From assembly GCA_943356415.1 (NCBI GenBank), contig CALREW010000001.1, positions 16,528-80,527 on the forward strand: a stretch of DNA of 64,000 bases. The letters are read 5' to 3'. Under the pieces are notes generated by a model. The model was not told where the DNA came from. It saw only the letters and a program-made list of their open reading frames with translations, and did no database searches. The translations under genes were made by a program, and so were the position numbers. The DNA is from Candidatus Nomurabacteria bacterium. GTDB taxonomy: Bacteria; Patescibacteriota; Minisyncoccia; Phycocordibacterales; SBAW01. This document shows, piece after piece, positions 1 to 64,000 of this stretch. Numbering within the stretch: the first letter of the stretch is position 1; every line of letters starts with the position of its first letter.

Positions 1-90
1 ATAAGTTGGGTGACCAGATGTGCCCATTTGTGGACATGTTTAATCCTGAGGACTTCAAATAATCTTTGAGTTTCGGGTTACACTATATCC

Positions 91-642
91 GTGGCAACAG
101 AGCTCTCTGATTTCCTAGATCCAGGACGTGCGGTTAAGGCCGCCAAGATACATGACCATATGAAGGTTGCCGACTTTGGCGTTGGCGCCGGCTTTTTTAC
201 GACCGCGCTCGCACGCGCTGTCGGCCCTCAAGGTCGCGTTTTTGCGATAGACATTAACCGCGACCTCCTCACGCGGCTCGCCCCTTTTGCCGAGCTTGAG
301 GACCTTATGAATATTGATTATGTGCAGGGTGACTTAGACGAGCCTCACGGTAGCTCTCTGCCAGAGGGGTGTGTGGATGTGGTTATGATGGCAAATATCC
401 TCTTTCAGGTAGAGAAAAAGGACATGATTATTGAGGAGGCGTACCGCGTGTTACGCAAAGGTGGACGTCTTGTACTTATAGACTGGAAAGATTCCTTTAA
501 TGGTATGGGGCCGCATAAGTCGGCAGTTGTAAGTAGGGAAGAGGCACTAGCCCTTACGACAAAAGGCGGAGGCTTCTCACACATGGAAGACATCCCGGCG
601 GGTACCTTCCACTATGGTTTAATTTTAAAAAAGAAGGGATGA
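91..642 (+). CDS. class I SAM-dependent methyltransferase (small-molecule/protein type, not a DNA MTase)
   Basis: Glycine-rich SAM motif DFGVGAGFFT, then VFAIDIN and a C-terminal VDVVMM...GGRLVLIDW block, typical of the Methyltransf_11/25 fold; the stop overlaps the next start (ATGA). Confidence 0.7.
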   Translation: MATELSDFLDPGRAVKAAKIHDHMKVADFGVGAGFFTTALARAVGPQGRVFAIDINRDLLTRLAPFAELEDLMNIDYVQGDLDEPHGSSLPEGCVDVVMMANILFQVEKKDMIIEEAYRVLRKGGRLVLIDWKDSFNGMGPHKSAVVSREEALALTTKGGGFSHMEDIPAGTFHYGLILKKKG

Positions 643-923
643 ATCCCGTTAGAAATACCAAAAGTTGGTATGTCTATGTTTTGCAGAGTAATCACACAGG
701 TCGGTTTTATACTGGAATGACACATGATTTACGGAAACGTTTAAGTCAGCATCGTCAGGGTAATACCCAGTCAACACGTCATTCCGGTCCTTGGAACTTG
801 GTATACTACGAGATGTCACTTGCCGAAGACGATGCTCGTGCGAGAGAAAAGTATCTAAAGTCTGGCATGGGTAAACGCTATGTTAAAAATCGACTTAAAC
901 GTTTCCTATTTCTAACGGGATGA
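639..923 (+). CDS. GIY-YIG domain protein, YhbQ/UPF0213-like
   Basis: WYVYVLQS...GRFYTGMTHDLRKRLSQH...KRYVKNRL matches the 90-100 aa GIY-YIG YhbQ family; ATGA overlaps at both ends. Confidence 0.7.
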   Translation: MNPVRNTKSWYVYVLQSNHTGRFYTGMTHDLRKRLSQHRQGNTQSTRHSGPWNLVYYEMSLAEDDARAREKYLKSGMGKRYVKNRLKRFLFLTG

Positions 924-2242
924 AAGACTGGAATTGGTTTCAACTTGGCGTTGTCGCGTTCTTCCTCTTCCTGCTTATGGCAGGCATTGCCGTGTTTGCT
1001 ACTTACGGCGGTAAGAGTTCGCAAGAAGTAGGCCCGGTAAGTATCTGGGGAACCTTTGACCGCAGCGCGATGGAAACGGTAATTGTCGAACTCGCTGGTA
1101 CTGATGACGCATTTCAAAACGTCTCCTACGTACAGAAGTCGCCAGATACGTACCGCCAGGAACTCACTGAAGCGATAGCGCGCGGCGCGGCGCCTGATAT
1201 CGCAATGCTCGACGATAGTGATGTGGTGAGCTTTGTCGCGAAAATTGACCAGATTCCATACAGCACGATGAGTCAGCGTGCGTTTAATGATGCGTTTATT
1301 GATGAAGCGGGTATCTTTGCTGGCACGCAAGGCATCATTGGGCTGCCGCTGTTTATTGACCCGTTGGTGATGTATTGGAACCGCGACCTATTCGCAGGTG
1401 CCGGCCTTGCCACCTATCCAAAGACCTGGACGGAGTTGCAGTCCATAGCACCCCGCATGACTTCTCTTGATGGCACGTCGAATGTTAAGCGCAGCGCTGT
1501 TGCTATCGGCACGTACAGTAACGTGCGTCACAGCAAAGAGATTCTCTCTGCGCTGCTTATGCAGGCAGGAGATCAAATCGTACTGCGTGGAGATGACGGC
1601 ACGCTGTCCTCTGTCTTTGGTGCCAACAACACGCAGAGTGTTGAGAACCCGGCAGAAGCGGTACTGCGTTTCTATACGAACTTCGCTAACCCTTCCCAAA
1701 CAGCGTATTCATGGAATCGTGCGCTGCCGGACTCCTTTACTGCCTTCTCCTCCGGTGACGTGGGTGTCTACTTTGGTTTTGCGAGTGAATATCGACCCAT
1801 AACGACACGTAACCCAAATCTTGCGGTTGGCGTAGCAACGCTTCCACAAACTGCTGCTTCGCGCAGTCCGCTTACTTACGGCAAAATGACCGCGCTGGTT
1901 ATTCCTCGAGGAGCGCGCAATTCGGCGGGAGGAATGGCTGTCGCACAGAAGCTCACAAATACGGATGCGGTTACTATCATCACAGCAAAGACAGGACTAC
2001 CGCCGGTGCGCCGCGATGTACTTTCTGCGAATTCGGCAGCTGCCGACTCGGTGGGAAGTGTGTTTGCGCAATCGGCACTTATCTCGCGATCGTGGTATGA
2101 CCCATCTCCACAGCAGACCTCAGACATATTCCGCAACATGGTAGAATCCGTCATAAGCGGCAGAGAGCAGCTCTCAAGCGCGATACGCTCGGCACAACTT
2201 TCACTCAACGATATTTTCGACAAGCTTCACCTCCCACAATGA
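920..2242 (+). CDS. extracellular solute-binding protein family 1 (MalE-like) with an N-terminal TM anchor
   Basis: N-terminal hydrophobic helix; VSIWGTFD, APDIAMLDDSDVVSF and IIGLPLFIDPLVMYWNRDLF...PKTWTELQSIA align to MalE-type substrate-binding-protein motifs; no permease or ATPase partner in the window. Confidence 0.7.
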   Translation: MKDWNWFQLGVVAFFLFLLMAGIAVFATYGGKSSQEVGPVSIWGTFDRSAMETVIVELAGTDDAFQNVSYVQKSPDTYRQELTEAIARGAAPDIAMLDDSDVVSFVAKIDQIPYSTMSQRAFNDAFIDEAGIFAGTQGIIGLPLFIDPLVMYWNRDLFAGAGLATYPKTWTELQSIAPRMTSLDGTSNVKRSAVAIGTYSNVRHSKEILSALLMQAGDQIVLRGDDGTLSSVFGANNTQSVENPAEAVLRFYTNFANPSQTAYSWNRALPDSFTAFSSGDVGVYFGFASEYRPITTRNPNLAVGVATLPQTAASRSPLTYGKMTALVIPRGARNSAGGMAVAQKLTNTDAVTIITAKTGLPPVRRDVLSANSAAADSVGSVFAQSALISRSWYDPSPQQTSDIFRNMVESVISGREQLSSAIRSAQLSLNDIFDKLHLPQ

Positions 2243-2643
2243 CGCTACTTAGGAACAAGTCTTTTGTTGCAGCGATACTAGCCTTGGGTATTGGGCTTAC
2301 TGTTATGTTTGTCGCCACAAGCGCATTTGCCCAAGTAGGCGTAAGCGTGCCTGCCGGTGGCCCAAATATCATTCAAAACCCGATAAGCAGCAACATCACG
2401 AACGTATCGCAGTTCGTTGAGGCCGTTTTGAAAGGAATACTCGCTATAGGAGTACCGATTGCGGTCTTCTTTATTGTTTTATCTGGGTTTCGTTTTATTA
2501 CTGCGCAGGGCAACCAAGAAAAACTCACGGCTGCGCGCAGTAACTTTATGTACACCATTATCGGAGTGGCCATATTTATCGGAGCGTGGGCATTGGCGCA
2601 ACTTATCGCTGCAACGCTCAAACAGATAGGGGTCAACGCATAG
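2239..2643 (+). CDS. TrbC/VirB2-like pilin-family small membrane protein, paralog 1
   Basis: Signal peptide ending AFA-Q, then two hydrophobic helices separated by the short polar loop AQGNQEKLTAARSN; 134 aa; coupled (ATGA) to the upstream substrate-binding-protein gene. Confidence 0.6.
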   Translation: MTLLRNKSFVAAILALGIGLTVMFVATSAFAQVGVSVPAGGPNIIQNPISSNITNVSQFVEAVLKGILAIGVPIAVFFIVLSGFRFITAQGNQEKLTAARSNFMYTIIGVAIFIGAWALAQLIAATLKQIGVNA

Positions 2644-2646
2644 CGT

Positions 2647-3087
2647 ATGAGCACCAAGGATACGCACGGGCATCAATCGACAGGTTACGGGAAGAAACTT
2701 ATACCGGTGTTTATCGGGCTCTTCGGTATTGGTTTTTTTGTACCAAGCCTTGTGTACGCGGCACCAACGACCTTTGCTCAGTTTGTGAAAGTCATTATCG
2801 ATATCATCAACCCGCTTGCCGGTCTCCTCATCACGTTTGCGGTTCTGATGTTTTTCTTTACCGTCATACGCTATATCAGCAGTGCGGGGGCTGAGTCACG
2901 CACGAAATATCGAGAGAACCTGACGTGGAGCATGATCGGTATATTTGTCATTGTCTCAGTCTGGGGGCTTGCGCGATTGGTCAGCATGACTCTTCTTGGC
3001 GACACTTCGACGGCTGGCACAACAAGAAATGACGGCATCAACCCGCAAGTGTTTCAGCAGCCAGGATGCGGGCCAACGTGCATTTAA
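2647..3087 (+). CDS. TrbC/VirB2-like pilin-family small membrane protein, paralog 2
   Basis: Same architecture, with the shared RYI-S-AG...K...MIGIFV..SVWG motif; C-terminal tail GCGPTCI. Confidence 0.6.
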   Translation: MSTKDTHGHQSTGYGKKLIPVFIGLFGIGFFVPSLVYAAPTTFAQFVKVIIDIINPLAGLLITFAVLMFFFTVIRYISSAGAESRTKYRENLTWSMIGIFVIVSVWGLARLVSMTLLGDTSTAGTTRNDGINPQVFQQPGCGPTCI

Positions 3088-3166
3088 TTAAAAGGTATCC
3101 ACATGCCTGTATTGCCTGAGGCGCAGGGCAGGGTAGGATTAACTCATAGCACTCGTAATTAGAAAT

Positions 3167-3511
3167 ATGAAGAAATTTACTGCCGCTCTCACGGTTCTTA
3201 TGGCGATGCCGCTCGTTGCGAGCGCGCAGAACGCCCAGGGTATTATCAATATTGTTCGTGGCCTTGTAGACCAGCTCATCCCGCTCGCACTTGCGGTAGC
3301 ACTCCTCGTGTTTTTCTGGGGTCTTATCCGCTACATTTGGTCTGCAGGTGACGCTGAAGGTAAGGCAAACGGTCAGAAGATCATGACCGCAGGTATCATC
3401 GGCCTCTTCCTCATGGTTTCTATCTGGGGCATTGTCGGCATCATCGCCAACACCTTCGGTCTCACGACCGGTACTCGCCAGACTCCTCCGTCTGTCTCTC
3501 ACACCATCTAA
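3167..3511 (+). CDS. TrbC/VirB2-like pilin-family small membrane protein, paralog 3
   Basis: Signal peptide MKKFTAALTVLMAMPLVASAQ, then two TM helices around SAGDAEGKANGQK. Confidence 0.6.
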   Translation: MKKFTAALTVLMAMPLVASAQNAQGIINIVRGLVDQLIPLALAVALLVFFWGLIRYIWSAGDAEGKANGQKIMTAGIIGLFLMVSIWGIVGIIANTFGLTTGTRQTPPSVSHTI

Positions 3512-3549
3512 CTTCGTTAACTTTGCGTTCTCTTCAAAACTAGCCCACC

Positions 3550-3816
3550 ATGGGATCAGTCTGTAGCGTAATGGCGCGGGTGAACTCCGCACTCATAGAT
3601 CCTGCACTCGCACTTGTCTTTGCGGCCGGCTTCCTCATGTTCATCTACGGCGTGGTTGAGTTTATGTTCTTCGCGCGCGGCGAAAAGGGAGAATATGCAG
3701 GGAAGGGACGCGAACATATGCTCTGGGGCATCATCGGTATGGCTATCATGATGTCTGCGTGGGGAGTATTGAAAGTCGTTGCGGGAACATTCTCGCTTGC
3801 CATTCCTTCCTGCTAA
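3550..3816 (+). CDS. TrbC/VirB2-like small membrane protein, paralog 4 (no obvious signal peptide)
   Basis: Two TM helices around ARGEKGEYAGKGREH; shares the ...MLWGIIGMAIMMSAWG motif with paralogs 1-3. Confidence 0.5.
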   Translation: MGSVCSVMARVNSALIDPALALVFAAGFLMFIYGVVEFMFFARGEKGEYAGKGREHMLWGIIGMAIMMSAWGVLKVVAGTFSLAIPSC

Positions 3817-3844
3817 CCTTCCCAAGGTATTGCTAGAATAGAAA

Positions 3845-3876
3845 GAGGCCCGGCGCTTGCGCGCGGGGCCTTTTTC
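3845..3876. terminator. rho-independent terminator (GC hairpin plus T-run) ending the pilin operon
   Basis: aggcccggcgcttgcgcgcggggcc followed by ttttt. Confidence 0.7.
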
Positions 3877-3907
3877 GACTCGTTTCTGTTCAAGGAAGCC
3901 TGGAGGC

Positions 3908-4612
3908 TTACTTGAAGGGGGAAGCCTTGAACGCCACGCCGCCGGGTACGTCGCCGTAGGCGAACTCCAGGACGTTTAGGTCGACCAGGTAGATCTCCTG
4001 GTTCGGGCCGACTTCCCACCACTGGATGGTCTTGGTCTTGTCGTCCCAGGCAGTGCACCGCACTTTCTTACCTTGGGCGCTGGTGCAGTATTCCACCTTC
4101 GCCTTCACCTTGCCGGTGACGACGATGCTCTGGAGGACGCAGCCGTGGTCGTTGACGACCCGCTCTCTAACTTGAGTGAAGTCGAACACTACCGCTTCGT
4201 TGCAGACGCGGCTGAGCACCCGCACCTTCGTTGCCGCAGGCGCCGGTGTCGGAGCCTGCGGGGTCGTCGGTGTCGCCGTGCCACCAGCGCGGCAGCGAAG
4301 GCGTTCCGCCTCATCTGCCTGCTTGCAGATGGTCGGCTCCGCCGGCTTGTTGGTCGGCGGAACCGTGGCTCCCTGTTGAGGGGGAGTCGGCGGTCCGTCG
4401 TCCAGCCAGTTCCAGGGTTTCAGCCAGAGGCTGCCGCCCCCGAGGAGGCACAGAAGGACGACCACGAGGCCGACTCTCCGTGCACCCTTGGTGCGCTGCG
4501 CTTGCCCGGCTTGGGCTTCGCGCACCGCGGCGTCGTTGACCGCTTGATCTCCGTCGGGAGGGGGGTCAGGGACGTGTGGCGGGTCTTGATGACCCGCGTT
4601 GTTGTTCGCCAT
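3908..4612 (-). CDS. Pro/Ala-rich membrane-anchored hypothetical protein (high-GC island)
   Basis: Long ORF in a roughly 65% GC segment; N-terminal Pro-rich low complexity, one TM (VGLVVVLLCLLGGG), C-terminal beta-rich domain with 4 Cys; co-directional with and 16 bp downstream of the SPFH-like gene. Confidence 0.5.
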   Translation of the reverse strand: MANNNAGHQDPPHVPDPPPDGDQAVNDAAVREAQAGQAQRTKGARRVGLVVVLLCLLGGGSLWLKPWNWLDDGPPTPPQQGATVPPTNKPAEPTICKQADEAERLRCRAGGTATPTTPQAPTPAPAATKVRVLSRVCNEAVVFDFTQVRERVVNDHGCVLQSIVVTGKVKAKVEYCTSAQGKKVRCTAWDDKTKTIQWWEVGPNQEIYLVDLNVLEFAYGDVPGGVAFKASPFK

Positions 4613-4628
4613 GTGGTAGCTCCCCTTG

Positions 4629-5972
4629 TCAGTTCGAATTTGCTGGCGGTGTTACAGGGGCGGGCGAACCCGCGTATAACGGAGCCAGCGGGTTGTGATC
4701 GACGCCACGGTAGAAGATTTCCGTGGCGCGTCTCCGGTTGATGCGTACGAGCTCGAGCGCCTTGACGTAGTCAAGGGTCGAACCCTTGGCCGCCGCCTGC
4801 GTGATGTACTTCTCCGCGAGCTGATGCTCGGTCTCGAAGTCGATCGTCTCGCCTGAACGCTGCTGCTTCTCTTGCGCGGCAAGGTCAGCAGCTTGGGCGA
4901 GTGCCCCCGTAAGGGCGAAATCGAAAGCGTTGGCGCGTCGCAGCATGATGCCGAGGCCGCGCACATCGCTCATGCCGTTTTGCACGACATCTTCGAGGAA
5001 GTACTCGATCTCGGCTCTCGACGGTACTTCGTCGGCGCCGAGGTAGCGTTGTGGGTCGCTCTCGTCGTACGTCAGGTACCGGTGAGGCGAGTCCTTGCGC
5101 ATGTCACGCAAGGGCCGGCCGTTTCGGGTCCCGTCATCCGTACGCACGCGCACGCTTGGGTGAACGCCGGTCAGCATCGTGATGATGCCGGCCGAAAGCT
5201 CGGGCATCATGGTCTGAAGCTCCTCCCACGTGAATTGCGTCGCGTGCTTGCGCAGCGCTTCGCTGATCATGTTGGTGAGCATCGCCCGTGCGCCCGCCTG
5301 TCTGCCTACCGTAACGAGCTGGTAGGCGCGGTTGCGCCGCGTGTCTGGTTCGAACGTGCAGCCGAAGGTAAGTTCCACCTCGCCGCCGCTCTCCCAGGGC
5401 TTCAGGACGTACTTCGCTACGCCGCCCACCTTCACCTGCTGCTGTTGATCGTCGAGCAGCGGGATGGTCTTCGGCATGAGCGTGACTGGGTCGATCATCG
5501 AATCCTTGGCGCAGCGAACCTTCACCTTGAAGTCGAACTCGGTCTGCGTGGTGCCAATGTAAATCAGCCCATCAAATCGAGCTAGCCTCAGGACGAAGGC
5601 GATGCGCGGGACGATGACGCGATTCAGCGGATGGCCGAACAGCGTGCTTATCGCCACCATCGGCGGGTCGGCCTTTACCTCATCCCACCCGAAGTAGATG
5701 ATGAGGCCCAGGACGCTGCCGAAGATGGCGATGATGATACCGGCGTTGAAGCCGAAGATCATCAGAACGATCCCGAGGAGAGTCCATGCGAGCATGAGCT
5801 GTTCCGTCGGAGTCGTCCGTGACCCGAGGAGGAAAGGCCATGCGAGCCAGGCCTCCTGTGCGGTCTGTAACCCGAGGGTCAGGGCGTTCCAAACGCCGAT
5901 GACCCTGTTGCCAATCCATACGAGGACGGCGTCGGTGTATTTCATGAGTGTCCTCCAGTTTTCAAAGACCAC
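4629..5972 (-). CDS. SPFH/Band-7-like membrane protein (putative; high-GC island)
   Basis: Two N-terminal TM helices, then a roughly 250 aa domain with SPFH-like alternating hydrophobic pattern, then a coiled/charged C-terminus; assignment is tentative. Confidence 0.4.
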   Translation of the reverse strand: MVFENWRTLMKYTDAVLVWIGNRVIGVWNALTLGLQTAQEAWLAWPFLLGSRTTPTEQLMLAWTLLGIVLMIFGFNAGIIIAIFGSVLGLIIYFGWDEVKADPPMVAISTLFGHPLNRVIVPRIAFVLRLARFDGLIYIGTTQTEFDFKVKVRCAKDSMIDPVTLMPKTIPLLDDQQQQVKVGGVAKYVLKPWESGGEVELTFGCTFEPDTRRNRAYQLVTVGRQAGARAMLTNMISEALRKHATQFTWEELQTMMPELSAGIITMLTGVHPSVRVRTDDGTRNGRPLRDMRKDSPHRYLTYDESDPQRYLGADEVPSRAEIEYFLEDVVQNGMSDVRGLGIMLRRANAFDFALTGALAQAADLAAQEKQQRSGETIDFETEHQLAEKYITQAAAKGSTLDYVKALELVRINRRRATEIFYRGVDHNPLAPLYAGSPAPVTPPANSN

Positions 5973-6074
5973 CCAGGGTCTTCTTGATGTTGATCCTGTC
6001 GCGTGGGCGAGTGCCCTCGCGGTTCGCTAAACATTATATCACAATAAATAGACATCTGTCAAATAGTGTTAGGT

Positions 6075-6098
6075 ACAAAAAATGGCCTGGTTAGGCCG
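6075..6098 (-). terminator. rho-independent terminator for the 6106-6711 gene
   Basis: ggcctggttaggcc hairpin; the minus-strand reading gives a hairpin followed by a T-run. Confidence 0.55.
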
Positions 6099-6105
6099 TT
6101 TTCGG

Positions 6106-6711
6106 TCAATAAAATAACCCGAGAGTGTTTGATTCCAAAGTAAGGACAGTACTCGCGCTAAAGACACTATTTGCGACACACAGGTACTCTGGATTTCTGA
6201 ACACATTTATAAGCACGGTGCCACCATTTTTCACTGCACTTTTTAGAGACTGCATGAAAATTTCGTCATCTAACAGCGCTGATGGTTTGCCGTCATGAAA
6301 TAAATCGACGAGAACGAGGTCGTACTGTTTGCTCACCTGTTTTAGAAATTCTCTCGCGTCTGCTTCGTAGATGTTTGGAGCGGGAAATGGATTCCATAGC
6401 TTTGCCGTACGTGCGACAGCTATCATCTGTGAGTCGTAGTCAACCGCATCGATGATGCAGTTTGGAAAATACTCGTATATCTCTTTAATCGTTCCACCTG
6501 CGCCAAATCCCAACTGCAAAACGTTCTGTACAGGTGCTTCTTGTTTTGCGTGTAGCAGGATTTTAAATGCTTCTTCCCAAATCTCAGTAAGTTCGGGGCC
6601 GGTGTTTTCGTTGCCTCCGGAAAATATCCTCCATCTACCAAGCACGCGCTTAATCAGCATCGTGCCGTTCTTTTTTGAGTGAACGGTCCGTCTGCTGAAA
6701 AGCCAGTTCAT
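6106..6711 (-). CDS. spermidine-synthase-like / class I SAM-dependent methyltransferase fold protein
   Basis: VLQLGFGAGGT...IIDAVDYD...DLVLVDLF matches the aminopropyl/methyl-transferase Rossmann motif. Confidence 0.5.
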   Translation of the reverse strand: MNWLFSRRTVHSKKNGTMLIKRVLGRWRIFSGGNENTGPELTEIWEEAFKILLHAKQEAPVQNVLQLGFGAGGTIKEIYEYFPNCIIDAVDYDSQMIAVARTAKLWNPFPAPNIYEADAREFLKQVSKQYDLVLVDLFHDGKPSALLDDEIFMQSLKSAVKNGGTVLINVFRNPEYLCVANSVFSASTVLTLESNTLGLFY

Positions 6712-6719
6712 GGATGGTT

Positions 6720-7253
6720 CTATTCAGTTTTTGTGTCGACCTGGCCGTAGAAAAGGCGAACAAGTTTGGGAAGGTCACTTTTACAAGGTTCTCCTGCATC
6801 AAGTTTTTTTAGAAGATCGCTTGGCGTGATCCACATCCACTCGCAAAAATCGTGAGGATTGTAATTGGGGACTTCGTTTTGTGTCAGTTCATATGTCTCG
6901 CTAAATGCAGACATATTGTGCTCATGCGGAGTGGCTTTGCCGAGATGTTTAAGTTGAGTTACGTCAACAACGATGCCCGCTTCTTCATGCGTTTCTCTGA
7001 TGAGTGCCGCTTCATAACTTTCTCCACTTTCTACGTGGCCTGCAACACTCATGTCGAGACAAAGCGGGAAGAGACGCTTGTGCGCCGTGCGACGTGGTAT
7101 CCAAATTTCGCCTTTGTTGTTGCGAATAAAAAGATTGACGACGCGAAAATTGCGCAAGCCTAGTGCGTATACTTCTGAGCGAGGTTTACTGTCTATTACC
7201 TCATCGCGCTCGTTGACGAGGTCGAGGATCTCTTCTTGTTCCGTCTGTTCCAT
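6720..7253 (-). CDS. NUDIX hydrolase
   Basis: Nudix box GHVESGESYEAALIRETHEEAGI (GX5EX7REUXEEXGU). Confidence 0.8.
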   Translation of the reverse strand: MEQTEQEEILDLVNERDEVIDSKPRSEVYALGLRNFRVVNLFIRNNKGEIWIPRRTAHKRLFPLCLDMSVAGHVESGESYEAALIRETHEEAGIVVDVTQLKHLGKATPHEHNMSAFSETYELTQNEVPNYNPHDFCEWMWITPSDLLKKLDAGEPCKSDLPKLVRLFYGQVDTKTE

Positions 7254-7281
7254 GTGTGGGAGTGAAAGTTGCTAAGGCAGA

Positions 7282-7854
7282 TTATTTGCCAGACTTTTCA
7301 ATTATTTTGCGTATTAGTTTCTCATCCGCAACTGCTTTGGGTGCCTTGCGACCAAATCTTTTAAGTTGAATAGCAGCTACTTGTTGCTGAGCCTCAAGAG
7401 TTGCCGTGCGTAGCGAGACTCCTTCCAGGACAGCGTTAGTTTGTTCTGGAAAATATAAGGATGAATCAATCTCGGCACCTGGTTCTAAGTGCCGGATAGC
7501 TTGCTCAAAAAGCTTTGAATTTCCCAAGTCTAATTTGGTGCCTGTTGTTTTGTGTACATATTTCTCAACCCCCTCTTCGGTTTTAAGATGTGCGAAATCA
7601 AGATTCGAGATGATCTCTTGAGCACGGACGTGGTCCTCCTCTTCGACAATAATGTCTATATCGTCGTGATCGCGACTCAATTTACCGTACAAAGCATCGA
7701 GACCATAACCACCGAGCACTGAATAGTGCACGGTGGCAGTTTCCAGGGCGTGAGAGAGGTTCTTCAAAAGATCAAAACGTTCGCGTTGTTGAAGTGACGG
7801 TCTGTACTCAGACTCGATCTTCCGGGTCCGGGAAGGTTTTTCTTTGGGCGGCAT
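7282..7854 (-). CDS. nucleotidyltransferase of the ANT(2'')/Lnu-like (PF10706-type) family
   Basis: HYSVLGGYGLDALYGKLSRDHDDIDIIV matches the W..GGWG.D...G...R.H.DIDI motif of lincosamide/aminoglycoside nucleotidyltransferases. Confidence 0.5.
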   Translation of the reverse strand: MPPKEKPSRTRKIESEYRPSLQQRERFDLLKNLSHALETATVHYSVLGGYGLDALYGKLSRDHDDIDIIVEEEDHVRAQEIISNLDFAHLKTEEGVEKYVHKTTGTKLDLGNSKLFEQAIRHLEPGAEIDSSLYFPEQTNAVLEGVSLRTATLEAQQQVAAIQLKRFGRKAPKAVADEKLIRKIIEKSGK

Positions 7855-7902
7855 AAGAAAACTTTAGCACACGACCATATTGAGACTTGATGCTAAGGAA
7901 AT

Positions 7903-8153
7903 TACCTTTTTGTGCTCTAATTCTAACATTTGCTCGAACCTACTTCACACGCGCGGAGCGCGTGGTGGCTTGAAACTGCCCCGTACGCTCCGATTAAGTG
8001 GTGATGCGAACCAATGCGCCTCAACCGCGCTCGCAGACTCGCGCGGGCAAACCCAAAAATTTCCTTGCATTTTCTTTGCACGGCTCCTCCCCCCACCCCT
8101 CCGCCTGCAAGGCGAAAAATGAGGAAAGGAAATTTTTGGTTTGCTTCGCCGCT
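7903..8153. repeat. IR-A (about 250 bp), inverted copy of 9914-10165
   Basis: The reverse complement of 9914-10165 matches 7903-8153 essentially base for base (both strands produce the shared ORF-track peptide MVMRTNAPQPRSQTRAGKPKNFLAFSLHGSSPHPSACKAKNEERKFLVCFAA). Confidence 0.9.
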
Positions 8154-8425
8154 TCGGAACTCCGAAAAGAGTACTTTTAGTTTAGCACTTATGATTGCTC
8201 TTTTCTCCATTCCTCGCGGCGACCCGAGGTGCAATACAATGCGGTCTGCGCTAATGCGCAGTCAGATTTAATATGTGCTTGCCCACCCTCCCACCGCGCA
8301 CATAATCCCCACCGTTTTAGGAAAAATTATAAAACGGTTGGGATTGCTCCATAAAATAAGAGTTTGTTTGGATTGACTTCTGAAAAGTGGTACACTATAA
8401 GCTATAAACATTAAACAATACTTTT

Positions 8426-8905
8426 ATGGGAATGGAAGGATTTAAACCTGCATCGCAGGAAAAAGAGCCGACAATTGGGACACCGGAAAACGTTGAGGGA
8501 CCAAATCAACTGGATAATATTTTGAATGTAATTCGACAAAAAATTGAGCTTGCAAAAGTGCAATTAGAGAAAGCAAATTCGCAAGAATGGATAATAGGAG
8601 AATCAGGTTTCGCAGTTGAACCAAAAGAAGCGGCTCAAGCTAAAGCAAAATTGGACTATTTAGAAAAAGCCCACGAATTATTTTTTAAACCTGTCTTAGA
8701 GTCTCCAAAATCTCAACTTTCGTTAGAAGTAGTGCTTGAGGGTATTGAAAATTATACGAAACATCTTAACGATGAGTATGCTAGACAGTTTGGTAAACTT
8801 GATCCTAACGATGTTGAAGAGACAAAACAAAATAGGGCCAAAAAAATGTGGGGGGAGATAAAACTTAGGGACAAAATTGTGTCTGAGTTTTCGTCCATTA
8901 CTTAA
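8426..8905 (+). CDS. hypothetical protein (AT-rich cargo)
   Basis: 159 aa ORF with coiled-coil-like Lys/Glu-rich composition; no recognisable motif. Confidence 0.45.
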   Translation: MGMEGFKPASQEKEPTIGTPENVEGPNQLDNILNVIRQKIELAKVQLEKANSQEWIIGESGFAVEPKEAAQAKAKLDYLEKAHELFFKPVLESPKSQLSLEVVLEGIENYTKHLNDEYARQFGKLDPNDVEETKQNRAKKMWGEIKLRDKIVSEFSSIT

Positions 8906-8934
8906 TAAAGAACTTAATAAAGACTTTTTGATTC

Positions 8935-9654
8935 CTAGATTCTTAATTTTGTTTTCCAGTTTGTAATCGCAGTGCGTAAGGATTCTTCATAGACAGATTT
9001 AAATGCTGTTTCGAGCGTTGTGTTTTCATCGAGCTTTCTATATGCCTCTATTATTTTATTTTCTCCATAAACTTTTCTTAAGTACTCAATAAAACTGAAA
9101 AGCACCAGATACCCAAGCTGGTCGGCAAACGGCTCTTTGTTTGTATCTCCTCCCATTGTTTTTATATCCCCTATTGTTTGAATAGCGAGAGGGTCGGGAA
9201 TGTCTTGAATATTTTCCTTTTCTAATTTTTCAATAAGTCTGTCTGTTGCGCCATCAAACCCCGCAGTTCCTTCTTCTAGGAAAAAAGAATTTCTATAGGC
9301 AGAGAAATTTCCAACAAGATGAGCAACGACAATATGGGCTGTTTCGTGTTTGATGATTTTTTCTGCATCATTTGGTAGATCCCGAAATACATCGACATTG
9401 CAATATATTTTGTCGTCTGGTTGATCTCGAAGAAGAAAACAATATTTCCATGATTGCGGACCAGAGGTTGCCCCTTCTCTAAAAGCATCATCGCTCATTA
9501 TTGATACCCCGATTCTTATTGGCGAGGAAACACCCCACTCTGCTTCCAAAAGTACACCAACCTTGTTAAAAGATAGCTTTACTTGCTTCTCTTGCTCAAC
9601 TAAAACGCTCCCAGAGATTTCAAATATAAAATTTATATATTGTGGCTTTTTCAT
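8935..9654 (-). CDS. ImmA/IrrE-family (Peptidase M78/DUF955-like) zinc metallopeptidase
   Basis: HExxH motif HETAHIVVAH; lies next to and upstream of an XRE helix-turn-helix gene, as in ImmR/ImmA modules. Confidence 0.55.
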   Translation of the reverse strand: MKKPQYINFIFEISGSVLVEQEKQVKLSFNKVGVLLEAEWGVSSPIRIGVSIMSDDAFREGATSGPQSWKYCFLLRDQPDDKIYCNVDVFRDLPNDAEKIIKHETAHIVVAHLVGNFSAYRNSFFLEEGTAGFDGATDRLIEKLEKENIQDIPDPLAIQTIGDIKTMGGDTNKEPFADQLGYLVLFSFIEYLRKVYGENKIIEAYRKLDENTTLETAFKSVYEESLRTAITNWKTKLRI

Positions 9655-9663
9655 CTTTAAAAT

Positions 9664-9873
9664 TTATTTTAACAACTTATCGCTCGAAACGCCGAGCGCT
9701 TGAGCCAAGCGTTCCAGCTGTTGAATGGTAATATTTTTCTTGCCGTTCTCTATCGCACTCATATAGCCCCTATCCATATCAAGCGCACGGCAAATGTCGC
9801 CTTGCGACATTTCTTTTCGAGTCCGTATTTTCTTGATATTTTGACCAAGTTTTTCACGAATCAACATATCCAC
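9664..9873 (-). CDS. XRE-family helix-turn-helix transcriptional regulator
   Basis: MSQGDICRALDMDRGYMSAIENGKKNITIQQLERLAQALGV is a canonical HTH_XRE (Cro/C1) sequence. Confidence 0.8.
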   Translation of the reverse strand: MDMLIREKLGQNIKKIRTRKEMSQGDICRALDMDRGYMSAIENGKKNITIQQLERLAQALGVSSDKLLK

Positions 9874-9913
9874 AGTTTACGAGATATTGCATTTCTAGCC
9901 AATCTTGAACTAT

Positions 9914-10292
9914 AATTCAACTTAGCGGCGAAGCAAACCAAAAATTTCCTTTCCTCATTTTTCGCCTTGCAGGCGGAGGGGTGGGGGGAGGAGCCGTGCA
10001 AAGAAAATGCAAGGAAATTTTTGGGTTTGCCCGCGCGAGTCTGCGAGCGCGGTTGAGGCGCATTGGTTCGCATCACCACTTAATCGGAGCGTACGGGGCA
10101 GTTTCAAGCCACCACGCGCTCCGCGCGTGTGAAGTAGGTTCGAGCAAATGTTAGAATTAGAGCACTAGAGAGAACAAGTCGCGGATTTAGAATTTGGAGC
10201 GATTTTGCGGAAGCCAAAATCGCGCTATCAATTTCTTTTCCGCCTACGGCGGAAGCCGTGAAATCCCATAATTCCCCCCAGCGTATGGAAAC
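9914..10292. repeat. IR-A' (9914-10165) contiguous with IR-B (10162-10292)
   Basis: The first part is the inverted copy of 7903-8153; the second part is the inverted copy of 11698-11827; the two overlap by 4 nt (gcac). Confidence 0.9.
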
Positions 10293-11844
10293 AACTCAAA
10301 CCAAAACTAAATGCGTTCTCTATGCAAGAAAAAGCACAGAGGAAGATGATAAACAAGTTATGTCCATTGAGGCACAGTTTTTTGAATTGGAAGAATACGC
10401 GCATAGAGAACGCATTGAAATCGTGAAAGTATTTACGGAAGCGAAAAGCGCAAAAAAGCCCGGGCGAGACGAGTTTGCGAAAATGATTGAATATATTGAA
10501 AGAAGCAGTGAGCCAATCGGTATCATTTGTTGGCACCCCGACCGTCTCGCCCGCAATAGCGTTGATGGCGGTAAAATAATTTATCTTGTAGACACTGGCG
10601 CTATTGCTTCTTTGCGCTTTCCGCAGTTTTGGTTTGAGCCAACTCCGCAAGGGAAATTCATGTTGCAAGTGGCGTTCGGACAAAGCAAGTATTTTTCTGA
10701 CAATCTTGTGGAAAATGTGAAGCGTGGAATCCGCCAGAAATTGCGAAAGGGTGAATGGCTGACACTTGCGCCCCTTGGCTATGTGAACAATTACAAAACG
10801 AAAAATATTGAACCCGACAAGGTAGAATCTCGCGTTATCAAGTTAGCATTTCAAGAATACGCCAAGGGAACGCACACGCTTGTTTCTCTTTCGCAATTTC
10901 TGGCGGATCACGGGATTGTGCAGAAAAAAGGAACGCCACTTGCCAAAGTTTCCGTCGTGAAAATGTTGTCCAACAGAGCATATATAGGATTTATTAAACA
11001 TCGCGGAGAATGGCACGACGGAAACTTTGAATCCATTGTTTCTCCGACACTGTTTGAAGCAGTGCAAAAAGTGTTCGCGGAACGGAAGAAACCCCGAAAG
11101 CAAAAATCGTTTCTTCCGTTCGCATTTACCGGATTTGCAAAGTGCGGAGAGTGTGGCTGTGCAATTACGGCACAATATTCCACCAACCGATATGGAGTAA
11201 AATATTGCTACTATCGTTGCACCAAGAAAAATGGAAAGTGCGCACAGCCGTATTTGCAGGAAAAATCACTCTCCGCACAATTGCAAACACTGCTTCAATC
11301 AGTGTCGCTTCCTCTCTCGGAAATTGAAGAAATGGAAAAGCAGATTGATATGTGGGAGAAAGAATCAATTTCCGAGAGAGGAAGTGTTGCCCAAAATCTA
11401 AAAACGAAACTTTCAGACACGAAGGAGAAACTGGACAAACTTATTACGCTCTACCTCGACGGGGATATTGAACGAGAAATATATTTGGCGCGTAAAGATT
11501 TACTCCTTCGTGAAAAAGCGAAAGTTTCGGAAAGTTTAGATGATTTTGGGCAACACAAGAAACAATGGCTCCAACCCTTGCGGAGTTTCATTTTGTCCTT
11601 GAAAGAAGCCACTGTTTTGCAGGAAACGGAAAACCACCTCGCGTGGAAGCAGTTTTTCCAAAAAATCGGGTCTAACCCCACTTTCAAGGACAAAACGGTT
11701 TCCATACGCTGGGGGGAATTATGGGATTTCACGGCTTCCGCCGTAGGCGGAAAAGAAATTGATAGCGCGATTTTGGCTTCCGCAAAATCGCTCCAAATTC
11801 TAAATCCGCGACTTGTTCTCTCTAGTGCCGGGGAGAGGACTTGA
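10285..11844 (+). CDS. large serine recombinase (resolvase/invertase catalytic domain, recombinase domain and zinc ribbon)
   Basis: CVLYARKSTEEDDKQ...ICWHPDRLARN catalytic domain with the Ser in ARKST; C-terminal CGECGC...CYYRCTKKNGKC zinc ribbon; ATG at 10285 (METTQ) sits exactly at the end of IR-B; the ORF track's alternative start is 10258; the C-terminal roughly 45 codons run through IR-B' and 20 nt into tRNA-Leu, so the true stop may be earlier. Confidence 0.8.
   Translation: METTQTKTKCVLYARKSTEEDDKQVMSIEAQFFELEEYAHRERIEIVKVFTEAKSAKKPGRDEFAKMIEYIERSSEPIGIICWHPDRLARNSVDGGKIIYLVDTGAIASLRFPQFWFEPTPQGKFMLQVAFGQSKYFSDNLVENVKRGIRQKLRKGEWLTLAPLGYVNNYKTKNIEPDKVESRVIKLAFQEYAKGTHTLVSLSQFLADHGIVQKKGTPLAKVSVVKMLSNRAYIGFIKHRGEWHDGNFESIVSPTLFEAVQKVFAERKKPRKQKSFLPFAFTGFAKCGECGCAITAQYSTNRYGVKYCYYRCTKKNGKCAQPYLQEKSLSAQLQTLLQSVSLPLSEIEEMEKQIDMWEKESISERGSVAQNLKTKLSDTKEKLDKLITLYLDGDIEREIYLARKDLLLREKAKVSESLDDFGQHKKQWLQPLRSFILSLKEATVLQETENHLAWKQFFQKIGSNPTFKDKTVSIRWGELWDFTASAVGGKEIDSAILASAKSLQILNPRLVLSSAGERT
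11698..11827. repeat. IR-B' (about 130 bp), inverted copy of 10162-10292, ending inside the tRNA-Leu(TAG) 3' end
   Basis: The reverse complement of 10162-10292 matches 11698-11827. Confidence 0.9.
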
Positions 11845-11906
11845 ACCTCCACATCTTGCGATACCTGCTCCTAAGGCAGGCGTGTATACCAATTTCACCA
11901 CCCCGG
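11825..11906 (-). tRNA. tRNA-Leu(TAG), type II
   Basis: Cloverleaf readable: acceptor GCCGGGG/CCCCGGC, anticodon stem CCTGC/GCAGG with loop CTTAGGA, long variable arm, T-loop TTCAAGT; no encoded CCA. Confidence 0.85.
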
Positions 11907-12011
11907 CGTAAGGGAACTATAAACCAGAAAGGGCAGGCTCAAAAGGAGGATTCGGTCCTTACAGGATGAGTACAGGGCGCACAGGTGGTCAGGGGTTTGA
12001 GTTTGGAAGGA

Positions 12012-12120
12012 TTCGGTCAAGCGCTCACTCGTCGCCGTCGCTCCTCGCTCCGCCTGACCACGATTCCGCGACCCGCCCTGCTGAGCGGGTGCCCGCGAAA
12101 TCCTTCGAATCCTTCTGGGC
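12012..12120. repeat. GC-rich structured tRNA-linked repeat E1 (candidate ncRNA or att-like element)
   Basis: Shares the ggYcaagMgctc...cgccgtcgc...gacccNNN-ctRctRa-NNNgggtgcccgcg... framework with E2 and E3; ends in an inverted copy of the tRNA-Lys 3' end. Confidence 0.6.
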
Positions 12121-12168
12121 GTAATACAAAAGTCGTCGGATACATGTATCCGACTCGTTTTGTATTTG

Positions 12169-12241
12169 TGCGCCCAGAAGGATTCGAACCTTCGACCGTT
12201 CGCTTAAGAGGCGACTGCTCTACCAACTGAGCTATGGGCGC
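12169..12241 (-). tRNA. tRNA-Lys(CTT)
   Basis: Acceptor GCGCCCA/TGGGCGC, D-loop TAGCTCAGTTGGTAGAGC, anticodon loop CTCTTAA, T-loop TTCGAAT. Confidence 0.85.
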
Positions 12242-12324
12242 ATGTATCTCACAGAACGCGGATTCGTCTCAGCCGAAGCCGGATGAACAAAAAAGATACT
12301 AACACAATACGCAGGATTCTAAAG

Positions 12325-12451
12325 TGTGCCGAGGGGACTCGGCCAAGAGCTCGTACTATCGCCGTCGCGCCAGTACTCCTCTCGGCCCTGCTCGCACGAC
12401 CCATTCTGCTAAATGGGTGCCCGCGCTCGCTTTCTCGTCCTACCCCGACAG
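12325..12451. repeat. GC-rich structured tRNA-linked repeat E2
   Basis: About 85% identical to 26143-26264 over about 120 nt; two hairpins (GTACT..AGTAC and ACCCATT..AATGGGT). Confidence 0.7.
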
Positions 12452-12496
12452 AAATTGTTAATCGCCCGGAACAGATTCCGGACTCAAACAATTTTG

Positions 12497-12579
12497 TGCC
12501 GGGGGTGGGACTCGAACCCACACGACCTTTCGATCTGGGGATTTTAAGTCCCCTATGTCTACCATTCCATCACCCCGGC
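12497..12579 (-). tRNA. tRNA-Leu(TAA), type II
   Basis: Acceptor GCCGGGG/CCCCGGC, anticodon stem GGGGA/TCCCC with loop CTTAAAA, long variable arm, T-loop TTCGAGT. Confidence 0.85.
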
Positions 12580-12763
12580 GGGTTGGGGGAATCGGTCACA
12601 GATAATCGCTCGTCGTCACTCGCGATTTCCGCGACCCCGGCTCGCGGTTTCGTCTGCTGACGAAACATCGCTGCGCCTTTCGATTCCCCACGTGCCGTGC
12701 GTAGGCACGGCACTCCCAGGACTCATTGAAACGTGCACTGTCGTGCACGAAAAGCCACTGAGG

Positions 12764-12835
12764 AGTCCTGGGGGGGAATCGAACCCCCGCGTGTCGGTTT
12801 TGCAGACCGAAGCGTTACCACTTCGCCACCAGGAC
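12764..12835 (-). tRNA. tRNA-Cys(GCA)
   Basis: Acceptor GTCCTGG/CCAGGAC, anticodon stem TCGGT/ACCGA with loop CTGCAAA, T-loop TTCGATT. Confidence 0.8.
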
Positions 12836-12862
12836 AATATGAGCCGCACGTACTTTAGCATA

Positions 12863-13207
12863 TCAGGCTCCTTTGGCCTGCTTTTCTGCTTCGTGAGAAA
12901 GTTCGTCCATGCGCTGGCGATTCTTTTCACCTTCATCAATGCGGAACTCAGCACGGGGAAGTACGCGGAAGCGTGAACGCTCTTTGAAAAATGCGCGTAA
13001 TTCTGGCGAGCGGCGGTTTGCAAAATCAACCGCTGAGCCCTCCTTCTCGCGGGGCAACACCGTGATGTAGACGATAGCTTTATGTTCTCGTTCAACGATA
13101 TCGACGCGAGTCACGGTTATCAGTGACTGTCCGCCATCTTCGCGAGCGAGGAATTCTGCGGCAAGCTCTCGTACCGCCTCTGCCAATTTTTGTTTGTGGA
13201 AAGCCAT
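12863..13207 (-). CDS. rbfA: ribosome-binding factor A
   Basis: RbfA-like sequence (LITVTRVDIV...AIVYITVL...ELR); sits downstream of infB as in the nusA-infB-rbfA operon. Confidence 0.8.
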   Translation of the reverse strand: MAFHKQKLAEAVRELAAEFLAREDGGQSLITVTRVDIVEREHKAIVYITVLPREKEGSAVDFANRRSPELRAFFKERSRFRVLPRAEFRIDEGEKNRQRMDELSHEAEKQAKGA

Positions 13208-13216
13208 TGCCGAGAC

Positions 13217-14725
13217 TTACTTCTCTATGATCGTGAAGCACTCGATACGGTCGCCCGCGGCAGGTTCTCCTTCAGTTTCGACGAGTGCTCCAAATTCCGA
13301 ACCTTTTTCGACACTCTTTGTTGCCACTTTACCGCTCTGGAGACTTTTTATGCGACCGCGGCCGAGCTCAAGGTCGCGGCGCATAAGGCGAAACTGGGCG
13401 CCATCTTGGAGCACTCCTTCTTCCACTCGGCCGCCGAGCACTACTTTGTGCTTAGTCGAGCTAAAAACTTTTAGCACCTTTGCTGCGCCAGTTACTTCCT
13501 CCACCATCTCGCGCGGCGTACGCTCTTTTGCTTTTGCTTCGAGCCACTCTGCAAGTTTGTAAATGATGTCGAAGTGCATGACTTCAACGCCTTGGCGTTC
13601 CGCCATCTCGCGTGCACGTGCATCTGGCTTGCTGTTAAAACCCAAAATGATGCCCGCAGTAGAACTGCCCGCAACGAGTTTTACGTCCGCTTCAGTCACT
13701 CCACCTACTGACGCCCCAACAACACGTATTTCAATTTTATCCTGAGGAATTTTCTCTATCTCGTGACGGATAGCGTCTATGGTTCCGGCAACATCCGCTT
13801 TTATGACGACAGGCAGTACGGCGCGCACCACTTCTGTTTCAGATGTAGGTGCAGCCTTTGGAGGCGCCATACGCGCAGCACGAGCCTCCGCTGCGATAGC
13901 CTCTGCCTCCTTTTTTGAATCAACCGTCTTAAATGCTCCTCCAATCTGTGGCAAGACTGAAAATCCAACGATGCGTACTGGAGAGCCAGCCGAGGCTTCT
14001 TTAATAGCCGTCCCTTTAAAATTTTCCATAATGCGCACCGGCGCAAACGATTCGCCTGCAACAACGTACATACCCGAAGCGAGTTTTCCGTCGCGCAATA
14101 TGAGCGTGGCGGCGATACCTTTGCGTGTATCAACATTTGCTTCGATCACGCTGCCTGAAGCGGGTGCGCTGGCGTCGTAGCTCAGTTCGGCAAGTTCCGC
14201 GGCCAACAGCACGAGGTCGAGCAATTCAGAAATACCATCTCCGCGTTTTGCGGAAATGGGAACAAATGGGACGTCGCCACCCATGCCTTCGAGGTACACT
14301 TCGTTTTCAATAAGGGAACTTTTCGTGCGCTCAAGGTTTGCGCCTGGCTTGTCTATTTTATTGATAGCCACAATGAAGGGGCGCTTTTCTTGGCGGATGA
14401 GTTTAACCGCCTCGATGGTCTGCTGCTTCACACCGTCTTCCGCTGACACCACAAGAATCGCGACGTCGGCTACTTCAAGCCCACGTGCACGCATCTTCTC
14501 AAACGCAGCGTGTCCTGGAGTGTCGAGGAAGGTGATGGCCTCAGTCGCTCCTTCTTTCGTCTGATGCGTTATTTCGTATGCAGAGAGATGTTGTGTGATT
14601 CCTCCCGCTTCTCCTTCGACCACATTTGTTTTGCGGATGTAGTCAAGCAGCGTGGATTTGCCGTGGTCGATATGACCCACGACGGCAACGATAGGGGGGC
14701 GCTTTGTGCGGGAGGCTGAGTTCAT
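13217..14725 (-). CDS. infB: translation initiation factor IF-2 (short form lacking the long N-terminal region)
   Basis: G-domain VVGHIDHGKSTLLDYIRKTNV, DTPGHAAF, NKIDK; the C-terminal beta-barrels are present. Confidence 0.9.
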   Translation of the reverse strand: MNSASRTKRPPIVAVVGHIDHGKSTLLDYIRKTNVVEGEAGGITQHLSAYEITHQTKEGATEAITFLDTPGHAAFEKMRARGLEVADVAILVVSAEDGVKQQTIEAVKLIRQEKRPFIVAINKIDKPGANLERTKSSLIENEVYLEGMGGDVPFVPISAKRGDGISELLDLVLLAAELAELSYDASAPASGSVIEANVDTRKGIAATLILRDGKLASGMYVVAGESFAPVRIMENFKGTAIKEASAGSPVRIVGFSVLPQIGGAFKTVDSKKEAEAIAAEARAARMAPPKAAPTSETEVVRAVLPVVIKADVAGTIDAIRHEIEKIPQDKIEIRVVGASVGGVTEADVKLVAGSSTAGIILGFNSKPDARAREMAERQGVEVMHFDIIYKLAEWLEAKAKERTPREMVEEVTGAAKVLKVFSSTKHKVVLGGRVEEGVLQDGAQFRLMRRDLELGRGRIKSLQSGKVATKSVEKGSEFGALVETEGEPAAGDRIECFTIIEK

Positions 14726-14743
14726 AGGATGTATGCATCGAAC

Positions 14744-15274
14744 CTACTTTGTAGCTTGCTCGCGTGCAAGGCGTATCGCTTCCTTCTCTTCTTCAGAAAG
14801 TTCAAAACCGGAACGGCCTTTTTCGATCGGTTTTCCAAACATGCTCACCCGCTCTCGGCTGTAGAGTGTTGAGAGAACAACGCCATCGCCTTGTTCGGTT
14901 ACCAATGCCGTAGCGAAACTTTGGTTTCCTCCTGAACCGTCGCCCTTAAACGGATTGAAGCGCACAGTTGAAACACCGCGTACTGAGGACGACATACGTG
15001 CCTCGGCGCGTTTGAGATATTGCTCAAGCTCAACGCGGAAACTCTCGAGATCTTTCGTGCGACGCGCAAGGGTAACAATCGATTCTTCAAGTGATGCGCC
15101 GTTGCGTCCTAGCATGAGTCGGTGTATGCGTCGGTGTTCCCATACAAGAAGTGCTATTGCGACAAGGGCAATAACACATGCTGCCGCAGCGGCGGGGACA
15201 GCAAAAGCAGCGTAGGGGATAAGTGCCTCTGACCACATGCGGGGCAGTATACCTCGCAGGCAGGCGTTAGGCAC
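14744..15274 (-). CDS. DUF4446-family membrane protein
   Basis: N-terminal TM, coiled region, then RFNPFKGDGSGGNQSFATALV...LSEEEKEAI block typical of DUF4446. Confidence 0.55.
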   Translation of the reverse strand: MPNACLRGILPRMWSEALIPYAAFAVPAAAAACVIALVAIALLVWEHRRIHRLMLGRNGASLEESIVTLARRTKDLESFRVELEQYLKRAEARMSSSVRGVSTVRFNPFKGDGSGGNQSFATALVTEQGDGVVLSTLYSRERVSMFGKPIEKGRSGFELSEEEKEAIRLAREQATK

Positions 15275-15336
15275 TAGCAGGAGAAGGATTGGAGCGATAC
15301 TCTACAGCTATGTTTTGGAAAAGAAGTCGTATCTAT

Positions 15337-16500
15337 ATGGATGCAGCCGCTGCGACACCTCTATCGCCGGAGGTGTATACGCGTTTTATTGAAGCGCTCA
15401 CGCAGTATGGAAATCCTGGCGCCCTTCACACAGAGGGAGTGCGTGCCAAAGAACTTCTTGAAGGCGCACGAAAGGAGGCCGCTGTGGCATTGCACGCGCA
15501 CGCAGACGAGATTGTCTTCACCGGCTCAGGAACCGAGTCAAACAACCTCGCTATCTTTGGTGCAGTTGGTGATGTGTCGGCGGACAAGATTCATATCATC
15601 ACAAGTAGCATTGAACATCCGTCGGTACTTGAGCCGATACGAGCGTTTGAGCGTCGTGGCGCGAAGGTGACCTACCTACCTGTTGATGCCGAGGGTCTTA
15701 TTGCTCTCTCCGCGCTCAAGGAAGCAATTGTCGACGAAACGCGACTTATTTCGGTAGGTCTTATCAATAGTGAGATTGGAACGATTCAAGACGTTCGTGG
15801 TATTGCAAAAATTATTCGCGATGTTCGAAAGACACGCGTAAATGCAGCGCCCCTTCTTCTTCATCTAGATGCTGCGCAGGCACCACTGTGGCTCAAATTG
15901 AATGTTGAACAACTGCATCCCGATCTTCTCACGCTCGATGCGCAAAAAATGATGGGTCCCAAAGGTGCGGGACTCCTCTACGTGCGTCGCGGCGTGAGTC
16001 TTCAGGCACACCTGCTTGGTGGAGGACAAGAAAGAGGACTTCGCTCCGGTACAGAAAATGCCGCCGCCGCGTCTGCACTTGCACGCGCGCTTACTCGCGC
16101 GCAAGAGGTGTGCGAAAAAAATACTGCCAATGTAGCGGAGGTTCGAGACGCACTTTTCGACGCGATTAAAAAACAAATACCTGAAGCGATTGTGAACGGC
16201 AGTTTGGAGAGTCGCGTCGCAAATAACTGCAATGTATCGGTTCCAGGTTTGATAGGAGAGCGCGCAGTTCTCGCACTCTCTGCGTGGGGAGTTGCCGCCT
16301 CGACGCGTTCGGCATGTGCCGCTAAAGACCAAGAACTCTCCCATGTGATCCGTGCACTTGAAGCAGGTGAGGGAGGTGTTGCGCGTGCTCGTAGCGCTGT
16401 GCGTTTTACCTTATTGCCCGACGCAACCGTAAGCGACGCACGCCACGCAGCAACACTTTTAGCAAAAGCTGCAGCCCAGTTTCGAAATATCGATGCGTAA
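15337..16500 (+). CDS. cysteine desulfurase / class V aminotransferase (IscS/NifS family)
   Basis: Starts YMDAAAATPLSPEV; PLP-fold motifs; LLHLDAAQA and lysine region LTLDAQKMMGPKG; the start is probably the ATG at 15337, not the ORF-track 15289. Confidence 0.8.
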   Translation: MDAAAATPLSPEVYTRFIEALTQYGNPGALHTEGVRAKELLEGARKEAAVALHAHADEIVFTGSGTESNNLAIFGAVGDVSADKIHIITSSIEHPSVLEPIRAFERRGAKVTYLPVDAEGLIALSALKEAIVDETRLISVGLINSEIGTIQDVRGIAKIIRDVRKTRVNAAPLLLHLDAAQAPLWLKLNVEQLHPDLLTLDAQKMMGPKGAGLLYVRRGVSLQAHLLGGGQERGLRSGTENAAAASALARALTRAQEVCEKNTANVAEVRDALFDAIKKQIPEAIVNGSLESRVANNCNVSVPGLIGERAVLALSAWGVAASTRSACAAKDQELSHVIRALEAGEGGVARARSAVRFTLLPDATVSDARHAATLLAKAAAQFRNIDA

Positions 16501-16576
16501 AAAGGCCAGGTCCCTTCACAAAGATAAAAAGTAGTTGTATTGTGCTGTTTAGCGGCGTCTCAAACATAGATGCGCT

Positions 16577-17428
16577 ATGATAGTGCTACTAAAGCGGCTT
16601 TTTATGGATATCGAACAGCTCAACAAGACTCAAATCCTCCTCCTGACACTCCTCGTCTCGTTCGTGACGTCTATTGCGACTGGGATTGTCACAGTGTCTC
16701 TCATGGGTCAGGCACCCCAGGGTATAACCCAGACGGTGAATCGCATTGTTGAACGCACTGTTGAGAAGGTGGTGTCTGAGCCGGTGCGACACACTGCAGC
16801 GGTAGTGACGGGTTCTCAACCGCAGAGTTCAACTGAAACCACCGTGGTGGTTAAAGACGACGACCTCGCCGCTGATTCCATTGTGAAAGTCCAAGCCGCA
16901 ACGGTGCGTCTTGTTGAGAAGGGCGGTCCGGAGTCTTCCGCCTTTGCGCGCGGCATCATTGTTGACGCGTCAGGAGTTGTTGTTACGGATCGCGCAAGTA
17001 CGGACCCAAATCTTGGCGCTGAAGTGATACTTCCTTCAGGTGTACGTTTTTCGGTGAAACCGCGTCCACCAGTAGCAGGCGAGTCACTGCGTTTCTATGA
17101 CATCAACATGACTGGCACCAGTACGCCAAAACTCACCGCGCTTCCGCTGGCTGACATGAGTAAGTTACGTCTCGGACAGTCGGTCATTCGTATCGGCGGC
17201 CGTACTCGCGATAGCGTCGCACAGGGTGTCGTCTCGTCATTGCCTCAGAGTGGTCAGTCACTTATTGAAAGCACCGCAGAGAGCGTCACACCAGGAAGTC
17301 TACTCGTTACTATCTTTGGCGAGCTTGTCGGAATAACGACTGGAGAATCGCAAGCACAAGGTGCAACGTCATACACGCCAGTTACCGAAGTAGCTCAAGG
17401 TCTTGCTGAAGTTCGTTCGACAAAATAG
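16577..17428 (+). CDS. membrane-anchored trypsin-like (HtrA/S1C-like) protein, probably catalytically degenerate
   Basis: N-terminal TM; GIIVDASGVVVTD and GSLLVTIFGELVGITTG resemble HtrA beta-barrel segments, but the His and the GDSGG Ser are not recognisable. Confidence 0.45.
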   Translation: MIVLLKRLFMDIEQLNKTQILLLTLLVSFVTSIATGIVTVSLMGQAPQGITQTVNRIVERTVEKVVSEPVRHTAAVVTGSQPQSSTETTVVVKDDDLAADSIVKVQAATVRLVEKGGPESSAFARGIIVDASGVVVTDRASTDPNLGAEVILPSGVRFSVKPRPPVAGESLRFYDINMTGTSTPKLTALPLADMSKLRLGQSVIRIGGRTRDSVAQGVVSSLPQSGQSLIESTAESVTPGSLLVTIFGELVGITTGESQAQGATSYTPVTEVAQGLAEVRSTK

Positions 17429-17469
17429 GTCACCTCGGTCCGTCCCAAAAGGTTATACTTGAAAGAAAT

Positions 17470-20187
17470 ATGCCTCCTCCATTCAATCACTTCACTACTA
17501 AAGCAAAGGAAGCCGTGCGCAAAGCGCATGAGCTTGCAGTCGAACGCGGACAAAACCATGTGAGTCCGCTGCATTTGCTTGCCGCACTTATTTTGCAAGA
17601 AGAAAGTCTCGTTACAACAATACTGGAGCGTCTTGAAGTGGACGCAATGCATCTCTCCGACACGATACTTGAGTCACTCGAAGGACCTGACAACTCCTCA
17701 GTCCTTTCACCGTCATATCAGTTGTATTTAACCCCTGAGCTTGTGCAGGCACTTGAGCGCTCCGCAAAAGTGGCGACTGAACTGCACGACGAATTTGTTT
17801 CAACCGAGCATCTCCTTGTTGCGGTACTCGACGTTCCTGGTACGGCACGTGAATTGCTCGGACGTTTTCGTATCACGCGCGATGCGACTGTGCGAACGGT
17901 CAATGAATTGCGTACTGGTAAAACGCCTGAAGTTAAGGAGCAGAAGAAATTTCGCGCCATCGCTAAGTACACGCGCAGCCTTACCAAGATGGCGAGCGAG
18001 AACAAGCTTGACCCAGTCATTGGGCGCGATGACGAAATACAGCGCGTCATACAGATATTGAGCCGCCGCACCAAGAATAATCCGATATTGATCGGTGAAG
18101 CGGGCGTTGGAAAGACCGCCATTGCGGAGGGTCTTGCTTCACGCATCGCCCAAGGTGACGTGCCGGATTCTCTTCGCGACAAAGACCTCGTTGCCCTTGA
18201 CCTCGGTTCCCTTATTGCAGGTACGAAATACCGTGGCGAGTTCGAAGAGCGCCTCAAAGCCATCATGAAAGAAATTGAGCGCGCCGATGGCCGCATCATT
18301 CTCTTTATCGACGAAATACACACCATCGTTGGCGCTGGCGCCGCAGAAGGTGCCATGGATGCGTCAAACATGCTTAAGCCCGCCCTTGCGCGCGGCGAGA
18401 TACGCGTCATAGGGGCCACAACCCTTAAGGAGTATCAAAAGCATATCGAGCGTGATCCGGCGTTTCAGCGTCGCTTCCAGCCAGTGTATGTACAGGAACC
18501 ATCGCCCGAAGACGCTATTGCGATATTGCGTGGACTCAAGGAAAAGTACGAGCTCTTCCACGGGGTGCACATTACCGACGACGGCATCCTTGCTGCAGTC
18601 GCGCTTTCCAGTCGTTACATCCCTGACCGCTTTTTACCGGACAAGGCTATCGACCTCATCGATGAGGCGTCTTCGTCATTGCGTATCAGTCTCGAAAATA
18701 AGCCGCCAGTACTTGAAGAAGCGCATCGCAAGATAATGCGTCTTGAAGTTGAGAAAGAAGCGCTTAAGAAAGATGCTGAGTCTGAAGACGGGAAATCTGC
18801 CAAAGCGCGCATCAAGGTTATAGACCGCGACATTGCCGATCTTAAAGAGAAGACCGGTGAGATAGAGATGCGCTGGAAGAACGAGAAGCAGACGCTCGGC
18901 GAAATTAAAGCTATTAAGAAAGAACTTGAAAGTCTTCGCATCGAAGCTGACTCTGCTGAAGCGTCGGTTGACCTTGCGCGCGCTGCAGAGATTCGCTACG
19001 GAGAAATACCAGGTCTTACCCGTGAGCTTGATGCCAAGACCAAGCGTCTCAAGAAGCTACAATCCACGCGTCGCATCCTGAAGGAAGAAATTGGCGAGGC
19101 AGATATAGCGCTTGTGGTCGCAAAATGGACGGGCATACCAGTCTCGCGCATGCTTGAAGAAGAGGCTGAAAAGCTTTCACGTATGGAAGTGGTGCTCAAA
19201 GAGCGTGTCGTTGGTCAGGAAGAGGCAGTGCAAAAAGTAGCTGATGCGGTGAAGCGCTCGCGCGCCGGTATTGCCGACCCGAATCGTCCCATTGCTTCGT
19301 TTATTTTCCTTGGCCCTACGGGCGTTGGAAAGACCGAGCTCACCAAGACCCTCGCTGAGTTTATGTTTGACGACGAAAAGGCGCTTATACGCGTCGACAT
19401 GTCGGAATACATGGAGAAGCATTCGGTCTCGAAGATCATCGGTGCTCCTCCTGGCTATGTAGGACATGAAGAGGGAGGTTCGCTGACTGAACTGGTGCGT
19501 CATCGTCCGTACTCTGTCATTCTCTTTGACGAGATAGAAAAGGCGCACCCTGAAGTCTTCAACATATTGCTCCAAGTCCTCGACAATGGACAACTTACCG
19601 ATGCCAAGGGACGCAAAGCCAACTTCAAAAATACAGTCATCATCATGACCTCAAACATCGGTGCGCAGTACATCGACAAGATGGAACAACTTGGTTTTGC
19701 CACCCACGGCGATACCGATCAGGCAAACTACGTGCAGGCCAAAGACAAGGTTATGCAAGCGCTCAAAACTAGCTTCCGTCCTGAATTCATCAACCGCATC
19801 GACGAGATAATTATCTTCAACATCCTCTCGCCTGAGGCAATCAAGAATATTGTCACCATCCAGATAGCGGAAGTGGTAGCCCGCCTGCGCGCAAAAGACA
19901 TCACGCTTAGTGTGAGCCAAGCCGTGCTCACCTATCTTGCCAAAGAAGGATATAACCCACACTACGGAGCGCGCCCACTACGACGTCTTATTCAAGACAA
20001 GATACTCACTAAAGTTGCAACGCTCATGATAAGCAAGGGGCTTCTCAAGGGCGGTTCCATTGCTGTCGATATGAAAGGTGCGGAGTTTGTGTTCGACGTA
20101 AAAAAGGGCGGCAGAAAGGCCAGCCTGTCCGGCAGACAGGTAAAGAGCCCTGAAGGGATACTTGAGGAAGGGAAGGTAAGCGCGTAA
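17470..20187 (+). CDS. clpB: ATP-dependent chaperone ClpB
   Basis: Two AAA+ modules ([15 protein letters not shown] and [15 protein letters not shown]), Clp_N repeats, a long middle coiled-coil, the ClpB C-terminal D2-small domain. Confidence 0.9.
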
Positions 20188-20226
20188 TATGCAGTAGACC
20201 CGCTATAGGCGGGTTTATGCATTGTT

Positions 20227-20310
20227 GCGTCGGTGGCGGAGTGGTCAATCGCATCTGACTGTAAATCAGACGCCCTAGCGGCTACGCAGGTTCGAATCCT
20301 GCCCGGCGCA
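20227..20310 (+). tRNA. tRNA-Tyr(GTA), type II
   Basis: Acceptor GCGTCGG/CCGGCGC, anticodon stem TCTGA/TCAGA with loop CTGTAAA, long variable arm, T-loop TTCGAAT. Confidence 0.8.
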
Positions 20311-20313
20311 CAA

Positions 20314-20352
20314 AGACAGAAACACCTGCCCTTCGGCAGGTGTTTCTGTTCC
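20314..20352 (+). terminator. rho-independent terminator after tRNA-Tyr
   Basis: agacagaaacacctgcc-cttc-ggcaggtgtttctgt hairpin followed by a T-rich tail. Confidence 0.7.
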
Positions 20353-20391
20353 GTGTATCCTTTTTCGCTTACTTGAGGTTAGTATGAGGAT

Positions 20392-21219
20392 ATGAAAGCT
20401 CGGTACACCTACGTCAATGGCAAGATACTGCCACACGAAAAAGCGGTTATTCGAGTCGACGATATTGGCATCTCTCGAGCATTTGGAGTCTATGACGGGA
20501 TTATGACCTATAAGGGGCGGCCATTTGAGATGACCAAGCACTACGCGCGCTTGTCGCGCTCGGCTAAACGTATGGGTCTACGTGTTCCTGTGTCGGGTAA
20601 AGAACTGGAACGCATCATTCTCACTTTGGTAAAGAAAAACTCTTTTAAAAACCCGATAGTCCGGGTGCTTCTCACTGGAGGAACCACGTTGCGCGGTATC
20701 GACTTCAATCCTATGAAACCAACGTTTATTGTTTTGCTTGAAGAACTTTCACAGCCCTCCGCAGCTGCGTATAAAACTGGTGTGCGTGTCATCACGCATG
20801 AGTACGAGCGACAGATACCGGAAGCAAAAACTATCAACTATATCGCCGCGGTGCGTTTGCAAGGCGCTATGCGAAAGGCAAAAGCAACTGAAGCCATCTA
20901 CACCTTAAAAAACAATGCGCTTGAGGCGACGACGAGCAACCTTTTTATCGTAAAGGCCGGTCAAATAATCACACCCAAAGACGGCATCCTCAACGGGATC
21001 ACACGCCAGGTGGTTATTGCACTTGCAAAGAAGCACTATACGGTCGTTGAGCGAGCAATTTCAATACGAGAGATGCTTTCTGCTGACGAAGTCTTTTTGA
21101 CGTCAAGTTTTAAGGAAGTGCTTCCCGTCTCGCATATAGACAAAAAGGCTCTAGGGAAGCCAGGGCCAGTGACAAAGGACCTCGCAGAGCGGTTCGCCCA
21201 ATATACGGCACGGGCCTAA
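20392..21219 (+). CDS. class IV aminotransferase (branched-chain / D-amino-acid aminotransferase family)
   Basis: Fold-type IV PLP-enzyme pattern, including EATTSNLFIVK and GITRQVVI. Confidence 0.7.
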   Translation: MKARYTYVNGKILPHEKAVIRVDDIGISRAFGVYDGIMTYKGRPFEMTKHYARLSRSAKRMGLRVPVSGKELERIILTLVKKNSFKNPIVRVLLTGGTTLRGIDFNPMKPTFIVLLEELSQPSAAAYKTGVRVITHEYERQIPEAKTINYIAAVRLQGAMRKAKATEAIYTLKNNALEATTSNLFIVKAGQIITPKDGILNGITRQVVIALAKKHYTVVERAISIREMLSADEVFLTSSFKEVLPVSHIDKKALGKPGPVTKDLAERFAQYTARA

Positions 21220-21262
21220 AACGGTTGCGAAAAAGGGTCCGATATCGTATAGTCTCCCCGTT

Positions 21263-21421
21263 ATGTCACAAGACCGCCTCATCAAACTCGCCTGCAATAC
21301 CTGCAAGCGCATCAACTATTGGTCAAGCAAGAATAAGAAGCTTGTCACGCGCAAGATTGAGCTCAAGAAGTATTGCCGTTGGTGTAAGAAAAACACCGTG
21401 CACAAGGAGGCAAAGAAATAG
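21263..21421 (+). CDS. rpmG: 50S ribosomal protein L33
   Basis: 52 aa product MSQDRLIKLACNTCKRINYWSSKNKKLVTRKIELKKYCRWCKKNTVHKEAKK with the L33 C-x2-C...C-x2-C pattern; missing from the ORF track because it is under 60 aa; the overlapping track ORF 21225-21473 is spurious. Confidence 0.85.
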   Translation: MSQDRLIKLACNTCKRINYWSSKNKKLVTRKIELKKYCRWCKKNTVHKEAKK

Positions 21422-21572
21422 TTCCTCCAAACTTCTCAAAAACGCGCTCCCACCGGGGCGCGTTTTGCGGTAAAGGTCCACGTGGTGAACCTTTGTTCCA
21501 ACTTCGCTCGGCAGAAATGTATGCCCGCACACATTTCCTGTTCCTCGCTCGTTGGAGTAAGCTTCTCTCTAC

Positions 21573-21643
21573 GGGCGATTAGTTAAATGGTATAACAGCG
21601 GTCTCCAAAACCGCTATTGGGGGTTCGATTCCCTCATCGCCCG
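21573..21643 (+). tRNA. tRNA-Trp(CCA)
   Basis: Acceptor GGGCGAT/ATCGCCC, anticodon stem GCGGT/ACCGC with loop CTCCAAA, T-loop TTCGATT. Confidence 0.85.
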
Positions 21644-21649
21644 CAAATA

Positions 21650-21682
21650 CAAAAAAGACCCTGCGACTAGGGTCTTTTTTGT
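21650..21682 (+). terminator. rho-independent terminator after tRNA-Trp
   Basis: aaaaaagaccc-tgcgacta-gggtctttttt. Confidence 0.75.
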
Positions 21683-21800
21683 ATTCGGCGTTGAGCAAAC
21701 CGACTGCTCGGTTTGCGCAGCGGAATCGAAGGCCGGAACCATGTCGCCCTCAGGCGACAGGTGAGGCGGGGTCGCGACCGAGCCGAGCGACGGCGAGGTG

Positions 21801-21930
21801 AGAGTTGTGACCGATTCCCTCATCGCCCACTATGGCTAAGAGGAGAAATGTCGCGGCGGCGCATTTCGAGCTCTTAGCCGATTCCCAAGTTGGCGCGAAC
21901 CCAGAGTTGTGACCGATTCCCGCCATCCAC
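21801..21930 (+). repeat. direct repeats of the tRNA-Trp 3' end (agagttgtgaccgattccc...), at 21801-21828 and 21903-21930, with a third partial copy at 21876
   Basis: tRNA 3' end cgattccctcatcgccc recurs as gaccgattccctcatcgccc and gaccgattcccgccatccac. Confidence 0.75.
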
Positions 21931-21978
21931 AGCACAAGCATTTAGTAGCGCAGAGAGTAATTCCTCACGCTATACTGA

Positions 21979-22923
21979 TTGCATCGTATGACCCAGAGGT
22001 TTGAATCTTTTCTCGTACCGATGGTCGTGCTGCTTATTGCTGCATTTGTTTTTCTCTCACCAGAGCTCGCTTTTGCACAGCAAGGTATCGTGGCGCAATG
22101 TACCGGCATCAATTGCCAGCTTTGTAATCTTTTTGGCCTGTTTAATAACGTGATCCAATACTCGATTTTCGTTGCAAGCGTTATCGCGGCGATTATGTTT
22201 GCGTGGGCGGGTGCATTGTTTGTATTTGCGATGGGCGATCCAGGTAAGATTGCGAGTGCTAAACATATATTTGCAACCGTATTAACCGGGTACATTATCG
22301 CGCTTGTTGCGGTGATTGGACTCGACACTCTCATAAATGTAATCGCGAACAATGGCTTTAAGTGGAGAAGCGTTCAGTGCGTCAGTGGGCGCATAACGAG
22401 CGGTGGACTGACTTTTAACGAAACACCTATCATTATTGTTTCTAAAACTAACGGTTGGGTGAGTCCAGAAATGAATGAACTGTATAACTCAGCGACAGGT
22501 CAGCGTTTTACTGACGTAGGTCAGGCTGCCATTGCACTTATAGGTGAGCTCGTGTCGAAGGACGGCAGATCTCCCCCCGAGACCCAAAACGGAAATTTAG
22601 CTTGCGCATGGGCAGTGAATCAGATTCTTGCCAAGGCAGGGTATGACACTATTGATAACCTGAGTGTTCCTGATATGTACCGAATACTCAAGACTGAAGG
22701 CAGAGGGGAGCTTGTCCCAATAGAACAAGCGCAACCTGGAGATATCGCGATACGAGGCGATATAGGTCACGTGGGTATATGTACAAAACCCGGATGCGCC
22801 ACGGTAGCTTCGAATTCCTCGTCGGAGGGAGTCCTTAGAAATCAGGGCGAAACAGATTTTCAAAGGAATCAACATGGTGTAAAAACTCCCACTCTGGTGT
22901 ATAGGCCAACAAAAACAAGATGA
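21979..22923 (+). CDS. fusion protein: TrbC/VirB2-like pilin N-terminal domain plus C-terminal CHAP-like (Cys/His amidase-peptidase) domain
   Basis: N-terminus has a signal peptide and two TM helices homologous to the 2239-3816 paralogs; C-terminus has GNLACAWAVNQ (Cys) and GDIGHVGIC (His) spaced as in CHAP domains. Confidence 0.5.
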   Translation: MHRMTQRFESFLVPMVVLLIAAFVFLSPELAFAQQGIVAQCTGINCQLCNLFGLFNNVIQYSIFVASVIAAIMFAWAGALFVFAMGDPGKIASAKHIFATVLTGYIIALVAVIGLDTLINVIANNGFKWRSVQCVSGRITSGGLTFNETPIIIVSKTNGWVSPEMNELYNSATGQRFTDVGQAAIALIGELVSKDGRSPPETQNGNLACAWAVNQILAKAGYDTIDNLSVPDMYRILKTEGRGELVPIEQAQPGDIAIRGDIGHVGICTKPGCATVASNSSSEGVLRNQGETDFQRNQHGVKTPTLVYRPTKTR

Positions 22924-23543
22924 AATTCGTACCCATTATTTTTGCATGTTTGGCACTTGCTGTGGGAGTTTTCTACGGCCTCTTCAAACTTCACTCCTCA
23001 CAGCCTATCGAAGAAGCTCCTTCCCAAACAGGAACTGACGGTGACGGATTCTACACGTCCCGTCCCGGCGTCAATGATCAAGGCTCCAACCCGATTTCTG
23101 TGGGAACGCCACAAGAAGAAAATTTTGTTGTCATTACACGCAGTAGCAGCAGCGCGTCATCTGGAGTGGTGCTTGTCCAGCCTAAACAGCCAACCATTGA
23201 ACAGCCAGCACTCGCTCAGAAAGATCCTGCGGCAGTAAAGCAGAAAGGGGACGAGGCCTTTAATGCGGAAGTATCTGGCTCAAGTGCAATTACGGCATCA
23301 AGTCCAAGTGCAACGATAGGCAAAGGAGTTGTTGTAGTGTCGAATTACGCACTGTATTTGTGGAGTGATGAAAATAGCGGGGGCGAAGCGTTGTTTAGCA
23401 TATCGTCCTCGGGCGCGTGGAAGCTCCTATCGATGGGGGGAGGTGTCTGGAGTGCTGAGGGCTTGGTGAAATTTGGAGTGCCATCAGCCATCGCGTCGCA
23501 GTTGGTTTCAAATAAGCCGTGGGGCAAAGCAAACAAGATCTAG
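22920..23543 (+). CDS. membrane-anchored hypothetical protein (Ser/Ala-rich)
   Basis: N-terminal TM helix, low-complexity Ser-rich linker, C-terminal beta-rich domain; ATGA-coupled to the upstream gene. Confidence 0.45.
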   Translation: MKFVPIIFACLALAVGVFYGLFKLHSSQPIEEAPSQTGTDGDGFYTSRPGVNDQGSNPISVGTPQEENFVVITRSSSSASSGVVLVQPKQPTIEQPALAQKDPAAVKQKGDEAFNAEVSGSSAITASSPSATIGKGVVVVSNYALYLWSDENSGGEALFSISSSGAWKLLSMGGGVWSAEGLVKFGVPSAIASQLVSNKPWGKANKI

Positions 23544-24449
23544 CTACTGTTTTAAGAAGGCTCGACTTGTCCGAAGGGCACGCTTTGTATCGCTCGGTGA
23601 TATCCAACTTATTTTTTTATCGCGCTTAAACCAGGTCTTTTGACGTTTTGCGTAGTGCACAATCTCAGTAAATAGTTGCAATTCCATTTCGCGTTTCGAA
23701 ATGCGCCCCTGTAGGTGACGCGCCATATAACGATATTCAAGACCAAGTTCCTCCATCCGCTTCCACGAAAGGCCGCTCGCGTGGAGTTTTCTTGCCTCAC
23801 GGAGCATTCCTGCGCGCAGGCGTGCCTGCAAACGTGTTTTTATACGCTTCTCCAAAATTTCTTGTGAAAGGGTAAGCCCGATGGTGAGAGTCTGATATGG
23901 CTCGTTTGAAACTACTTTCGGGACCTTGCCCAAAGCAGTTGCTATCTCTATAGCGCGGATAAGACGCGCGGGATTACGGCGGTCGATACTTCTGGCTCGT
24001 GTCGGGTCAAGTTTCTTCAGTTGTTTATAAAGTTCTGTTGCATTCTTTTTTGAAAGTTTGGCGCGTAGCACTTTGTTTGGAGGAACCTCGGGTGTAGATA
24101 TGCGACCCAAAAGCATGTCGAGATAGAAGCCGGTGCCGCCACATAGTATGGGGATGTTGCCTCTATTAAGTATCTCGCCTATTGCTCTGCGTGCGTCACT
24201 GGTAAACGTAGAAGCAGTGTAGGTCTGCTTTGGGGATGCAATATCAAGCATGTGATGGGGAACGCCCCCCATTTCTTTTTTAGTCACTTTGCCAGTGCCG
24301 AGGTTCAGTCCTCGATACACTTGCCGAGAGTCTACCGACACAACCTCGCCTCCAAGACTTTTGGCCAACTGGATTGAAAATGCTGTTTTCCCCGTTGAAG
24401 TAGCTCCAACGACGGCTATAAGCTTAGGTTTTTGGGCGTTTGCTGGCAT
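23544..24449 (-). CDS. miaA: tRNA dimethylallyltransferase
   Basis: P-loop VVGATSTGKTAFSIQLA and the remaining MiaA pattern. Confidence 0.85.
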   Translation of the reverse strand: MPANAQKPKLIAVVGATSTGKTAFSIQLAKSLGGEVVSVDSRQVYRGLNLGTGKVTKKEMGGVPHHMLDIASPKQTYTASTFTSDARRAIGEILNRGNIPILCGGTGFYLDMLLGRISTPEVPPNKVLRAKLSKKNATELYKQLKKLDPTRARSIDRRNPARLIRAIEIATALGKVPKVVSNEPYQTLTIGLTLSQEILEKRIKTRLQARLRAGMLREARKLHASGLSWKRMEELGLEYRYMARHLQGRISKREMELQLFTEIVHYAKRQKTWFKRDKKISWISPSDTKRALRTSRAFLKQ

Positions 24450-24488
24450 GGTATATTGCGTAGGTACACCTTAATTGACCATCCATCT

Positions 24489-25094
24489 ATGAACAAATGC
24501 GAATCGAATTGCGACTGTGCGTGTCATGCGATGCCGCCGAGGGTAGGTGAGAAGGTCGGTGATTTTACGTTTGATATCTACCACAAGGGTGATGACAGTA
24601 AAACGTCGCTCGCAAACTACAAAGGCAAATGGTTGATTCTCTTTTTCTACCCGGCTGACTTTACGTTTGTTTGCCCAACCGAGCTTGAGGATATGGCAAA
24701 CCACTACGAGCAGTTTAAAAAGGAAGGAGCAGAAGTTATCTCAGTATCGACCGACACGGTGTTTGTGCACAAAGCCTGGCACGATACCTCTGACTCAATA
24801 AAGAAAATCGAATTCCCGATGGCGGCCGACACTGATCATAAATTGTCCACGGCGTTCGGTGTTCTACGTGAGAGCGGTCTTTCTGACCGAGGCTCGTTCA
24901 TTATTGACCCTGAAGGAACGCTGCAAGTTATGGAAGTAACTGCTGAAGGTGTTGGTCGCAATGCAGCTGAATTACTTCGCAAACTTCAGGCAGCACGCTT
25001 CGTACACGAGCACGGCAACAATGTCTGTCCGGCAAATTGGAAACCGGGTGGAGAGACTCTTGAGCCGGGAATGGATCTTGTTGGAAAGATATAA
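24489..25094 (+). CDS. peroxiredoxin (AhpC/Prx1-type 2-Cys) with a Cys-rich N-terminal extension
   Basis: DFTFVCPTEL peroxidatic-Cys motif; the resolving Cys near the C-terminus (NVCPANW); the extension MNKCESNCDCACHA precedes the fold. Confidence 0.8.
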   Translation: MNKCESNCDCACHAMPPRVGEKVGDFTFDIYHKGDDSKTSLANYKGKWLILFFYPADFTFVCPTELEDMANHYEQFKKEGAEVISVSTDTVFVHKAWHDTSDSIKKIEFPMAADTDHKLSTAFGVLRESGLSDRGSFIIDPEGTLQVMEVTAEGVGRNAAELLRKLQAARFVHEHGNNVCPANWKPGGETLEPGMDLVGKI

Positions 25095-25105
25095 CGGCAC
25101 GTCCT

Positions 25106-25148
25106 AAAACGAAACACGCCGCCCCGAAGGGCGGCGGTTTTGTTTCGG
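25106..25148. terminator. bidirectional terminator between the convergent prx and pyrF
   Basis: aaaacgaaacacgccgccc-cgaa-gggcggcggttttgtttcgg. Confidence 0.7.
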
Positions 25149-25174
25149 CTGCTTGTGAGGCGCGATTCGTTTAT

Positions 25175-26107
25175 CTATCGCGGAATTGAAGCAGTGAGTG
25201 CCGCCTGAGCGGCACGGTCGTAGGTTGCGAACGCCATAGGAGGGTTTTCAGCGTACATGATGCCAGAGCCGATATTGATGAGCAGGCCCTGAGCACCTTT
25301 GCCGGCGATGATACCACCGCGGACGGTGGCTTCCAGGTCACCGCCTTGGGTGCCAACGCCGGGCGCTAGAATCGGAGCATCTCCCGCGAGAAGTCGCACC
25401 TGGGCGAGTTCCTGAGGATAGGTTGCGCCGACCACCAACCCGCAGTTGCCGTTCTTGTTCCAGTGGCTGGCAATACGGTGCGCCACCAGATGGTAGAGCG
25501 GGACCGTGGCACCTTCCATCAGGCCAAGATCAACCGCCTCTTGCGGTTCGAGGGCGACGTGACGATTCTGGAACTCGCCCGAGCCGGGATTGCTGGTCTT
25601 GCAAAGGAAGAACAGCAGCATGTCTGACAGCTCAAGAAATGGAGCGGTGGCGTCCATGCCCAGGTACGGGTGGAGCGTCACGCCATCGACCTGGAAGTAT
25701 TCGACGGCTTCGCGGACATAGCCGGCGTTAGTGGCACCGATATCGCCGCGCTTGAAGTCGAGGATGATCGGGACGTCTTTTTCCCGACCACGCAGGTACT
25801 CGATCAGCATCTTCAGCTGGATGATGCCTGCGTGGCCCCAGCCTTCGAAGAAAGCGAGATTGGGTTTGTAGGCGAGGGCGCGGCCGTGCGATGCCTGGAC
25901 GCTGCGCATGCAGTGCTCCCAGATGTAGGGCACTGCTTGCTCGGGAGCACCTGCCTGGAGCTCCTTCGGCATGCGTTTTGCGTCCGGGTCGAGCCCGACG
26001 CAGATGAGCCGGTTGTCTGCCCACCCTGCCTTGAGGCGCTCGAGCGCCCGATTAGTCTTCTTCAGATAAGCCTCCGATCCGGACGGTTCGTGTCCGCAGG
26101 CAATCAT
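25175..26107 (-). CDS. pyrF: orotidine 5'-phosphate decarboxylase, type 2 (high-GC)
   Basis: ICVGLDP and ILDFKRGDIGATN motifs; start taken as MIACGHEPSG at 26107; the ORF-track N-terminal extension to 26518 is a GC-driven artefact that would overlap parB. Confidence 0.7.
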   Translation of the reverse strand: MIACGHEPSGSEAYLKKTNRALERLKAGWADNRLICVGLDPDAKRMPKELQAGAPEQAVPYIWEHCMRSVQASHGRALAYKPNLAFFEGWGHAGIIQLKMLIEYLRGREKDVPIILDFKRGDIGATNAGYVREAVEYFQVDGVTLHPYLGMDATAPFLELSDMLLFFLCKTSNPGSGEFQNRHVALEPQEAVDLGLMEGATVPLYHLVAHRIASHWNKNGNCGLVVGATYPQELAQVRLLAGDAPILAPGVGTQGGDLEATVRGGIIAGKGAQGLLINIGSGIMYAENPPMAFATYDRAAQAALTASIPR

Positions 26108-26142
26108 GCAAAAGGAAGTACGAAAGGTCAAACCTGTTTTAC

Positions 26143-26264
26143 GGTGCCGGGAGAATCGCTTGGCCAAGAGCTCGTCCTGTCGCCGTCGCACCAGGACTCC
26201 TCTCGGCCCTGCCCGCGCGACCCATTCTACTGAATGGGTGCCCGCGCTTACTTTCAAGTCCTCT
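26143..26264. repeat. GC-rich structured tRNA-linked repeat E3 (between tRNA-Leu(CAA) and pyrF)
   Basis: About 85% identical to 12325-12451; hairpins GTCCTG..CAGGAC and ACCCATT..AATGGGT; ends with an inverted copy of the tRNA-Leu(CAA) 3' end. Confidence 0.7.
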
Positions 26265-26320
26265 CCCCAGCAACAATGCAAAACGCCCAGAGGTATACTC
26301 TGCTCGTTAAGCGTCTTGTG

Positions 26321-26403
26321 TGCCGGGAGAGAGACTTGAACTCTCACGCTGTCGCCAGCGGTGGGTTTTGAATCCACTGCGTCTACCATTCCGCCATCCC
26401 GGC
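26321..26403 (-). tRNA. tRNA-Leu(CAA), type II
   Basis: Acceptor GCCGGGA/TCCCGGC, anticodon loop TTCAAAA (A-C mismatch at the stem end), long variable arm, T-arm GAGAG-TTCAAGT-CTCTC. Confidence 0.75.
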
Positions 26404-26460
26404 AATGCGCACAAGATACGGCAAATAAGAACCAAATGCACGCTGTGTTAGTATATCGGC

Positions 26461-27483
26461 ATGTCAGGGTTCTATAGCGACGCCATTTTTTGGGTGGAGG
26501 TGGATAAAATCCAGCCAAACCCCTATCAACCTCGCAAAGAGTTCGATGAAGCGAAGCTTAAAGACCTCGCAGGTTCAATACGCCAGTACGGGGTGTTGCA
26601 ACCGCTCGTAGTAACGAGAAAAGAGTTTCAGAAAGACGATGGTGGCATAGGCGTCCACTACGAATTAATTGCCGGTGAGCGCCGTTTGCGTGCGTCGCGC
26701 CTCGCAGGTTTGCCTCAAGTGCCTGTCATCATTCGCGATGACGACCAGAGCGACATGATGAAGCTCGAGCTGGCTATCATCGAAAATTTACAGCGAGAGG
26801 ACCTCAATGCCATTGATCGTGCTCGTGCGTTTGAGCGTCTTGCAAACGAATTCAATTTCAAACACGGTGAGATAGCAAAGAAAGTAGGGAAGAGCCGCGA
26901 ATATGTTTCAAATACCATACGCCTCCTTGCAATGCCTGAAGTGATGCAGCAAGCGCTCTCCGAAGGACGTATCACCGAAGGTCATACACGACCCCTTCTT
27001 ATGCTCATCGATAGGCCAGAAGAGCAGGACGTATTGTTCCGCGAAATAATGTTGAAGAAACTCACGGTACGTGAGTCTGAAGCCATTGCTCGTCGTATCG
27101 CATTTGATAAGGTGCGCAAGCGCGAAAAGATGTATGACCCTGACATTGTCGAAATGGAACAGCGTCTTACTGAAGCGCTCGGCACTCGAGTTGCGATAGA
27201 GACAAAAGAAGTTGGGGGCAAACTCGTCATCGACTTTTTCTCTGACGATGACTTGCGAGACATTCTCATGATGTTTAATACCAAAGCTTCTGGCCCACGT
27301 CGCGGCTCGCTTCTTGCTGCGGTCGCTGATGCGGTTGGTTTTGGCTCTGGAGCCGCTGCAGCGGTTGAAACTTCAGCAGGAGAAGTGGCATCAATAACTG
27401 AAGAATCAAAAACGCCGATTGACGACACTCCTGTCGCAGAAATTCGCGAAGACGACTTCGACCCAAAGAACTTCGCGATTTAA
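26461..27483 (+). CDS. parB: chromosome partitioning protein ParB/Spo0J
   Basis: ParB N-terminal domain with the GERRLRA motif, an HTH, and a C-terminal dimerisation region; no parA upstream. Confidence 0.85.
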   Translation: MSGFYSDAIFWVEVDKIQPNPYQPRKEFDEAKLKDLAGSIRQYGVLQPLVVTRKEFQKDDGGIGVHYELIAGERRLRASRLAGLPQVPVIIRDDDQSDMMKLELAIIENLQREDLNAIDRARAFERLANEFNFKHGEIAKKVGKSREYVSNTIRLLAMPEVMQQALSEGRITEGHTRPLLMLIDRPEEQDVLFREIMLKKLTVRESEAIARRIAFDKVRKREKMYDPDIVEMEQRLTEALGTRVAIETKEVGGKLVIDFFSDDDLRDILMMFNTKASGPRRGSLLAAVADAVGFGSGAAAAVETSAGEVASITEESKTPIDDTPVAEIREDDFDPKNFAI

Positions 27484-27494
27484 TAGCAAAACCG

Positions 27495-27537
27495 CAGGCA
27501 TACTCATTTTCACGTTCGGACAAATGAGTATGCCTGC
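27495..27537. terminator. bidirectional terminator (16-bp stem) between the convergent parB and rel
   Basis: gcaggcatactcattt...aaatgagtatgcctgc. Confidence 0.7.
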
Positions 27538-27550
27538 GCTGAGGTAAAAA

Positions 27551-29119
27551 TTACGATTTGCGTTCGATTGAAAGGCGGATGTGGCGGCGGGCGAGTGCGG
27601 TTTTTGCAACATCAAGCCATTTTGCAGATGGGCGTGCACTTTTGCGCGTCTCGATATGCACGATGTCTGCATTTTGAAGTTTGGTATCGAGCGGCACCAA
27701 CTTACCGTTTACTTTCGCACCCCACATGTGGTCTCCGATATCAGAGTGGACTGCGTAGGCAAAATCGACAGGACTTGAGTCGGTTGGCAAGTCGATAACG
27801 TCGCCGGTCGGAGTAAAGACGAATACGCGATGGCTGAAGATGTCGCTTTTAAGTGACGTCTCAAATTCCTCTTCGTCGGCATCTTCCTCGCCGAGGGATT
27901 CTATCCATTCCGGCATTTTGGTCGGGACATAGCGGTTGCGCTCGCGCACTTTCATAGAGTTGTCATCAGAAATTGCCACTGGGTCTACCTTCTTACCAAA
28001 GCCAGGAATAAGACTACGTACCCACTCAAAACTTGTTTGTTTGCGTTCAACAAGCGGTTGTCCTGCGTCATCCGGCGCCTCACCTTCTTTATAGAGGACG
28101 TGGGAGGCAATACCAAATTCGGCTTCGCGATGCATGCGTTCGGTGCGTATCTGCACTTCTACCAAGCCGCCGTCACCTGCAAAGACGGTGGTGTGGAGGG
28201 ATTGATATCCGTTTGGCTTTGGAACGGTGATGTAGTCCTTGATTTTATTTGGGAGCGGGCGCCAAATGCTATGTACGATGCCAAGCACGCGGTAGCAGTC
28301 GTCCACGGTAGGAACGATAATGCGTAACGCGGCAATGTCATAAATATTTTCAATACCGACACCTTTGCGTGCGAGTTTGCGATACAGACTAAAGAGTCCT
28401 TTTACGCGCGCGTCGGTGCGAAACTCGGTGATACCCGCCTCGCCGAGCGCACGCTTAAGACCGCGATCGAGCTTATCGAGGCGTTCGACCGTTTCTTTTG
28501 TACGCTCGGTGAGAAGTTTTTTCGTTTTTTCGTATGCGTCAGGCTGTGCAAATTCAAACGCAAGATCCTCAAGTTCGCGACGAACAACACCGATACCGAG
28601 GCGATGTGCGATGGGAGCGTATATTTCAAGCGTTTCCAGGGCAATACGCTTGCGTTTTGCCTCCGGCACGTGGCGCAGCGTGCGCATGTTGTGCAGACGA
28701 TCCATCAACTTGATGATGAGCACGCGTACGTCTTTACTGGTTGCAACTAGTAGTTTTCGAAGACTCTCTCGGTGACGCTCCGCGCCGCGGTATTTCAAGT
28801 GACCAAGTTTGGTGACGCCTTCTACGAGAAAACGTATTTCTTTTCCAAATTCTTTTTCGATTGTTTCAGGCAAGACACCCACGTCTTCAACGCTATCGTG
28901 CAGCAAACCTGCAACGATGGTCTTGGCCCCCATGCCGAGTGAGGCGAGGCCTTTTGCAGTCTCGACGAGGTGTATGAGATAGGGTTCTCCAGAAAACCGT
29001 TTGTGATCTTTGTGCGCTTCGGCAGCAAATACGTAGGCTTTTAGAACGAGTTCAGTATCCTCGGCAGACGGGCCGTCCATCAGATCTAAAATTTCTTTGA
29101 CCGATGTCATTTCTGACAT
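27551..29119 (-). CDS. rel: RelA/SpoT-family (p)ppGpp synthetase/hydrolase (HD, synthetase and TGS domains)
   Basis: HD motif in the N-terminal hydrolase domain, a RelA_SpoT synthetase region, a C-terminal TGS-like VFVFTPTGDVIDLP. Confidence 0.8.
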   Translation of the reverse strand: MSEMTSVKEILDLMDGPSAEDTELVLKAYVFAAEAHKDHKRFSGEPYLIHLVETAKGLASLGMGAKTIVAGLLHDSVEDVGVLPETIEKEFGKEIRFLVEGVTKLGHLKYRGAERHRESLRKLLVATSKDVRVLIIKLMDRLHNMRTLRHVPEAKRKRIALETLEIYAPIAHRLGIGVVRRELEDLAFEFAQPDAYEKTKKLLTERTKETVERLDKLDRGLKRALGEAGITEFRTDARVKGLFSLYRKLARKGVGIENIYDIAALRIIVPTVDDCYRVLGIVHSIWRPLPNKIKDYITVPKPNGYQSLHTTVFAGDGGLVEVQIRTERMHREAEFGIASHVLYKEGEAPDDAGQPLVERKQTSFEWVRSLIPGFGKKVDPVAISDDNSMKVRERNRYVPTKMPEWIESLGEEDADEEEFETSLKSDIFSHRVFVFTPTGDVIDLPTDSSPVDFAYAVHSDIGDHMWGAKVNGKLVPLDTKLQNADIVHIETRKSARPSAKWLDVAKTALARRHIRLSIERKS

Positions 29120-29192
29120 TGTACCTTATTTGCCAGATCCTGTTGAGTGTGGCCTATTTTTAATACTTTGCTTTCACGCCACCTTGTGAGGT

Positions 29193-31412
29193 TTACTTTT
29201 TAGCCTTCTTTGCCTTTGGGTCTGCATTTAACTTATGCGGGTTATGGTTAGGGCAGACTTTATTACTACATCGCTCTGGGATGGTCTTTGTACCTTCCAT
29301 CATGAGAGAGTTGCACATTGGGCAAAATGCACCGGTTGGTTTTGCTTTAATGGCGTTTTTGCAGTCAGGATAGTTGCTGCAGGAGTAGAAGATGCCGAAC
29401 TTGCCGCGGCGCTCAACCATTTCTCCTTTGTTGCAGGTCGGACAAGCAACGCCCGTCTTCTTCTTTTCCGCTTCTACCGGATCTTCTTTCACAAATTTAC
29501 ATTTGGGGTAGCGATTGCAGGAGATAAATTTACCGAAACGTCCGTCGCGTTCAATAAGTTTTCCGTCGGTGCACGTTGGACACGCCTCACCGGTCTCTTT
29601 GGGACCTTCTATTTCGCGACCTTCGACAGTGCGTGCGCCGACGCAGGCAGGGAATTTTGAACAGCTCATAAAGCGTCCAGAGCGTGAAAGTTTAAATACC
29701 ATACTGGCGCTGCACACCGGACAGAGAAATTCTTCTGGCACGGGTCCGAGGTCGGTTATTTTGCCGGCTTCTTTGGACTTGGCCTTAACGTCTTTAAGGA
29801 ATGGCCCGTAAAAATCTTTGAGCGTCTTAAGGTACGCACGCGTGCCGCCAGCTATTTCGTCGAGCTTGTCTTCCATTTCAGCGGTAAAGGTGTCGCTGAT
29901 GTAGTTGGCGAAGTTTTCTTCAAGAAAGCCTGAAACCACCATGCCTGTGTCGGTAGGCATCAACGAGCGGCCATCTTTGATGACGTATTCGCGATCAACA
30001 ATAGTCTTGATGGTCGAGGCGTACGTAGATGGGCGTCCAATACCGCGTTTTTCAAGTTCTTTAACGAGGCCGGCTTCTGAGTAGCGTGGTGGTGGCTGGG
30101 TCTGCTTCTCTTCACTTGTCATATCGATAAGTGTGAGTTTTTCGCCCTCTTTTACTTTAGGGAGTTCTACGTCTTCACCGCGCGCCTGTGGGTCCGCCTT
30201 GAGCCAGCCGTCATACACCACACGAGAGCCGTTGGCCTGGAAGTCGGGAATTGTTTTGTCAGACGCGGTAGCGATTATTTTTGTCTTAAGGAGACCTGCC
30301 TCTTTCATCTGTGAGGCAACGGTGCGGCTCCATATAAGGTCATAGAGTTTATTTTCCTCAGGTGTGCCGTGAATGCTTTGCGCATCGATGTGGGTTGGGC
30401 GTATGGCTTCGTGTGCTTCTTGTGCGTTCTTAGACTTAGTTTTAAACACACGTGAAAGGGCGTAGCTCTCGCCGTACTCCTTTTTTATTATTGCGAGTAT
30501 CTGTGCCTTTGCCGCTGCGCCAAGATTCGTTGAGTCGGTACGCATATAGGTGATATGACCGCGCTCATACAGTTTCTGCGCTATTTGCATCGCGCGTGAT
30601 GGAGAGAAGCCCAAGCGAGATGATGCTGCCTGCTGAAGTGTCGAGGTCGTAAATGGCGGGCGAGGAGAGCGCTTCATTTCACTTTCCGTCACTGAACCAA
30701 CCGTCCAGCCAGCCTTCTTTGACGCTTCAAGAATGTGGTCAGCCTCCTTCTTCTCTTTCGGCTCTATGGAACAGACAAAAGGAATACGCTCTTTGCGCGG
30801 CGTATCCATGAGCGCTTCTATGGTGTAGAAGGTTTCGGGTATAAACGCACGTATCTCGCGCTCACGTTCTGCCAGAATGCGTAATGCAGGTGATTGCACG
30901 CGGCCCGCTGAGAGACCATAGCGAACCTTCTTCCAAATAAGACCAGAGAGGTCATACCCCACAAGACGATCAAGCACGCGACGTGCCTCTTGCGCCTCGC
31001 GAAGATTCTCATCTATTTGGCGTGGAGATTTTAATGCCTCGGCAATGGCTTCTTTGGTTATTTCATGAAAAACGATGCGCTTCGGTTTCTTTAGCCCGAG
31101 CGCTTCTTTGAGGTGCCAAGAAATAGCCTCGCCTTCGCGGTCGGGGTCGGTTGCGAGAAGTACGTCCTTTGCCTTTGCGGCTAGTTCGCGCAACTCCGCG
31201 ACAATAGGGCGTTTGGCAGGAGTGATTTCATAATGAGGAATGAAGCCTCCTTCGATATCGATAGCCTTCTTATTGTTCTTAGGCAAATCGCGAACGTGAC
31301 CCACCGATGCGCGTACGAGAAATTCGCCTGCTGGATCAATATCAGCAAGATATTTTTCGATAGTCTTTGCTTTCGCGGGTGACTCTACTATCAGTAGCTT
31401 CATTAAGTACAA
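29193..31412 (-). CDS. topA: DNA topoisomerase I
   Basis: TOPRIM and Topo IA core (TYMRTDS active-site Tyr) plus multiple C-terminal C4 zinc ribbons. Confidence 0.9.
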   Translation of the reverse strand: MYLMKLLIVESPAKAKTIEKYLADIDPAGEFLVRASVGHVRDLPKNNKKAIDIEGGFIPHYEITPAKRPIVAELRELAAKAKDVLLATDPDREGEAISWHLKEALGLKKPKRIVFHEITKEAIAEALKSPRQIDENLREAQEARRVLDRLVGYDLSGLIWKKVRYGLSAGRVQSPALRILAEREREIRAFIPETFYTIEALMDTPRKERIPFVCSIEPKEKKEADHILEASKKAGWTVGSVTESEMKRSPRPPFTTSTLQQAASSRLGFSPSRAMQIAQKLYERGHITYMRTDSTNLGAAAKAQILAIIKKEYGESYALSRVFKTKSKNAQEAHEAIRPTHIDAQSIHGTPEENKLYDLIWSRTVASQMKEAGLLKTKIIATASDKTIPDFQANGSRVVYDGWLKADPQARGEDVELPKVKEGEKLTLIDMTSEEKQTQPPPRYSEAGLVKELEKRGIGRPSTYASTIKTIVDREYVIKDGRSLMPTDTGMVVSGFLEENFANYISDTFTAEMEDKLDEIAGGTRAYLKTLKDFYGPFLKDVKAKSKEAGKITDLGPVPEEFLCPVCSASMVFKLSRSGRFMSCSKFPACVGARTVEGREIEGPKETGEACPTCTDGKLIERDGRFGKFISCNRYPKCKFVKEDPVEAEKKKTGVACPTCNKGEMVERRGKFGIFYSCSNYPDCKNAIKAKPTGAFCPMCNSLMMEGTKTIPERCSNKVCPNHNPHKLNADPKAKKAKK

Positions 31413-31453
31413 CTAGATACGCGTGTTTCGAACTTCTGTCAAATGCGATTGTT

Positions 31454-32311
31454 CTAATTGCGAAGAACTTTACCGAGTTCTTCGCGCACCGCTCCTTTGA
31501 TTAAAAGCATTGAAAGCGCGACGTTTACTCGCTGCTGCGGCAGTACGCAGCGTCCACTTAGTTCACCTCGCTCACATGGTTCGTAGAGCGCCTCGTATAC
31601 TTCGCGTTCGTCGTCGGAGAGATCGAGGCGCATCTGTGGAGAGGCTTCTTCAACACGTATATCGAGTGCTTCTAAGATGTCGGCGCCCGAGCGCACGAGG
31701 GTAGCTCCAAGGCGGATAAAGGTATTCGTACCGGCACCCGTCTCGCTGCCGAGCGGGTGGGGAATGGCGAGCACTTCGCGGTTGTAGTCGAGCGCGAGGC
31801 GGGCGGTCACAAGGGTGCCGGACTTCTCGGCCGCCTCTATTAATAGAGTGGCTCGGCTTAGACCAGCCATGATCCGGTTTCGCGCAAGGAAGGTCCAACG
31901 GGCTGGTCTCGCCTCTGGCTCATATTCTGATATCAGCGCTCCGCCTTTCTCTAATATCCTGCGCGCTAACGGTCGGTGGCTGGCAGGATAGAGCGCTGTG
32001 TCATCGAGACCTGATGGCATAACGGCAAGGGTGGGGAGCCCGGCTTTCAATGCTGCTTCATGCGCAATACTGTCGAGTCCGAGTGCGAGCCCTGAAATAA
32101 TAGCAACCGGGTATCCAGCCAACGAAGCTACAAGTTGCTCGCACATACGCTTGCCGTAGGTGCTGTACTTGCGCGAACCAACCACTGCCAGCGGTACATA
32201 CGCTTCGGACGGAAATTCACCTCTTATATAGAGGTGCCGGGGCGCGTCAGGTATCTCCCGCAGAAGAGGCGGAAATTCGTCGAACCCCATTTGTCGCAGG
32301 GGGTACTGCAC
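31454..32311 (-). CDS. dprA: DNA-processing protein DprA/Smf
   Basis: LAVVGSRKYSTYG...ISGLALGLDSIAHEAAL Rossmann-like DprA core. Confidence 0.8.
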   Translation of the reverse strand: MQYPLRQMGFDEFPPLLREIPDAPRHLYIRGEFPSEAYVPLAVVGSRKYSTYGKRMCEQLVASLAGYPVAIISGLALGLDSIAHEAALKAGLPTLAVMPSGLDDTALYPASHRPLARRILEKGGALISEYEPEARPARWTFLARNRIMAGLSRATLLIEAAEKSGTLVTARLALDYNREVLAIPHPLGSETGAGTNTFIRLGATLVRSGADILEALDIRVEEASPQMRLDLSDDEREVYEALYEPCERGELSGRCVLPQQRVNVALSMLLIKGAVREELGKVLRN

Positions 32312-32354
32312 GGTAGTATCTATTCTATCCTTTTATAGGGCCACCTCACGCGCC

Positions 32355-33632
32355 ATGCTTGATATTAAATTCATTCGAGAGAACCCCGACATCGTGCGGG
32401 CGACACTTAAGAACAAAAACCGCGAGGTTGATCTTGACCGCGTACTTCAGCTTGCTGATGAACGCAAAGAAGCAGCACAAAAGGTTTCTGACTTAAACCG
32501 CAAGAAAAATGAAGCCGCTGCCGCTCGTGACATCGAAGCTGGTAAGGCCGTTAAAGACGAGCTCAAAGCGGCAGAAGAGGCACATGCGACGCTAGAAAAA
32601 GAACTCGTCTCTCTCCTCATCAAAATTCCGAATGTCCCGTCTCCGGACACGCCCATCGGTCCGGACGAATCAGGCAATGTGGTTGCGCGTGAGTGGGGAG
32701 AGAAACCGCAATTTTCTTTTAAGCCAAAAGAACATTGGGAACTCGGGAAAGATCTAGGCATTATTGACACTGAAAAAGCTTCAGAAGTATCTGGCGCCCG
32801 TTTTGCCTATTTGAAAGGTCCACTGGTTATGCTTGAGATGGCACTTATGGACTTTGCTTGGAAGACGCTGACGTCAAAGGAGAAACTTGCCGGCATTATA
32901 AAAGACGCAGGGCTTTCTGTAAGTGATAAACCGTTTGTCCCTGTTATCCCGCCGCTTTTGATGCGTGCGCAAGTTATGAACCGCATGGCGCGCCTTGATC
33001 CGATCGATGAGCGATACTACTTCGAAAAAGACGAGATGGTGTTTATCGGTAGCGCCGAACACACCCTTGGTCCGCTTCATATGGATGAGACGCTTCCTGA
33101 AGATGCATTTCCACTTCGCTACGTGGCGCTCACGCCGGCGTTTCGTCGTGAAGCCGGTTCGTACGGAAAAGATACAAAAGGTATTTTACGTCTCCATCAA
33201 TTCAACAAAATGGAAATGGAAAGCTTCACCAAGCCTGAAGATGGTATGCAGGAGCAGGACCTTATGGTGGCGATACAGGAATACTTTATGCGCGCGCTCA
33301 AACTTCCGTATCGTGTGATGTCCATTTGTACTGGCGATATGGGTTTCCCTGATCATCGCCAGATAGATATCGACGCGTGGATGCCAGGACAAGATACCTA
33401 TCGCGAAACGCACACTTCAGACTATATGGGTGGTTTTCAAGCGCGCCGCCTCAATAGCCGCATCAAGCGTACCGACGGCACCATTGAACCGGTCCACATG
33501 AACGATGCAACTGCACTTTCACAGCGCCCACTCATTGCCATCATAGAGAACTATCAGCAGGAGGATGGGTCGATTGTAGTTCCTGAAGTTTTGCGCTCCT
33601 ATATGGGCACCGACGTTATCCGTAAAAACTAG
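32355..33632 (+). CDS. serS: seryl-tRNA synthetase
   Basis: N-terminal coiled coil and class II aaRS motifs (FRREAGS, GSAEHTLG). Confidence 0.9.
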   Translation: MLDIKFIRENPDIVRATLKNKNREVDLDRVLQLADERKEAAQKVSDLNRKKNEAAAARDIEAGKAVKDELKAAEEAHATLEKELVSLLIKIPNVPSPDTPIGPDESGNVVAREWGEKPQFSFKPKEHWELGKDLGIIDTEKASEVSGARFAYLKGPLVMLEMALMDFAWKTLTSKEKLAGIIKDAGLSVSDKPFVPVIPPLLMRAQVMNRMARLDPIDERYYFEKDEMVFIGSAEHTLGPLHMDETLPEDAFPLRYVALTPAFRREAGSYGKDTKGILRLHQFNKMEMESFTKPEDGMQEQDLMVAIQEYFMRALKLPYRVMSICTGDMGFPDHRQIDIDAWMPGQDTYRETHTSDYMGGFQARRLNSRIKRTDGTIEPVHMNDATALSQRPLIAIIENYQQEDGSIVVPEVLRSYMGTDVIRKN

Positions 33633-33635
33633 CGC

Positions 33636-34457
33636 ATGCGCTCTCGCGTTGGCGTTGTCTTGCCACCCTCGAAGCTCAAAGAGCGTCGTAAGCGTGCACG
33701 CACGGTTAGTATCGTCGTATGGTCATGTGCCGCGCTTCTTCTTTGCGCTGCGATCGTCGGTTTCTTCTATATACCGGCCTTCGCCATACGCGACATACAA
33801 GTCGAAGGAGTAGGGAGTCTTTCCGTCGAATCGATACAGACTCGCGTACAAGAATCGCTGCGCGGCAGACGATACCTCGTTTTTCCTAAAAAAAATGCGT
33901 TTGTTTATTCGGATGCTGCGGTTGCTTCCGACCTTAAGACGGCATTTCCAAAGCTCGACACTATTGTTGTATCTCTTGAAAATTTTCACTCGATTAAGGT
34001 GGTGGTAACTGAGCGCAAACCGTACGCGACATTTTGCGGCGCTTCGCCTGACGTATCTCAAAGCCCGTGTTTGTTTCTTGATGTAAGTGGTGTTGCCTAC
34101 GAGCCTGCGCCAGATTTTTCTGATAATGCGTATGTGCGTTGGTATGGTGGTGGGGCGTTGGTATCCGGCGCGCGGTACCTCGCGGAGGAAAAATTTCGCT
34201 CAGTCAGCGCGCTTGTTGACGCCTTCCATTCAGTAAAACTCGAACCAGTATCCACGTATGTTAATGAAGCAGAGGATGTGAGCGTGAAAGATCGCTCAGG
34301 TCTTGAAGTTCGCTTCACGCTTTCACGTAAGCCAGAAGAGGTGCTCAACTTATTGCGAGCGGCACTTATTTCCGAGGTGCTTGTGGGCAAGGCTCTTTCT
34401 TCGATTGAGTATATCGATTTGCGGTTTGGCAACCGTCTGTACTATCGCTTGAGATAA
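33636..34457 (+). CDS. FtsQ/DivIB-like cell-division protein (POTRA domain)
   Basis: Basic N-terminus, one TM, then IRDIQVEGVGSLSVESIQ... POTRA-like region and a beta-rich C-terminus. Confidence 0.5.
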   Translation: MRSRVGVVLPPSKLKERRKRARTVSIVVWSCAALLLCAAIVGFFYIPAFAIRDIQVEGVGSLSVESIQTRVQESLRGRRYLVFPKKNAFVYSDAAVASDLKTAFPKLDTIVVSLENFHSIKVVVTERKPYATFCGASPDVSQSPCLFLDVSGVAYEPAPDFSDNAYVRWYGGGALVSGARYLAEEKFRSVSALVDAFHSVKLEPVSTYVNEAEDVSVKDRSGLEVRFTLSRKPEEVLNLLRAALISEVLVGKALSSIEYIDLRFGNRLYYRLR

Positions 34458-34534
34458 CAAAAACGCCGCGCATTGCGCGGCGGACCCGGGTAGGGTCTGA
34501 GGGAGAAAGCGACGTTGGCTTCGGTGTGACCGTC

Positions 34535-34768
34535 TTAGGTCAGAGGCCGGCCATCGCGGTCCGTGTTCTGGTGCGCGACTGCGAGCTCAGGCAGCAGCGA
34601 CTGCGGGTGGATGATGCCGACCAGGATGATCCTGAGGGCATCGAGCAACTTGAAGAGCATCTGCGCCTCCGTTGGTTGGCATTCCCATTGTAGCAGTTTT
34701 AGGTTATAACGCCACAGTGAACTCATTCTGGAGCAAACTCCCAAAACCTTTTTTTGTTCTGGCGCCAC
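34535..34768 (-). CDS. small hypothetical protein in a short high-GC islet (uncertain)
   Basis: 77 aa ORF in a GC-rich roughly 250 bp segment with its own perfect-palindrome terminator (cgccgcgcattgcgcggcg plus T-run on the minus strand) at about 34466-34500; overlaps the annotated 5' end of dus. Confidence 0.25.
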   Translation of the reverse strand: MAPEQKKVLGVCSRMSSLWRYNLKLLQWECQPTEAQMLFKLLDALRIILVGIIHPQSLLPELAVAHQNTDRDGRPLT

Positions 34769-35700
34769 TCGCGAATGTAACCGACGCGGCCTTTCGTCGT
34801 GTCATTGCGAAGTATGGCAAACCTGATGTCATGTGGACGGAGTTCGTTTCGGCCGATGGGCTTTTTATGGCGAAGAATTATTTGGGCGAAGATGGAAAAC
34901 CAAAGAGTTCACACCCGCTTTTAAAAGATTTTTTGTACACCGAAGCAGAGCGTCCTATCGTCGCGCAACTTTTTACATCACGTCCTGAGATGATGGAGAA
35001 AGCAGCAGCGCTTGCTCGTGAGATGGGTTTTGACGGCGTCGATATCAATATGGGATGTCCGGATAAGACAATCGAGAAACAAGGCGCGGGTGCTGCGATG
35101 ATAAAAGATCCAGTGCGTGCACTTGAAGTTATAGCAGCAGCAAAACAAGGAGCGGGAAGTTTGCCCGTGTCAGTCAAAACGCGAGTTGGCTACAACCGGA
35201 TTGAACTTGAAACATGGTTACCAAAACTTCTTTCCTCGGGAATCGCCGCACTTACGGTGCACGCGCGTACACGCAAAGAGATGTCGCTTGTTCCAGCGCG
35301 ATGGGAGCATGTAGCTGAGGCAGTGAAATTGCGCGATGAACTTGCCCCCAGCACACTCATTATTGGAAACGGCGACGCGCTTTCGATCGCGGACGCTCAT
35401 ACAAAAGTAGAAGCAACCGGCGCAGACGGAGTGATGCTTGGGCGCGCAATTTTTGGCAACCCTTGGTTATTTTCTGAAATGATTCCGACGCTTCAAGAAA
35501 AGTTGAATGTCATGGTGGAGCACACAAAATTGTTTGAAGAATTGCTCGGCGACACAAAGAGTTTTGCCATTATGAAAAAGCACTACAAAGCGTACGTAAA
35601 TGGCTTTGACGGAGCGAAGGAACTACGTATGGAACTTATGGAAGCAAAGGATGCGGCAGAGATAGCCGAAAAGATACAAGCTTTTCTCAAGACAATCTAA
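34672..35700 (+). CDS. dus: tRNA-dihydrouridine synthase
   Basis: LAPLANVTDAAFR...TIM-barrel Dus motifs with the Cys in NMGCP; the true start may be the downstream GTG (VNSFW...). Confidence 0.85.
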   Translation: MVGIPIVAVLGYNATVNSFWSKLPKPFFVLAPLANVTDAAFRRVIAKYGKPDVMWTEFVSADGLFMAKNYLGEDGKPKSSHPLLKDFLYTEAERPIVAQLFTSRPEMMEKAAALAREMGFDGVDINMGCPDKTIEKQGAGAAMIKDPVRALEVIAAAKQGAGSLPVSVKTRVGYNRIELETWLPKLLSSGIAALTVHARTRKEMSLVPARWEHVAEAVKLRDELAPSTLIIGNGDALSIADAHTKVEATGADGVMLGRAIFGNPWLFSEMIPTLQEKLNVMVEHTKLFEELLGDTKSFAIMKKHYKAYVNGFDGAKELRMELMEAKDAAEIAEKIQAFLKTI

Positions 35701-35821
35701 GCGCCTTGTCGGCATTTGTCGGTGCGTATATGCTGCAATTTGGTAGTACGGAAACTAGTCTAGTTTCCAGTGTAATGAGTAAAAATAGGAGATACCAGCA
35801 CACGCAAAACGTGAGGAGGAA

Positions 35822-37660
35822 TTGATGCCAACCGTCCAATTGTTTAGAGGCTGCGCTATGCGTGGCGGCGGCGTTTCTATCGACCGGGCGAGTTGTGTTG
35901 ACCTCGCTCGTGTGCCGTCTCGCAACAAAGACAAATGCTGCCCGCACAAATGTGCGTCACCTTGGCGCCTATGCATCGCCTGCGTTAGTCAAGGTGCTGC
36001 CGACCTCGGCACCGTGGACGTGTCGAAGATGTCGCGGCGTGAAGATGGTCTGTGCGACTACCATGCGGAGCACGGGTTTGCCGCTATCAAAAAGCGGGGA
36101 ACTCCGGGCGTCAGCTCGGGTGCACAACGCGGAGCGGCAAGTGGTTCGCCGATCGTGCATCGAGAAGTATCGGTAGGACACGTCGCCGAACCTCTGCTTG
36201 CTCGCACAAATGGTTCTGGCGTAACGCCGCCTGTTGCGGCAGCAAGGCCGGCACCTCAAATGACGCCAGCGCCACAACCGGCGCTTCCGTCAATGCCTGT
36301 GTCACTCCCTGGTCCCTCAAGAGAGAGGGACTCGGTGGTGACACAGGTGACGAAGTCACCTACTACGTCTCAGACGAACGTTCAACCGCCCGCATCTTCG
36401 CCAATTGCGAAGGAAGGGCAGGATGTACCCGTCGACGAGATGCCGGATGGTCCGTGGAAGGAAATCCTGCAGCGTGTGAAGCGTGCGCTGTCGCAATCGA
36501 CGTACGAACCGTCGGTCGACCCTCGCAAGATTCGCCCGTTGCCAGGACAGCCGAGAACGGTATTCAACCCGGTTCGGCTGCTCCGCCTGCGAGCCTCAAT
36601 GATCGAGTCCGGCCAAATCCAGCCGATTACGCTGAGGCGTATCGAGCCGGATGCGGACGGAAACGAGTACGAATTGGTTGACGGCGAGCGCCGGTGGCGC
36701 TCGTCCATGGCAGGACAAGAGATGCTCATGCTGCGCGCCATGGTCGTAGCTATCGACGACGAAGCCGCACAATATGTCATCGCGGTTCTCGCGAATTTCA
36801 ACCGCGAGGAGCATACCCCGCTTGAAGCCTGTGACGCCATCGTGCGTATGCACGAAGGTCTCAAGATGCCGATGGACGCGATCGCTAAGATGTTCGGCAA
36901 GTCAGGTCTCTGGGTTGCGCAGCGCTACGGACTACGCCGGTTGGTGCCGGAGGTTCGTGAGCTGCTTGATCCTGAGCTCGATGAGCACGAACAGCTCACC
37001 ATCACGGCGGCAATCCGCATTTCGCAGAAGACGCCTGAGACGCAGCTTACAACTGCGCGTCGGGTGCTCCGTGGCGAGATGCACGTCAACCAGATCCGTT
37101 CCGACGCACTTGAGCGCGGCGAGGCGGTCAACACGTTCCAACGTACGCCGGCTCACCAGATCGAGTTGTTGGCCGACAACGCGTCCGCTATCAAGCGGAT
37201 CATCGAGAAGCTCAAGAACACGCTTGAAAGCACTGACGAGGCAGTCCTCGCCAACGCAACGCCGCAGAGGCGTGCGCACTTGCTCGCAACGCTTGGTGCT
37301 GTCGCAGAACTCATACACGAGTTGCGCAGTACTTTGGCAACGGCGTTCGCCGAGGAGAAGCCGCCTTCACCGCCTGTGCCACAAGTACGGCCGGCGGAGC
37401 GGCTACCTGTTCCGTTGCCAAGACCGATTCCAACTGCAACTACCGTTCCCTCCGCTGATCGCGAACTAGGGTTCGTCACGGTGGACTACTACGAGCGAAC
37501 GGCAGGAAGCGAGCGGAAGCTGGTCAAAGCAAAGAAGGTGAACGTCGTCGAGTACGGCGCACACCGCAACAACGGTGCTCTTGGCTGGCAAGTTGACGGC
37601 AAGGAACAACCTAAGACTGAAGCGGATTTCTGTTCCCGAATGGGAATTCGCTTCAGATAA
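35822..37660 (+). CDS. ParB-like nuclease-domain protein with a Cys-rich N-terminus and a long disordered linker (high-GC island)
   Basis: Strong Shine-Dalgarno gaggagg; Cys/His cluster (CCPHKC...C..C...CDYH); ParB N-terminal domain with DGERRWR; about 62% GC. Confidence 0.6.
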   Translation: MMPTVQLFRGCAMRGGGVSIDRASCVDLARVPSRNKDKCCPHKCASPWRLCIACVSQGAADLGTVDVSKMSRREDGLCDYHAEHGFAAIKKRGTPGVSSGAQRGAASGSPIVHREVSVGHVAEPLLARTNGSGVTPPVAAARPAPQMTPAPQPALPSMPVSLPGPSRERDSVVTQVTKSPTTSQTNVQPPASSPIAKEGQDVPVDEMPDGPWKEILQRVKRALSQSTYEPSVDPRKIRPLPGQPRTVFNPVRLLRLRASMIESGQIQPITLRRIEPDADGNEYELVDGERRWRSSMAGQEMLMLRAMVVAIDDEAAQYVIAVLANFNREEHTPLEACDAIVRMHEGLKMPMDAIAKMFGKSGLWVAQRYGLRRLVPEVRELLDPELDEHEQLTITAAIRISQKTPETQLTTARRVLRGEMHVNQIRSDALERGEAVNTFQRTPAHQIELLADNASAIKRIIEKLKNTLESTDEAVLANATPQRRAHLLATLGAVAELIHELRSTLATAFAEEKPPSPPVPQVRPAERLPVPLPRPIPTATTVPSADRELGFVTVDYYERTAGSERKLVKAKKVNVVEYGAHRNNGALGWQVDGKEQPKTEADFCSRMGIRFR

Positions 37661-37825
37661 CATCGCGCGCAAGCGTGGAATGTACGGCCGCCGGGGGAGA
37701 CTCCGGCGGCCGCGCTCGTTCGTTTGCTGCTTGTTGCATCAAGAAGAACATTTAGTACATTCAAAAAGGAAGCACTGAAGTCTGGGAGAGTCCTGGACTT
37801 GTGCATCGATGGGGAAGGAACCCAA

Positions 37826-38557
37826 ATGACGATACGCGTGATTTTGGCACCGCGTCCAGCCCGACAGGCCGTTGCCCGTTGGCTGGTGAAGGCCGGTGTC
37901 CCCGGCGTCAATTTCGAGCACCTCACCACGTTCAAGTCCGGTATCAAGTCGCCGTACTACATGGACTGCAGGCTGCTCCAGGCGTCGCCGGAAGCGAATA
38001 TCGAGGTCATCCGCAGCTACGCGGCGTTGATCGACGAGATGCGCACCGTCGCCAACTTCGACTACGACGCTATCGCCGGCATCCAGACGGGTGCGATCCC
38101 GTTTAGCTCGGTGCTGGCCTATGACGGGCAGTTCACATGCGGCAACGGCCGCGCAAGTCTCCCGTGCCCCCACTACTCCATCAAGAAGGAGGAGAAGGAT
38201 CACGGCAAGAAGGGACCCATCGATGGCGGCAGCCCGGTGGGCAAGAACGTGATCGTCGTCGAGGACATGATGACCACTAACGGCAGCTTGCTGCGTGGCG
38301 TCAACGCCCTGAAGACGGCCGGTGCCACGGTCGCTGGATGCGTTGCCATCATGAGCTACGACATCGACGGCGCGAACGAGAAATTCGTCGCGGAGGGCAT
38401 CCCGCTAGGGCTGCTCACCACACTCGATGACGTGCTGCTCGCGATGTTTGAGCAGAAGCAGATTGCCGACTGGCAGTACCGCGAGGTGATCAACTGGCAT
38501 GGCGACCCGCACAACTGGCACAAGCGGTACCAACCCAAGGTCGCCGTTTCCGCCTAA
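37826..38557 (+). CDS. pyrE: orotate phosphoribosyltransferase (high-GC, with a short insertion)
   Basis: FKSGIKSPYYMD N-terminal motif; PRPP-binding VIVVEDMMTTNGS; aligns along its length with E. coli PyrE blocks (EEKDHGKKG and ALKTAGATVAGC). Confidence 0.7.
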   Translation: MTIRVILAPRPARQAVARWLVKAGVPGVNFEHLTTFKSGIKSPYYMDCRLLQASPEANIEVIRSYAALIDEMRTVANFDYDAIAGIQTGAIPFSSVLAYDGQFTCGNGRASLPCPHYSIKKEEKDHGKKGPIDGGSPVGKNVIVVEDMMTTNGSLLRGVNALKTAGATVAGCVAIMSYDIDGANEKFVAEGIPLGLLTTLDDVLLAMFEQKQIADWQYREVINWHGDPHNWHKRYQPKVAVSA

Positions 38558-38604
38558 GGGCGCAGAGCGATCATCAAGGTCGCCTATAAATAAACAAGGT
38601 CGGT

Positions 38605-38640
38605 GCCGGCGGGGCATATCCCCGCCGGCAATCCGTTTCA
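38605..38640 (+). terminator. rho-independent terminator closing the high-GC island
   Basis: gccggcgggg-cata-tccccgccggc plus a T-containing tail. Confidence 0.6.
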
Positions 38641-38657
38641 GCTATACTACTAATGAC

Positions 38658-39695
38658 ATGAGTCAGGCCTCTCTGTATCGCAAATATCGCCCTGCAGAAT
38701 TTAAGGCTGTGCGCGGGCAAGAACATATAACGTCAGTTCTTGAAGCTGCGATAAAGAAAGGGAAGCCGGGGCACGCCTACCTTTTTGCTGGTCCTCGCGG
38801 TACGGGTAAGACATCCATGGCCCGCATTTTTGCTCGCGCCATTGGGACGGATGAAAAAGACCTTTACGAACTTGATGCCGCTTCACACACCGGCGTCGAC
38901 AACGTGCGCGAACTTTTAGATGGTGTTGCAACGAGACCGTTCGCATCGGAGTTTAAGGTCTACATCATCGACGAGGTGCACATGCTTTCGAAAGGTGCTT
39001 TTAACGCATTTTTGAAAACCCTAGAAGAGCCACCTCCTTTTGCACTATTCATTCTTGCAACAACGGAGCTTGGAAAAGTGCCGCAGACTATCCAGTCGCG
39101 TTGCCAAGTTTTTTCATTCAAGTCACCCACACGCGCTGACTTGCGTGCGATGGTAACGGACATTGCGAAACAAGAAGGAGCAACCATCGCACCCGCTGGT
39201 GCAGAGCTCGTGGCATTGATGGGAGATGGTTCGTATCGTGACACGCTGTCAATTTTGCAGAAAGTACTTACCGTCTCATCTGACAAAAAACTTTCAGAAG
39301 ACGAAGTGGCTGCGGTTGTTGGTGCACCTAAGTCGGCAACAGTTGGGATGTTTCTTTCAGCACTAGCCAAGCGAGATACTGAAGGAGCACTGTCTGCGCT
39401 CCACGAAGCACTTTCAAATGGAGCGGACGCTCAAACGTTTGTCATGTTGGCTATTGAACGAGCGCGGGCGATATTGCTACTTCGCTTTGGAGGCAAAGCT
39501 ATGAATGGGCAGGTGGCAGAACAATTTGGCGAAGATGAAGCTGAAACCCTTTTAAAGTTAGCGGGTAAAGATGGGGAGGCTATCAACTCAAAAACCCTCG
39601 CAGAACTTATCGGCGCGCGTATTGAGATGCAGCGCATGCCAGAGCCTGCGATCGCAATTGAATTAGCAGTATATCGACTTCTTGAAACAGTATGA
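38658..39695 (+). CDS. dnaX: DNA polymerase III subunit gamma/tau (short)
   Basis: YRKYRP, GPRGTGKTS, the sensor motifs; start taken at MSQASLYRKYRP. Confidence 0.85.
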   Translation: MSQASLYRKYRPAEFKAVRGQEHITSVLEAAIKKGKPGHAYLFAGPRGTGKTSMARIFARAIGTDEKDLYELDAASHTGVDNVRELLDGVATRPFASEFKVYIIDEVHMLSKGAFNAFLKTLEEPPPFALFILATTELGKVPQTIQSRCQVFSFKSPTRADLRAMVTDIAKQEGATIAPAGAELVALMGDGSYRDTLSILQKVLTVSSDKKLSEDEVAAVVGAPKSATVGMFLSALAKRDTEGALSALHEALSNGADAQTFVMLAIERARAILLLRFGGKAMNGQVAEQFGEDEAETLLKLAGKDGEAINSKTLAELIGARIEMQRMPEPAIAIELAVYRLLETV

Positions 39696-40366
39696 AGATG
39701 CACCCAGATACCGTGCAACGTGTATATCTCGTCCGTCACGGCAGCACCCCGGCAAATGAGACACGTTCGTTTCAAAATCACGAAACACCTCTTTCCGAAA
39801 CGGGTCTAGCACAAGCAGAACTTGTAGCCGAACGTTTTACGCGTATACCCATTGAAATTATTTTGGCGAGCACCATGAAGCGTGCGCAGCAGACTGCTCA
39901 TGCGATACAAAAAGCAACAGGAGTTGAACTAATCTCGTCAGATCTATTGATAGAGCATCTTAAACCTACCGTCGTGCAGGGCAAAGCGCATGATGATGTT
40001 GAAGCGCTTGCCTTGTGGGCAAAAGTTGGACCTGCATTTGGAACATCACAGAAACATAGTGATGAGGAAAATTTCGATGACCTCAAAGCGCGTGGCAAGA
40101 AGGCGATAGAACTTATACGTTCACGAAAGGAAATGCATGTGGCCGTTGTTTTGCACGGAACGTTTTTGAAGATGGTTCTGTGCCTTATGGAGTTCGGCGA
40201 CACGTTGACCGCCGACATGTTCATTCGGGCAGCTCATTTTTTTGGTATGACAAATACGGCGATAAGCATCGTTGACTACCTTCCTGGAATAACGCCAGAG
40301 TTGCCACACGACGAGAAAAGCGATTGGCATTCTCGGGTCATCAACGACTATGCGCACCTTGGGTAG
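39692..40366 (+). CDS. histidine phosphatase family protein (phosphoglycerate mutase-like)
   Basis: RHG motif VYLVRHGSTPANE near the N-terminus. Confidence 0.7.
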   Translation: MKMHPDTVQRVYLVRHGSTPANETRSFQNHETPLSETGLAQAELVAERFTRIPIEIILASTMKRAQQTAHAIQKATGVELISSDLLIEHLKPTVVQGKAHDDVEALALWAKVGPAFGTSQKHSDEENFDDLKARGKKAIELIRSRKEMHVAVVLHGTFLKMVLCLMEFGDTLTADMFIRAAHFFGMTNTAISIVDYLPGITPELPHDEKSDWHSRVINDYAHLG

Positions 40367-40408
40367 CCCTCAGGCACCCTTTTCTGTTATCCTCAAACCG
40401 TTACCTAC

Positions 40409-40479
40409 TGGGGGATCGTCTAATGGTAGGACAGAGGCCTTTGAAGCCTTTAATCGGGGTTCGAATCCCTGTCCCCCAA
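40409..40479 (+). tRNA. tRNA-Gln(TTG)
   Basis: U1-A72 acceptor TGGGGGA/TCCCCCA, anticodon stem GAGGC/GCCTT with loop CTTTGAA, T-loop TTCGAAT. Confidence 0.8.
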
Positions 40480-40606
40480 CTCGAGATGTACGAAGTTCAG
40501 TGAGAGGTGGGGGACAGGGTAGGGAGGGGTCGGGAACCGTGTGATAGTTCCCGTGAAGGAAGGATTGGGAAAACCGTGGGTTTCCCAGCCCCGTGCACCC
40601 CCAACT
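40480..40606 (+). other. structured GC-rich trailer after tRNA-Gln: inverted copy of the tRNA 3' end, two tandem GGGAAMCCGTG hairpins, partial direct repeat of the tRNA 3' end
   Basis: tgggggacaggg (40508-40519) is the reverse complement of the tRNA 3' ccctgtccccca; hairpins gggaacCGTGTGATAgttccc and gggaaAACCGTGGGTttccc; acccccaac at 40596-40604. Confidence 0.6.
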
Positions 40607-40645
40607 AGTTTAAGACAAGCCCGGACTCCAATAGATGATTAAAAT

Positions 40646-41002
40646 ATGGAATCAGAATCATTAAAACTTGCAAAGACTTTTCTCGGCAAAAAAGTTCATC
40701 TTAAATTCGATCAACCTGTCGGTTCTTCGTATAAACCACACAATATAGATAGTTACCCAATTAACTATGGGTATGTACCTGGAGTACCCGCTCCTGACGG
40801 AGATGACCTGGATGCCTATCTTCTCAACGTGTTTGAACCTCTTAAAGACGCAGACGGCGTATGCATCGCCATTATTCATAGAATAAATGACGATGACGAC
40901 AAGTTGATTGTTGTGCCTGAAGGGGCGCAATTGACCGATGAAGAAATTTTAAAGCAAGTCTCTTTCCAAGAGCATTTATACGAAGGTGTCGTTGTAAGAT
41001 AA
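40646..41002 (+). CDS. inorganic-pyrophosphatase-like protein, short form (118 aa)
   Basis: YPINYGYVPGVPAPDGDDLD and NDDDDKLIVVP align with the family I PPase metal-binding Asp clusters, but the N-terminal roughly 50 residues and the C-terminal Tyr-Lys are absent. Confidence 0.45.
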   Translation: MESESLKLAKTFLGKKVHLKFDQPVGSSYKPHNIDSYPINYGYVPGVPAPDGDDLDAYLLNVFEPLKDADGVCIAIIHRINDDDDKLIVVPEGAQLTDEEILKQVSFQEHLYEGVVVR

Positions 41003-41018
41003 ATCTCACCGAGGAGCA

Positions 41019-41279
41019 ATGAAGCGCAGTTCAATCTACTTTCTCTATATTCTGGAGTGCAAAAATGGCTCTCTGTATACGGGCATTACCACCGATGTTG
41101 AGAGACGTTTTAAACAACACAAAGACGGAGTGGGCGGACACTACACGCGGTCTCAAGAAGTTGTTCGCATTGCGCATACTGAAACCTACCCCAATAGGTC
41201 AGCAGCTTTGAAGCGAGAGGCAGAAATCAAAAGGTGGCCTCGGCAGAAAAAATTAATCTTATTAAGGCAAGTACAGTAG
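41019..41279 (+). CDS. GIY-YIG domain protein, YhbQ/UPF0213-like (second paralog)
   Basis: YFLYILECKNGSLYTGITTDVERRFKQH...ALKREAEIK closely resembles E. coli YhbQ. Confidence 0.75.
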   Translation: MKRSSIYFLYILECKNGSLYTGITTDVERRFKQHKDGVGGHYTRSQEVVRIAHTETYPNRSAALKREAEIKRWPRQKKLILLRQVQ

Positions 41280-41283
41280 TTTT

Positions 41284-41604
41284 ATGAGCCAATTGATTTT
41301 TCTTTCACTTATTGGGGCCGCTGTTTTATTTGAAGTAATTGCAGACGTTCTATTTAAAGCGTCCCACTTACAAGGGAAGGCCGTACTTTTATACCTGGGT
41401 GTTGGACTTTACACGATAGGAACTATCATTTGGGCATATTCGCTCCGGTACGACTACCTCTCAAAAGCGATATCTATTTTTACGGTACTGAATTTAATCG
41501 CGGTCATTCTCGCAGGCGTTTTGATTTTTAATGAAGATCTCTCGATGATAAATAAAGCTGGAATTGGGCTCGGGATTATCAGTGTAATTCTTATGCAGCT
41601 ATAA
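41284..41604 (+). CDS. small multidrug resistance (SMR/EmrE-family) transporter
   Basis: 106 aa, four TM helices, conserved E in TM1 (FEVIAD). Confidence 0.7.
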   Translation: MSQLIFLSLIGAAVLFEVIADVLFKASHLQGKAVLLYLGVGLYTIGTIIWAYSLRYDYLSKAISIFTVLNLIAVILAGVLIFNEDLSMINKAGIGLGIISVILMQL

Positions 41605-41612
41605 TCACTTCT

Positions 41613-42290
41613 ATGTCTAAGGCCGAAGCACTTTGGAAAGCCGCTCAACTGCCGCTCTTCGGCATTGCCGCACTCCTCGTGCTCTCTGGCCTCTGGTACC
41701 TGTTCGACTTACCACCGCAAGAGGAGCTTATCGTAATCATCAAAGGATATATCGCGCAGTACGGCTTGGTCCTGGTGTTTGTCGGTGCGTTTCTTGAGGC
41801 GTTGTTACTTATCAGTTGGTACTTCCCTGGAAGCCTCGTCATTTTTATTTCGATACTGCTTTCCCCAACGCCGCAGTACGCGGCACTTTCTGTTGCGGTA
41901 GTGACTGCCGCACTCTATTGCGGGTATGTCGTCAACTTTTTTCTTGGAAAATATGGCTGGTACAAAGTGTTACTCGCTTTTGGGATCAAGAAGAAGCTAG
42001 AGGAGGCTCAAAGTAAGATCGAACGATATGGCGTACGCACAATATTTCTAAGTTATTGGCATCCAGGACTAGCGTCTTTCACTTCTACGGCAGCTGGTAT
42101 TTTGCAATTCAATCTACGAAAATTTTTGATTCTTTCGCTTATTGCCACCGTCGTATGGGATAGCTTTTGGGGTGTCCTCGTCTACTCTCTAGGAGAGCGC
42201 GCTCTCGGCACCATACTTAGCTGGCCGTTTGTTATCGCCGTGGCTATCGTCTGGGTTGTGGCGCGTTACGTTGAAGAGCGTGCCCTTTAG
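41613..42290 (+). CDS. DedA/TVP38-family membrane protein
   Basis: GAFLEALLLISWYFPGS DedA signature region; multi-TM. Confidence 0.65.
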   Translation: MSKAEALWKAAQLPLFGIAALLVLSGLWYLFDLPPQEELIVIIKGYIAQYGLVLVFVGAFLEALLLISWYFPGSLVIFISILLSPTPQYAALSVAVVTAALYCGYVVNFFLGKYGWYKVLLAFGIKKKLEEAQSKIERYGVRTIFLSYWHPGLASFTSTAAGILQFNLRKFLILSLIATVVWDSFWGVLVYSLGERALGTILSWPFVIAVAIVWVVARYVEERAL

Positions 42291-42319
42291 TTGTGGGTAA
42301 GAGGTGCTAAAATCGAGCC

Positions 42320-42679
42320 ATGTTTGTGTCCAAAGGTACCTATAGAATTGCTGCCACGTGCCTCGCCCTGCTTGTCGCTTTTGCTGTAGCGGGAGGAATG
42401 TTGGCGCACGCGGCTATCCCTCACCAGCACAGCCACGCTGGAGAGGGGACAGATATTGGCTGGCAGATTTTACATACGTCGCTTAGGCATGAAGATAAAA
42501 AATCTTTGCTCTCTGTAGCTGCAGATATTTTTGTACTGTTCTGTTTTGGATTTATAACGTCAAACCTTGCACGCATTTCCTTAGGCGTTGGAAGGTCGAG
42601 AAAGAGGTTGTCGCTCGATTTTGATCCACTTTTTGAATACCTGCGAAGCGGCACCGCTTTATATCGGAGGTTTGGATAA
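42320..42679 (+). CDS. hypothetical membrane protein with a His-rich motif (HQHSH)
   Basis: Signal/TM helix, then AIPHQHSHAGEG; co-directional with the copper-related genes. Confidence 0.4.
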   Translation: MFVSKGTYRIAATCLALLVAFAVAGGMLAHAAIPHQHSHAGEGTDIGWQILHTSLRHEDKKSLLSVAADIFVLFCFGFITSNLARISLGVGRSRKRLSLDFDPLFEYLRSGTALYRRFG

Positions 42680-42718
42680 ATGCGACTGGGCATTTATTAG
42701 AACCTTAGTACCGTAGTA

Positions 42719-43399
42719 ATGAAAAAACTTTTAGGTTTTGTTCCTGCACTTCTACTGTGCGCACTACCACTTGCGGCGAGCGCACATCAGCACGCATCGT
42801 TCCTTATCGGTGGCACGCAATATGACTTTGTTATTGGTTCGCTCAACGAGCCAGTCGCGGTCGACGATAAAACCGGTGTCGATTTCCGCGTCATGAGTGG
42901 AGGACACATGATGATGGCCGAAGATGGTGACATGGAAGCCATGGGCGGCACGGCTGCAGCTGGTCTCGAAAAAGATCTCAAAGTCGAGCTTATCGCTGGA
43001 GATAAGAAAAAAACGCTAGATCTCTCTCCGGTGTACAACACGCCAGGTTCGTACAAAGCGATGTTTATCCCGACGGTTGCAACAACCATCTCGTATCGTT
43101 TCTTTGGGACGATAAACAAAACACCGGTTGATATAACCTTTACGTGTCGCGCAGAAGGTGAGGACGCTGCACATGAAGGAGAAAAGGAAGTCTCTGCTGG
43201 CGTAAAACAACTCATGAAAGGTGGAGGTTTTGGTTGTCCTCAAAAGAAAGAAGCACTCGGTTTCCCTGAGGATGCTACACCTCTAGTATCAGTTGCCTCA
43301 ACAGCAAATAGTGCTTCGACAAAAGGTACGTGGGCGTTAGGTCTAGGAGTCGCAAGTCTGGTGCTCGGCGTGGTCGCGTTCATGCGTCGTAAGTCATAG
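42719..43399 (+). CDS. secreted/anchored putative metal (copper)-binding protein
   Basis: Signal peptide, AHQH, Met-rich SGGHMMMAEDGDMEAMGG segment typical of Cu(I)-binding Met motifs, C-terminal TM anchor. Confidence 0.45.
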   Translation: MKKLLGFVPALLLCALPLAASAHQHASFLIGGTQYDFVIGSLNEPVAVDDKTGVDFRVMSGGHMMMAEDGDMEAMGGTAAAGLEKDLKVELIAGDKKKTLDLSPVYNTPGSYKAMFIPTVATTISYRFFGTINKTPVDITFTCRAEGEDAAHEGEKEVSAGVKQLMKGGGFGCPQKKEALGFPEDATPLVSVASTANSASTKGTWALGLGVASLVLGVVAFMRRKS

Positions 43400-43458
43400 G
43401 TTTTTTGACCGGTACGCCCGCGCGACGGAAGTTGCGCGGGATGTGCTCGGTCCCATAC

Positions 43459-46275
43459 ATGAACACCATTTTTAGAAACATTTCGTACGTGCTTTGTGTA
43501 GGGCTTTTTGTGCTGCCCGCTGTAGCGAGCGCTCACGCAACACCTATCGACTATTCGCCACGTTCATCCGCAACGGTTGATACGGTACCCACGAGTGTTC
43601 ATATCCGTTTTTCAGAACACATCGACGCGCATGCGAGTTCTATACGAATCAAAGGTCCCAGTGGCGCAGAGGTAGCAACTTCTGAGGCGCACACCAATGC
43701 AACAGATACGCAAGAGTTAGTTGTTCCCGTGCGGGACGATGGGGTAGGAACGTATCTTGTTTCGTGGAGTGTTGTCTCTGCCGATGACGGTCATTTTACG
43801 AAAGGAGCGTACCCATTTGCGGTTGGAAAAGGGATTGTCGCAAGCGATGCCGGAGCAGTTGACGCGGAGGTAGTTCAAATTGCGACGAAACCCGAGGCGC
43901 TTTCGATGACGGTGGAACTTATGGGCAACGGGTTTATCTTGGCTGCTCTACTTTTGTTTGCGATTGCTTTCCGCCCACTGTTGCGAAGAAGTAGTTTTGC
44001 CGGTGAACAACGCCCGATTGCACGGGGGTATGCGTTCTTCCTGTGGGGAGGCGTTTTGCTGGCGCTTGTTGGTGGAGCACTACAGCTACTCCTTAAGGCA
44101 AAAGAACTCGCGATTCTAAAACAAGTTGATCTCCTTGCCGCAATACCTATCTATCTAACCACTACGGCAGGTTCAGCAACGCTCTACCGAATGATGGCTG
44201 TTTTTGTTGTCGGCATCACGTTTTATGTTGGCAGACGGCGCATCATTTCTGCGGCAGGTATAACGGTATATGAACTGCTTATTGGAATAGCAATGGCATT
44301 TTTTGAATACTTCCGAGCAGTCGTTAGTCACGCGACGGCAAACCCATTCCACCCGCACTTCTCTGTTGCCATAAACTTCGTGCACCTCATTGAAAAAGAC
44401 TTGTGGGCAGGAGTGCTTGGAATTGTATTGGTACTTTCGCTTTCACGAAGTTTAAGAGAAATACTCTACGCGGTTATTCCACGGGTATTCACTATCCTGT
44501 CGGTTAATCTTGCCGCGGTTGCGGTGACGGCCTGCTACATCGTGTGGTTGCATCTAAAAAGTTTTGAGAATCTTCTTTCAACGACATGGGGGCACGCATG
44601 TATTTCGCTCCTCGTTGTTGCGTTGATTGTCGCCGCGCTTCGCATATACCACGTGTGTGCCCGAGTAAAATGGCCGAGTCTTTTTGTTCGCTTTGTACCA
44701 ATGACGCTTGCTGTCGAATGTGCCGCGGCACTGCTCGTTGTTTATTTTTCAAGTGCAATAATCATTACTTCGCCACCACTTTTGCAGCCTGACACTCACG
44801 TATTTTCGGCTACGAATCAAGGTGTGAAAGTACAACTACAGCGAGACCAGATTGAAGATGGCATGCTACTTCTGACTGCAGTCGGTGGAAGTGCTATACA
44901 AGAGCCCACAGTGACTCTTAAAAATGAAACAGAGACAATTTCTGTTTCTCTGCAGAAAAGGTTTGAAGGCGGGTATGTTTTTCCACTCGCGCTGTTAGCT
45001 GGAGATGTGTCAAACACCCTCCACGTTCAAGTGCCTCAAACTAAAGGCTATGACGCTGATGTTTTATTTACCGCTTCGCAGCACGACTTCACTCCACAAG
45101 TCGGATGGGAGCGCCATCGTTCGTTCGATACGTTTGCTATTGCGCTCACGATTATCGCCATACTCGGACTTCTCCTCGCTTACGCACTTTTGCGATTCTC
45201 GCGATACGAAGTATCTCTTCCTGCGCACCGGTGGAAATTTGCCGCCCCGCTCGCGGTGCCATTCTTTTTGATTGCCGCGCTTGTTCTAGGAAATGGCGCA
45301 GCTGCGGTTGCTGCATCGCCTATAGCGAATCCATTTAAGAGCGTCTGTGAAGCAGACGGCAATATGTGGCATTTGATGCAGCCGACTCGCGCAGGCGAAG
45401 CCTTATCGCAAACCGCTCGCGAAGGCTGCATGTGGGGAATGGGATCCTTTACCTACCTTTTTGCAGATAAACGTGAATATGACTACGCAAGCAGCTTTCC
45501 TGCGGCGAGAGTCACTCTTGCAACGGTGCCGGCAAAGCCAGTTGCAGGCATTCGCACAACATTTGCCGTTTCGCTCAAAAACGAAGATGGTACTCCTGCG
45601 ACGTTGTATGTAGATATGGAGAAGCTCCTCCATGTCGTTGTACTAAGTGAGGATCAAACGGTGTTTGCTCACATTCATCCTGACGACGAACATCCGCTCA
45701 CAGAAAAAGAGAAAGAAACATCAACCTTTACGCTTGCCTACACCTTTCCAAAAGCAGGGAAGTACCTTATCGCAGCTGATTACGCGCACGGCCTGACGCT
45801 TGAATCAAAACAATTTATCGTCGATGTTGCGGGCGCACCGGCACAAGCGAAGGAACCGGCCACGTACAAAGCCGAAGGTACGTTCGGTGGGTATCAAGTC
45901 TCGCTTAATTCGGGTGTGTCGTTGGCCGGAGAAGTAACGACGCTGCAATTCAAAGTTATGAAAGATGGAAAACCGGTCGAGAATCTCGAACCGTATCTTT
46001 CAGCGGCGATGCATATATCGGTAGTAAAAAATGACCTCAGTACATTCATCCATACTCACGGTGAAGTACACGCGCCAGGAACTCCGTATCCACCGATCAT
46101 AATCAAAAATGGAAACGTGCTGCATTCGATGGCTTCAATGGTGACGCCGATTCATTTTGGTCCAAATATCGAAGCGCATCTTATTTTCCCCCAGCCAGGT
46201 TTCTATACCGTATGGGCGCAATTCAAGGTTGATGGAGCAGTGATTCCATCCAGGTTCACCGTGCAGGTTGAGTAA
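43459..46275 (+). CDS. CopC-CopD fusion copper-resistance membrane protein with two extra C-terminal His-rich extracytoplasmic domains
   Basis: N-terminal CopC-like beta-sandwich (HATPIDYSP...VSWSVVSADDGHFTKGAYPF), about 10 TM CopD-like core, C-terminal repeats with HIHPDDEHP and FIHTHGEVHAPG. Confidence 0.6.
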   Translation: MNTIFRNISYVLCVGLFVLPAVASAHATPIDYSPRSSATVDTVPTSVHIRFSEHIDAHASSIRIKGPSGAEVATSEAHTNATDTQELVVPVRDDGVGTYLVSWSVVSADDGHFTKGAYPFAVGKGIVASDAGAVDAEVVQIATKPEALSMTVELMGNGFILAALLLFAIAFRPLLRRSSFAGEQRPIARGYAFFLWGGVLLALVGGALQLLLKAKELAILKQVDLLAAIPIYLTTTAGSATLYRMMAVFVVGITFYVGRRRIISAAGITVYELLIGIAMAFFEYFRAVVSHATANPFHPHFSVAINFVHLIEKDLWAGVLGIVLVLSLSRSLREILYAVIPRVFTILSVNLAAVAVTACYIVWLHLKSFENLLSTTWGHACISLLVVALIVAALRIYHVCARVKWPSLFVRFVPMTLAVECAAALLVVYFSSAIIITSPPLLQPDTHVFSATNQGVKVQLQRDQIEDGMLLLTAVGGSAIQEPTVTLKNETETISVSLQKRFEGGYVFPLALLAGDVSNTLHVQVPQTKGYDADVLFTASQHDFTPQVGWERHRSFDTFAIALTIIAILGLLLAYALLRFSRYEVSLPAHRWKFAAPLAVPFFLIAALVLGNGAAAVAASPIANPFKSVCEADGNMWHLMQPTRAGEALSQTAREGCMWGMGSFTYLFADKREYDYASSFPAARVTLATVPAKPVAGIRTTFAVSLKNEDGTPATLYVDMEKLLHVVVLSEDQTVFAHIHPDDEHPLTEKEKETSTFTLAYTFPKAGKYLIAADYAHGLTLESKQFIVDVAGAPAQAKEPATYKAEGTFGGYQVSLNSGVSLAGEVTTLQFKVMKDGKPVENLEPYLSAAMHISVVKNDLSTFIHTHGEVHAPGTPYPPIIIKNGNVLHSMASMVTPIHFGPNIEAHLIFPQPGFYTVWAQFKVDGAVIPSRFTVQVE

Positions 46276-46309
46276 AAACGCGTCGGTTTAATTTTGCTAT
46301 AGTGGAGTT

Positions 46310-46891
46310 ATGGAGCGCGTAGGACTACGGCAAGGGATTTTATATGCAATTGCGCTTGGTGTTGTTGCGGTTGTGATATTTGGACTGCTCCACATGCGTC
46401 AGCCAAAGCCTGAGCAACTCAATACCTATTCCTCTGCCACTTACGGTTTTAGTGCTGCGTACCCAGAAGGTTTTGTGGTCAACGAAAACTATTCGTACAC
46501 TGGTTTTGGCGACGAAGGCACTGCTATTCCAGGCGTATCGTTTACAGTTCCTCCGCAATACGCGCAAGGAACAAACCTTTCTTCTGACAGTCACGTTTCG
46601 GTTGAGGTATATCGCGGTACAGGAACGACCTGTCGAGCTAAAGTATTTCTTGCTGGGGAACAAATCGATCCCAACGCACTCAACGCACAAGTGAATGGAG
46701 CTGGCGCCGGTAATTTTTATGAAGAAAGCGTTTACGCTATTGAAGGCTCCTCTCCATGCACTGCCGTTCGTTTCTTGATCCATAGCACAAACATCAACAA
46801 CTACCCTGAAGGTGCCGTACGCGAATTTAATAAGGCAGAAGTGTTGCAACTATTTGAAACGATTCGCCGTTCGGTAAAACTTACGCGGTAA
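46310..46891 (+). CDS. membrane-anchored secreted hypothetical protein
   Basis: N-terminal TM, beta-rich domain with 2 Cys. Confidence 0.4.
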   Translation: MERVGLRQGILYAIALGVVAVVIFGLLHMRQPKPEQLNTYSSATYGFSAAYPEGFVVNENYSYTGFGDEGTAIPGVSFTVPPQYAQGTNLSSDSHVSVEVYRGTGTTCRAKVFLAGEQIDPNALNAQVNGAGAGNFYEESVYAIEGSSPCTAVRFLIHSTNINNYPEGAVREFNKAEVLQLFETIRRSVKLTR

Positions 46892-46893
46892 CT

Positions 46894-47136
46894 ATGCTTA
46901 CTCAAATTGGCCTCGTCATAATCCTCATTGCATGGGCGTATCAGTTTATGATGATGCTGAAGGGGATAGACGCAGCATCTCGGGCACCGCAACCGCTTTT
47001 CGCGGGGCTCTACTTGCTCGGTATCGCGCTATGCATCTATGAGGCGCTTAAGGGTGGAATGTACATGATCGGGTACCTTAACTTGGCAGTCTTTGTGGCG
47101 GCGCTCGCTGTTTTTGCGCAGTCATTCAAACGATAG
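46894..47136 (+). CDS. small two-TM membrane protein
   Basis: 80 aa, two hydrophobic helices; ATG overlaps the upstream stop region. Confidence 0.4.
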   Translation: MLTQIGLVIILIAWAYQFMMMLKGIDAASRAPQPLFAGLYLLGIALCIYEALKGGMYMIGYLNLAVFVAALAVFAQSFKR

Positions 47137-47199
47137 GGTTATCCACAGAATATGTGTATCAAGTGTATGTACTACCGATAAAGGTGGTATTTTATACAC

Positions 47200-47886
47200 A
47201 TGAATTTAGGGGTACTTACGGCAAAGCAATATCGAGTTTTGGAGGTGATACGGGTGCACTTTGCTATGAGTAAAGAGTCCCCAACGGTAGAGGAGCTCCG
47301 CTGCGCGCTTGGAGTTAAATCGCTCCGTACCGTCACGCAGTACCTCGATTGCTTAGAGCAAAAGGGCTATATCGTGCGGCATAAAAACATGCACCGCAAT
47401 ATCGAGCTGCGTCGTTCAGAAGGTCGTGGCATGCCGAGCGCGATGACTATGAGCATCCCGGTTGTCGCGAATGTCGGTTGTGACGACTTGAGTGTTTTTG
47501 CTCAGGAAAATTACGACGAATATTTGGAAGTCGATAAAGAAATAGTTGATGAGGGAGATGGAGGAGTTGTGGCAGTGCGTGCCGTAGGGGACAGCATGAA
47601 CGACGCGGGTATCAATAGCGGCGATTACGTACTTATCCGGTTTAGCAACAATGCAGATAACGGGGATCGCGTTGCAGCTATCGTTGACGATATGGTGACA
47701 GTTAAAATACTGCAGCGAACTGCGGAGGCAACTATATTGAGGCCGCTCTCGAAAGATCCTCAGTACAAACCGATCGTGTTGCGTCGTGATTTCAAAATAG
47801 TCGGCAAAGTGTTGTGTGTCGTGCCAGGACAAAATGCAGAGATGACTGAAGTCGTGCCACTAAAAGATGAAGAGCAAGAGTGGTAA
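47200..47886 (+). CDS. lexA: LexA repressor (S24 peptidase)
   Basis: N-terminal winged HTH (LT.KQYRVLEVI...LEQKGYI), Ala-Gly cleavage region, Ser VGDSMN and Lys VKIL catalytic dyad. Confidence 0.85.
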   Translation: MNLGVLTAKQYRVLEVIRVHFAMSKESPTVEELRCALGVKSLRTVTQYLDCLEQKGYIVRHKNMHRNIELRRSEGRGMPSAMTMSIPVVANVGCDDLSVFAQENYDEYLEVDKEIVDEGDGGVVAVRAVGDSMNDAGINSGDYVLIRFSNNADNGDRVAAIVDDMVTVKILQRTAEATILRPLSKDPQYKPIVLRRDFKIVGKVLCVVPGQNAEMTEVVPLKDEEQEW

Positions 47887-47890
47887 ACGT

Positions 47891-48217
47891 ATGTATAAGG
47901 GACTTGTTGTTGAAAACAGCCTCGCTGACGCTAAGGTTCTGCGCAAAGTGAAAGTCGATAGCACGTACCGCCTCGGCGATTGGACGCTTCATGAAGTGCG
48001 CACAACGGAAGAGCAGTTGCCGCAGTTCCAGAGTTTTCTCAATGGAGGCCCGTGGTACGTGCACTTCTGGGAGGAGGGCGGCGACGATGTGAAAGTTATT
48101 TTTAAGGATCGTATGTTCGATATCCGTTACTCGGATAAAAGCACTTGGAAAGAGGCCGTTCGACACGGGCAGTCTCTGGGAATACCGCTCAAGCAGCTCG
48201 ATTTCTCGATTGATTGA
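47891..48217 (+). CDS. hypothetical protein
   Basis: ORF directly downstream of lexA; no recognisable motif. Confidence 0.35.
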   Translation: MYKGLVVENSLADAKVLRKVKVDSTYRLGDWTLHEVRTTEEQLPQFQSFLNGGPWYVHFWEEGGDDVKVIFKDRMFDIRYSDKSTWKEAVRHGQSLGIPLKQLDFSID

Positions 48218-48233
48218 GGTATCGTTAGGGCAC

Positions 48234-48962
48234 ATGAAATCTGTTTCTATCGCTGCAGATGCAGGATCGACTCTATCTGGAAATTTGTTCCTGCCAAAAA
48301 TCCCTAAAGATAAAAGTTCAGCCGTGCTTCTTCTTCACGGCTGGGAGAGCGCTCAAGATAGACTTTTTAGCTTGGCTGAAAGACTAGCTGAGCTTGGATA
48401 TATTTGTCTGACCGTTGACTTGCGCGGTCACGGCGAGACGCCTGGAAATCGAGGAGAACTTTCGCGCAAGGATTTTCTCAATGATGCATTCGCTGCGTAC
48501 GATTTTTTAGCAACGCAAACTCACGTAGATGTGGCTCAAATAAGTGTTGTTGGCAGTAGCTTTGGTGCGTATCTCGCAGCACTCCTTACGGCACAGCGCG
48601 CAATTGCTTGGCTAGTTATGAGAGTCCCTGCCGACTACGAAGACGAGACGTTTGAATTGCCTCGAGCGCAAGATGACGGAGATAAGGCTGTGTGGAGGAC
48701 TACGCCAAGGAGTTGGGAATCTACTGCTGCGTTGCGGGCGGTGCATGCATTTGAGGGACAGATACTTCTTGTTGAAGCAGGCCGAGACGAAGTTGTTCCA
48801 AAACAAACCATTATCAATTACAAAAGCGCAGCGCCAAAAAATATAGAACACCACGTCATGGAAGGAGCTCCCCATAGTTTTACGGGGTCGCCTCATTTGA
48901 AAGAAACATTTAACACCCTCGTTGTTGAGTGGTTGGAAAGGAGGGTAATCGGCCGTCATTGA
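48234..48962 (+). CDS. alpha/beta hydrolase (dienelactone-hydrolase-like)
   Basis: HGWES...DLRGHGE and nucleophile elbow GSSFG. Confidence 0.65.
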   Translation: MKSVSIAADAGSTLSGNLFLPKIPKDKSSAVLLLHGWESAQDRLFSLAERLAELGYICLTVDLRGHGETPGNRGELSRKDFLNDAFAAYDFLATQTHVDVAQISVVGSSFGAYLAALLTAQRAIAWLVMRVPADYEDETFELPRAQDDGDKAVWRTTPRSWESTAALRAVHAFEGQILLVEAGRDEVVPKQTIINYKSAAPKNIEHHVMEGAPHSFTGSPHLKETFNTLVVEWLERRVIGRH

Positions 48963-49123
48963 CCAATGAGACTCTGTGTGCTAATATCCTAACCAATACC
49001 GTTTCTTATCGTTTTTCGTCTTGAAGCTTCTTCAGGACCGGCGGACGTCGACTGAGTCGCTGAAAACAAGCTCAAGACGGTATCAATACCAATTCACGCG
49101 GCTTTTGCCGCTTTAACTAGTTC

Positions 49124-50569
49124 ATGCCTAAAGATTCACCGGCGCATAGCGCCTCGTTCAACGGCCTCGGCATTGCGCCGAAGCTCCTCGAGATCCTCTC
49201 GGAACTCAAATACACCACTCCGACTCCAATACAGCACCAAGCCATACCGCACGCGGTAGAAGGTAAGGATGTTGTTGGTGTTGCTCAGACTGGTACCGGC
49301 AAAACACTCGCCTTTGGCGTGCCGATGCTCCAGCGTATCGCCCAGACCAAAGGGCGCGGTCTTATCCTTCTTCCTACACGTGAACTCGCGCTTCAGGTTG
49401 AGGAAGCACTCATCAAAATAGGAAAGCCACTCGGTATCCGCACGGCGGTACTCATCGGAGGTGCCTCTATGGGCCCGCAGCTCTCCGCTATACGTCGCGA
49501 CCCGCACATCATCGTCGCGACACCGGGGCGTCTCATTGACCACATGGAGCAAAAGACGCTCAAACTTGATCGCATCTCAATATTGGTACTCGATGAAGCT
49601 GACCGCATGCTCGACATGGGTTTCTGGCCGCAGATCAAACGTATCGTTGTTGCAGTACCGACCGATCGTCAGACTATGCTTTTCTCCGCAACTCTCTCAA
49701 AAGAGGTGATGGACCTCGCAAGCAAGCAGATGAAACTGCCGATCAATATCGAAGTTGCGCCGCAAGGAACCACCGCTGAGCGCGTCACGCAGGAAATATT
49801 TATTGTTCGCAAGGATGAAAAGATACGTCTGCTTGAAAAAGTGCTCACTGACTGGAAAGGCTCGACCATCGTTTTCACACGCACGAAACATGGCGCAACG
49901 CGCGTCATGAAGGGCGTAAAGCGTATGGGACATTCTGCCGCAGAAATTCACGGTAACCGCTCGCTCAACCAGCGCAAAGATGCGCTCGAAGGTTTCAAAA
50001 ACGGGCGTTACCGCGTGCTTGTAGCTACCGATATTGCTGCTCGAGGCATTGACGTTAAAGGCATCGAGCTTGTCGTTAACTACGACCTTCCTACAGTAGC
50101 GGCTGACTACGTGCACCGCATTGGTCGCACGGCACGTGCCGGCGCTGAAGGCCACGCTATTTCTTTTGCGATGCCAGACGAACGCCGCGACGTACGCGAC
50201 ATCGAACGTCTCATCCGCACGAGCCTCGCTATTACCGAACTCCCGTCTGACTTGCCAGCTGCACGTGCTGTGCCTGCGAGTGACTTTGCGCGTGAGCCAC
50301 GTCAGAGTGGCTACGGTGCAGGCCGTCGTGGTGGACAATCAAACGGGCGTGGCAACTTCGGTGCGCGCCCGCAGAGTGGAGGGTTTGGTGTATCGCGCCG
50401 CGGCACGTTCCACGCTCGTCCTGCAGTGGCTTCAGTGAGTACTCCTGGAGCTCGCGCTCCGCAGCGTCCGACCTTTGCCACTCGTCCTCCGAGTCGTCGC
50501 GCAGGCCCTACACCTCGCCCTCCTCATACAGAAGGGAATTACGAAGGAGGTGCAGAACGACTCGCGTAA
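49124..50569 (+). CDS. DEAD-box ATP-dependent RNA helicase with an Arg/Gly-rich C-terminal tail
   Basis: Q-motif, AQTGTGKT, DEAD, SAT, HRIGRTARAG. Confidence 0.9.
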   Translation: MPKDSPAHSASFNGLGIAPKLLEILSELKYTTPTPIQHQAIPHAVEGKDVVGVAQTGTGKTLAFGVPMLQRIAQTKGRGLILLPTRELALQVEEALIKIGKPLGIRTAVLIGGASMGPQLSAIRRDPHIIVATPGRLIDHMEQKTLKLDRISILVLDEADRMLDMGFWPQIKRIVVAVPTDRQTMLFSATLSKEVMDLASKQMKLPINIEVAPQGTTAERVTQEIFIVRKDEKIRLLEKVLTDWKGSTIVFTRTKHGATRVMKGVKRMGHSAAEIHGNRSLNQRKDALEGFKNGRYRVLVATDIAARGIDVKGIELVVNYDLPTVAADYVHRIGRTARAGAEGHAISFAMPDERRDVRDIERLIRTSLAITELPSDLPAARAVPASDFAREPRQSGYGAGRRGGQSNGRGNFGARPQSGGFGVSRRGTFHARPAVASVSTPGARAPQRPTFATRPPSRRAGPTPRPPHTEGNYEGGAERLA

Positions 50570-50659
50570 ATGAGCTCAGAGCGGATACATTGACGCTTAA
50601 TGATATCTATGATACAGTGAATTGGCTTCCTACCACGTGATAGGAAGCACTTTTCCTAC

Positions 50660-50878
50660 ATGAAACCACAAGCAAATCGCACCACTACTGATACCCAGAA
50701 GCCAAACCGCCCGCAGCATAATCTTGGGAAAATCACCAAGACGTTTCAGCAGGATGGTCGCTGGATTGAAAAGAAAACCAAGACGGCAATCTTGATTTGT
50801 GTCTGTGGCACCCGTTATATAAAAACTCGTGCTCGTCAGATTACATGCCTCCGTTGCATGTTTAGCCCAAACGCGTAA
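50660..50878 (+). CDS. small zinc-ribbon-like hypothetical protein
   Basis: 72 aa with C-x-C...C-x2-C (ICVCGTRY...CLRCMF); weak. Confidence 0.3.
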   Translation: MKPQANRTTTDTQKPNRPQHNLGKITKTFQQDGRWIEKKTKTAILICVCGTRYIKTRARQITCLRCMFSPNA

Positions 50879-50899
50879 CCGCAATATTTAGTACTACCT

Positions 50900-50946
50900 T
50901 AAAACACCCCGCTCCGGCTTTTGCCGGAGCGGGGTGTGCGGTTTTT
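50900..50946. terminator. bidirectional rho-independent terminator
   Basis: ccccgctccggc-tttt-gccggagcgggg flanked by A-run and T-run. Confidence 0.75.
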
Positions 50947-50965
50947 GAGAAGCTAGGGTGAACGC

Positions 50966-51628
50966 CTACGGATTCGTGCGGAACGTACTTGCAACAGTCC
51001 ACATCACGTTACCGGAAGGGTCTACCGACTCACGCATGTAGTAGTACAGCGTGTTTGGCGTAAGACCCGTGAGCGTTATTGAACTCTGATTGTCCACGAT
51101 TGGGTCGGCGGCGCTTGATCCTTGAACGTCGGACCATGGCCATATAGGCCAGAAGGTCGCGTAGTAGATCTTGCTTACTGCCGGCTCACTGGTGCTCCAG
51201 CTAATATTTGCCGTCGTAGAAGTTTTCGCAACTACTTCGGGAGTCATGGTTGGAGCCCATACATCGCCTCCGGTTATTGGTCCGCCTGCGTTGCCGCCCG
51301 ACATAATCTCATTGAGCTTTGCTCGGGTGATAGGACCTACAGTCCCAGTCTGTGAGATGCCGTAGCGCGCTTGGAAGCGGGTAACCGCAGCTTGCGTGAG
51401 CGTGCCGTAGTAGCCAGTCACAAGTCCCTCAGGATACAGCGTCGAATCGCTCGACAGATATGTTTGGAGCGTCGTAACGTCTGTTCCTGTTGAACCAAGC
51501 GAGAGAGATCCGAAGATTTCTGCTGCTTGAGCAACTGGCACTGCGCTAAACGTGGCATACGCCAATGCGAGGGCGAACCCGAACGCAGCAGCGATAGCAC
51601 GATAGCGCGGAGTAACTAAGGTAGTCAT
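50966..51628 (-). CDS. secreted protein with a peptidoglycan-binding (PG_binding_1) domain and an FN3-like domain
   Basis: Signal peptide MTTLVTPRYRAIAAAFGFALALAYA; TDVTTLQTYL...GYYGTLTQAAVTRFQARYGI is a PGBD; the C-terminal TANISWSTSEP...LTPNTLYYY is FN3-like; start taken at 51628, not the ORF-track 51811. Confidence 0.6.
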   Translation of the reverse strand: MTTLVTPRYRAIAAAFGFALALAYATFSAVPVAQAAEIFGSLSLGSTGTDVTTLQTYLSSDSTLYPEGLVTGYYGTLTQAAVTRFQARYGISQTGTVGPITRAKLNEIMSGGNAGGPITGGDVWAPTMTPEVVAKTSTTANISWSTSEPAVSKIYYATFWPIWPWSDVQGSSAADPIVDNQSSITLTGLTPNTLYYYMRESVDPSGNVMWTVASTFRTNP

Positions 51629-51800
51629 ATTTTTTAGCGATAATGCTATTAATCGACCCTGCAATATAAACGAACGCAGAGAAGGTTCGTTATTTGACGT
51701 ATTTTTATGCACGTTTCGTAAAATAGATATCGTGGGTGCTATATACATAAAAAGGCACCGCCCCACCTGACTTAAAGTGGGGCGGCTATGCCTGCAGGGT

Positions 51801-52244
51801 TTACGCGGCAACTTTCAGGGATGCTCGCGTGTGCTTGCGCACCTCGAGGAGAACCTGTGCGTAGATGGTCTCCATTAAGTCCCGTGCGGCGGGGCGTGCT
51901 GCTTCGTCACCGAACTGGCTCACCTCATACTGCTGAGTCCAGGCGTCGGCAAGGCCTTTGGCCGCGTCGCTGAGCTCCTCGATGAGGAGATAGGAGGCGG
52001 TACCAGCCTTGTCGATCCTGATTGCCAGCCTGGCATGGTGGTCGTAGGAGACCACCGTTGGTTTTTCGGTAGGCAGAAGGTGGATGTCGAGCAGAGTGCC
52101 GGCTTCGAGCTCGCCGATGACATATAGCGGCTCGCCTTGGTCGCCACACGACTGCAACATCCTCATTTCGCATGGAAGCTTCAACGGCATCTGCGGGGCG
52201 CTCCGGATGGATTGGCGAACTTGCCGAGGTAACCATAGGGACAT
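51801..52244 (-). CDS. hypothetical protein in a small high-GC islet
   Basis: 147 aa ORF, about 60% GC against a roughly 48% backbone; no motif recognised. Confidence 0.35.
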   Translation of the reverse strand: MSLWLPRQVRQSIRSAPQMPLKLPCEMRMLQSCGDQGEPLYVIGELEAGTLLDIHLLPTEKPTVVSYDHHARLAIRIDKAGTASYLLIEELSDAAKGLADAWTQQYEVSQFGDEAARPAARDLMETIYAQVLLEVRKHTRASLKVAA

Positions 52245-52278
52245 AAAAGTCTCAGGTCAAGCGTGATACCATACCTGC

Positions 52279-52746
52279 ATGTTGAAGGAGGGTGACAAAG
52301 CGCCTCGTGGGGTGAAAGTGGAAGATGCGGATGGAAACGCTGCGTCACTTAAAGACTATGCAGGTAAAATTGTTGTCCTCTATTTCTATCCAAAAGACGA
52401 CACGCCAGGGTGCACTATCGAAGCGCGGCAGTTCCAGGATTATTCGGCACGTTTTAAGAAGATCGGTGTGACCGTTATCGGCGTATCAAAAGATTCAGGC
52501 ACTTCGCACCAGAAGTTTGCCAAGAAGTACGACTTATCGTTTCCGCTATGGTCTGACCCTGAGCACGCACTCATGGATGCATTCGGCGTATGGCAGTTAA
52601 AGAAAATGATGGGCCGCGAATATATGGGTACGGTTCGCGCCACGTTTATCATCGATGGTGAGGGTGTCATCGTAAAGACATTTCCGAACGTAACACCAAA
52701 AGAACATGGCGCGGAAGTATACGCAGCATTACAAGGTATGGCGTAA
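52279..52746 (+). CDS. bcp: thiol peroxidase Bcp (peroxiredoxin Q)
   Basis: YFYPKDDTPGCTIEA motif. Confidence 0.85.
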   Translation: MLKEGDKAPRGVKVEDADGNAASLKDYAGKIVVLYFYPKDDTPGCTIEARQFQDYSARFKKIGVTVIGVSKDSGTSHQKFAKKYDLSFPLWSDPEHALMDAFGVWQLKKMMGREYMGTVRATFIIDGEGVIVKTFPNVTPKEHGAEVYAALQGMA

Positions 52747-52751
52747 GTCAT

Positions 52752-53333
52752 ATGAAGCGAACCCCTATCACAACCCAACATGTTGTACTTGCAGGCCTCC
52801 TCGCAGCTTTTATTGTGACCACATGGTATGTGCTTGACGTGCGGCCGGCACATGCGCCCGCATCGGAAAGCACGCCAACTGCAAAGACGTCTACCTTCGA
52901 AAGTGACGAGCTCCACCTATCGTTTAAATACCCCGGTACGTATACGCTCGTAAAGCGTGAAATCGATGTCAACGGTTCGCTTGCTACGTATTTAACCCTT
53001 ACTCATACCGGAGAGACCACCCCTGAGGCAGGTGAAGGTCCAACGGGCCTTACTGTTGCGATATTTCCGAATCCAAAGAACCTCGACTTGGCAGACTGGC
53101 TTCACAGTATGAACAGTACTGCTCCAACACCAACAAGCGGCTTCGATTTTGCAGAAACACGTGTTGATGGAAACGACGCGCTGACATATACCTCAACAGG
53201 CCTCTATGAATCAGACAACGTCGCGGTGTCGCACAAAGGGGCGATATACATATTTTCAGGAAGCTGGCGCACCCGCGAAGACCAGACGGTGAAAGATCTT
53301 GGTGCACTTATTACGTCAGTTGATTTACGATAA
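52752..53333 (+). CDS. membrane-anchored secreted hypothetical protein
   Basis: N-terminal TM, Thr/Ser-rich, beta-rich. Confidence 0.4.
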   Translation: MKRTPITTQHVVLAGLLAAFIVTTWYVLDVRPAHAPASESTPTAKTSTFESDELHLSFKYPGTYTLVKREIDVNGSLATYLTLTHTGETTPEAGEGPTGLTVAIFPNPKNLDLADWLHSMNSTAPTPTSGFDFAETRVDGNDALTYTSTGLYESDNVAVSHKGAIYIFSGSWRTREDQTVKDLGALITSVDLR

Positions 53334-53335
53334 CT

Positions 53336-53707
53336 ATGATTGGATACGCAGGAAACATCGAGGAAGCGACACTTCGCAACGAGCACTATCGAGAAGTACT
53401 CTTTACGGGCCCAGACTCGCAGTTGGTTGTTATGTCCATACCATCGGGAGTTGAGATCGGCGAAGAAGCGCACGATTTAGACCAATTTATTCGTGTAGAA
53501 GCGGGGACGGGGGAGGCAATACTGAACGGAGAAGTTCATCAAATACAGGATGGATATGCCGTCGTGGTGCCAAAAGGGACACTTCACAATATTCGCAACA
53601 CTGGCATAGAGGCGCTTAAGCTCTACACTATATACACCGCTCCTGAGCACGCGCCAGGGACGATTCATCATACTAAGGAAGATTCAGTAGCAGAGGAGGG
53701 ACACTAA
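53336..53707 (+). CDS. cupin domain protein
   Basis: Two-motif cupin pattern G(x)5HxH-like EEAHDLDQFIRVEAG ... VVVPKGTLHNIRN. Confidence 0.65.
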   Translation: MIGYAGNIEEATLRNEHYREVLFTGPDSQLVVMSIPSGVEIGEEAHDLDQFIRVEAGTGEAILNGEVHQIQDGYAVVVPKGTLHNIRNTGIEALKLYTIYTAPEHAPGTIHHTKEDSVAEEGH

Positions 53708-53709
53708 CG

Positions 53710-54135
53710 ATGAGTATCAAGACGTTGCGCTACCTATTTTTACTAGTAATCCTTCTTGGACTTGCGGATTCGTTGTATCTCGCCATCACAACCTTTTTAG
53801 ACATTTCTCCTGTTTGCGGACCAGCTCATGGCTGCGATGTAGTACAGACCAGTTCATATTCGCGAGTGCTCGGTATCCCGTTTTCGTATCTGGCCGTCGT
53901 TTATTACGTAGCGGGGGCTATCATTGGACCGTCGCTTGAGACGTCAGCATTTATGAGCAAGGCGGCAGTTGTTTTTGGAGCGCTTGGGGTTGTTGTCGGC
54001 GTATGGTCCGTGTATCTGCAGGTATTTGTCATACACGCATTCTGCCTCTATTGCAGCGCGCTCGATGTTTTTGCGCTGGTATTATTTAGTATTGCTACAG
54101 TGCTCGCTCAGCGGTTTCGGCAACGCGAATTTTAA
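53710..54135 (+). CDS. vitamin K epoxide reductase (VKOR) family protein
   Basis: Four TM helices, loop Cys pair (CGPAHGCDVV), active CxxC (CLYC). Confidence 0.65.
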   Translation: MSIKTLRYLFLLVILLGLADSLYLAITTFLDISPVCGPAHGCDVVQTSSYSRVLGIPFSYLAVVYYVAGAIIGPSLETSAFMSKAAVVFGALGVVVGVWSVYLQVFVIHAFCLYCSALDVFALVLFSIATVLAQRFRQREF

Positions 54136-54953
54136 TAATCGTAGGAGGGACGGCGCATACGTTGCCACATCTTCCAAAGGAAGAAGAAAAACGCGAGTGC
54201 AAAGACTGGGTAGAAAATACCAGCTTTCGATATAAGGAGATTGAACGCTTGGTAGATATACAAAAGTAGCGTGCGCAGTATCTGCCAGAGTGTAAGCGTG
54301 CGGCTTTCACTTTTGGCTTCGGGGGTATCTTTTTCAGCAAGCGCGGCTTTCTTTGCGGTTATCTCGGCAACTTTTATTTTGGCATCAGAAGAATGAGCAG
54401 AAAGAAAATTACTACCGCTTTTACGCCAGGTATCGACGGTATTGAAGACGGGAGCAGTGACCTCTGCAATTTGTGTGGAGACACCGGCAATGAGGCCTTG
54501 GATTGATTGTGAGTCGGTGAATGAAGCGTCCGTAGAAAGGTTAGGAAGGCCAGCCACAACGGCTGCCTCGCTCTTCGCTGCGTCTTTCGATGCAACGGTC
54601 ACTTTCAATACTTCAGTCCGCTTCGCGGTTGAATCCGATGGGTTCGCGAGTTCAACTGCTATTTCATGCGCACCTGCTTTGGGGGACCACGATACAGACA
54701 TCACACGAGCTTCTTCAGCTTTAAGACTGAGAGGAAGAGATCCGATGCCTCTGCCGCCATCGCGAAAGACGAGGTTACCGGTGAGCGTTTTGTTCGAGCC
54801 GTTTGTAAGTGCGGCGTGAATAAGGACAGTCTCACCCTCAACGATCGGCGTGTTTGAGATCCACACAGGCTCTCCAGAAAATCCGATGGCAGCGGCTGAG
54901 ACGAGAGTGGGGAAGAAAAGGGTAATGGCGACGACACCTACGTTGCGATACAT
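54132..54953 (-). CDS. secreted hypothetical protein with a C-terminal TM anchor
   Basis: Signal peptide MYRNVGVVAITLFFPTLVSAAA; start chosen at 54953 rather than the ORF-track 55052. Confidence 0.4.
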   Translation of the reverse strand: MYRNVGVVAITLFFPTLVSAAAIGFSGEPVWISNTPIVEGETVLIHAALTNGSNKTLTGNLVFRDGGRGIGSLPLSLKAEEARVMSVSWSPKAGAHEIAVELANPSDSTAKRTEVLKVTVASKDAAKSEAAVVAGLPNLSTDASFTDSQSIQGLIAGVSTQIAEVTAPVFNTVDTWRKSGSNFLSAHSSDAKIKVAEITAKKAALAEKDTPEAKSESRTLTLWQILRTLLLYIYQAFNLLISKAGIFYPVFALAFFFFLWKMWQRMRRPSYDY

Positions 54954-55032
54954 ATAAAAATTGTACACCACAAAATGAGCTGCCTGGGGATAAGTGGATA
55001 TTTTGAGAATTATATGGTATAGTTTTTCCACT

Positions 55033-56067
55033 ATGGATGAGCCCCGCAGCATTGGCGCGCGTCTCAGGGCGTATTTCCTGCCTTCGGCAGAAAATCAGTA
55101 TCGCCCGCACTCGCTGTCTCGTGACGCTCTTATTACCGTCGTCGCACTTACCTGCGTTGTGGAGGGGTTCCTTCTTACGTCGCTCTTTATGCAGTCTGGG
55201 GCCGGTCAGTTTGCAGCAGCAGTTCTTAAGGGGGCAATTGTTAACCTCACAAACAACGAGCGTTCGACGCTTGGTTTGGGAGATTTAAATACCAACCCGC
55301 TTCTTACGGCCGCTGCACAAGCAAAGGCTGATGATATGGCTGCGCGGGGATATTTTTCACATAAAGATCCAAACGGTTCAGAACCGTGGAAGTGGGTGAT
55401 TGATGCGGGATACGATTACGCATATGCGGGAGAAAATCTTGCAGTACGCTTCTTTGATTCAGCTGACGTTGTGGATGCATGGATGCACTCGCCGTCGCAT
55501 CGAGCGAACGTTGTGAAGGGGGTGTACAAAGATATTGGTATCGGAGTTGCCGAGGGTACCTATGAAGGGCAAAAGACCACGTTTGTTGTCCAATTTTTTG
55601 GAACTTCACGTGCCGAATTAGGCATTGCGCCCGCATCACAACCTGTGGCTGCTCAGCCGAAACCTGCACCGGTGGCCGCAAAAGTAGCGGCGGCTTCAGT
55701 TGCAGAAGTTCCGGAAGTGCCAGTTGAGACTGCAGTTTCTGAGGCGCTGACGTCTGCCCCTGTGCCTGCTCAACCTACTGTCGAAGGGCGTTCAACACAG
55801 ATACCTTCATCGGTTGTGCGTATTTTTAATTCACCACGCACCATGGCCCTCTCTATTCTTGCGGCCATCCTGACGCTCCTTATTGTTGCCCTCGTTCTGG
55901 CGATTGTTATCCATATGCACGTGCAGCCTGTCGACATGCTCCTCTCAGGAGCGGTTGTGACAGCGTTTGTTTTCGCGATCTTCGCATTCAATAGTTTCGT
56001 CCTTACTGGTGCCACGGTACCTGAGAGCACACCCGCCGCATCGGTGCACGCTCTCGATCTTCGCTAA
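55033..56067 (+). CDS. CAP (SCP/PR-1-like) domain protein flanked by TM helices
   Basis: YFSHKDPNGSEPW...GENLA...HSPSHRANV CAP motifs; Ala/Pro-rich linker; C-terminal TM. Confidence 0.65.
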   Translation: MDEPRSIGARLRAYFLPSAENQYRPHSLSRDALITVVALTCVVEGFLLTSLFMQSGAGQFAAAVLKGAIVNLTNNERSTLGLGDLNTNPLLTAAAQAKADDMAARGYFSHKDPNGSEPWKWVIDAGYDYAYAGENLAVRFFDSADVVDAWMHSPSHRANVVKGVYKDIGIGVAEGTYEGQKTTFVVQFFGTSRAELGIAPASQPVAAQPKPAPVAAKVAAASVAEVPEVPVETAVSEALTSAPVPAQPTVEGRSTQIPSSVVRIFNSPRTMALSILAAILTLLIVALVLAIVIHMHVQPVDMLLSGAVVTAFVFAIFAFNSFVLTGATVPESTPAASVHALDLR

Positions 56068-56182
56068 TTTTTACTATCGTTATAGTTTTTGCGTGCATAC
56101 TCCTGTGAGCTATAGCTCACAGGAGTATGCACGCACTGTTCCATCGCACAGCCATCGAAGTTTCTGCTACCATGGATGACCT

Positions 56183-57466
56183 ATGCAGGATCCATTCCAG
56201 TCATACCTCGCGACACTTCATTCAACCGCTGCAGTACTTGGTTTAACCACCGCTGACATTGACGCGCTCTCAACTCCCGACCGGATTATCGAACGGACAC
56301 TGGAAGTTGAACGTGATTCTGGCGAAAAAGTTTCCTTACAGGCATATCGTGTGCAGTTTAATAACGCGCGTGGGCCGTACAAAGGCGGTATTAGATTTCA
56401 TCCAAACGCCGATCAGTCCGAAGTAAAAGCGCTCGCTGCACTTATGGCACTTAAATGTGCCGTGGTAAACATTCCACTTGGTGGGGCTAAAGGGGGTGTG
56501 GCGTTCGATCCAAAGGGCTACTCAAAAGCAGAAATAGAGCGCGTTGCGCGGGCGTTTGCGCGTGCATTTGCAAACGACATCGGCCCGGATCGTGACATAC
56601 CAGCACCGGACGTTTATACAACTGCAGAGATAATGGGGTACATACTCGACGAATATGAGCGCGTGCACGGCATAAGTGCGCCCGCAGTTATTACTGGAAA
56701 ACCACTGGCACTTGGCGGCAGTTTGGGACGCGATACCGCCACTTCACAAGGGGGTGTGTATGTACTGGAAGAATTACGCATACGTCTGGGCAAAGAGCGT
56801 AGCGATATGCGCGTTGCGATACATGGTTTTGGAAATGTCGGCTATCACGCGGCGCGCATATTGCATTCTCTTGGATACCGCATCGTTGCGCTTGCGGATA
56901 GCAAAGGAGGCTTAGTATCGGAGCGAGGACTTGATCCTATGGCCGCCCATCGCGCGAAGCACGAGACTCATTCAATAACGAATTTGTATTGTGAAGGTTC
57001 GGTATGCGATACCGTGAAGATGTCTGAAGATGCTGCTCGGGTTGTCTCTCCGAATGATGTTCTTACAATGTCTTGTGATGTCCTTATTCCTGCAGCGCTC
57101 GACGGGGTTATTACTGAGGAGAACGCAAAAGATATCCGCGCATCGATAGTTCTCGAACTCGCCAATGGTCCTACTACGCCGGCGGCGGATGCGATTTTAA
57201 AGGAGAGGAATATTTTGGTTATTCCAGACATTCTTGCAAATGCAGGTGGAGTGACGGTTTCATATTTCGAATGGCTACAAAATCGGACTGGTGAACGTTG
57301 GGATGAAGAAGTTGTGCATGCGCGGCTGCGTCCTCTTATGACTGACTCCTTTAATGAAATTTGGAGTATTCACGATGAGAGAGACATTACCTTGAGACAG
57401 GCTGCCTATGTGCTTGGTATAGGGCGTATCCTTGAGGCAATGCGTGCGCGTGGGAAGCAGCAGTAA
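56183..57466 (+). CDS. Glu/Leu/Phe/Val dehydrogenase (glutamate-dehydrogenase-like)
   Basis: GGAKGGV catalytic-lysine motif and NAD(P) Rossmann GFGNVG. Confidence 0.85.
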   Translation: MQDPFQSYLATLHSTAAVLGLTTADIDALSTPDRIIERTLEVERDSGEKVSLQAYRVQFNNARGPYKGGIRFHPNADQSEVKALAALMALKCAVVNIPLGGAKGGVAFDPKGYSKAEIERVARAFARAFANDIGPDRDIPAPDVYTTAEIMGYILDEYERVHGISAPAVITGKPLALGGSLGRDTATSQGGVYVLEELRIRLGKERSDMRVAIHGFGNVGYHAARILHSLGYRIVALADSKGGLVSERGLDPMAAHRAKHETHSITNLYCEGSVCDTVKMSEDAARVVSPNDVLTMSCDVLIPAALDGVITEENAKDIRASIVLELANGPTTPAADAILKERNILVIPDILANAGGVTVSYFEWLQNRTGERWDEEVVHARLRPLMTDSFNEIWSIHDERDITLRQAAYVLGIGRILEAMRARGKQQ

Positions 57467-57517
57467 TCCAGAGGGCCTTTCTTGCCAGCAGATAATAAGA
57501 GAGGGTATTCTTTACCC

Positions 57518-58027
57518 ATGGATAAGAAAATAATAATCGGCATAGCGGTCGTGGTGGCTGTTGTGGTTGTCGGGTTTTTTATGTGGAAATTTATGGGCAC
57601 TAATACGACAGGAATGGAGCAAGAAAATACGAATGCCCCGCAGAATGCAGAACAGGCGTCAGGAACCCCGGCAGTTGATGTCAAAGACCTCGGCGGCGGT
57701 CTCTTTGTTCGCGACGTCACGGTTGGTACCGGAGCTGAAGCGGTAAACGGCAAGCGCGTGTACGCAAAGTACGTCGGACGTCTCACGGACGGAACTGTTT
57801 TTGATGCTTCCGATTTGCATCCAGAAACAAAAGACAAAGGATTCTCATTCGTACTTGGACAGGATCAAGTTATCCAAGGTTGGCACAAGGGTATTGTCGG
57901 TATGAAAGTCGGCGGTCAGCGTCTCCTTCAGATCCCGCCTGAGTTAGCGTATGGTGCGCAGGCTAATGGATCAATTCCTGCAAATTCGACGCTTATTTTT
58001 GCTATCGAACTCCTCAAAGTAGAGTAG
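57518..58027 (+). CDS. FKBP-type peptidyl-prolyl cis-trans isomerase, membrane-anchored
   Basis: N-terminal TM; YVGRLTDGTVFDAS...FVLGQDQVIQGWHKGIVGMKVGG FKBP core. Confidence 0.8.
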   Translation: MDKKIIIGIAVVVAVVVVGFFMWKFMGTNTTGMEQENTNAPQNAEQASGTPAVDVKDLGGGLFVRDVTVGTGAEAVNGKRVYAKYVGRLTDGTVFDASDLHPETKDKGFSFVLGQDQVIQGWHKGIVGMKVGGQRLLQIPPELAYGAQANGSIPANSTLIFAIELLKVE

Positions 58028-58072
58028 CTAGAACTCGTAAAATTGCCGCACCTACATTGTTGCGGAGCCTAA

Positions 58073-58128
58073 GCCAGCCGCTCGTCCTATACTTGATAGG
58101 CCTCGCGGCTGGCTTTTCCGCGCCGCGT
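58073..58128 (+). terminator. rho-independent terminator after the FKBP gene
   Basis: gccagccgc...gcggctggc 9-bp stem, then ttttcc. Confidence 0.65.
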
Positions 58129-58437
58129 ATCTGCAGCAATTTTTCAAGTTCTGGTTGCTTCAAACGCCTGTATGTAAGAACTTGAAATGAACATGGCCGT
58201 CAAGAAGACGGCCAAGGTGGATGAGAAGAAAGCGGAGAGAGAAGAAAGAACGAAATTGATAGGTAGAGTACGGAGGATGGAAGAGGGGAAAGTGGCGAGT
58301 GTTGAGGGCGAAGAAACAGCACGCCAGACTTTCACACCTCTTCCACTCCGTACCTACCTGCGCCCACTAAACCCTATAACCAGGCATAAACGGATAAGTT
58401 ACATTGCGTCGCAGCGTCTCGTCCGTATACTGCAGCT

Positions 58438-59676
58438 GTGGCAGGAAACTCCTTTCGCATAGAAAAACGTGGCCCCGGACGCGCCCGCGCGGGCGTACTT
58501 TCGACCCCACATGGCGATATCCAAACGCCAGCATTTACTGCAGTTGGAACTAAGGCGACCGTTAAGGGTCTTACGCCGACACAATTGAAAGATGCTGGAG
58601 TCCAAGTGCTTATTGCAAACACCTATCATCTTTACTTGCATCCAGGAGAAGCGACGGTTGAAAAACTTGGTGGGCTGCACGACTTTATGAGCTGGCAGGG
58701 GCCGCTTATGACCGACTCTGGCGGCTTTCAAATCTTTTCGTTGGGCTCTGGTTTCGGCAAAAAGGTTTCAAAGTTTACTCCTGAGCAAGCGTCGCCAGAG
58801 GAGGGTGTTGCGGTTTATAACGATGAACTTGCAACGAGTCACGGGAAGCTTGCTGTTATCGACGACGAAGGTGTCTCTTTTACCTCGCATCTTGACGGCA
58901 CCTTGCATCGCTTTACTCCAGAGCGCTCAGTTGAGATACAACACAAGCTTGGTGCAGATATTTTCTTTGCATTTGACGAATGCACTGCGCCAACCGAAAC
59001 CTACGAGTATCAAAAAGAAGCCATGGAGCGCACACATGCGTGGGCTAAACGTTCACTTTCGGCACATCGTCAAAATACCGCTGCCAACCAAAAGCAATGG
59101 ATATACGGCATCGGACAAGGTGGACAGTTTGACGATTTGCGCCGCGAAAGTGCTCGTACGATAGGAGCAATGGGATTTGACGGCTTCGGACTCGGTGGCT
59201 CGTTTAGTCGAAAATACGGAGACAATTCACTCCAGTCAGCACTCGACATGCTATCGGAGCTTCCTGCTGACATGCCAGTGCATGGGCTTGGTGTAGGTGA
59301 GCCTGAAGACTTGTTGCTTGCGGCCGCGTGGGGCGTCGACACCTTTGATTGTGTTACTCCAACGAGAAATGGCCGTAGCGGCAGTGCCTACACGCGCGAC
59401 GGACGTATTAACATCGATGGCGCTTCATACGTGCTCGATTCGGCACCGATAGATGCGGAGTGTAGCTGTTATGCCTGCTCGAACTTTACACGTGCCTACA
59501 TATGCCATTTGTTCCGCGCAAAAGAAATGCTCGGACCCATTTTAGCCAGCCTTCATAACATGCACTTTTTAGTGGAGCTGGTGGACGAGATTCGCAAAGC
59601 AATACACGAGAGCAGGCTCGAAGCCTTTTCAGTGGCGTTTTTGGAACGTTTTAACAAAGGTCGACAGTTGAAATAG
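58438..59676 (+). CDS. tgt: queuine tRNA-ribosyltransferase
   Basis: Tgt N-terminal LSTPHGDIQTPAF, catalytic Asp region, zinc site CSCYAC...H. Confidence 0.9.
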   Translation: MAGNSFRIEKRGPGRARAGVLSTPHGDIQTPAFTAVGTKATVKGLTPTQLKDAGVQVLIANTYHLYLHPGEATVEKLGGLHDFMSWQGPLMTDSGGFQIFSLGSGFGKKVSKFTPEQASPEEGVAVYNDELATSHGKLAVIDDEGVSFTSHLDGTLHRFTPERSVEIQHKLGADIFFAFDECTAPTETYEYQKEAMERTHAWAKRSLSAHRQNTAANQKQWIYGIGQGGQFDDLRRESARTIGAMGFDGFGLGGSFSRKYGDNSLQSALDMLSELPADMPVHGLGVGEPEDLLLAAAWGVDTFDCVTPTRNGRSGSAYTRDGRINIDGASYVLDSAPIDAECSCYACSNFTRAYICHLFRAKEMLGPILASLHNMHFLVELVDEIRKAIHESRLEAFSVAFLERFNKGRQLK

Positions 59677-59872
59677 GTTCGATACACTGGAAACACGGTT
59701 CGCGCGTTGCGTCCGTCTGGCAGGTGCTTTTCAACCTTGCGGCCGGCCAGGATCGTCCGCACTGCGGTCTACGATTTTCACCCTACCGTGGTGTGCGTCA
59801 TCGATGGGATCGGGGGTGGCTCTGCCCCCGGTCCTTTTGCTTTATATTTGCGACAAAAACCGTTAGAGTTCC

Positions 59873-61921
59873 TTGATGCAGTTTGAACTAACTTCAGAAT
59901 TTGAACCGGCAGGCGATCAGCCAAAGGCGATAGAAAAGCTTGTGGAGGGTGTAAAGCGTGGTGACAGACACCAGACTCTGCTTGGTGTGACCGGCTCAGG
60001 CAAGACATTTACTGCGGCGAACGTCATTGCGCAGATACAAAAGCCGACGTTAGTTATTGCACACAACAAAACACTGGCTGCACAACTAGCCCAGGAATAC
60101 CGTGAGTTTTTCCCGAAAAACGCCGTGCACTACTTTGTTTCCTACTATGATTACTATCAGCCTGAGGCCTATATACCGACATCCGATACGTTTATCGAAA
60201 AAGAAGCGCAAATAAACGAGGAGATAGACCGCCTCCGGCATGCAACAACACAGTCGCTCCTTACCCGTAGTGACGTCATTGTCGTAGCATCGGTTTCGTG
60301 CATATACGGTCTCGGTTCCCCGGAGCAGTATCGCAAAGTCCACCTTGAGCTAACCGTGGGGATGAAGATAACGCGCGCAGAGCTTATCCGTCGTTTGGTC
60401 AATCTTTACTTTGAACGAACTCCTGGAGATTTAAATCCTGGCCACTTCCGGGCCTTAGGGAATATGGTCGAGATTATGCCGACAAACGAGCGACTTATCT
60501 ACCGCGTCAATTTCGTAGGCGAGACCGTAGAATCTATCATCGTTATGGATGCTATTACGCGCGCAGTTATTTCATCGGAGAAGAGCTATTTCCTCTTTCC
60601 AGCAAAGCACTACGTTACGCCAGAAGATGAACGCGACCGGGCGGTGAAAGACATTCAGGCGGAATTAAAGGCGCAGCTCGCAAAATTTGAAAAAGCAGGG
60701 AAAGTGCTTGAAGCAGAGCGTATTAAACGACGCACCAACTATGACCTCGCAATGATCCGAGAGATTGGCTACTGCAATGGTATTGAAAACTACTCACGCC
60801 ATTTCGATGGCCGAGCACCGGGAGAGCCTCCGTATTCGCTCCTTGCATACTTCCCATACAAAAAAGATGGAACGCCAGATTTCCTCACCATTGTTGACGA
60901 GTCGCATGTAACTATTCCGCAGATAGGGGGTATGTATGCGGGCGACCGTTCACGTAAAGAAAACCTTGTTGAGTATGGTTTTCGTTTACCGAGCGCTGTC
61001 GATAACAGACCACTCACGTTTGAAGAATATGAGGAACGTGTTGGGGAGACTATCTATACCTCTGCGACGCCAGGCAATTATGAGCGTGAACACTCGACGC
61101 AGGTTGTCGAGCAGATTATTCGTCCAACCGGGTTACTCGACCCAGAAATAGAAGTGCGCCCGATTGTCAGTGCGGGCGGTTATCCAGGTCAGGTCAAAGA
61201 CTTTCTTTCTGAGGCAGAAAAAGTTGTAAAAAACGGAGGCCGCATTCTTGTCACGACGCTCACCAAGCGTATGGCGGAAGATCTTGCGGAGTATCTAAAA
61301 GATAGGAAATTAAATGCAGAGTACTTGCACAGTGACATTAAGACGATAGACCGTATCACGATCCTCACTGAATTTCGTAAGGGTAAATTCGATTGTCTCG
61401 TCGGCGTGAACTTACTGCGCGAGGGTTTGGACTTACCAGAGGTAGAACTTGTCGCGATACTTGATGCAGATAAGGAAGGTTTTCTGCGTAGCGAAACCTC
61501 GCTTATCCAAACGATTGGTCGCGCAGCACGCAACAGTCTTGGTCGAGTGGTGTTATATGCAGACCAGCAGACCCGTTCACTTGATGCGGCTATTGGAGAA
61601 ACAAATCGAAGACGTGGAGTACAGATGGCATACAACACGAAGCACAGCATAACTCCAACAACAATACGAAAGGCGGTTCGAGACATTACTGACCAGATGC
61701 GTACTGAGCACCAGAAAGCAGTGGGTGCTTTGATGGCGATAGATCGGGAGAGATATGAGAAAGATCCGCAGGCACTTATTGCGGAGAAGCGTGAGCAGAT
61801 GGAACAAGCTGTCGCTGACCTCGATTTTGAGACCGCCGCACTGTTGCGCGACGAGATTTATGCGCTGGAAGGGAAAGAGCCGGTCGGCAAAAAGAAATCC
61901 ACTCGCGGTAAAAAACGCTAG
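59873..61921 (+). CDS. uvrB: excinuclease ABC subunit B
   Basis: GVTGSGKTFT Walker A, helicase motifs, C-terminal UVR domain ALLRDEIYALE. Confidence 0.95.
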   Translation: MMQFELTSEFEPAGDQPKAIEKLVEGVKRGDRHQTLLGVTGSGKTFTAANVIAQIQKPTLVIAHNKTLAAQLAQEYREFFPKNAVHYFVSYYDYYQPEAYIPTSDTFIEKEAQINEEIDRLRHATTQSLLTRSDVIVVASVSCIYGLGSPEQYRKVHLELTVGMKITRAELIRRLVNLYFERTPGDLNPGHFRALGNMVEIMPTNERLIYRVNFVGETVESIIVMDAITRAVISSEKSYFLFPAKHYVTPEDERDRAVKDIQAELKAQLAKFEKAGKVLEAERIKRRTNYDLAMIREIGYCNGIENYSRHFDGRAPGEPPYSLLAYFPYKKDGTPDFLTIVDESHVTIPQIGGMYAGDRSRKENLVEYGFRLPSAVDNRPLTFEEYEERVGETIYTSATPGNYEREHSTQVVEQIIRPTGLLDPEIEVRPIVSAGGYPGQVKDFLSEAEKVVKNGGRILVTTLTKRMAEDLAEYLKDRKLNAEYLHSDIKTIDRITILTEFRKGKFDCLVGVNLLREGLDLPEVELVAILDADKEGFLRSETSLIQTIGRAARNSLGRVVLYADQQTRSLDAAIGETNRRRGVQMAYNTKHSITPTTIRKAVRDITDQMRTEHQKAVGALMAIDRERYEKDPQALIAEKREQMEQAVADLDFETAALLRDEIYALEGKEPVGKKKSTRGKKR

Positions 61922-61943
61922 GTGAAGGACGCTATACTAAAGT

Positions 61944-62321
61944 ATGGCTGGTAAACCGCGCATTCTCATTGTCGAAGATGACCCATTTATGGCGGACATT
62001 ATGGTCCGCAAGTTTGGAGATGGCGGATTTGAAGTAATTCACGCGCCAAATGGTGAAGAAGCACTTAAACGTGCTGCAGAGCAAATGCCAGACATCATTT
62101 CACTCGACGTAATGCTGCCGGGTATTGATGGATACGAAGTACTGCGTCGTTTAAAGGCGGACAACGACCTCGCTAAAATACCGGTCATTGTGTGTTCTAA
62201 CATTGGAAACGACGAAGATATACAAAAAGCAAAAGAGCTCGGCGCATTGGACTATTTCGTTAAAATTTCGGTAGATTTCACGGATTTGATCGCAACGTTT
62301 CGCCGAGCCTGCAGCAAATAG
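61944..62321 (+). CDS. stand-alone response-regulator receiver domain (CheY-like)
   Basis: RILIVEDDP (DD pocket), phospho-acceptor D in ISLDVMLPGIDG, the T/S and K positions of the receiver fold. Confidence 0.8.
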   Translation: MAGKPRILIVEDDPFMADIMVRKFGDGGFEVIHAPNGEEALKRAAEQMPDIISLDVMLPGIDGYEVLRRLKADNDLAKIPVIVCSNIGNDEDIQKAKELGALDYFVKISVDFTDLIATFRRACSK

Positions 62322-62446
62322 CCGCTTTCCGCTGACTGCTTTCCGGTTTGCGACCGCTGCAGTAGAATAGGACCGTGCGATAGGGTGTACCCCGCAATAC
62401 GTGCGGGGCAAAACTGCGTTCACCCTATTGTTAATTTCAACTTGCC

Positions 62447-64000
62447 ATGGAGGATAAAATAGTTGTAAAAGGCGCCAAAACGCACAACCTTAAGAACATT
62501 ACGGTTGAGATGCCGCGCAATAAGATGGTCGTCATTACGGGACTTTCTGGTTCAGGGAAGTCGTCTTTGGCATTCGATACTATTTTTGCTGAAGGACAGC
62601 GCCGCTACGTGGAATCCCTCTCTTCCTATGCTCGCCAATTCTTACGTCAGATGCAGAAGCCTGATGTCGAAGAGATTTCTGGTCTTTCGCCCGCGATTTC
62701 CATTGACCAAAAGAGCCGTTCAAATAACCCGCGCTCCACTGTCGCAACCATCACTGAAATTTATGACTATCTACGCATCCTCTATGCACGCGTGGGCAAG
62801 CCGCACTGTTTGGTGTGTGGTCGTCAGATACAAAAACTTTCAAATGAAGAAATACTTCGTTCCATTGTTGACGGCATAAAGAGTAAAAAGCCAGTAAAAG
62901 AACGTAAAGTGATGGGCGTATCCGTTGTAGATGACACCATCCGCATTTATGCGCCCGTTGTAGTCGGCCGCAAAGGAGAGTACTACCAGCTTTTATACGA
63001 CCTCCTCGGTAAGGGATATGAAAAAGTAAAAATCGATGGCAAACTTCACTCGCTACGCGAGAAAGTAGAGCTCGACAAAAATAAGAAGCATCACATCGAT
63101 GCGCTTGTTGATGAAATAGCCGTCGCGGAATTCACCAGTTCAAAGCAAGCGGCACTTGAGCGTCTTTCTGAAGCCGTTGAACACGCACTTGAGCAATCGG
63201 ATGGTCTCTTAAAGCTGGAAGATGCACATGGGGAGGAGCGGCTTATCTCAGCAAAGTTTATGTGTCCGTATGATGGTTTCTCCTTCCCAGAAGTAGAACC
63301 ACGTCTTTTCTCCTTTAACTCTCCGTACGGAGCATGTCCGACGTGTAATGGGTTGGGTACCAAGCACTATTTTGGAGATGAGCCGTGCGATACCTGTCAT
63401 GGTGCGCGCTTGCGCGCTGAAGCACTCCACGTCTTTTTGGGCGGAGACGCTGAAGCAAACGGTTCAGATCCAAAAGAAAAGCGTGGTTTAAATGCCGTTG
63501 AAGCAACATCACTTTCAATAGAGAAGGCGTACGAGTTTTTCTCTGAGATGAAGCTTTCGAAGCAAGATCAAGAAGTATCTAAGGCGATTGTCCGCGAAAT
63601 ACTGGCACGTCTTAAGTTTATGCTCGACGTTGGTATCGAATATCTCACGCTCAATCGCCGCGCCAATACGCTCTCTGGCGGAGAAGCACAGCGTATTCGC
63701 CTCGCCTCGCAGCTTGGTTCGGGTCTGGTGGGAGCGCTCTACGTGCTCGACGAGCCGACTATCGGTCTCCATCAGCGAGATAACGACCGACTTATAAAGA
63801 CGCTTCTTAACCTGCGCGATCTTGGCAATACCATCATTGTGGTTGAGCACGACGAGGACACCATTTTTTCGGCTGACTATTTGATTGATATCGGTCCTGG
63901 TGCTGGCGTACACGGGGGAGAAGTTGTTGCACAGGGGTATCTTGAAAAGCTACTTACTTCAAAGAAGAACGACACCGGTTCAGTCACGCTTGCATATTTG
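62447..64000 (+). CDS. uvrA: excinuclease ABC subunit A (5' portion; continues beyond the window)
   Basis: [35 protein letters not shown]-terminal ABC signature, zinc-finger Cys pairs, [12 protein letters not shown]; no stop before the window end. Confidence 0.9.

Follow-up and report, generated by a model that had tools for sequence, protein, structure and literature searches.

Gene Content and Organization of the Locus

The locus lies in a 64 kb stretch of DNA (hereafter, the window) from an uncultivated Paceibacteria bacterium of the candidate phyla radiation, and comprises seven open reading frames (ORFs) on one strand between positions 91 and 3816 (Table 1). Their coordinates match exactly those of an earlier note on this DNA, and the ATGA stop/start overlaps it listed at 639, 920 and 2239 can be read directly in the sequence; the remaining intergenic gaps measure 3, 79 and 38 nt. 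The conserved order is a SAM-methyltransferase, an orphan membrane-tethered sugar-type binding protein and four distinct VirB2-like (PF18895) pilin paralogues, here called pilA to pilD. The seven-gene operon of that note stands as a run of tightly coupled genes, though not as a functional unit of seven, since the GIY-YIG gene is absent at this place in 80 related genomes.

Downstream of the array, the RNA of positions 3814–3900 folds at −38.2 kcal/mol (z = −3.5; 0 of 200 shuffles fold as well), and the hairpin within it, placed between the array and the genes convergent to it, is likely an intrinsic terminator acting in both directions. The convergent SPFH/Band-7-like protein is homologous to the L026 protein (1.7e-41), which itself matches Pfam Band_7 with 23.9 bits (cut-off 23.6). 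At this place and on this strand, an SPFH-like gene is present in 34 of the roughly 50 loci whose downstream DNA extends far enough; its link to the module is one of position only.

Table 1. Features of the locus and related features elsewhere in the window.
Coordinates	Strand	Feature	Remarks
91–642	+	Class I SAM-dependent methyltransferase, 183 aa	GTG start; cytoplasmic; first gene of conserved module
635–642	+	8-bp direct repeat GGGATGAA, left copy	Flanks GIY-YIG insert; read from sequence
639–923	+	Stand-alone GIY-YIG nuclease-family gene, 94 aa	Lineage-specific insertion, outside conserved module
916–923		8-bp direct repeat GGGATGAA, right copy	Flanks GIY-YIG insert
920–2242	+	Orphan extracytoplasmic solute-binding protein, sugar-binding type, 440 aa	
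2239–2643	+	pilA, pilin paralogue 1, 134 aa	PF18895, 39.4 bits
2647–3087	+	pilB, pilin paralogue 2, 146 aa	PF18895, 40.9 bits
3112–3139	+	Candidate internal promoter before pilC	TTGCCT, 16 nt, TAGGAT
3167–3511	+	pilC, pilin paralogue 3, 114 aa	PF18895, 35.1 bits
3550–3816	+	pilD, pilin paralogue 4, 88 aa	PF18895, 31.1 bits; hairpin without signal peptide; always ends the array
3841–3876	.	Likely terminator hairpin	G+C-rich, A and U runs on either side
4629–5972	−	Divergent SPFH/Band-7-like membrane protein, 447 aa	61% GC; convergent to array
21979–22923	+	Fifth family member	Array HMM E 6.4e-10, residues 34–121

Conservation Across Paceibacteria and the GIY-YIG Insertion

Conservation was assessed in 80 species-level Paceibacteria genomes. 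The gene order, whose comparison in related genomes the earlier note had proposed, is strongly conserved and near-universal. In 73 of 74 testable loci, the gene immediately upstream of the binding protein is the methyltransferase, its most constant neighbour; at least four pilin genes follow the binding protein in 62 of 63. The gap between the binding protein and the first pilin has a median of 2 nt; it does not exceed 10 nt in 82% of loci, and in 22% the two genes overlap exactly by ATGA. Methyltransferase, binding protein and pilins 1 and 2 are joined by tight stop/start coupling. At least 63 species carry the module at one and the same place in the chromosome, and its GC content is that of host genes. 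It belongs to the core of the chromosome rather than to a mobile element.

The GIY-YIG gene (Pfam GIY-YIG, 2.9e-15) departs from this pattern, with a GC content of 41% against 51–53% in the flanking genes. No such gene separates methyltransferase and binding protein in any of the 80 genome loci or in the closest relatives, L084 and L085, whose binding proteins are 77% identical and in which the two genes overlap directly by ATGA. Where relatives have this single ATGA junction, the present locus has two, so that both couplings are preserved. The gene is probably a selfish insertion that left the coupling of its neighbours intact. The view that methyltransferase and GIY-YIG genes are unexpected companions does not apply to the methyltransferase, and the GIY-YIG gene lies outside the module.

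The Methyltransferase and the Orphan Binding Protein

The methyltransferase matches Pfam Methyltransf_31, 11 and 25 (E 2e-16 to 5e-15), and its nearest solved structure is a generic SAM methyltransferase (3dh0, 2.9e-16). Every NCBIfam equivalog scored far under its cut-off and no specific family was assigned; the enzyme is generic and could be a housekeeping one.

The binding protein carries an N-terminal hydrophobic anchor or signal segment at residues ~7–29, from which a lipobox cysteine is absent. Pfam places it in SBP_bac_8 (6e-18) and SBP_bac_1 (3.5e-17), and profile searches retrieve sugar-binding proteins (5ci5, 3e-14; the trehalose/maltose-binding protein 1eu8, 3e-13). More than 1378 homologues were found, named Patescibacteria or Paceibacterota. 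Over 79 sequences, 57 positions are at least 95% conserved, including F7, G22 and F26 within the membrane segment. Its description as a binding protein without a transporter partner was borne out, as neither the window ORFs scanned (64 kb) nor the flanks of annotated relatives contain an ABC permease or ATPase.

Since synteny extends over the entire stretch from gyrA to IF-2 throughout the class, adjacency alone is weak evidence of shared function. It is conceivable, if rather unlikely, that the co-location is conserved synteny only, the operon being shared historically while the pilins serve a distant secretion system of type IV (T4SS), the binding protein an unlinked ABC transporter and the methyltransferase a housekeeping role. 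The class-wide order (gyrA upstream; SPFH, RbfA, IF-2, ClpB, MiaA, ParB, RelA, TopA and DprA downstream) and the lack of a specific methyltransferase family agree with such a history. However, the junctions remain coupled (overlaps or gaps ≤10 nt) despite only 40–50% binding-protein identity between genomes, and relatives differ in the genes that separate gyrA from the methyltransferase whereas the methyltransferase–binding protein–pilin order never breaks. The retention of both ATGA couplings through the GIY-YIG insertion and the absence of an ABC partner from every examined flank also argue against synteny alone.

Four Ancient Pilin Paralogues

All four small proteins exceed the gathering cut-off of PF18895 (T4SS_pilin; 26.6 bits), and these scores are not chance. 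The motif block that the earlier note had recognized in them is real in the alignment, reading [R/E]-[Y/F]-[I/M]-x-x-A-x-G ... [I/M]-I-G ... [S/G]-x-W-[G/A]. Below-threshold matches include TrbC and a mycoplasma ICE pilin-like family, with pilA just under the TrbC cut-off (PF04956; 25.2 against 27.9 bits). Foldseek with the pilin returned generic helical hairpins only, the best, non-significant ones being membrane hairpins of channel/stator proteins, and neither Foldseek nor PDB profile searches retrieved conjugative pilins. Their reading as TrbC/VirB2-like pilins holds for the T4SS_pilin/VirB2-like family, to which all four belong; structural similarity to solved conjugative pilins did not emerge from these searches.

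The pilins have a helical-hairpin topology. Besides the two-helix hairpin, pilA has a signal peptide (AFA|Q) and, exposed at its N-terminus, a stretch of ~25 aa that includes a conserved NPI motif; pilB has a long leader at the N-terminus and, at the C-terminus, a variable tail (~30 aa, final residues CGPTCI), its tails being unconserved. In pilC, the hairpin follows a signal peptide (ASA|Q), and its AlphaFold model (pLDDT 77) contains helices at 4–18 (signal), 20–58 and 63–96. For pilD, a gene caller applied to an identical metagenome contig placed the start 21 nt later, at 3571, giving 81 aa; the median length in relatives is 91 aa.

The earlier note had ascribed the differences among the paralogues to diversifying selection, an interpretation that the comparison with relatives does not support. 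In relatives, the first array position holds the orthologues of pilA (54 of 75 best hits) and the last those of pilD (74 of 75 loci), and dN/dS for the pilins is ~0.1. The fastest-evolving member, pilB, shares 52–61% identity with its nearest orthologues, against 67–77% for the binding protein, while pilC is the most conserved (86–87%), with a dN/dS of 0.11–0.15 and an unusually low dS of 0.64–0.69; pilC and pilD alike surpass the binding protein in conservation and show a lower dS. The array is not a diversifying one: each position is its own, position-conserved orthologue lineage under purifying selection, and the paralogues are ancient.

In 45 four-gene arrays, a gap of ~77 nt ahead of the third pilin has been retained, the other junctions having medians of 1–11 nt. 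This gap holds the blocks TTGCCT and TAGGAT, conserved in five close relatives, which we infer to be an internal promoter ahead of pilC and pilD; a consensus scan missed it because only 8 of 12 positions match. pilC is the candidate major subunit.

A Fifth Homologue Joined to a Cell-Wall Hydrolase Domain

The fifth homologue, noted before as a fusion to a CHAP domain, was confirmed by an HMM made from the array's own proteins (Table 1). The protein consists, in order, of a signal peptide, a Cys-rich segment, a pilin-like hairpin, a linker and a C-terminal papain-like, NlpC/P60-CHAP-type cysteine hydrolase domain. The match of this domain to Pfam CHAP is weak (E 0.029; 15.3 bits, cut-off 26); homologues carry PF18895 and PF05257, the family has invariant Cys (ACAW), His (HVGIC) and SNSS motifs, and the top Foldseek matches are NlpC/P60 peptidoglycan endopeptidases (probability 0.99–1.00). 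The assignment is supported at the level of family and fold. In relatives, the gene occupies the same place, after ClpB. It resembles the VirB1-type hydrolases of Gram-positive T4SSs (CHAP or lytic transglycosylase) in its domain type, conserved Cys/His and membrane anchor; unlike in these, the anchor is a pilin-family hairpin and the gene lies outside any T4SS cluster.

Relation to Type IV Secretion Systems

To our knowledge, pili have not been observed in any Patescibacterium so far. The homologues of VirB4, VirB6 and VirD4 that the earlier note had suggested seeking are not nearby: the 64 kb window contains no VirB4, VirB6, VirB3, VirD4 or relaxase, and in the 80 genomes VirB4, VirB3, VirB6, PrgI and TraC-like genes are all absent within 10 kb of the module. 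Any connection with a T4SS is, for that reason, indirect. One other Patescibacteria-group genome has a distant family member, P0172 (47% identity, pilin domain only; PF18895 "weak"), inside a PrgI/TraC-like/VirB4 cluster beside dnaA.

The paralogues share with VirB2 (Ti plasmid), TrbC (RP4) and TraA (F) a small size, a cleaved leader, two hydrophobic helices linked through a short charged loop, to which the below-threshold TrbC match of pilA adds. Mature VirB2 begins with Gln after an Ala-rich cleavage site, as predicted for pilA and pilC. In contrast to these pilins, the host is monoderm, the genes lie away from VirB4/VirB6, four obligatory paralogues replace one major pilin, one of them lacks a leader, and the operon has no maturation peptidase (TraF) or acetylase (TraX).

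That the pilins belong to a chromosomally integrated conjugative element (ICE or plasmid T4SS) for DNA transfer is highly improbable. Besides the weak similarity to TrbC/VirB2 and the mycoplasma ICE pilin-like protein, a serine recombinase beside tRNA-Leu (10258–11907) could point that way, but it sits in a separate low-GC insertion absent from relatives. The fixed position of the module, its host-like GC content and the lack of relaxase, VirD4 and VirB4 across the window speak against such an element, as does the absence of relaxases from most Patescibacterial T4SS clusters (PMC12102498).

VirB2-like pilin arrays are common in Patescibacteria, where a survey of 441 (Quinonero-Coronel et al. 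2025, PMC12102498) recorded their greatest abundance in Microgenomatia and Saccharimonadia rather than in Paceibacteria. The six-gene pilin array SEML1_0014-0019 of Southlakia epibionticum, of the Saccharibacteria, which is essential by Tn-seq, also belongs to PF18895 (Wang et al. 2023, PMC10633639). The present array shares with these PF18895, tandem small genes, signal peptides with two-helix hairpins, a paralogue identity of ~25–30%, a chromosomal location and the lack of a relaxase. However, the S. epibionticum array lies inside a T4SS cluster, beside VirB6-like, PrgI and VirB4 genes, whereas this one is apart from such genes and is part of a single operon that also takes in a methyltransferase and an orphan binding protein. 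Host-range versatility through variation has been suggested for such arrays; here, paralogue number (four, sometimes five) and order are fixed throughout the class, and the paralogues are under purifying selection.

A precedent for a binding protein associated with a T4SS is provided by PrgZ/TraC, the pheromone-binding proteins of enterococcal conjugative plasmids, which are peptide-binding (family 5) plasmid lipoproteins encoded with Gram-positive T4SSs and use a chromosomal permease. The binding protein described here likewise has a solute-binding fold without its own permease, a genetic link to T4SS-family genes and a monoderm host, but is of the sugar type (family 1/8), chromosomal and coupled to pilin rather than regulatory genes.

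Proposed Role of the Module

A self-contained, T4SS-independent arrangement, in which the four two-helix proteins form a hetero-oligomeric channel or signalling complex where the binding protein docks, would make the module an importer or sensor that depends on a binding protein and consists of pilin-like hairpins. We consider this improbable. The fixed stoichiometry of four distinct conserved paralogues, an orphan binding protein with a sequence-conserved membrane segment and tight coupling to pilins 1 and 2, the lack of nearby T4SS genes and the channel/stator Foldseek matches are compatible with it; yet those matches are non-significant, the module has no energising component (ATPase or ion-coupled domain), and elsewhere members of the protein family sit within T4SS clusters.

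We lean, with modest confidence, towards a core Paceibacteria module whose four pilins form one structure working with the co-translated binding protein and methyltransferase. Pilins 1–3 would be exported by Sec and cleaved after AxA, and pilD would insert into the membrane without a signal peptide, the four assembling as non-redundant subunits of a single structure. pilC, with pilD, would be expressed from its own promoter and supply the abundant major subunit. Assembly would depend on a VirB4/VirB3/VirB6 machine encoded elsewhere in Patescibacteria, near dnaA. At the cell surface, the binding protein would act with the pilin structure, its conserved, carbohydrate-like ligand being captured from either host or environment, and the methyltransferase may serve the pathway of both. 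Linkage of a pilin array with a binding protein and a methyltransferase was not found described in the literature. While the kind of array is known, its conserved linkage to these two genes is what is new in this module of the Paceibacteria.

Layout and conservation of the locus

The seven ORFs proposed in the earlier note occupy the plus strand at 91-3816 with exactly the coordinates and lengths it had given, and its ATGA overlaps at 639, 920 and 2239 are all present in the sequence. By Pfam, MT encodes a class I SAM methyltransferase; it is followed by a GIY-YIG gene, by the orphan binding-protein gene (SBP) and by four small pilin paralogues (pilA to pilD). The locus was also found, identical, on independent metagenome contigs. 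Its setting is that of an ordinary chromosome: the window carries IF-2, ClpB, MiaA, ParB, RelA/SpoT, TopA, DprA, SerRS, Dus, DnaX, LexA, UvrB and Tgt together with eight tRNAs, while gyrA and a NUDIX gene lie 5' of its start.

One genome per species (GTDB) was scanned with the SBP alignment, and 279 genomes contained a relative. The best 80 of these 279 loci (SBP identity 40-51%), which span Adler-, Kaiser-, Nomura- and Campbellbacteria and other Paceibacteria, were kept and searched with an HMM of the four window pilins and, for the remaining genes, with phmmer. Among these best 80, MT lies immediately 5' of SBP in 73 of the 74 loci with sufficient upstream DNA. SBP is followed immediately 3', on the same strand, by four or more pilin ORFs in 62 of the 63 loci with at least 2 kb downstream, the sole exception being an array of three; arrays of four pilins occur in 46 loci and arrays of five in 19. 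The gene order is thus clearly kept beyond this genome, contrary to the possibility entertained in the earlier note that it might be private to it. Between gyrA and MT, gene content differs among relatives, and MT, SBP and the pilins are therefore linked more tightly than the region is by its synteny as a whole.

Features of the locus and of related loci. Junction gaps are from 45 four-gene arrays in relatives, where ORFs were called naively (longest ORF), so that single starts and gaps are approximate and the medians robust.
Feature	Coordinates	Strand	Observation
MT	91..642	+	
GIY-YIG insert, 281 bp	635-923		Insertion of exactly one ORF where a stop and a start codon overlap
SBP	920..2242	+	67-77% identity to nearest relatives (yardstick for the pilins)
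pilA	2239..2643	+	Best match fourth from array end in 54/75 loci; identity to nearest relatives 55-66% (full-length orthologues) or 80% (truncated 71-aa call in the related genome L082)
pilB	2647..3087	+	Best match third from array end in 37/75 loci; identity to nearest relatives 52-61%
pilC	3167..3511	+	Best match second from array end in 60/75 loci; identity to nearest relatives 76-87%
pilD	3550..3816	+	Best match last in array in 74/75 loci; identity to nearest relatives 64-81%
TTGCC(T)-16 nt-TA(GG/CC)AT block	3112-3139		Conserved among the five closest genomes
Array-end hairpin	3841-3876		A and U runs on both sides; -38 kcal/mol, z = -3.5
Two convergent genes after the array	3908-5972	-	GC 61-65% vs genome ~50%
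Second, diverged GIY-YIG ORF	40998-41279		
Compact T4SS cluster of related genome L088	L088 1-12675		Beside yidC-rnpA-rpmH-dnaA-dnaN
Junction MT to SBP			Median gap 9 nt
Junction SBP to pilin 1			Median gap 2 nt; 82% 10 nt or less; 22% exact ATGA overlaps
Junction pilin 1 to pilin 2			Median gap 1 nt
Junction pilin 2 to pilin 3			Median gap 77 nt
Junction pilin 3 to pilin 4			Median gap 11 nt

The 79-nt gap ahead of pilC folds no better than shuffles (z = -0.08), and a riboswitch or attenuator at this point was rejected on that ground; the conserved promoter-like motif fits the gap better than an RNA element, and from this block we infer that a promoter internal to the operon raises expression of pilC and pilD. 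A promoter and terminator scan returned nothing above the shuffle expectation and, because its rules are fixed, overlooked both this motif and the terminator hairpin. In the same genome pairs, dS is 0.64-1.2 for pilC and pilD versus values above 2.8 or saturated for SBP and MT; the low values suggest strong codon selection or high expression.

Of the two convergent genes beyond the array, one encodes a Pro/Ala-rich 234-aa protein and the other a 447-aa divergent SPFH/Band-7-like membrane protein, which diverges so fast that BLAST misses it between close relatives (72% SBP identity). Their reading as a foreign high-GC island was partly rejected; in most relatives (34 of ~50 related loci) the post-array position holds an SPFH-like gene. 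Further along, a low-GC stretch (~6100-11907, 37-47% GC) encodes a spermidine-synthase-like methyltransferase, a NUDIX protein, an MA-type peptidase, an aminoglycoside-2''-adenylyltransferase-like nucleotidyltransferase and a large serine recombinase abutting tRNA-Leu, and looks like an integrated element. The distance from the SBP start to IF-2 is 12.3 kb in the window and ~7.5 kb in relatives.

Pilin family membership and fold

The assignment of the four small proteins to the T4SS_pilin/VirB2-like family, made in the earlier note, is borne out by PF18895 scores of 39.4 (pilA), 40.9 (pilB), 35.1 (pilC) and 31.1 bits (pilD), all above the Pfam cut-off of 26.6; the precomputed annotation of an identical contig agrees. 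The TrbC/VirB2 family PF04956 reaches 25.2 bits with pilA (E 2e-5), below its cut-off of 27.9, and the Pfam scan gave no match to it for pilB, pilC or pilD. NCBIfam returned, below threshold, a mycoplasma ICE pilin-like family and TrwL (E 0.046, pilC only).

The AlphaFold model of pilC, built from a 26-sequence alignment (pLDDT 77), contains a leader helix at 4-18 and a long hairpin formed by helices 20-58 and 63-96, and alignments of the four proteins share this layout of a leader and two hydrophobic helices with a short charged loop. Sec-type leaders end at AFA↓Q in pilA, VYA↓A in pilB and ASA↓Q in pilC. No leader is present in pilD, nor in the last array gene of relatives (median 91 aa). 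When the pilC model was compared with the PDB by Foldseek, only generic helical hairpins came up and none reached E < 0.6, a two-helix hairpin discriminating little; a profile search of PDB sequences with the pilin alignment likewise retrieved no conjugative pilins and nothing else of relevance. Both outcomes were judged uninformative for such a hairpin and not a refutation.

Paralogue history and selection

Within the window, pilA to pilD are 23-32% identical in pairwise comparison, and each finds its best match in relatives at its own position, counted from the array end. The earlier note saw in the divergent exposed ends a sign of diversifying selection. The variability itself stands: in conservation maps over 46 species the helices are conserved and the central loops variable, as are the N- and C-terminal extensions of pilB. 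The diversifying array does not stand; positional orthology and low dN/dS were found instead. Values of dN/dS among the paralogues, which the note had proposed, are not meaningful because synonymous sites are saturated at 23-32% identity, and orthologues of the closest relatives were compared in their place. These gave 0.09-0.22 wherever dS was unsaturated; orthologue dS is saturated for several genes, and the usable measures are amino acid identity and some of the ratios. As read from these alignments, the four pilins are ancient, stable, subfunctionalised subunits and no diversifying array.

The binding protein

SBP matches the Pfam families SBP_bac_1 at 63.8 bits (cut-off 26) and SBP_bac_8 at 66 bits (cut-off 27), which makes it a family 1/8 protein, and its profile matches in the PDB are trehalose/maltose-, oligosaccharide- and glycerol-3-phosphate-binding proteins. 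By these matches it is a sugar-type solute-binding protein. Its homologues number more than 1378, and those that are named belong to Patescibacteria, Paceibacterota or Adlerbacteria, which places the source of the window among the uncultivated members of the class Paceibacteria. Over 79 sequences, conservation reaches 95% or more at 57 positions, many of them aromatic, in a pattern that resembles a conserved ligand pocket. The protein has a hydrophobic N-terminal segment without a lipobox, in which F7, Q8, G22 and F26 are conserved at 95-100%; this is more than a passive anchor usually shows, and may reflect a specific contact within the membrane.

The lack of a transporter partner pointed out in the earlier note was confirmed: no ABC permease or ATPase was found among the ORFs scanned in the 64-kb window. 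Furthermore, cognate permease and ATPase genes are absent from the annotated flanks of relatives, and no conserved permease-sized gene cluster was found across the best 80 of 279 loci.

An insertion at the MT-SBP junction

The GIY-YIG domain is well supported (PF01541, 56.8 bits, Pfam). The label "YhbQ-type" attached to it earlier rests on size only, with no YhbQ-specific NCBIfam match. Nor is the gene a constant member of the module: it lies between MT and SBP in none of the best 80 of 279 loci and occurs there only in the window and its identical contigs. In the closest relatives (77% SBP identity), MT runs straight into SBP through an ATGA overlap. The insert is bounded by an 8-bp direct repeat (GGGATGAA) at 635-642 and 916-923, its GC content is 41% versus 51-53% in the neighbours, and the ATGA junction is rebuilt on either side. 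A selfish insertion that leaves translational coupling intact is the best reading of this gene, which may be a mobile stand-alone gene targeting coupled gene junctions.

A pilin hairpin fused to a hydrolase

The fifth homologue reported at 21979, described as a pilin-CHAP fusion, has a recognisable pilin part (array HMM, E 6e-10). For the 21979-22923 protein, CHAP PF05257 scores 15.3 bits, below the Pfam cut-off of 26, so the CHAP assignment fails at that threshold; the NlpC/P60-CHAP fold is nevertheless found. Its homologues carry PF18895, three of them also a precomputed CHAP PF05257. The homologues show no variation in the motifs G-x-x-ACAWAVN, HVGIC and SNSS, and C206, H261 and N276 are invariant across 18 of them. 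The modelled C-terminal domain (pLDDT 80-94) retrieves with Foldseek the NlpC/P60 endopeptidases 4xcm, 3pbi and 3i86 as top matches (probability 0.99-1.00, E 2e-3 to 2e-2), in keeping with a papain-like fold that has the conserved catalytic Cys and His. The hairpin topology implies that the hydrolase lies on the cell exterior. In relatives the gene is syntenic, after ClpB; some carry longer fusions with an extra N-terminal domain of ~150-200 aa, and one has two pilin-hairpin fusions in tandem. A small secreted protein always comes next at this locus (window 21979-23543; related genomes L086 10001-12437 and L089 5111-7157).

Elsewhere in the window, the 956-aa product of 43405-46275 combines an N-terminal CopC domain with a weak filamin/Ig-like repeat and is probably a large protein of the cell surface; secreted proteins containing CAP, Ig-like and PG_binding/fn3 domains are encoded at 50966-56067. 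At 35822-37660, in a stretch of 60% GC where several long ORFs overlap in other frames, a second, long ParB-like protein is encoded (612 aa, ParB_N and HTH_ParB); the canonical ParB is a different protein, encoded at 26461-27483.

Relation to type IV secretion systems and known arrays

VirB2-like arrays of Patescibacteria have already been described, and the kind of system is known. One survey recorded VirB2-like genes in 1948 VirB4-positive Patescibacterial assemblies, together with 441 arrays of 2-11 genes (PMC12102498). The present array, with four tandem genes at 23-32% identity, agrees with the published description of 2-11 tandem genes at ~25% identity (PMC12102498). It differs in placement: many published arrays, though not all, lie near virB4 and other T4SS genes (PMC12102498), a proximity seen in 1135 of 1948 assemblies (PMC12102498), and the window array does not. 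In S. epibionticum, six essential PF18895 pilins (SEML1_0014-0019) stand beside VirB6-like, PrgI and VirB4 genes (PMC10633639).

The earlier note had suggested looking for VirB4, VirB6 and VirD4; Pfam scans of ORFs across the 64-kb window found none of them, and neither a relaxase nor ABC-transporter parts. Queries with VirB4, PrgI and TraC-like proteins from a related genome gave no hit in the window or within 10 kb of the best 80 of 279 loci. Direct linkage to a T4SS is lacking, and what ties the array to one is indirect: the family shared with the essential S. epibionticum pilins, the findings of the survey, and a cluster in one other genome. A conjugative element was rejected as the setting because the locus shows chromosomal synteny and lacks a relaxase and a coupling protein.

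One Patescibacteria-group genome (L088) has a compact cluster of two ~1100-aa proteins, PrgI, a TraC-like protein, VirB4 and a 283-aa pilin-domain protein. The last is distant from the window pilins, with an identity of 47% that is confined to the pilin domain and a PF18895 match rated weak. In Paceibacteria, virB4 is typically near dnaA (PMC12102498); the L088 cluster agrees with this origin-proximal arrangement and is useful as a reference locus.

In the literature searched we found no description of an obligate operon joining such an array to an orphan sugar-type SBP and MT, no account of a fixed four-paralogue set with positional orthology and purifying selection, and none of an array set apart from the virB4 cluster or of a separate pilC-pilD expression unit as proposed here.

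Proposed role and biological meaning

The Patescibacteria, a group of very great size and diversity, cannot make most of their building blocks and live on other cells. In the sole species tested, both a T4SS-like machine and the pilin array that belongs to it are essential, with a function called "completely unknown" (PMC11665869), and uptake from the host has been a matter of speculation in reviews (PMC12857230). Family membership, topology, synteny and selection regime aside, what is said of function here is what we infer.

A speculative and on balance improbable proposal is that the Paceibacteria pilins and the co-translated SBP constitute one surface import device, with pilin-hairpin fusions as minor wall-cutting subunits. 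SBP would capture a host-derived, carbohydrate-like molecule and would pass it to a conduit or filament made of the four fixed pilin paralogues, and the host cell wall would be cut by pilin-hairpin fusions, among them the NlpC/P60 protein encoded at 21979, built in as minor components.

Pilin arrays need not serve antigenic variation; such a reading is unnecessary because the arrays here are stable hetero-subunit sets. The class-wide coupling of pilins with a highly conserved sugar-type SBP, and with MT, makes the speculation on uptake from the host concretely testable, as it offers a candidate receptor with a determinable ligand and a fixed four-subunit set open to modelling or purification. 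If SBP acts with the pilins, the proposed uptake role of the machine becomes testable; if the import device is real, the essential "T4SS" of epibionts would gain a role in nutrient uptake and a named ligand receptor.

Follow-up and report, generated by a model that had tools for sequence, protein, structure and literature searches.

Large serine recombinases (LSRs) of phages and ICEs act at att sites of roughly 50 bp, and their targets are usually protein-coding genes. To our knowledge, elements moved by these enzymes contain no long repeats, and we know of none whose integrated form retains at its center an attP-like junction that is both intact and inverted. Inverted repeats are familiar from the Hin, Gin and Cin invertases, which are small serine recombinases (~190 aa) with a C-terminal HTH and a requirement for an enhancer and Fis. 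Salmonella hin sits within its invertible segment, and in the P1 C segment (Cin) the crossover sites lie at the outer ends of repeats that span ~0.6 kb. In Tn4451 (TnpX), Tn5397 (TndX) and IS607, a serine recombinase moves a small element via a circular intermediate. Most islands at tRNA genes use tyrosine integrases, with tens of nucleotides of the tRNA duplicated in the form of direct repeats (PMC4383910). Some tycheposons, a minority, rely on a large serine recombinase (10.1101/2020.12.28.424599).

Here we describe a 3.9-kb locus at positions 7912–11828 of a 64,000-nt stretch of Candidatus Nomurabacteria DNA (the window), where flank, IR-A, cargo, IR-A', IR-B, recombinase, IR-B' and tRNA follow one another. 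With a probability of roughly 0.78, we consider it an integrated member of a CPR/Patescibacteria family of small mobile elements that insert site-specifically. A literature search found no description of long repeats bracketing both cargo and recombinase, consistent with the view taken in the first-pass annotation that no standard family has such repeats.

Repeats, junctions and genes of the locus

The arms of IR-A (distal arm 7912–8153, plus strand; recombinase-proximal arm IR-A', 9924–10165, minus strand, located by repeat search) are 242 nt long, 100% complementary and spaced 1770 nt apart. The first-pass annotation had recognized this exact repeat but placed it at 7903–8153 and 9914–10165, about 9 nt too far at both the outer and the inner end. 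It had also reported IR-B as an exact inverted repeat, and we find 131 nt at 100% identity between the left arm (10162–10292, plus strand) and the right arm, IR-B' (11698–11828, minus strand), with a spacing of 1405 nt. Perfect repeats of 131 and 242 nt far exceed chance. IR-A' and IR-B are contiguous, as had been noted, and in fact overlap by 4 nt, GCAC, at 10162–10165. The same tetranucleotide, read as GTGC, opens IR-A at 7912–7915 and closes IR-B' at 11825–11828, and this outer GTGC/GCAC tetranucleotide is the 3' end of tRNA-Leu(TAG) (11826–11907, minus strand; ARAGORN and Rfam, start 11825/6), the putative integration target. The shared core thus corresponds to the last nucleotides of the tRNA (..GCA+C), and the half-site on the tRNA side is the T-arm.

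These cores define three junctions: an attL-like site between chromosomal flank and IR-A (junction 1), an attP-like site between IR-A' and IR-B (junction 2) and an attR-like site between IR-B' and the tRNA (junction 3). Junctions 1 and 3 share 4 nt with the target, the hybrid-junction pattern of an LSR-driven integrative element. The outer junctions run in the same direction and the central one is inverted relative to both, so that within each segment only inversion is possible; each of the two segments is geometrically invertible. At junction 1 we found no displaced tRNA fragment, the common sequence being only 4–13 nt. Together with the serine-type recombinase, this led us to reject a tRNA island of the tyrosine-integrase type.

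The outer ~40 nt of IR-A form a family-conserved end, 'alpha' (..TAATT.TA.CA.TTGC.CGAAC..), and its inner half folds as a long local hairpin (fold z = −3.5). The left arm of IR-B carries the 'beta' end and contains the recombinase leader and start codon. It has two conserved hairpins, at 10199–10223 and 10238–10254. In IR-B', which on the tRNA strand is the DNA downstream of the tRNA 3' end, a hairpin at 11767–11791 is accompanied by a T-rich tract and is terminator-like in appearance. Covariation across the family supports the IR-B hairpins, with 79% of cells paired versus 60% after shuffling and ~40% after sliding, and 77 versus 30 double changes. Promoter-like matches in the repeat arms were no more frequent than expected by chance.

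The recombinase (10285–11844, plus strand, 519 aa) matches the Pfam models Resolvase (PF00239, 1.3e-22), Recombinase (PF07508, 9.7e-12) and Zn_ribbon_recom (PF13408, 1.6e-08), all above their cutoffs and in the order typical of an LSR, with the resolvase catalytic domain followed by the Recombinase domain and zinc ribbon. Among PHROGs it matches an integrase family (phrog_95, 5.9e-77); the 'DNA invertase' family phrog_125 covers the catalytic domain only. A weak NCBIfam match to an IS607 transposase catalytic domain and distant PDB matches to the SPbeta integrase YokA were also obtained. Given its 519 aa and LSR domains, we rejected a small invertase of the Hin/Gin/Cin type. The motif YARKS17TEEDD and residues R15, R87 and R90 are invariant among 25 aligned family members. 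The ATG at 10285 lies within IR-B, 8 nt from its inner end rather than exactly at that end as claimed. The last ~44 codons lie in IR-B' and encode a C-terminal WGELWDF that is nearly invariant across the family. The reading frame ends, as also reported earlier, antisense to the tRNA 3' end, with an overlap of 19–20 nt. In about 16 of 120 family protein clusters, the C-terminal tail extends into an alpha arm.

The cargo segment (8154–9923) varies between family members and is AT-rich, as described at first pass, with a GC fraction of 0.38 versus ~0.50 for the backbone. It encodes three proteins. A 159-aa hypothetical protein (8426–8905, plus strand), whose gene is called in independent assemblies too, had no match in Pfam, PHROG or NCBIfam. 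An HExxH metallopeptidase-like protein (8935–9654, minus strand, 239 aa) scored just below threshold against Peptidase_MA_2 (31.8 bits, cutoff 32.4) and weakly against a flagellinolysin-type model. The third gene, for a 69-aa XRE-type HTH regulator (9664–9873, minus strand; HTH_3, 1.5e-12), is transcribed away from IR-A'. Of the ImmA/XRE cassette proposed in the first-pass annotation, the XRE half therefore stands. The ImmA/IrrE assignment fails: searches of Pfam, PHROGs and NCBIfam returned no M78/ImmA (PF06114) match and no PHROG match at all for the HExxH protein, and the peptidase is missing from other family copies. No structural, replication or conjugation genes were found within the 3.9-kb element.

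A family of loci at tRNA genes

A search with the recombinase, which the first-pass annotation had suggested for CPR genomes, identified at least 560 relatives in species-representative genomes. We analyzed the best 80 loci, every one of which comes from Patescibacteria MAGs; no relative was found among 2.9 million viral contigs. IR-B was present in 68 of these 80 loci, with lengths of 110–144 bp. Where it was complete (n = 58), the median was 131 nt, and the arms were 100% identical in 24 cases and at least 99% identical in 33; in some loci they have diverged to about 82–97%. Of 38 regions (the window and 37 loci), about 24 have a second repeat abutting IR-B, some of them on long contigs, for example L040 and the 516-kb L041. 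The second repeat is 150–430 bp long and surrounds 1.1–6.7 kb of variable, AT-rich cargo, usually with a small XRE regulator first. The alpha consensus was found in 47 loci, and in nearly all loci the alpha end adjoins an IR-B arm. In 20 composite loci the same core of 4–13 nt occurs at all three junctions, flanked by conserved ends: alpha on the cargo arms and beta on the recombinase arms.

The XRE gene is the sole recurrent gene of the cargo segment. It occupies the same position in 13 composite loci, and at least 23 of the 41 loci with enough upstream flank have a recognizable divergent HTH gene. Cargo elsewhere in the family includes restriction-modification genes, toxins and transporters.

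The claim that the locus is an integrative element at tRNA-Leu is supported by the recurrence of its architecture at many tRNA and tmRNA 3' ends across Patescibacteria. In 51 of 63 testable loci, the right IR-B arm ends no more than 15 nt from the 3' end of a convergent tRNA or tmRNA gene, with which its distal end overlaps. The targets are tRNAs for Ala (16), Leu (15), Glu (10), Phe, Arg, Tyr, Lys, Ser, Pro and Gly, as well as tmRNA. Some MAGs hold two or three different copies, each at another tRNA, and tandem arrays occur at one tRNA (L098, L100, L101). Between genomes, recombinase segments are 92–96% identical in DNA, with 0% of the chromosomal flanks and cargo alignable. These sequences show that the recombinase module moves between unrelated genomes with differing cargo, as part of a widespread family, apparently undescribed, of small mobile elements in CPR/Patescibacteria.

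Proposed mechanism and rival explanations

In the best reading of the sequence, the locus is an integrative cargo element with attL-like, inverted attP-like and attR-like junctions that would excise and integrate as a whole. The LSR would integrate a circular form at a generic target made up of the tRNA 3' end and T-arm, and it is probably the tRNA half of this target that is decisive. Recombination between junctions 1 and 3 would excise the entire block. In the resulting circle, the joined ends (IR-B'+IR-A) would form a second, inverted copy of the IR-A'+IR-B region, and cargo and recombinase would be separated by two long inverted attP regions. Because the junction of this circle would be identical in sequence to the internal junction, a circular form could not be recognized in contigs. 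Either attP copy could be used for integration, which would produce a rare permuted form with both segments flipped. The beta arm beside the tRNA would restore the tRNA end and may bring a replacement terminator hairpin. Upstream of the recombinase the beta sequence would serve as its leader, and the enzyme is probably auto-regulated since a putative binding site lies in this leader. The element is probably regulated by the small XRE protein, whose gene diverges from that of the recombinase on the other side of the central junction. We recognized no candidate recombination directionality factor (RDF); RDFs are small and diverse.

We infer excision and integration from the logic of the junctions, and the role of the long repeats is likewise conjectural: known large serine integrases need sites of ~50 bp, whereas the family repeats measure 131–430 bp. 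Arm identity could be explained by recent mobilization and/or gene conversion, with old copies decaying to 82–95% identity. A circle with two identical attP regions should integrate in both orientations equally often. Since the canonical orientation dominates, the model requires selection after integration, which is an assumption. In the L098 array, one recombinase module has no alpha arm on its left, an arrangement that the whole-composite model leaves unexplained.

The inverted central junction also invites a reading in which DNA inversion is the main function, the recombinase flips the cargo and/or its own gene for phase variation, and the tRNA location is incidental. The identical arms would leave both genes intact in either orientation, and a few flipped loci exist. 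L034 is permuted: the tRNA adjoins its left arm, and both segments are flipped. Because its arms are 92% identical, its assembly is unambiguous. In L034 and L099, both from other species, the recombinase segment is opposite to the tRNA, and the cargo is in the opposite orientation in L103 and L002. The last of these, a MEGAHIT contig of the same strain, crosses the 242-nt repeat with k=141, and its cargo orientation is thus no evidence. Two-segment inversion, raised at first pass, is therefore borne out in its geometry but not as frequent switching. Orientation is uniform in almost all loci. No flip occurs among those with IR-B arms at least 99% identical, and all loci with near-perfect 131-nt arms, short enough for reads and k-mers to span, share the common orientation. 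The HTH gene adjoins the recombinase-proximal arm throughout the 13-locus cluster, and with arms and leaders identical no orientation-dependent output is visible. Inversion alone also leaves near-identical modules in unrelated genomes, tRNA specificity and tandem arrays unexplained, and we regard it as unlikely. A fixed, immobile chromosomal feature inherited vertically, such as a domesticated tRNA-linked regulatory cassette, would fit the decayed arms of some copies, as expected of immobile relics, and the failure to recover an empty-site allele or a circular form; same-strain contigs break at the repeats. The 92–96% identity of recombinase DNA between unalignable flanks, the different tRNA targets inside one MAG, the tandem arrays and the invariant catalytic residues make such domestication very improbable.

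Less probable still is a prophage or ICEBs1-like remnant. In ICEBs1, the ImmR/ImmA pair is reportedly a DNA-damage-responsive excision switch, and the first-pass annotation had suggested the same role here. An XRE gene does lie beside an HExxH protein, and the recombinase does match a PHROG integrase family. However, the peptidase has no M78/ImmA match and is specific to this copy, the recombinase has no relative among the viral contigs, and the 3.9 kb hold no structural, replication or conjugation genes. An assembly artefact or a recent inverted duplication private to this genome, also considered at first pass, can be virtually dismissed. The arms are 100% identical and IR-A interrupts the short-read assemblies of this strain, yet the two-repeat architecture recurs in dozens of genomes from varied studies and assemblers, in some cases on contigs of 100–500 kb. 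In some of these loci the arms have diverged, which makes collapse or mis-joining impossible there. Moreover, IR-B is below the k-mer length of the independent L001 assembly (k=141), which spans IR-B, recombinase, IR-B' and tRNA junction intact; the WGELWDF motif encoded by IR-B' is nearly invariant in the family.

A different role for the repeats, which we consider a long shot, is that the internal inverted IR-A'|IR-B copy is functional, not a by-product, and the element is borne by transformation as ssDNA. In a single strand, A/A' and B/B' would pair as two coaxial hairpins that would shield the strand from exonucleases, with the internal junction acting as a splint joining both ends. Such a fold would rebuild a double-stranded attP nicked exactly at the core, and DNA delivered by the competence machinery could be re-circularized and then integrated by the recombinase. 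With every transfer, correction of mismatches in the stems would make the arms identical again. Competence machinery is common in CPR bacteria, and if true, this route would mean transfer without phage or conjugation.

Comparison with known elements

The integrative element proposed here resembles several known systems in part. Like Tn4451, Tn5397 and IS607, it is a small element moved by a serine recombinase. Long terminal inverted repeats are absent from those elements, which use GA-dinucleotide or loose targets and show no tRNA specificity, and the IS607 TnpA is a small serine recombinase, unlike the 519-aa LSR found here. With Hin, Gin and Cin it shares a serine recombinase and a segment bracketed by inverted repeats; these invertases are neither integrases nor linked to tRNAs, and here the second orientation is rarely seen. 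The predicted circle is comparable to the yeast 2-micron plasmid (FLP/FRT), with two unique segments between two long inverted repeats, a recombination site in each repeat and one segment encoding the recombinase. In contrast, FLP is a tyrosine recombinase and the 2-micron plasmid is autonomous and uses inversion for copy amplification, whereas our element has no replication gene and its circle is inferred.

The closest enzymes are the LSRs of phages and ICEs (phiC31, Bxb1, A118, SPbeta SprA/YokA), which have the same Resolvase, Recombinase and zinc ribbon architecture. As in LSR elements, the hybrid junctions and the target have a short core in common, and the element ends beside it are similar to one another and to the target half-site. 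One difference lies in the recombinase gene, which here both starts and ends inside a 131-nt inverted repeat. In location and content, the family resembles tRNA islands, including the tycheposons of Prochlorococcus: these too are small, sit at tRNA 3' ends, accrete in tandem and carry defense or niche cargo. It is set apart from tRNA islands of the tyrosine-integrase type by its serine recombinase, the 4–13 nt shared with the target and its two segments, each bracketed by inverted repeats.

Repeats, recombinase gene and tRNA end in the window

A repeat search of window 6500-13500 recovered two perfect inverted repeats. IR-A (242 nt; 7912-8153 and 9924-10165) brackets the cargo, and IR-B (131 nt; 10162-10292 and 11698-11828) brackets the gene for a large serine recombinase (LSR). 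Both repeats had been noted in the first-pass annotation, whose observation stands apart from IR-A coordinates that ran about 9 nt too long. IR-A' and IR-B overlap by GCAC (10162-10165), and the reverse complement, GTGC, is found at the start of IR-A (7912) and at the end of IR-B' (11825-11828). Because tRNA-Leu(tag) occupies 11825/6-11907 on the minus strand, this junction tetranucleotide is the tRNA end (..CCGGCA+C). The LSR open reading frame (10285-11844; Resolvase, Recombinase and Zn_ribbon_recom domains) has its ATG 8 nt within IR-B, takes its last ~44 codons from IR-B', and ends in 19-20 nt of antisense tRNA. GC content is 0.38 in the cargo versus ~0.50 in the backbone. Rfam searches of 5-14 kb and of the whole window returned tRNAs only, with no match for either repeat.

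The surrounding DNA has several features of its own. Four tRNA genes (Leu-tag, Lys-ctt, Leu-taa, Cys-gca), none encoding CCA, are clustered at 11826-12835. Since tRNA-Lys and tRNA-Leu(taa) both end in ..GCAC, the core of the element, they are potential alternative targets; in one relative (L026) the element lies at tRNA-Leu(taa), adjoining tRNA-Cys. On the other side, two minus-strand ORFs (234 and ~440 aa) at 3908-5972 have a GC content of 0.60-0.68 versus ~0.50 for the backbone and no recorded Pfam family. They are followed directly by a low-GC block (5950-7900) encoding a methyltransferase, a NUDIX protein and a nucleotidyltransferase, and this may be a foreign-DNA mosaic beside the element. 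Four successive small T4SS_pilin (PF18895) genes lie at ~2239-3816, according to the gene table of a co-linear contig (L002).

Exact-protein look-up located identical DNA in MEGAHIT k141 assemblies of three ENA samples and in one Logan assembly (source samples: ENA ERZ27280315/317/321, run ERR5863124). One contig (L001) corresponds to window 10025-19494 and starts exactly 141 nt inside IR-A'. It continues across IR-B, the LSR gene, IR-B' and the tRNA; therefore, k-mers span the 131-nt repeat. The stopping points of other same-strain contigs, 29, 64, 110 or 141 nt inside IR-A, are what a genuine repeat longer than k should produce. In the 31-kb contig L002, the cargo that follows the left flank and IR-A is reversed. 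We do not count this flipped cargo as evidence of inversion, because 141-mers cannot cross 242 nt. No empty site or other context emerged when the flanking nucleotidyltransferase and the cargo peptidase served as probes: the only contigs retrieved were from the same strain and broke 29-141 nt inside IR-A.

IR-B contains two local hairpins, at 10199-10223 and 10238-10254 (mirror copies at 11767-11791 and 11736-11752), which were set by eye and then tested separately. Across 34 loci they are kept by compensatory changes: 79% of hairpin cells are paired, versus 60% in shuffled data and 37-46% with partners slid, and double changes number 77 versus 30, with the observed value reached by 0 of 500 shuffles. 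RNAalifold gave no consensus structure for the IR-B arms because the loops are gapped. The first hairpin, with a T-rich tract, lies 35-60 nt past the tRNA end on the tRNA strand. In IR-B' it would substitute for the terminator displaced by insertion, and the same hairpin upstream of the LSR would insulate or attenuate the recombinase gene. Counts from a promoter/terminator scan did not exceed those in shuffled sequence, so promoter positions are putative. A 133-aa antisense ORF (11451-11852, minus strand) includes the IR-B' copy of the LSR start (..METVLSL..); if the IR-B' arm holds a promoter, antisense transcription would enter the 3' end of the LSR gene. The inner half of IR-A (8044-8147) can form a long imperfect hairpin (z = -3.5 vs shuffles), and a G-rich motif (GGAGGGGTCTGGGGAGGAAT-like) with palindromes on either side recurs in cargo arms of other loci.

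A recombinase family with conserved ends and a tRNA-end core

The window enzyme is a true LSR whose closest relative of solved structure is the SPbeta integrase YokA (E ~1e-5). Its catalytic residues are invariant in a 25-member alignment. Among thousands of homologues, the best 120 (56-100% identity) belong to Parcubacteria/Paceibacteria and related groups, and many lie on contigs of 1.7-1.9 kb. In the same alignment the C-terminal VSIRWGELWDF, encoded by inner IR-B', is nearly invariant, N-terminal ORF extensions carry its reverse-complement partner, KSHxSPQRMET, and most C-terminal tails are translated antisense tRNA 3' ends (..GAGERT, ..GDPTGNRT.., ..GGPYRIRTGDL..). IR-B and tRNA adjacency are therefore family traits. 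No relatives turned up when the family alignment was searched against IMG/VR viral contigs, which leaves a phage origin without support.

Scanning one genome per species yielded at least 560 relatives, and the best 80 (L006-L085) all come from Patescibacteria MAGs. An inverted repeat surrounds the LSR gene in 68 of these 80, the remainder being cut by contig ends. Its length in the 58 complete cases has a median of 131 nt (range 59-144), and its arms are 100% identical in 24, 99-99.9% in 9, 95-98.9% in 16, 90-94.9% in 8 and <90% in 1. At 51 of 63 testable loci, the right arm is met by a convergent tRNA or tmRNA whose end lies no more than 15 nt from the arm's outer edge; the targets there are Ala (16), Leu (15), Glu (10), Phe (2), tmRNA (2), and Arg, Tyr, Lys, Ser, Pro and Gly (1 each), and several loci with no called target resemble tmRNA or tRNA-like ends. 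A few loci are exceptions: tRNA genes adjoin both arms in L015:7869-9553, and the right arm lacks a tRNA in L046, L064 and L081. Rearrangement of the chromosome between copies of the element may account for them. A second LSR lineage, sharing only 39% identity, is likewise bracketed by an inverted repeat of its own, 122 bp long (L062:4390-6032), and an LSR of this type at L052:2342-3790 is convergent to a tRNA, in a locus where back-to-back tRNA-Glu and tRNA-Ser each hold one element. The repeat-bracketed design thus reaches past the subfamily of the window LSR.

Many relatives' contigs start 0-450 nt upstream of the left LSR arm, a signature of the second repeat. We surveyed 38 regions, comprising the window and 37 loci whose upstream sequence reaches at least 1.3 kb. 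In ~24 of them a second inverted repeat (150-430 bp, 92-100% identical) adjoins the left LSR arm, overlapping it by 0-13 nt and enclosing 1.1-6.7 kb. The outer ~40 nt of this repeat, which we call alpha, are conserved across the family (t.TaATtaTA.c.TTtGC.CGAACtTTTTTcgA), and alpha directly adjoins the LSR arm in nearly all loci, even where the partner arm lies past the contig end. The outer end of the LSR arm, beta, has the consensus.CAC|cAaaaGAaAC.Tt..Cg.AAtTa, and the tRNA-side half-site is also conserved (..gGGA.TcGAACC, the T-arm).

These half-sites define three junctions: [flank|alpha] is attL-like, [alpha|beta] attP-like and [beta|tRNA] attR-like. The cores of the two outer junctions are in direct orientation and that of the middle junction is inverted. 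The core corresponds to N72-A73-C(CA) of the tRNA, and the encoded CCA comes from the beta arm in many loci (GCACTA in the window version). No conservation is seen in the chromosomal flank at junction 1, which often consists of a hairpin with a T-run, as would be expected of DNA formerly 3' of the tRNA. Compared with its place in the tRNA half, CGAAC in alpha is displaced 6 nt away from the core. In characterised LSRs, the motif bound by the zinc-ribbon domain (ZD) is shifted ~5 bp outward in attP versus attB half-sites; the alpha offset recalls this shift, a likeness that is suggestive only. The LSR appears to recognise generic tRNA-gene features, namely the T-arm and the C-A-C(CA) end.

Cargo exchange, arrays and a permuted form

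The sole recurrent cargo gene encodes a 65-73-aa XRE HTH protein, located by the LSR-proximal arm and transcribed away from it (window homologue, 9664-9873). Thirteen copies cluster by blastp, at least 23 of 41 loci have a detectable one, and the protein is a reasonable candidate for the element's regulator. The remaining cargo varies: SF1 helicase with MTES_1575 nuclease, N6/N4 methylases, type IIG-like enzymes, AAA_15 with MutH, MazF/PemK, RhuM, ART-PolyVal, trypsin-like and M50B peptidases, sodium:solute symporters, seryl-tRNA synthetase, and many proteins with no family. An ImmR/ImmA switch had been proposed for the window cargo; this is unsupported, because profile searches indicate that the HExxH protein is not an M78/ImmA protease. 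On a 516-kb contig, cargo at L041:333-7866 holds two inverted seryl-tRNA synthetase copies overlapping 426-bp arms, with a third, partial arm copy at 4522-4648.

Horizontal spread and cargo exchange are evident from pairs of loci (L031/L035, L031/L041, L010/L011, L062/L065) whose LSR segments are 92-96% identical as DNA while no alignable sequence is shared in the cargo, in the 2 kb flanking on the right or in the 1.5 kb flanking on the left. In some pairs, cargo arms are conserved at the outer ends only. Single MAGs hold two or three distinct family members at separate tRNAs. LSR tails run into an alpha arm, not a tRNA, in ~16 of 120 protein clusters, and P0121, a protein with such a tail, is at least 90% identical to the window LSR. 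One tandem array (L098) reads flank, B1-LSR1-B1', A-cargo-A', B2-LSR2-B2', tRNA-Glu; in two others (L100, L101) a composite is followed by another cargo module. Repeated integration at a regenerated tRNA end predicts such arrays, whose existence implies that the target's tRNA half alone matters. The distal LSR module of L098 (5062-6757) has no alpha arm at its left and directly adjoins a hairpin and T-run flank; the whole-composite model leaves this module unexplained.

In a permuted form (L034 and probably L099), the left arm is the one that adjoins the tRNA 3' end, LSR and tRNA point the same way, and IR-B' leads into an alpha arm beyond which lies a minus-strand cargo gene, 3' end first. 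Compared with the canonical layout, both segments are flipped. Exactly this arrangement would result from opening a circle A-C-A'-B-S-B' at its internal junction, not at the joined ends.

Proposed mechanism, alternatives and known systems

We propose that tRNA 3' ends are where the LSR inserts a circular form of the element and that recombination between junctions 1 and 3 would excise the whole block, leaving a predicted empty site of ...AAGGAAATTACCTTTTT-GTGC-CGGGGAGAGGACTTGAACC... The excised circle would carry two inverted copies of a 373-bp attP region, and integration may use either. The canonical orientation may predominate because the divergent leaders of the HTH and LSR genes then have the intact alpha|beta site over them, a putative argument from stability and regulation. 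Arm identity would reflect recent movement and/or gene conversion, with later decay. Known LSRs use ~50-bp sites, and their biochemistry gives no explanation for repeats of 131-430 bp; it is improbable, though conceivable, that the repeats allow the element to be rebuilt from single-stranded DNA. We dropped the reading of each repeat-bracketed segment as an independently excising cassette because the cores around each segment are inverted, and hairpin-telomere or rolling-hairpin origins because the palindromic duplication of flanks or unique segments that they predict is not seen.

The geometry fits a pure inversion switch, but that reading fails on mobility and on the uniform orientation among loci. 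An immobile, fixed chromosomal feature is contradicted by near-identical LSR DNA between unrelated flanks. An assembly artefact is excluded by the second repeat, which also occurs on 123- and 516-kb contigs (L040, L041) and in loci whose arms have diverged (to 92% identity in L017 and 95% in L011), settings in which mis-assembly is no concern. A remnant of an ImmA/ImmR prophage or ICE fails as well, given that its defining features are missing and that IMG/VR holds no viral relatives.

A large part of bacterial diversity belongs to CPR/Patescibacteria, and to our knowledge almost nothing is known of gene movement between them. With at least 560 relatives in species-representative genomes and a family-wide cargo of restriction-modification genes, toxins, helicase-nucleases, transporters and even an aminoacyl-tRNA synthetase, the family looks like a major accessory-gene vehicle in this group. 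Its repeats systematically break contigs beside tRNA genes in CPR metagenome assemblies. Generic tRNA recognition would be unusual among large serine integrases and relevant to genome engineering. Current models of serine-integrase elements do not cover three junctions, an internal inverted attP-like site, or near-perfect long repeats that include the LSR start and end, which poses a concrete, testable mechanistic question.

A full-text literature search found no description of the element. The predicted circle, with its two inverted attP regions, resembles the yeast 2-micron layout. A minority of tycheposons are LSR-bearing (10.1101/2020.12.28.424599), and these are comparable to the window element in working like an LSR-driven tRNA island. 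Four features set the element apart from every described family that we found: two nested/adjacent long inverted repeats, an intact inverted attP-like junction kept within the integrated element, an LSR gene whose start and end are mutually reverse-complementary, and generic tRNA-end targeting.

Follow-up and report, generated by a model that had tools for sequence, protein, structure and literature searches.

Y-shaped elements directly 3′ of tRNA and tmRNA genes in CPR bacteria: a family with the behavior of small protein-less mobile cassettes

INTRODUCTION

Integration classically targets the 3′ ends of tRNA and tmRNA genes and leaves, as its signature, a displaced 3′ end in the form of a direct repeat. 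CPR bacteria (Patescibacteria) have genomes of ~1 Mb, with famously few repeats and little mobile DNA. What are the GC-rich, structured repeats that occupy tRNA spacers in a 64,000-nt stretch of a Candidatus Nomurabacteria genome (“the window”, meaning this whole stretch)? A preliminary description reported three of them and proposed either a novel ncRNA or an att-like element. Here, we describe an undescribed family of Y-shaped non-coding elements, ~105 nt long, that are located directly 3′ of tRNA and tmRNA genes in many CPR genomes; a literature search found no description of it. In its behavior, the family is like a small protein-less mobile cassette, and unlike ordinary spacer.

ELEMENTS OF THE WINDOW

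The window contains five complete copies (E1–E5) and several remnants (Table 1), with the complete copies following the genes for tRNA-Lys (E1), tRNA-Leu(taa) (E2), tRNA-Leu(caa) (E3), tRNA-Cys (E4), and tRNA-Trp (E5). The three copies reported first are located where the preliminary description had placed them, 3′ of the tRNA genes it had named and on the minus strand (E1, 12005–12121; E2, 12324–12449; E3, 26143–26272). Its account of their composition and similarity also holds: GC content is 0.60–0.68, against a window mean of 0.51; E2 and E3 share 81% identity over 133 nt, rising to 90% in the P2–P3 core; and E1 is more diverged, with a 47-nt block in common at 68–72%. What it overlooked are E4 and E5, both complete, the truncated remnants at two sites, and the antisense and sense copies of the neighboring tRNA 3′ end on the two sides of each core. 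Over half of the tRNA genes along these 64 kb bear a structured add-on of 150–190 nt, and the motif GCGACGGCGA-N(8-20)-GRCCGANTCC has three occurrences, where 0.00 are expected. A marginal CM match at 37989–38101 lies inside an ORF and was taken as chance.

Read in the sense of the tRNA, a unit consists of the gene 3′ end from T-loop C56 (DR1), a hairpin X that is often terminator-like, an antisense arm, hairpins P2 and P3, and a second copy of the gene 3′ end that also starts at T-loop C56 (DR2). P2 and P3 make up the conserved Y core, in which P3 ends in GTGAC. The antisense arm is complementary to DR1 and pairs with the last ~16 nt of the host gene. In E4, the acceptor part of this arm includes GTCCTGG, a sequence equal to tRNA-Cys positions 1–7 and complementary to the 3′ strand of the acceptor. 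The hairpin that divides the E4 arm, P0, has equivalents of different sequence in L287, L102, L206, L252, and E5.

Table 1. Coordinates of the elements, their parts, and their remnants in the window
Feature	Positions	Strand	Remarks
E1 unit	12005..12167	-	after tRNA-Lys; CM match 12008-12113, 57.8 bits
E1 hairpin X	12123..12167	-	terminator-like
E1 antisense arm	12106..12121	-	CGCCCAGAAGGATTCG; perfect 16-nt complement of tRNA-Lys positions 56-71
E1 P2 hairpin	12062..12103	-	
E1 P3 hairpin	12015..12059	-	
E1 DR2	12005..12015	-	CGAATCCTTCC; core alone retained
Remnants	11945..11993	-	3′ remnants of two older elements, E1 to tRNA-Leu(tag); more complete in L280
E2 unit	12324..12495	-	after tRNA-Leu(taa); CM match 12334-12441, 53.8 bits
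E2 antisense arm	12434..12449	-	
E2 P2 hairpin	12390..12430	-	
E2 P3 hairpin	12341..12387	-	
E2 DR2	12324..12341	-	CGAGTCCCCTCGGCACAC; degenerate copy of tRNA-Leu(taa) 3′ end
E3 unit	26143..26319	-	after tRNA-Leu(caa); CM match 26151-26263, 42.1 bits
E3 antisense arm	26255..26272	-	
E3 P2 hairpin	26211..26247	-	
E3 P3 hairpin	26162..26208	-	
E3 DR2	26143..26159	-	GCGATTCTCCCGGCACC
E4 unit	12580..12761	-	base after tRNA-Cys to direct-repeat end; CM match 12587-12688, 106.4 bits
E4 antisense arm, acceptor part	12713..12724	-	GAGTCCTGGGAG
E4 hairpin P0	12693..12712	-	divides antisense arm
E4 antisense arm, T-arm part	12681..12690	-	TGGGGAATCG
E4 P2 hairpin	12639..12677	-	loop CAGCAG
E4 P3 hairpin	12594..12636	-	tip GAGTGACGACGAG; C-G to U-A compensatory change vs strain L280
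E4 DR2	12580..12594	-	CGATTCCCCC...; decayed beyond 10 nt
E5 unit	21645..21830	+	after tRNA-Trp; CM match 21721-21819, 77.3 bits
E5 hairpins X1 and P0	21646..21716	+	terminator-like X1, 21646-21685; P0, 21695-21716
E5 antisense arm	21720..21728	+	T-arm part only
E5 P2 hairpin	21731..21767	+	
E5 P3 hairpin	21770..21812	+	
E5 DR2	21812..21830	+	CGATTCCCTCATCGCCCAC; exact 17-nt copy of tRNA-Trp 3′ end
Remnants	21834..21928	+	older elements; E6 P3 and repeat, 21834-21889; P3-end and repeat fragment, 21903-21928; partial nhmmer matches

A FOLD UNDER SELECTION

All five window copies share one common three-way junction, which folds better on the tRNA-sense strand; four copies have folding z-scores of −5.3 to −5.7 on that strand. 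Both hairpins for which covariation had been suggested are real: one (GTCCTG/CAGGAC versus GTACTG/TAGTAC) forms the inner stem of P3, and the other (ACCCATT/AATGGGT versus ACCCGCTC/GGGCGGGT) is the P2 hairpin. In an alignment of 54 distinct copies, drawn from genomes and metagenomes of CPR bacteria, 94.5% of cells pair, and compensatory double changes are present in 30 of the 33 pairs; this alignment was fitted to the model and hence favors it. The covariation score for these copies is 0.605, compared with 0.19 for shuffles and 0.05–0.11 for slid controls; the observed value was reached in 0 of 500 shuffles. An independent RNAalifold prediction on a MAFFT alignment has double changes in 24 of the 33 pairs. 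The compensatory changes thus exceed both shuffled and slid controls, as expected of a fold under selection, which is what the preliminary description had proposed.

The elements have a five-helix architecture in which the stems covary freely, while the junction and loop nucleotides are invariant; the junction strands are UCGAAAG / GG / GA. A G-U pair at the base of P3 is conserved in 50 of 54 copies, tandem G-A motifs are likewise conserved, and in P2 and P3, G-U pairs are far more numerous than A-C. The conserved pair and the excess of G-U over A-C indicate that one particular strand folds. Strand-specific folding and G-U pairs are compatible with putative recombination of the element as a folded single strand.

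These same properties (five helices with invariant junctions and loops, covarying stems, conserved G-U and tandem G-A, and a fold specific to the sense strand) also favor the main rival explanation, a host-functional structured RNA, which would act in cis as a module of tRNA precursors or be released from them as a small tRNA-like RNA. We consider this possible but rather unlikely, for reasons that emerge below. As a host RNA, the antisense arm, being a copy of the 5′ acceptor strand and a T-stem strand, would form an acceptor/T-type helix with DR2, sometimes ending in N73-CCA. This helix could be a recognition site for RNase P or another enzyme, serving, e.g., trailer cutting or else the buffering or regulation of cognate tRNA maturation, and a common protein would bind to P2 and P3. 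Spread by duplication would be rare, and gene conversion with the neighboring tRNA would keep the repeats identical.

No RNA family in Rfam fits the elements. Within the window, Rfam 15 at gathering threshold detects eight tRNAs only and nothing over the elements. In agreement with the preliminary description, which had recognized no RNA family, the region 11850–12900 yields no match over the elements even at E-values up to 10. A hammerhead or other known ribozyme was rejected on the basis of the junction strands and the lack of an Rfam match, and the resemblance to a 5S-like RNA is limited to the Y shape.

COPIES OF THE GENE 3′ END

The direct repeat is exact over 17–25 nt, from C56, in ~17 loci, and the tRNAs upstream of the repeats are intact according to ARAGORN. 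In three loci (L210, L102, and L177), the repeat runs on into the trailer, which indicates an origin at the level of DNA and not as a copy of a mature tRNA. The antisense arm tracks the current gene. Where DR1 and DR2 differ, the arm complements only DR1 in 71 cases and only DR2 in 29. Indeed, the arm may match the current gene end perfectly over 14–18 nt while DR2 has decayed past its first 7–8 nt, as in L219 (a tmRNA), E1, L166, L264, and the tRNA-Trp copy of L280.

An N73-CC(A) end is found in 9 of 18 intact DR2s, compared with 11 of 74 tRNA genes (15%; p = 0.003), and in six loci (L046, L018, L195, L180, L183, and L076), DR2 has a CCA that is absent from the gene. In L018, the acceptor-strand copy begins 2 nt past the tRNA discriminator base. 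The N73-CC(A) enrichment and the position of the L018 copy count in favor of a host RNA. However, the DR2 acceptor part decays while the core remains intact (CM scores of 97–110 bits in L219, L264, L074, and L076), so a tRNA-like acceptor end cannot be the conserved function. We also rejected a tRNA-like RNA with a conserved free N73-CCA: only half of the intact DR2s have this end, and the DR2 acceptor half is gone in many copies with an intact core. Moreover, the antisense arm matches a real tRNA end and, as RNA, would compete with tRNA folding.

Evidence on transcription likewise falls on both sides of the host-RNA explanation. Some elements lie between co-oriented tRNAs with no predicted promoter in between, and these must therefore be transcribed. 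In hairpin X of such in-operon copies, a T-run is less frequent (2 of 7, versus 18 of 29 elsewhere), although this is only a trend in small numbers. Against a host RNA, a strong terminator-like hairpin precedes most copies.

The complementarity of the arm to the tRNA 3′ end (16–18 nt, including the CCA in the orphan L252) and the six loci with a CCA in DR2 only would also suit an RNA-guided or retro-type element. In that case, the arm would be a primer-binding site or an exon-binding guide, DR2 would be a copied tRNA 3′ fragment, and insertion would pass through an RNA intermediate by means of a reverse transcriptase (RT) or a ribozyme activity of the core. We consider this very improbable. 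The repeats enter untranscribed or unprocessed trailer in L210, L102, and L177, for which reason we also rejected reverse transcription of mature tRNA as a general source of DR2; the repeat lacks CCA in half of the intact copies; no RT family recurs nearby; no known ribozyme or intron model matches; and introns of group I or II are much larger than the core. A T-loop intron was rejected because, of the two 3′-end copies, it is without exception the upstream one that is intact. A group I or II intron was rejected because the upstream tRNA is complete alone, DR2 is often decayed, and there is no Rfam intron match.

DISTRIBUTION

The preliminary description had tied its reading to further copies and to covariation. 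The covariation is strong, and many copies were found in CPR genomes and metagenomes, 34 of the 52 family matches being positioned 9–78 nt 3′ of a tRNA or tmRNA gene on the same strand. The first pattern used on the genome collection was too loose: of the 120 matches listed, most were GC-rich noise, and nhmmer recovered seven true loci. The host genes span ~18 amino-acid specificities plus two tmRNA genes, and the family extends to Paceibacteria-like, Kaiserbacteria, and Saccharibacteria genomes. Occupancy is patchy: 42 of the 74 tRNAs on element-bearing contigs have no element and, contrary to expectation for a host-functional RNA, manage without one.

Tandem arrays or downstream remnants are present in L070, L237, L166, and L273, and in the window at E5/E6 and E1; such arrays, and truncated remnants, are what insertion typically leaves, and they argue against a host RNA. 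Near-identical cores occur at different genes (0.91 between the tmRNA copy L076 and the tRNA-Ser copy L074; 0.90 between E2 and E3). Core divergence is about the same within one genome as between genomes (0.59 versus 0.63); a recent burst has therefore not taken place. Clustering of cores by genome or by tRNA type gave no clear signal (0.59, 0.67, 0.63).

Could the elements be scars of larger integrated elements, with the Y core and repeat being the att-proximal 150–190 nt left after deletion or imprecise excision of an island or prophage? The nature of the target and the displaced 3′ end are what such scars would show, and a few copies are located away from any tRNA (L205, L252, and L243). 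Moreover, a strain-specific island of 4.57 kb, encoding a large serine recombinase, is inserted in the window at the tRNA-Leu(tag) 3′ end. However, the element core is at neither end of this island, and no full-length island with the core at its end was seen. In ~35 loci, the whole insertion is only 150–200 nt, with the complete architecture each time; no integrase family recurs near the elements, and no copy was found in viral or plasmid collections. Lastly, a covarying structure would not persist in a scar. We therefore regard this explanation as improbable.

STRAIN AND SPECIES COMPARISONS

The window and L280 (one of the set L280–L284, from samples SRR24750912-23) represent strains of ~97% identity, with flanks that are 93–98% identical, and their element content differs. 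E5 is missing from L280; E6, truncated in the window, is complete in L280 (antisense arm, P2, and P3); and in the E1 region, L280 has an element of a different subfamily in its place. Among more distant relatives, L287 has elements after the Cys and Tyr genes and none after Leu(taa) or Lys, while L063 is the reverse of L287 for Cys and Leu(taa). Thus, orthologous sites show presence/absence or replacement of elements, as expected of mobile elements, and this variation among close relatives and strains weighs against a host RNA. The differences between the window and L280 are replacements and deletions, not clean insertions; no precise empty/occupied allele pair and no circular junction were found. 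No polymorphism among strains was seen at the E3 or tRNA-Gln sites in contigs that reached them. Contigs of relatives with 80% identity end directly after rbfA and do not extend into the tRNA cluster.

E4 counts in favor of a host RNA. It has an ortholog in L287, across a deep split (IF-2 is 68% identical), with the whole architecture retained: every stem has changed in a compensatory fashion, and junction and loop sequences are invariant. Between the window and L280, the only two differences in E4 make up a single compensatory pair. From these alignments, the conservation of E4 looks like selection in place, which is not expected for a purely selfish immobile copy.

SEARCHES FOR ENZYMES AND VECTORS

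The 150 ORFs located up to 4 kb from elements were scanned with Pfam; the 25 most frequent families listed include no recurrent recombinase, transposase, RT, or integrase, consistent with a non-autonomous element, although a family occurring once or twice could fall outside this list. Scans and blastn searches of viral contigs, phage genomes, and plasmids yielded no true copy; the match L295 (19.7 bits), from the viral/plasmid-collection search, lies in a coding region and was discarded.

Several known classes of mobile DNA were compared with the elements on this basis. As for an island or prophage att site, a tRNA 3′-end direct repeat flanks the insert and the gene is restored; integrase and cargo are lacking, with inserts of 150–200 nt and no integrase nearby. 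An integron cassette array was rejected because no integrase family is recurrent nearby and the elements are dispersed behind tRNA genes. A Xer-exploiting element of the CTXphi type was rejected because the arms copy the adjacent tRNA or tmRNA 3′ end and not dif. A MITE was rejected because the arms vary with the host tRNA, the repeats are 17–25+ nt long, and there is no transposase nearby.

A PROPOSED CASSETTE MODEL

Our analysis establishes a genuine family in which structure is kept while sequence changes. For the two alternatives first proposed, a novel ncRNA and an att-like element, the evidence is divided. A mobile, att-like nature is favored by tRNA 3′-end direct repeats, tandem remnants, strain-level replacement, and patchy occupancy. 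The functional-RNA reading is kept alive by in situ conservation of orthologous copies and by the position of elements within tRNA operons.

The best explanation, which we hold tentatively and would put a little short of an even chance, is that the elements are non-autonomous integrative cassettes for tRNA and tmRNA 3′ ends that are recognized as a folded single strand by a putative trans-acting enzyme. The mobile form would comprise DR, X, antisense arm, P2, and P3, ~170–190 nt in all. In its single-stranded form, the sense and antisense arms would anneal into a duplex from which P2 and P3 branch off, and this duplex would mimic the T-arm/acceptor part of the target gene. Recombination of the folded strand with the gene, at position 55/56 or immediately past it, would then be carried out by an enzyme encoded elsewhere. 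The incoming cassette would bring a working 3′ end, because of which the tRNA would stay intact, and the old 3′ end would be pushed downstream as DR2. Repeated events would produce tandem arrays, and exchange between the two sites would replace one cassette with another, leaving decaying DR2s and truncated older copies. Since a cassette inside a tRNA operon is transcribed, its fold probably must also stay harmless to tRNA maturation.

The cassette model draws together the strand-specific fold, the target association, the direct repeats, the match of the arm to DR1, strain turnover, patchy occupancy, arrays, and cores shared across genes. Several observations stand against it: (i) no precise empty allele, circle, or enzyme was found, and viral, phage, and plasmid sets contain no copy; (ii) E4 appears to be under selection in place, and there is no sign of a burst; (iii) the cassette must carry a 3′ end that fits each of ~20 tRNAs, and its re-templating on a jump is unexplained; (iv) N73-CC(A) enrichment in DR2 is not predicted by simple displacement of the old end; and (v) the orphans L205 and L252, which follow non-tRNA sequence, do not fit a T-loop target.

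A bolder form of the model, which we regard as doubtful, is that the elements are a new class of gene-less cassette that recombines as a folded strand, with a stem that imitates the T-arm/acceptor duplex of its own target, and that replaces the gene 3′ end with each landing. With such a stem, the cassette could colonize essentially every CPR tRNA gene, as well as tmRNA, using only a host or distant trans-acting enzyme. The logic would be analogous to that of attC or CTXphi, here directed at the translation machinery of the most reduced bacteria.

Mobility of the elements would mean movement of DNA with no element-encoded protein, rewriting the 3′ ends of essential RNA genes, and would account for strain variation and local rearrangements in CPR bacteria and for the breaking of their assemblies at tRNA clusters. 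Should the elements instead be functional RNAs, tRNA biogenesis across a major part of the bacterial tree would involve a widespread and hitherto unknown player. The covariance model makes this choice directly testable in cultivated Saccharibacteria.

COMPARISON WITH KNOWN SYSTEMS

The preliminary description had drawn an analogy to integron attC sites, which stands as logic and fails as membership. Like attC sites and their cassettes, the elements conserve structure over sequence, have one strand that folds (the attC substrate being a folded single strand), and are small protein-less units that occur in arrays and are exchanged. Unlike integrons, they have no integrase, no attI, and, in the alignments inspected, no R″(RYYYAAC)-L″...L′-R′(GTTRRRY) boxes, the arms being GGGAnTCG/CGAnTCCC plus acceptor sequence; their loops and junctions are conserved in sequence; and they are located behind tRNA or tmRNA genes, bearing a copy and an anti-copy of the target.

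The forked hairpin of CTXphi attP(+) is similar in that inverted, target-like arms ~90 nt apart can anneal and mimic the chromosomal target, a host enzyme rather than an element-encoded one recombines it, as is proposed here, and tandem arrays form. Here, however, the target is the tRNA T-arm/acceptor and not dif, the whole element is gene-less and <200 nt, a conserved two-hairpin core lies between the arms, and no ssDNA phage is linked to it. With tRNA-integrating islands, prophages, and CIMEs, the elements share a target from T loop to 3′ end, a restored gene, an old end left as a direct repeat, and tandem accretion; with CIMEs, they also share the lack of an integrase of their own. They differ in measuring 150–200 nt rather than kilobases, in the antisense arm and the covarying folded core, and in the use of ~20 tRNA species plus tmRNA by one family.

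MITEs and REP/BIME sequences are likewise short, non-coding, multi-copy, hairpin-forming, and intergenic, and some REPs are both mobile and functional in RNA. Unlike them, the elements lack both a short target-site duplication and fixed terminal inverted repeats, having instead repeats copied from the host gene; they are strict as to target and orientation, and copies within a genome are highly diverged. Similarity to tRNA-like RNAs (the tRNA-like domain of tmRNA, viral tRNA-like structures, YrlA) is confined to intact arms, which reproduce the neighbor's acceptor stem, discriminator, and often CCA; there is no T-loop/D-loop mimic, the DR2 acceptor half decays while the core is kept, and no Rfam tRNA-clan model matches. 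Lastly, tRNA group I introns of Patescibacteria are structured non-coding insertions tied to tRNA genes in the same phylum, and interrupt the gene at position 35/36, in the anticodon loop (PMC13011429). The element, by contrast, is ~105 nt long, matches no intron model, and lies behind an intact gene.

Copies in the window and beyond

ARAGORN predicts eight tRNA genes in the window. As the preliminary description had proposed, three related elements lie directly 3' of tRNA-Lys(ctt) (E1), tRNA-Leu(taa) (E2), and tRNA-Leu(caa) (E3), all on the minus strand. Their proposed kinship also holds: a repeat finder aligns E2 and E3 over 133 nt with 81% identity, and the more diverged E1 has a 47-nt block in common with them, at 68-72% identity. 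A profile built from the known copies finds two extra complete members behind tRNA genes, E4 and E5 (see the table), and a partial copy, E6, just downstream of E5. A covariance model run without filters on both strands of the whole window returns full-length matches at exactly the five copies E4, E5, E1, E2, and E3 (106, 77, 58, 54, and 42 bits, respectively), and no other convincing match. A diagnostic motif occurs three times, versus 0.00 expected in shuffled sequences. The elements fit no known RNA family: Rfam returns only tRNAs over the window, and a search of the tRNA/element cluster at E-values ≤10 adds nothing.

A marginal covariance-model match at 37989-38101 (+; 21.9 bits, rough E-value 0.0007) lies inside an ORF, 37724-38557, in GC-rich coding sequence, and we take it to be due to chance. 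A perfect 46-nt palindrome at 56090-56135 (23-nt arms, no spacer) gives weak scores of 12-13 bits. Behind tRNA-Gln, positions 40481-40610 (+) contain antisense (12-13 nt, TGGGGGACAGGG) and sense (9 nt, CCCCCAACT) copies of the gene's 3' end, with GC-rich hairpins between the copies; the covariance model does not recognize this region, so it is a degenerate relative or else belongs to another family.

Features located in this analysis (window coordinates unless a locus is named)
Feature	Position	Strand	Remarks
E4	12580-12700	minus	after tRNA-Cys; profile match
E5	21706-21828	plus	after tRNA-Trp; profile match
Nucleotidyltransferase-like ORF	7282-7854		island
Unknown ORF	8426-8905		island
Peptidase_MA-like ORF	8935-9654		island
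Large serine recombinase	10258-11844		island; Resolvase, Recombinase, Zn_ribbon_recom domains
Inverted repeat pair, 242 nt	7912-8153 / 9924-10165		island; 100% identical
Inverted repeat pair, 131 nt	10162-10292 / 11698-11828		island; 100% identical
~225-nt sequence, window	9924-10165	plus
~225-nt sequence, window	7912-8153	minus
~225-nt sequence, locus L205	7038-7295	minus
~225-nt sequence, locus L252	11703-11833	minus

The family is widespread. Homologues of its IF-2 put the organism with Parcubacteria/Paceibacterota-like CPR bacteria. Pattern scans of genome and metagenome collections, followed by a profile filter, yielded 52 members in 40 loci, some of them in MAGs labelled Candidatus Kaiserbacteria and Candidatus Saccharibacteria. 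The tie to tRNA genes seen in the window recurs elsewhere: 34 of the 52 have a tRNA or tmRNA gene 9-78 nt upstream of them on the same strand, another five are 154-261 nt away from theirs, with a further copy or a remnant in between, and several of the rest are at contig edges. None of the copies found has the opposite orientation relative to its host tRNA. Hosts include tRNAs for Ser, Gly, Cys, Asp, Thr, Gln, Tyr, Leu, Pro, Lys, Phe, Val, Ala, Arg, Trp, Asn, and Met, as well as two tmRNA genes. In the element-bearing CPR contigs, only 11 of 74 tRNA genes encode CCA; most tRNA genes of these loci continue as N73-CAAA, i.e., one C short of CCA. The viral contigs, phage genomes, and plasmids searched yielded no true copy, and we found no description of the family in the searchable literature. 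Group I introns in the tRNA genes of Patescibacteria are located at position 35/36 (PMC13011429) and are unrelated.

Fold and covariation

The elements are strongly structured and fold on one specific strand. On the tRNA-sense strand, E1-E5 have one common three-way junction, comprising (i) P1, the closing helix, with 5' arm GGGAnTCG and 3' arm CGAnTCCC; (ii) P2, a hairpin interrupted by an internal GGA/GA loop and capped by an ARYA-type tetraloop that usually reads CAGCAG; and (iii) P3, a long hairpin with a basal G-U pair, a small bulge, and the tip GA-GC-GACG-GC-GA. In four window copies, this strand has folding z-scores of -5.3 to -5.7, as against about -0.1 to -2.3 for the opposite strand, E3 excepted.

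Stem sequences are wholly different from copy to copy, and the covariation noticed earlier in two stems extends to most pairs of the fold. RNAalifold, applied to a plain MAFFT alignment of 30 copies, predicts 33 pairs, with double-sided changes in 24. For 54 distinct copies aligned to the covariance model, pairing is retained in 94.5% of cells (71.6% after shuffling), 30 of the 33 pairs show double changes, and the covariation score is 0.605, compared with 0.19 for shuffles (0 of 500 reach 0.605) and 0.05-0.11 for slid controls; this alignment is biased in favor of the model to which it was fitted, and the independent MAFFT alignment is concordant. The basal G-U of P3 is present in 50 of the 54 copies. 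In P2 and P3, G-U pairs are common and A-C combinations rare, indicating that the folded strand is the tRNA-sense one, whether it is RNA or single-stranded DNA.

Sense and antisense copies of the host gene end

The elements are strictly placed and oriented relative to the tRNA and tmRNA genes that they follow, and each unit is built around sense and antisense copies of the host 3' end. In tRNA sense, the order is the tRNA to position 55; DR1, the gene's own 3' end from C56; X, a hairpin that is often a good terminator with a T-run; the antisense arm; P2; P3; and DR2, the downstream second copy. P3 ends in GTGAC, whereupon DR2 begins, like DR1, at C56, and its first 7-8 nt close P1. DR2 is an exact 17-25-nt copy of the gene end in about 17 loci; that of E5, CGATTCCCTCATCGCCC, reproduces 17 nt of the tRNA-Trp 3' end. 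At L210, L102, and L177, identity between DR1 and DR2 extends into the trailer; the repeat is therefore a duplication made at the DNA level and does not derive from a processed tRNA.

The complementarity of the antisense arm covers the T-loop/T-stem part and in most copies includes the acceptor 3' strand, so that the arm reproduces the 5' acceptor strand of the tRNA. An extra hairpin, P0, splits many of the arms at the acceptor/T-stem boundary. In E1, the arm (CGCCCAGAAGGATTCG) complements positions 56-71 of tRNA-Lys perfectly, over 16 nt. Considering only positions where DR1 and DR2 differ, the arm complements DR1 alone at 71, DR2 alone at 29, both at 35, and neither at 33, with the DR2-only matches mostly from badly decayed, mis-registered copies. 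Arms matching the present gene end perfectly over 11-18 nt occur in E1, at the tRNA-Trp gene of a sister strain (L280), at a tmRNA gene (L219), and at L166, L264, L249, and L255. In all of these, DR2 has decayed past its first 7-8 nt, and the cores are fully intact (97-110 bits). Hence, conservation extends to the core, to DR2 over its first 7-8 nt, and to the complementarity between arm and gene end; a tRNA-like acceptor stem formed with DR2 is not conserved.

These patterns bear on the main rival to a mobile origin, namely that the elements are host-functional RNAs, cis-acting or tRNA-like, which we consider possible but less likely. In its favor, an N73-CC(A) ending is present in 9 of 18 intact DR2s, versus four of their DR1s and 11 of 74 tRNA genes (Fisher p = 0.003); however, the acceptor half of DR2 is dispensable. 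Conservation in place also favors a host RNA. E4 has a counterpart at the orthologous site in L287, a genome whose IF-2 is just 68% identical. Both units are laid out as hairpin, acceptor-strand copy, P0, T-arm copy, P2, and P3; all stems have changed yet are compensated, and junction and loop sequences are identical. E4 (P3 at 12594-12636) and its sister-strain equivalent (L280 12038-12139) differ by two substitutions only over 216 nt, and these are the two sides of one P3-tip base pair (GC-GACG-GC versus GT-GACG-AC). No promoter is predicted between the co-oriented tRNAs that flank elements, so the elements there are probably transcribed. X has a T-run in 2 of 7 in-operon copies versus 18 of 29 elsewhere, a trend based on small numbers. 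Cores differ as much within one genome (identity 0.59) as between genomes (0.63), with only a slight excess for the same tRNA type (0.67), although some near-identical cores (0.90-0.91) are at different genes.

Turnover between strains

Against a host RNA stand the remnants and the turnover between strains. In the sister-strain contigs, IF-2 is 99% identical and the flanks 93-98% identical to the window, yet the two differ at four tRNA genes (Trp, Lys, Tyr, and Leu(tag)). At tRNA-Trp, the sister strain has a single complete element, whose antisense arm (GGCGATGAGGGAATCG) is perfect to tRNA-Trp and whose P3 corresponds to that of the truncated E6; the window has instead a new hairpin, the unrelated E5, and E5's repeat, joined directly to the E6 P3. 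At tRNA-Lys, the 190 nt with E1 are non-homologous to the sister strain's 230 nt, which hold a different, standard-type element and a further remnant; only the 3' ends of these two are kept in the window. The tRNA-Tyr gene (20227-20311; L280 4420-4505) shows 100% identity between the strains but has the reverse orientation, and its flanks and terminators differ. A degenerate antisense-arm-like remnant lies behind the sister strain's tRNA-Tyr.

Occupancy is patchy among more distant relatives: in L287, elements follow Cys and Tyr but neither Leu(taa) nor Lys, and L063 has one after Leu(taa) but none after Cys. Tandem arrays consist of two identical units (L237) or two different ones (L070), and older partial copies lie downstream of complete ones. 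Short-read contigs of close relatives (L285, L286, and L291) stop no more than ~60 nt past rbfA, or else directly at tRNA-Gln, exactly where tRNA/element clusters begin, suggesting that the repeats break assemblies.

The fourth difference is a strain-specific 4.57-kb island (7254-11824) that directly follows the 3' end of tRNA-Leu(tag). Sister-strain contigs L280-L283 lack this island, and in them tRNA-Leu(tag) is followed by 4 nt and the start of a NUDIX gene (window 7253). Of its two adjacent inverted-repeat pairs, one brackets two ORFs, and the second encloses the recombinase gene and adjoins the tRNA; the arrangement may represent a double invertible segment or have arisen as an assembly artefact. 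The 242-nt repeats are homologous to a conserved ~225-nt structured, multi-hairpin sequence that lies ~100 nt ahead of orphan copies at L205 and L252. This sequence has no Rfam match and is not a tRNA, and is a candidate for an unknown structured RNA or an element end. In those two metagenomic CPR contigs, its context is housekeeping (GroEL, phosphatase, LD-carboxypeptidase). It is unlikely that the elements are themselves scars of larger islands.

Possible mechanisms

At 39 loci, 150 ORFs lie no more than 4 kb from elements; Pfam families frequent in this set are housekeeping ones, and the 25 commonest families listed include no recurrent recombinase, transposase, or reverse transcriptase. 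We regard an RNA-guided or retro mechanism as very improbable. The elements combine DNA-level repeats, arrays, remnants, and between-strain turnover with no such enzyme recurring nearby. The best-supported reading, to which we give somewhat less than an even chance, is that they are non-autonomous integrative cassettes. The arms would anneal in single-stranded form and so imitate the target duplex, and a trans-acting enzyme would recombine the cassette with the gene at or after position 55/56. The cassette would supply the new 3' end, and the old 3' end would become DR2. Exchange between both sites could account for young antisense arms beside old DR2s. Although the elements fail as members of either group, the logic of such cassettes would be similar to that of integron attC cassettes and of the CTXphi attP hairpin.
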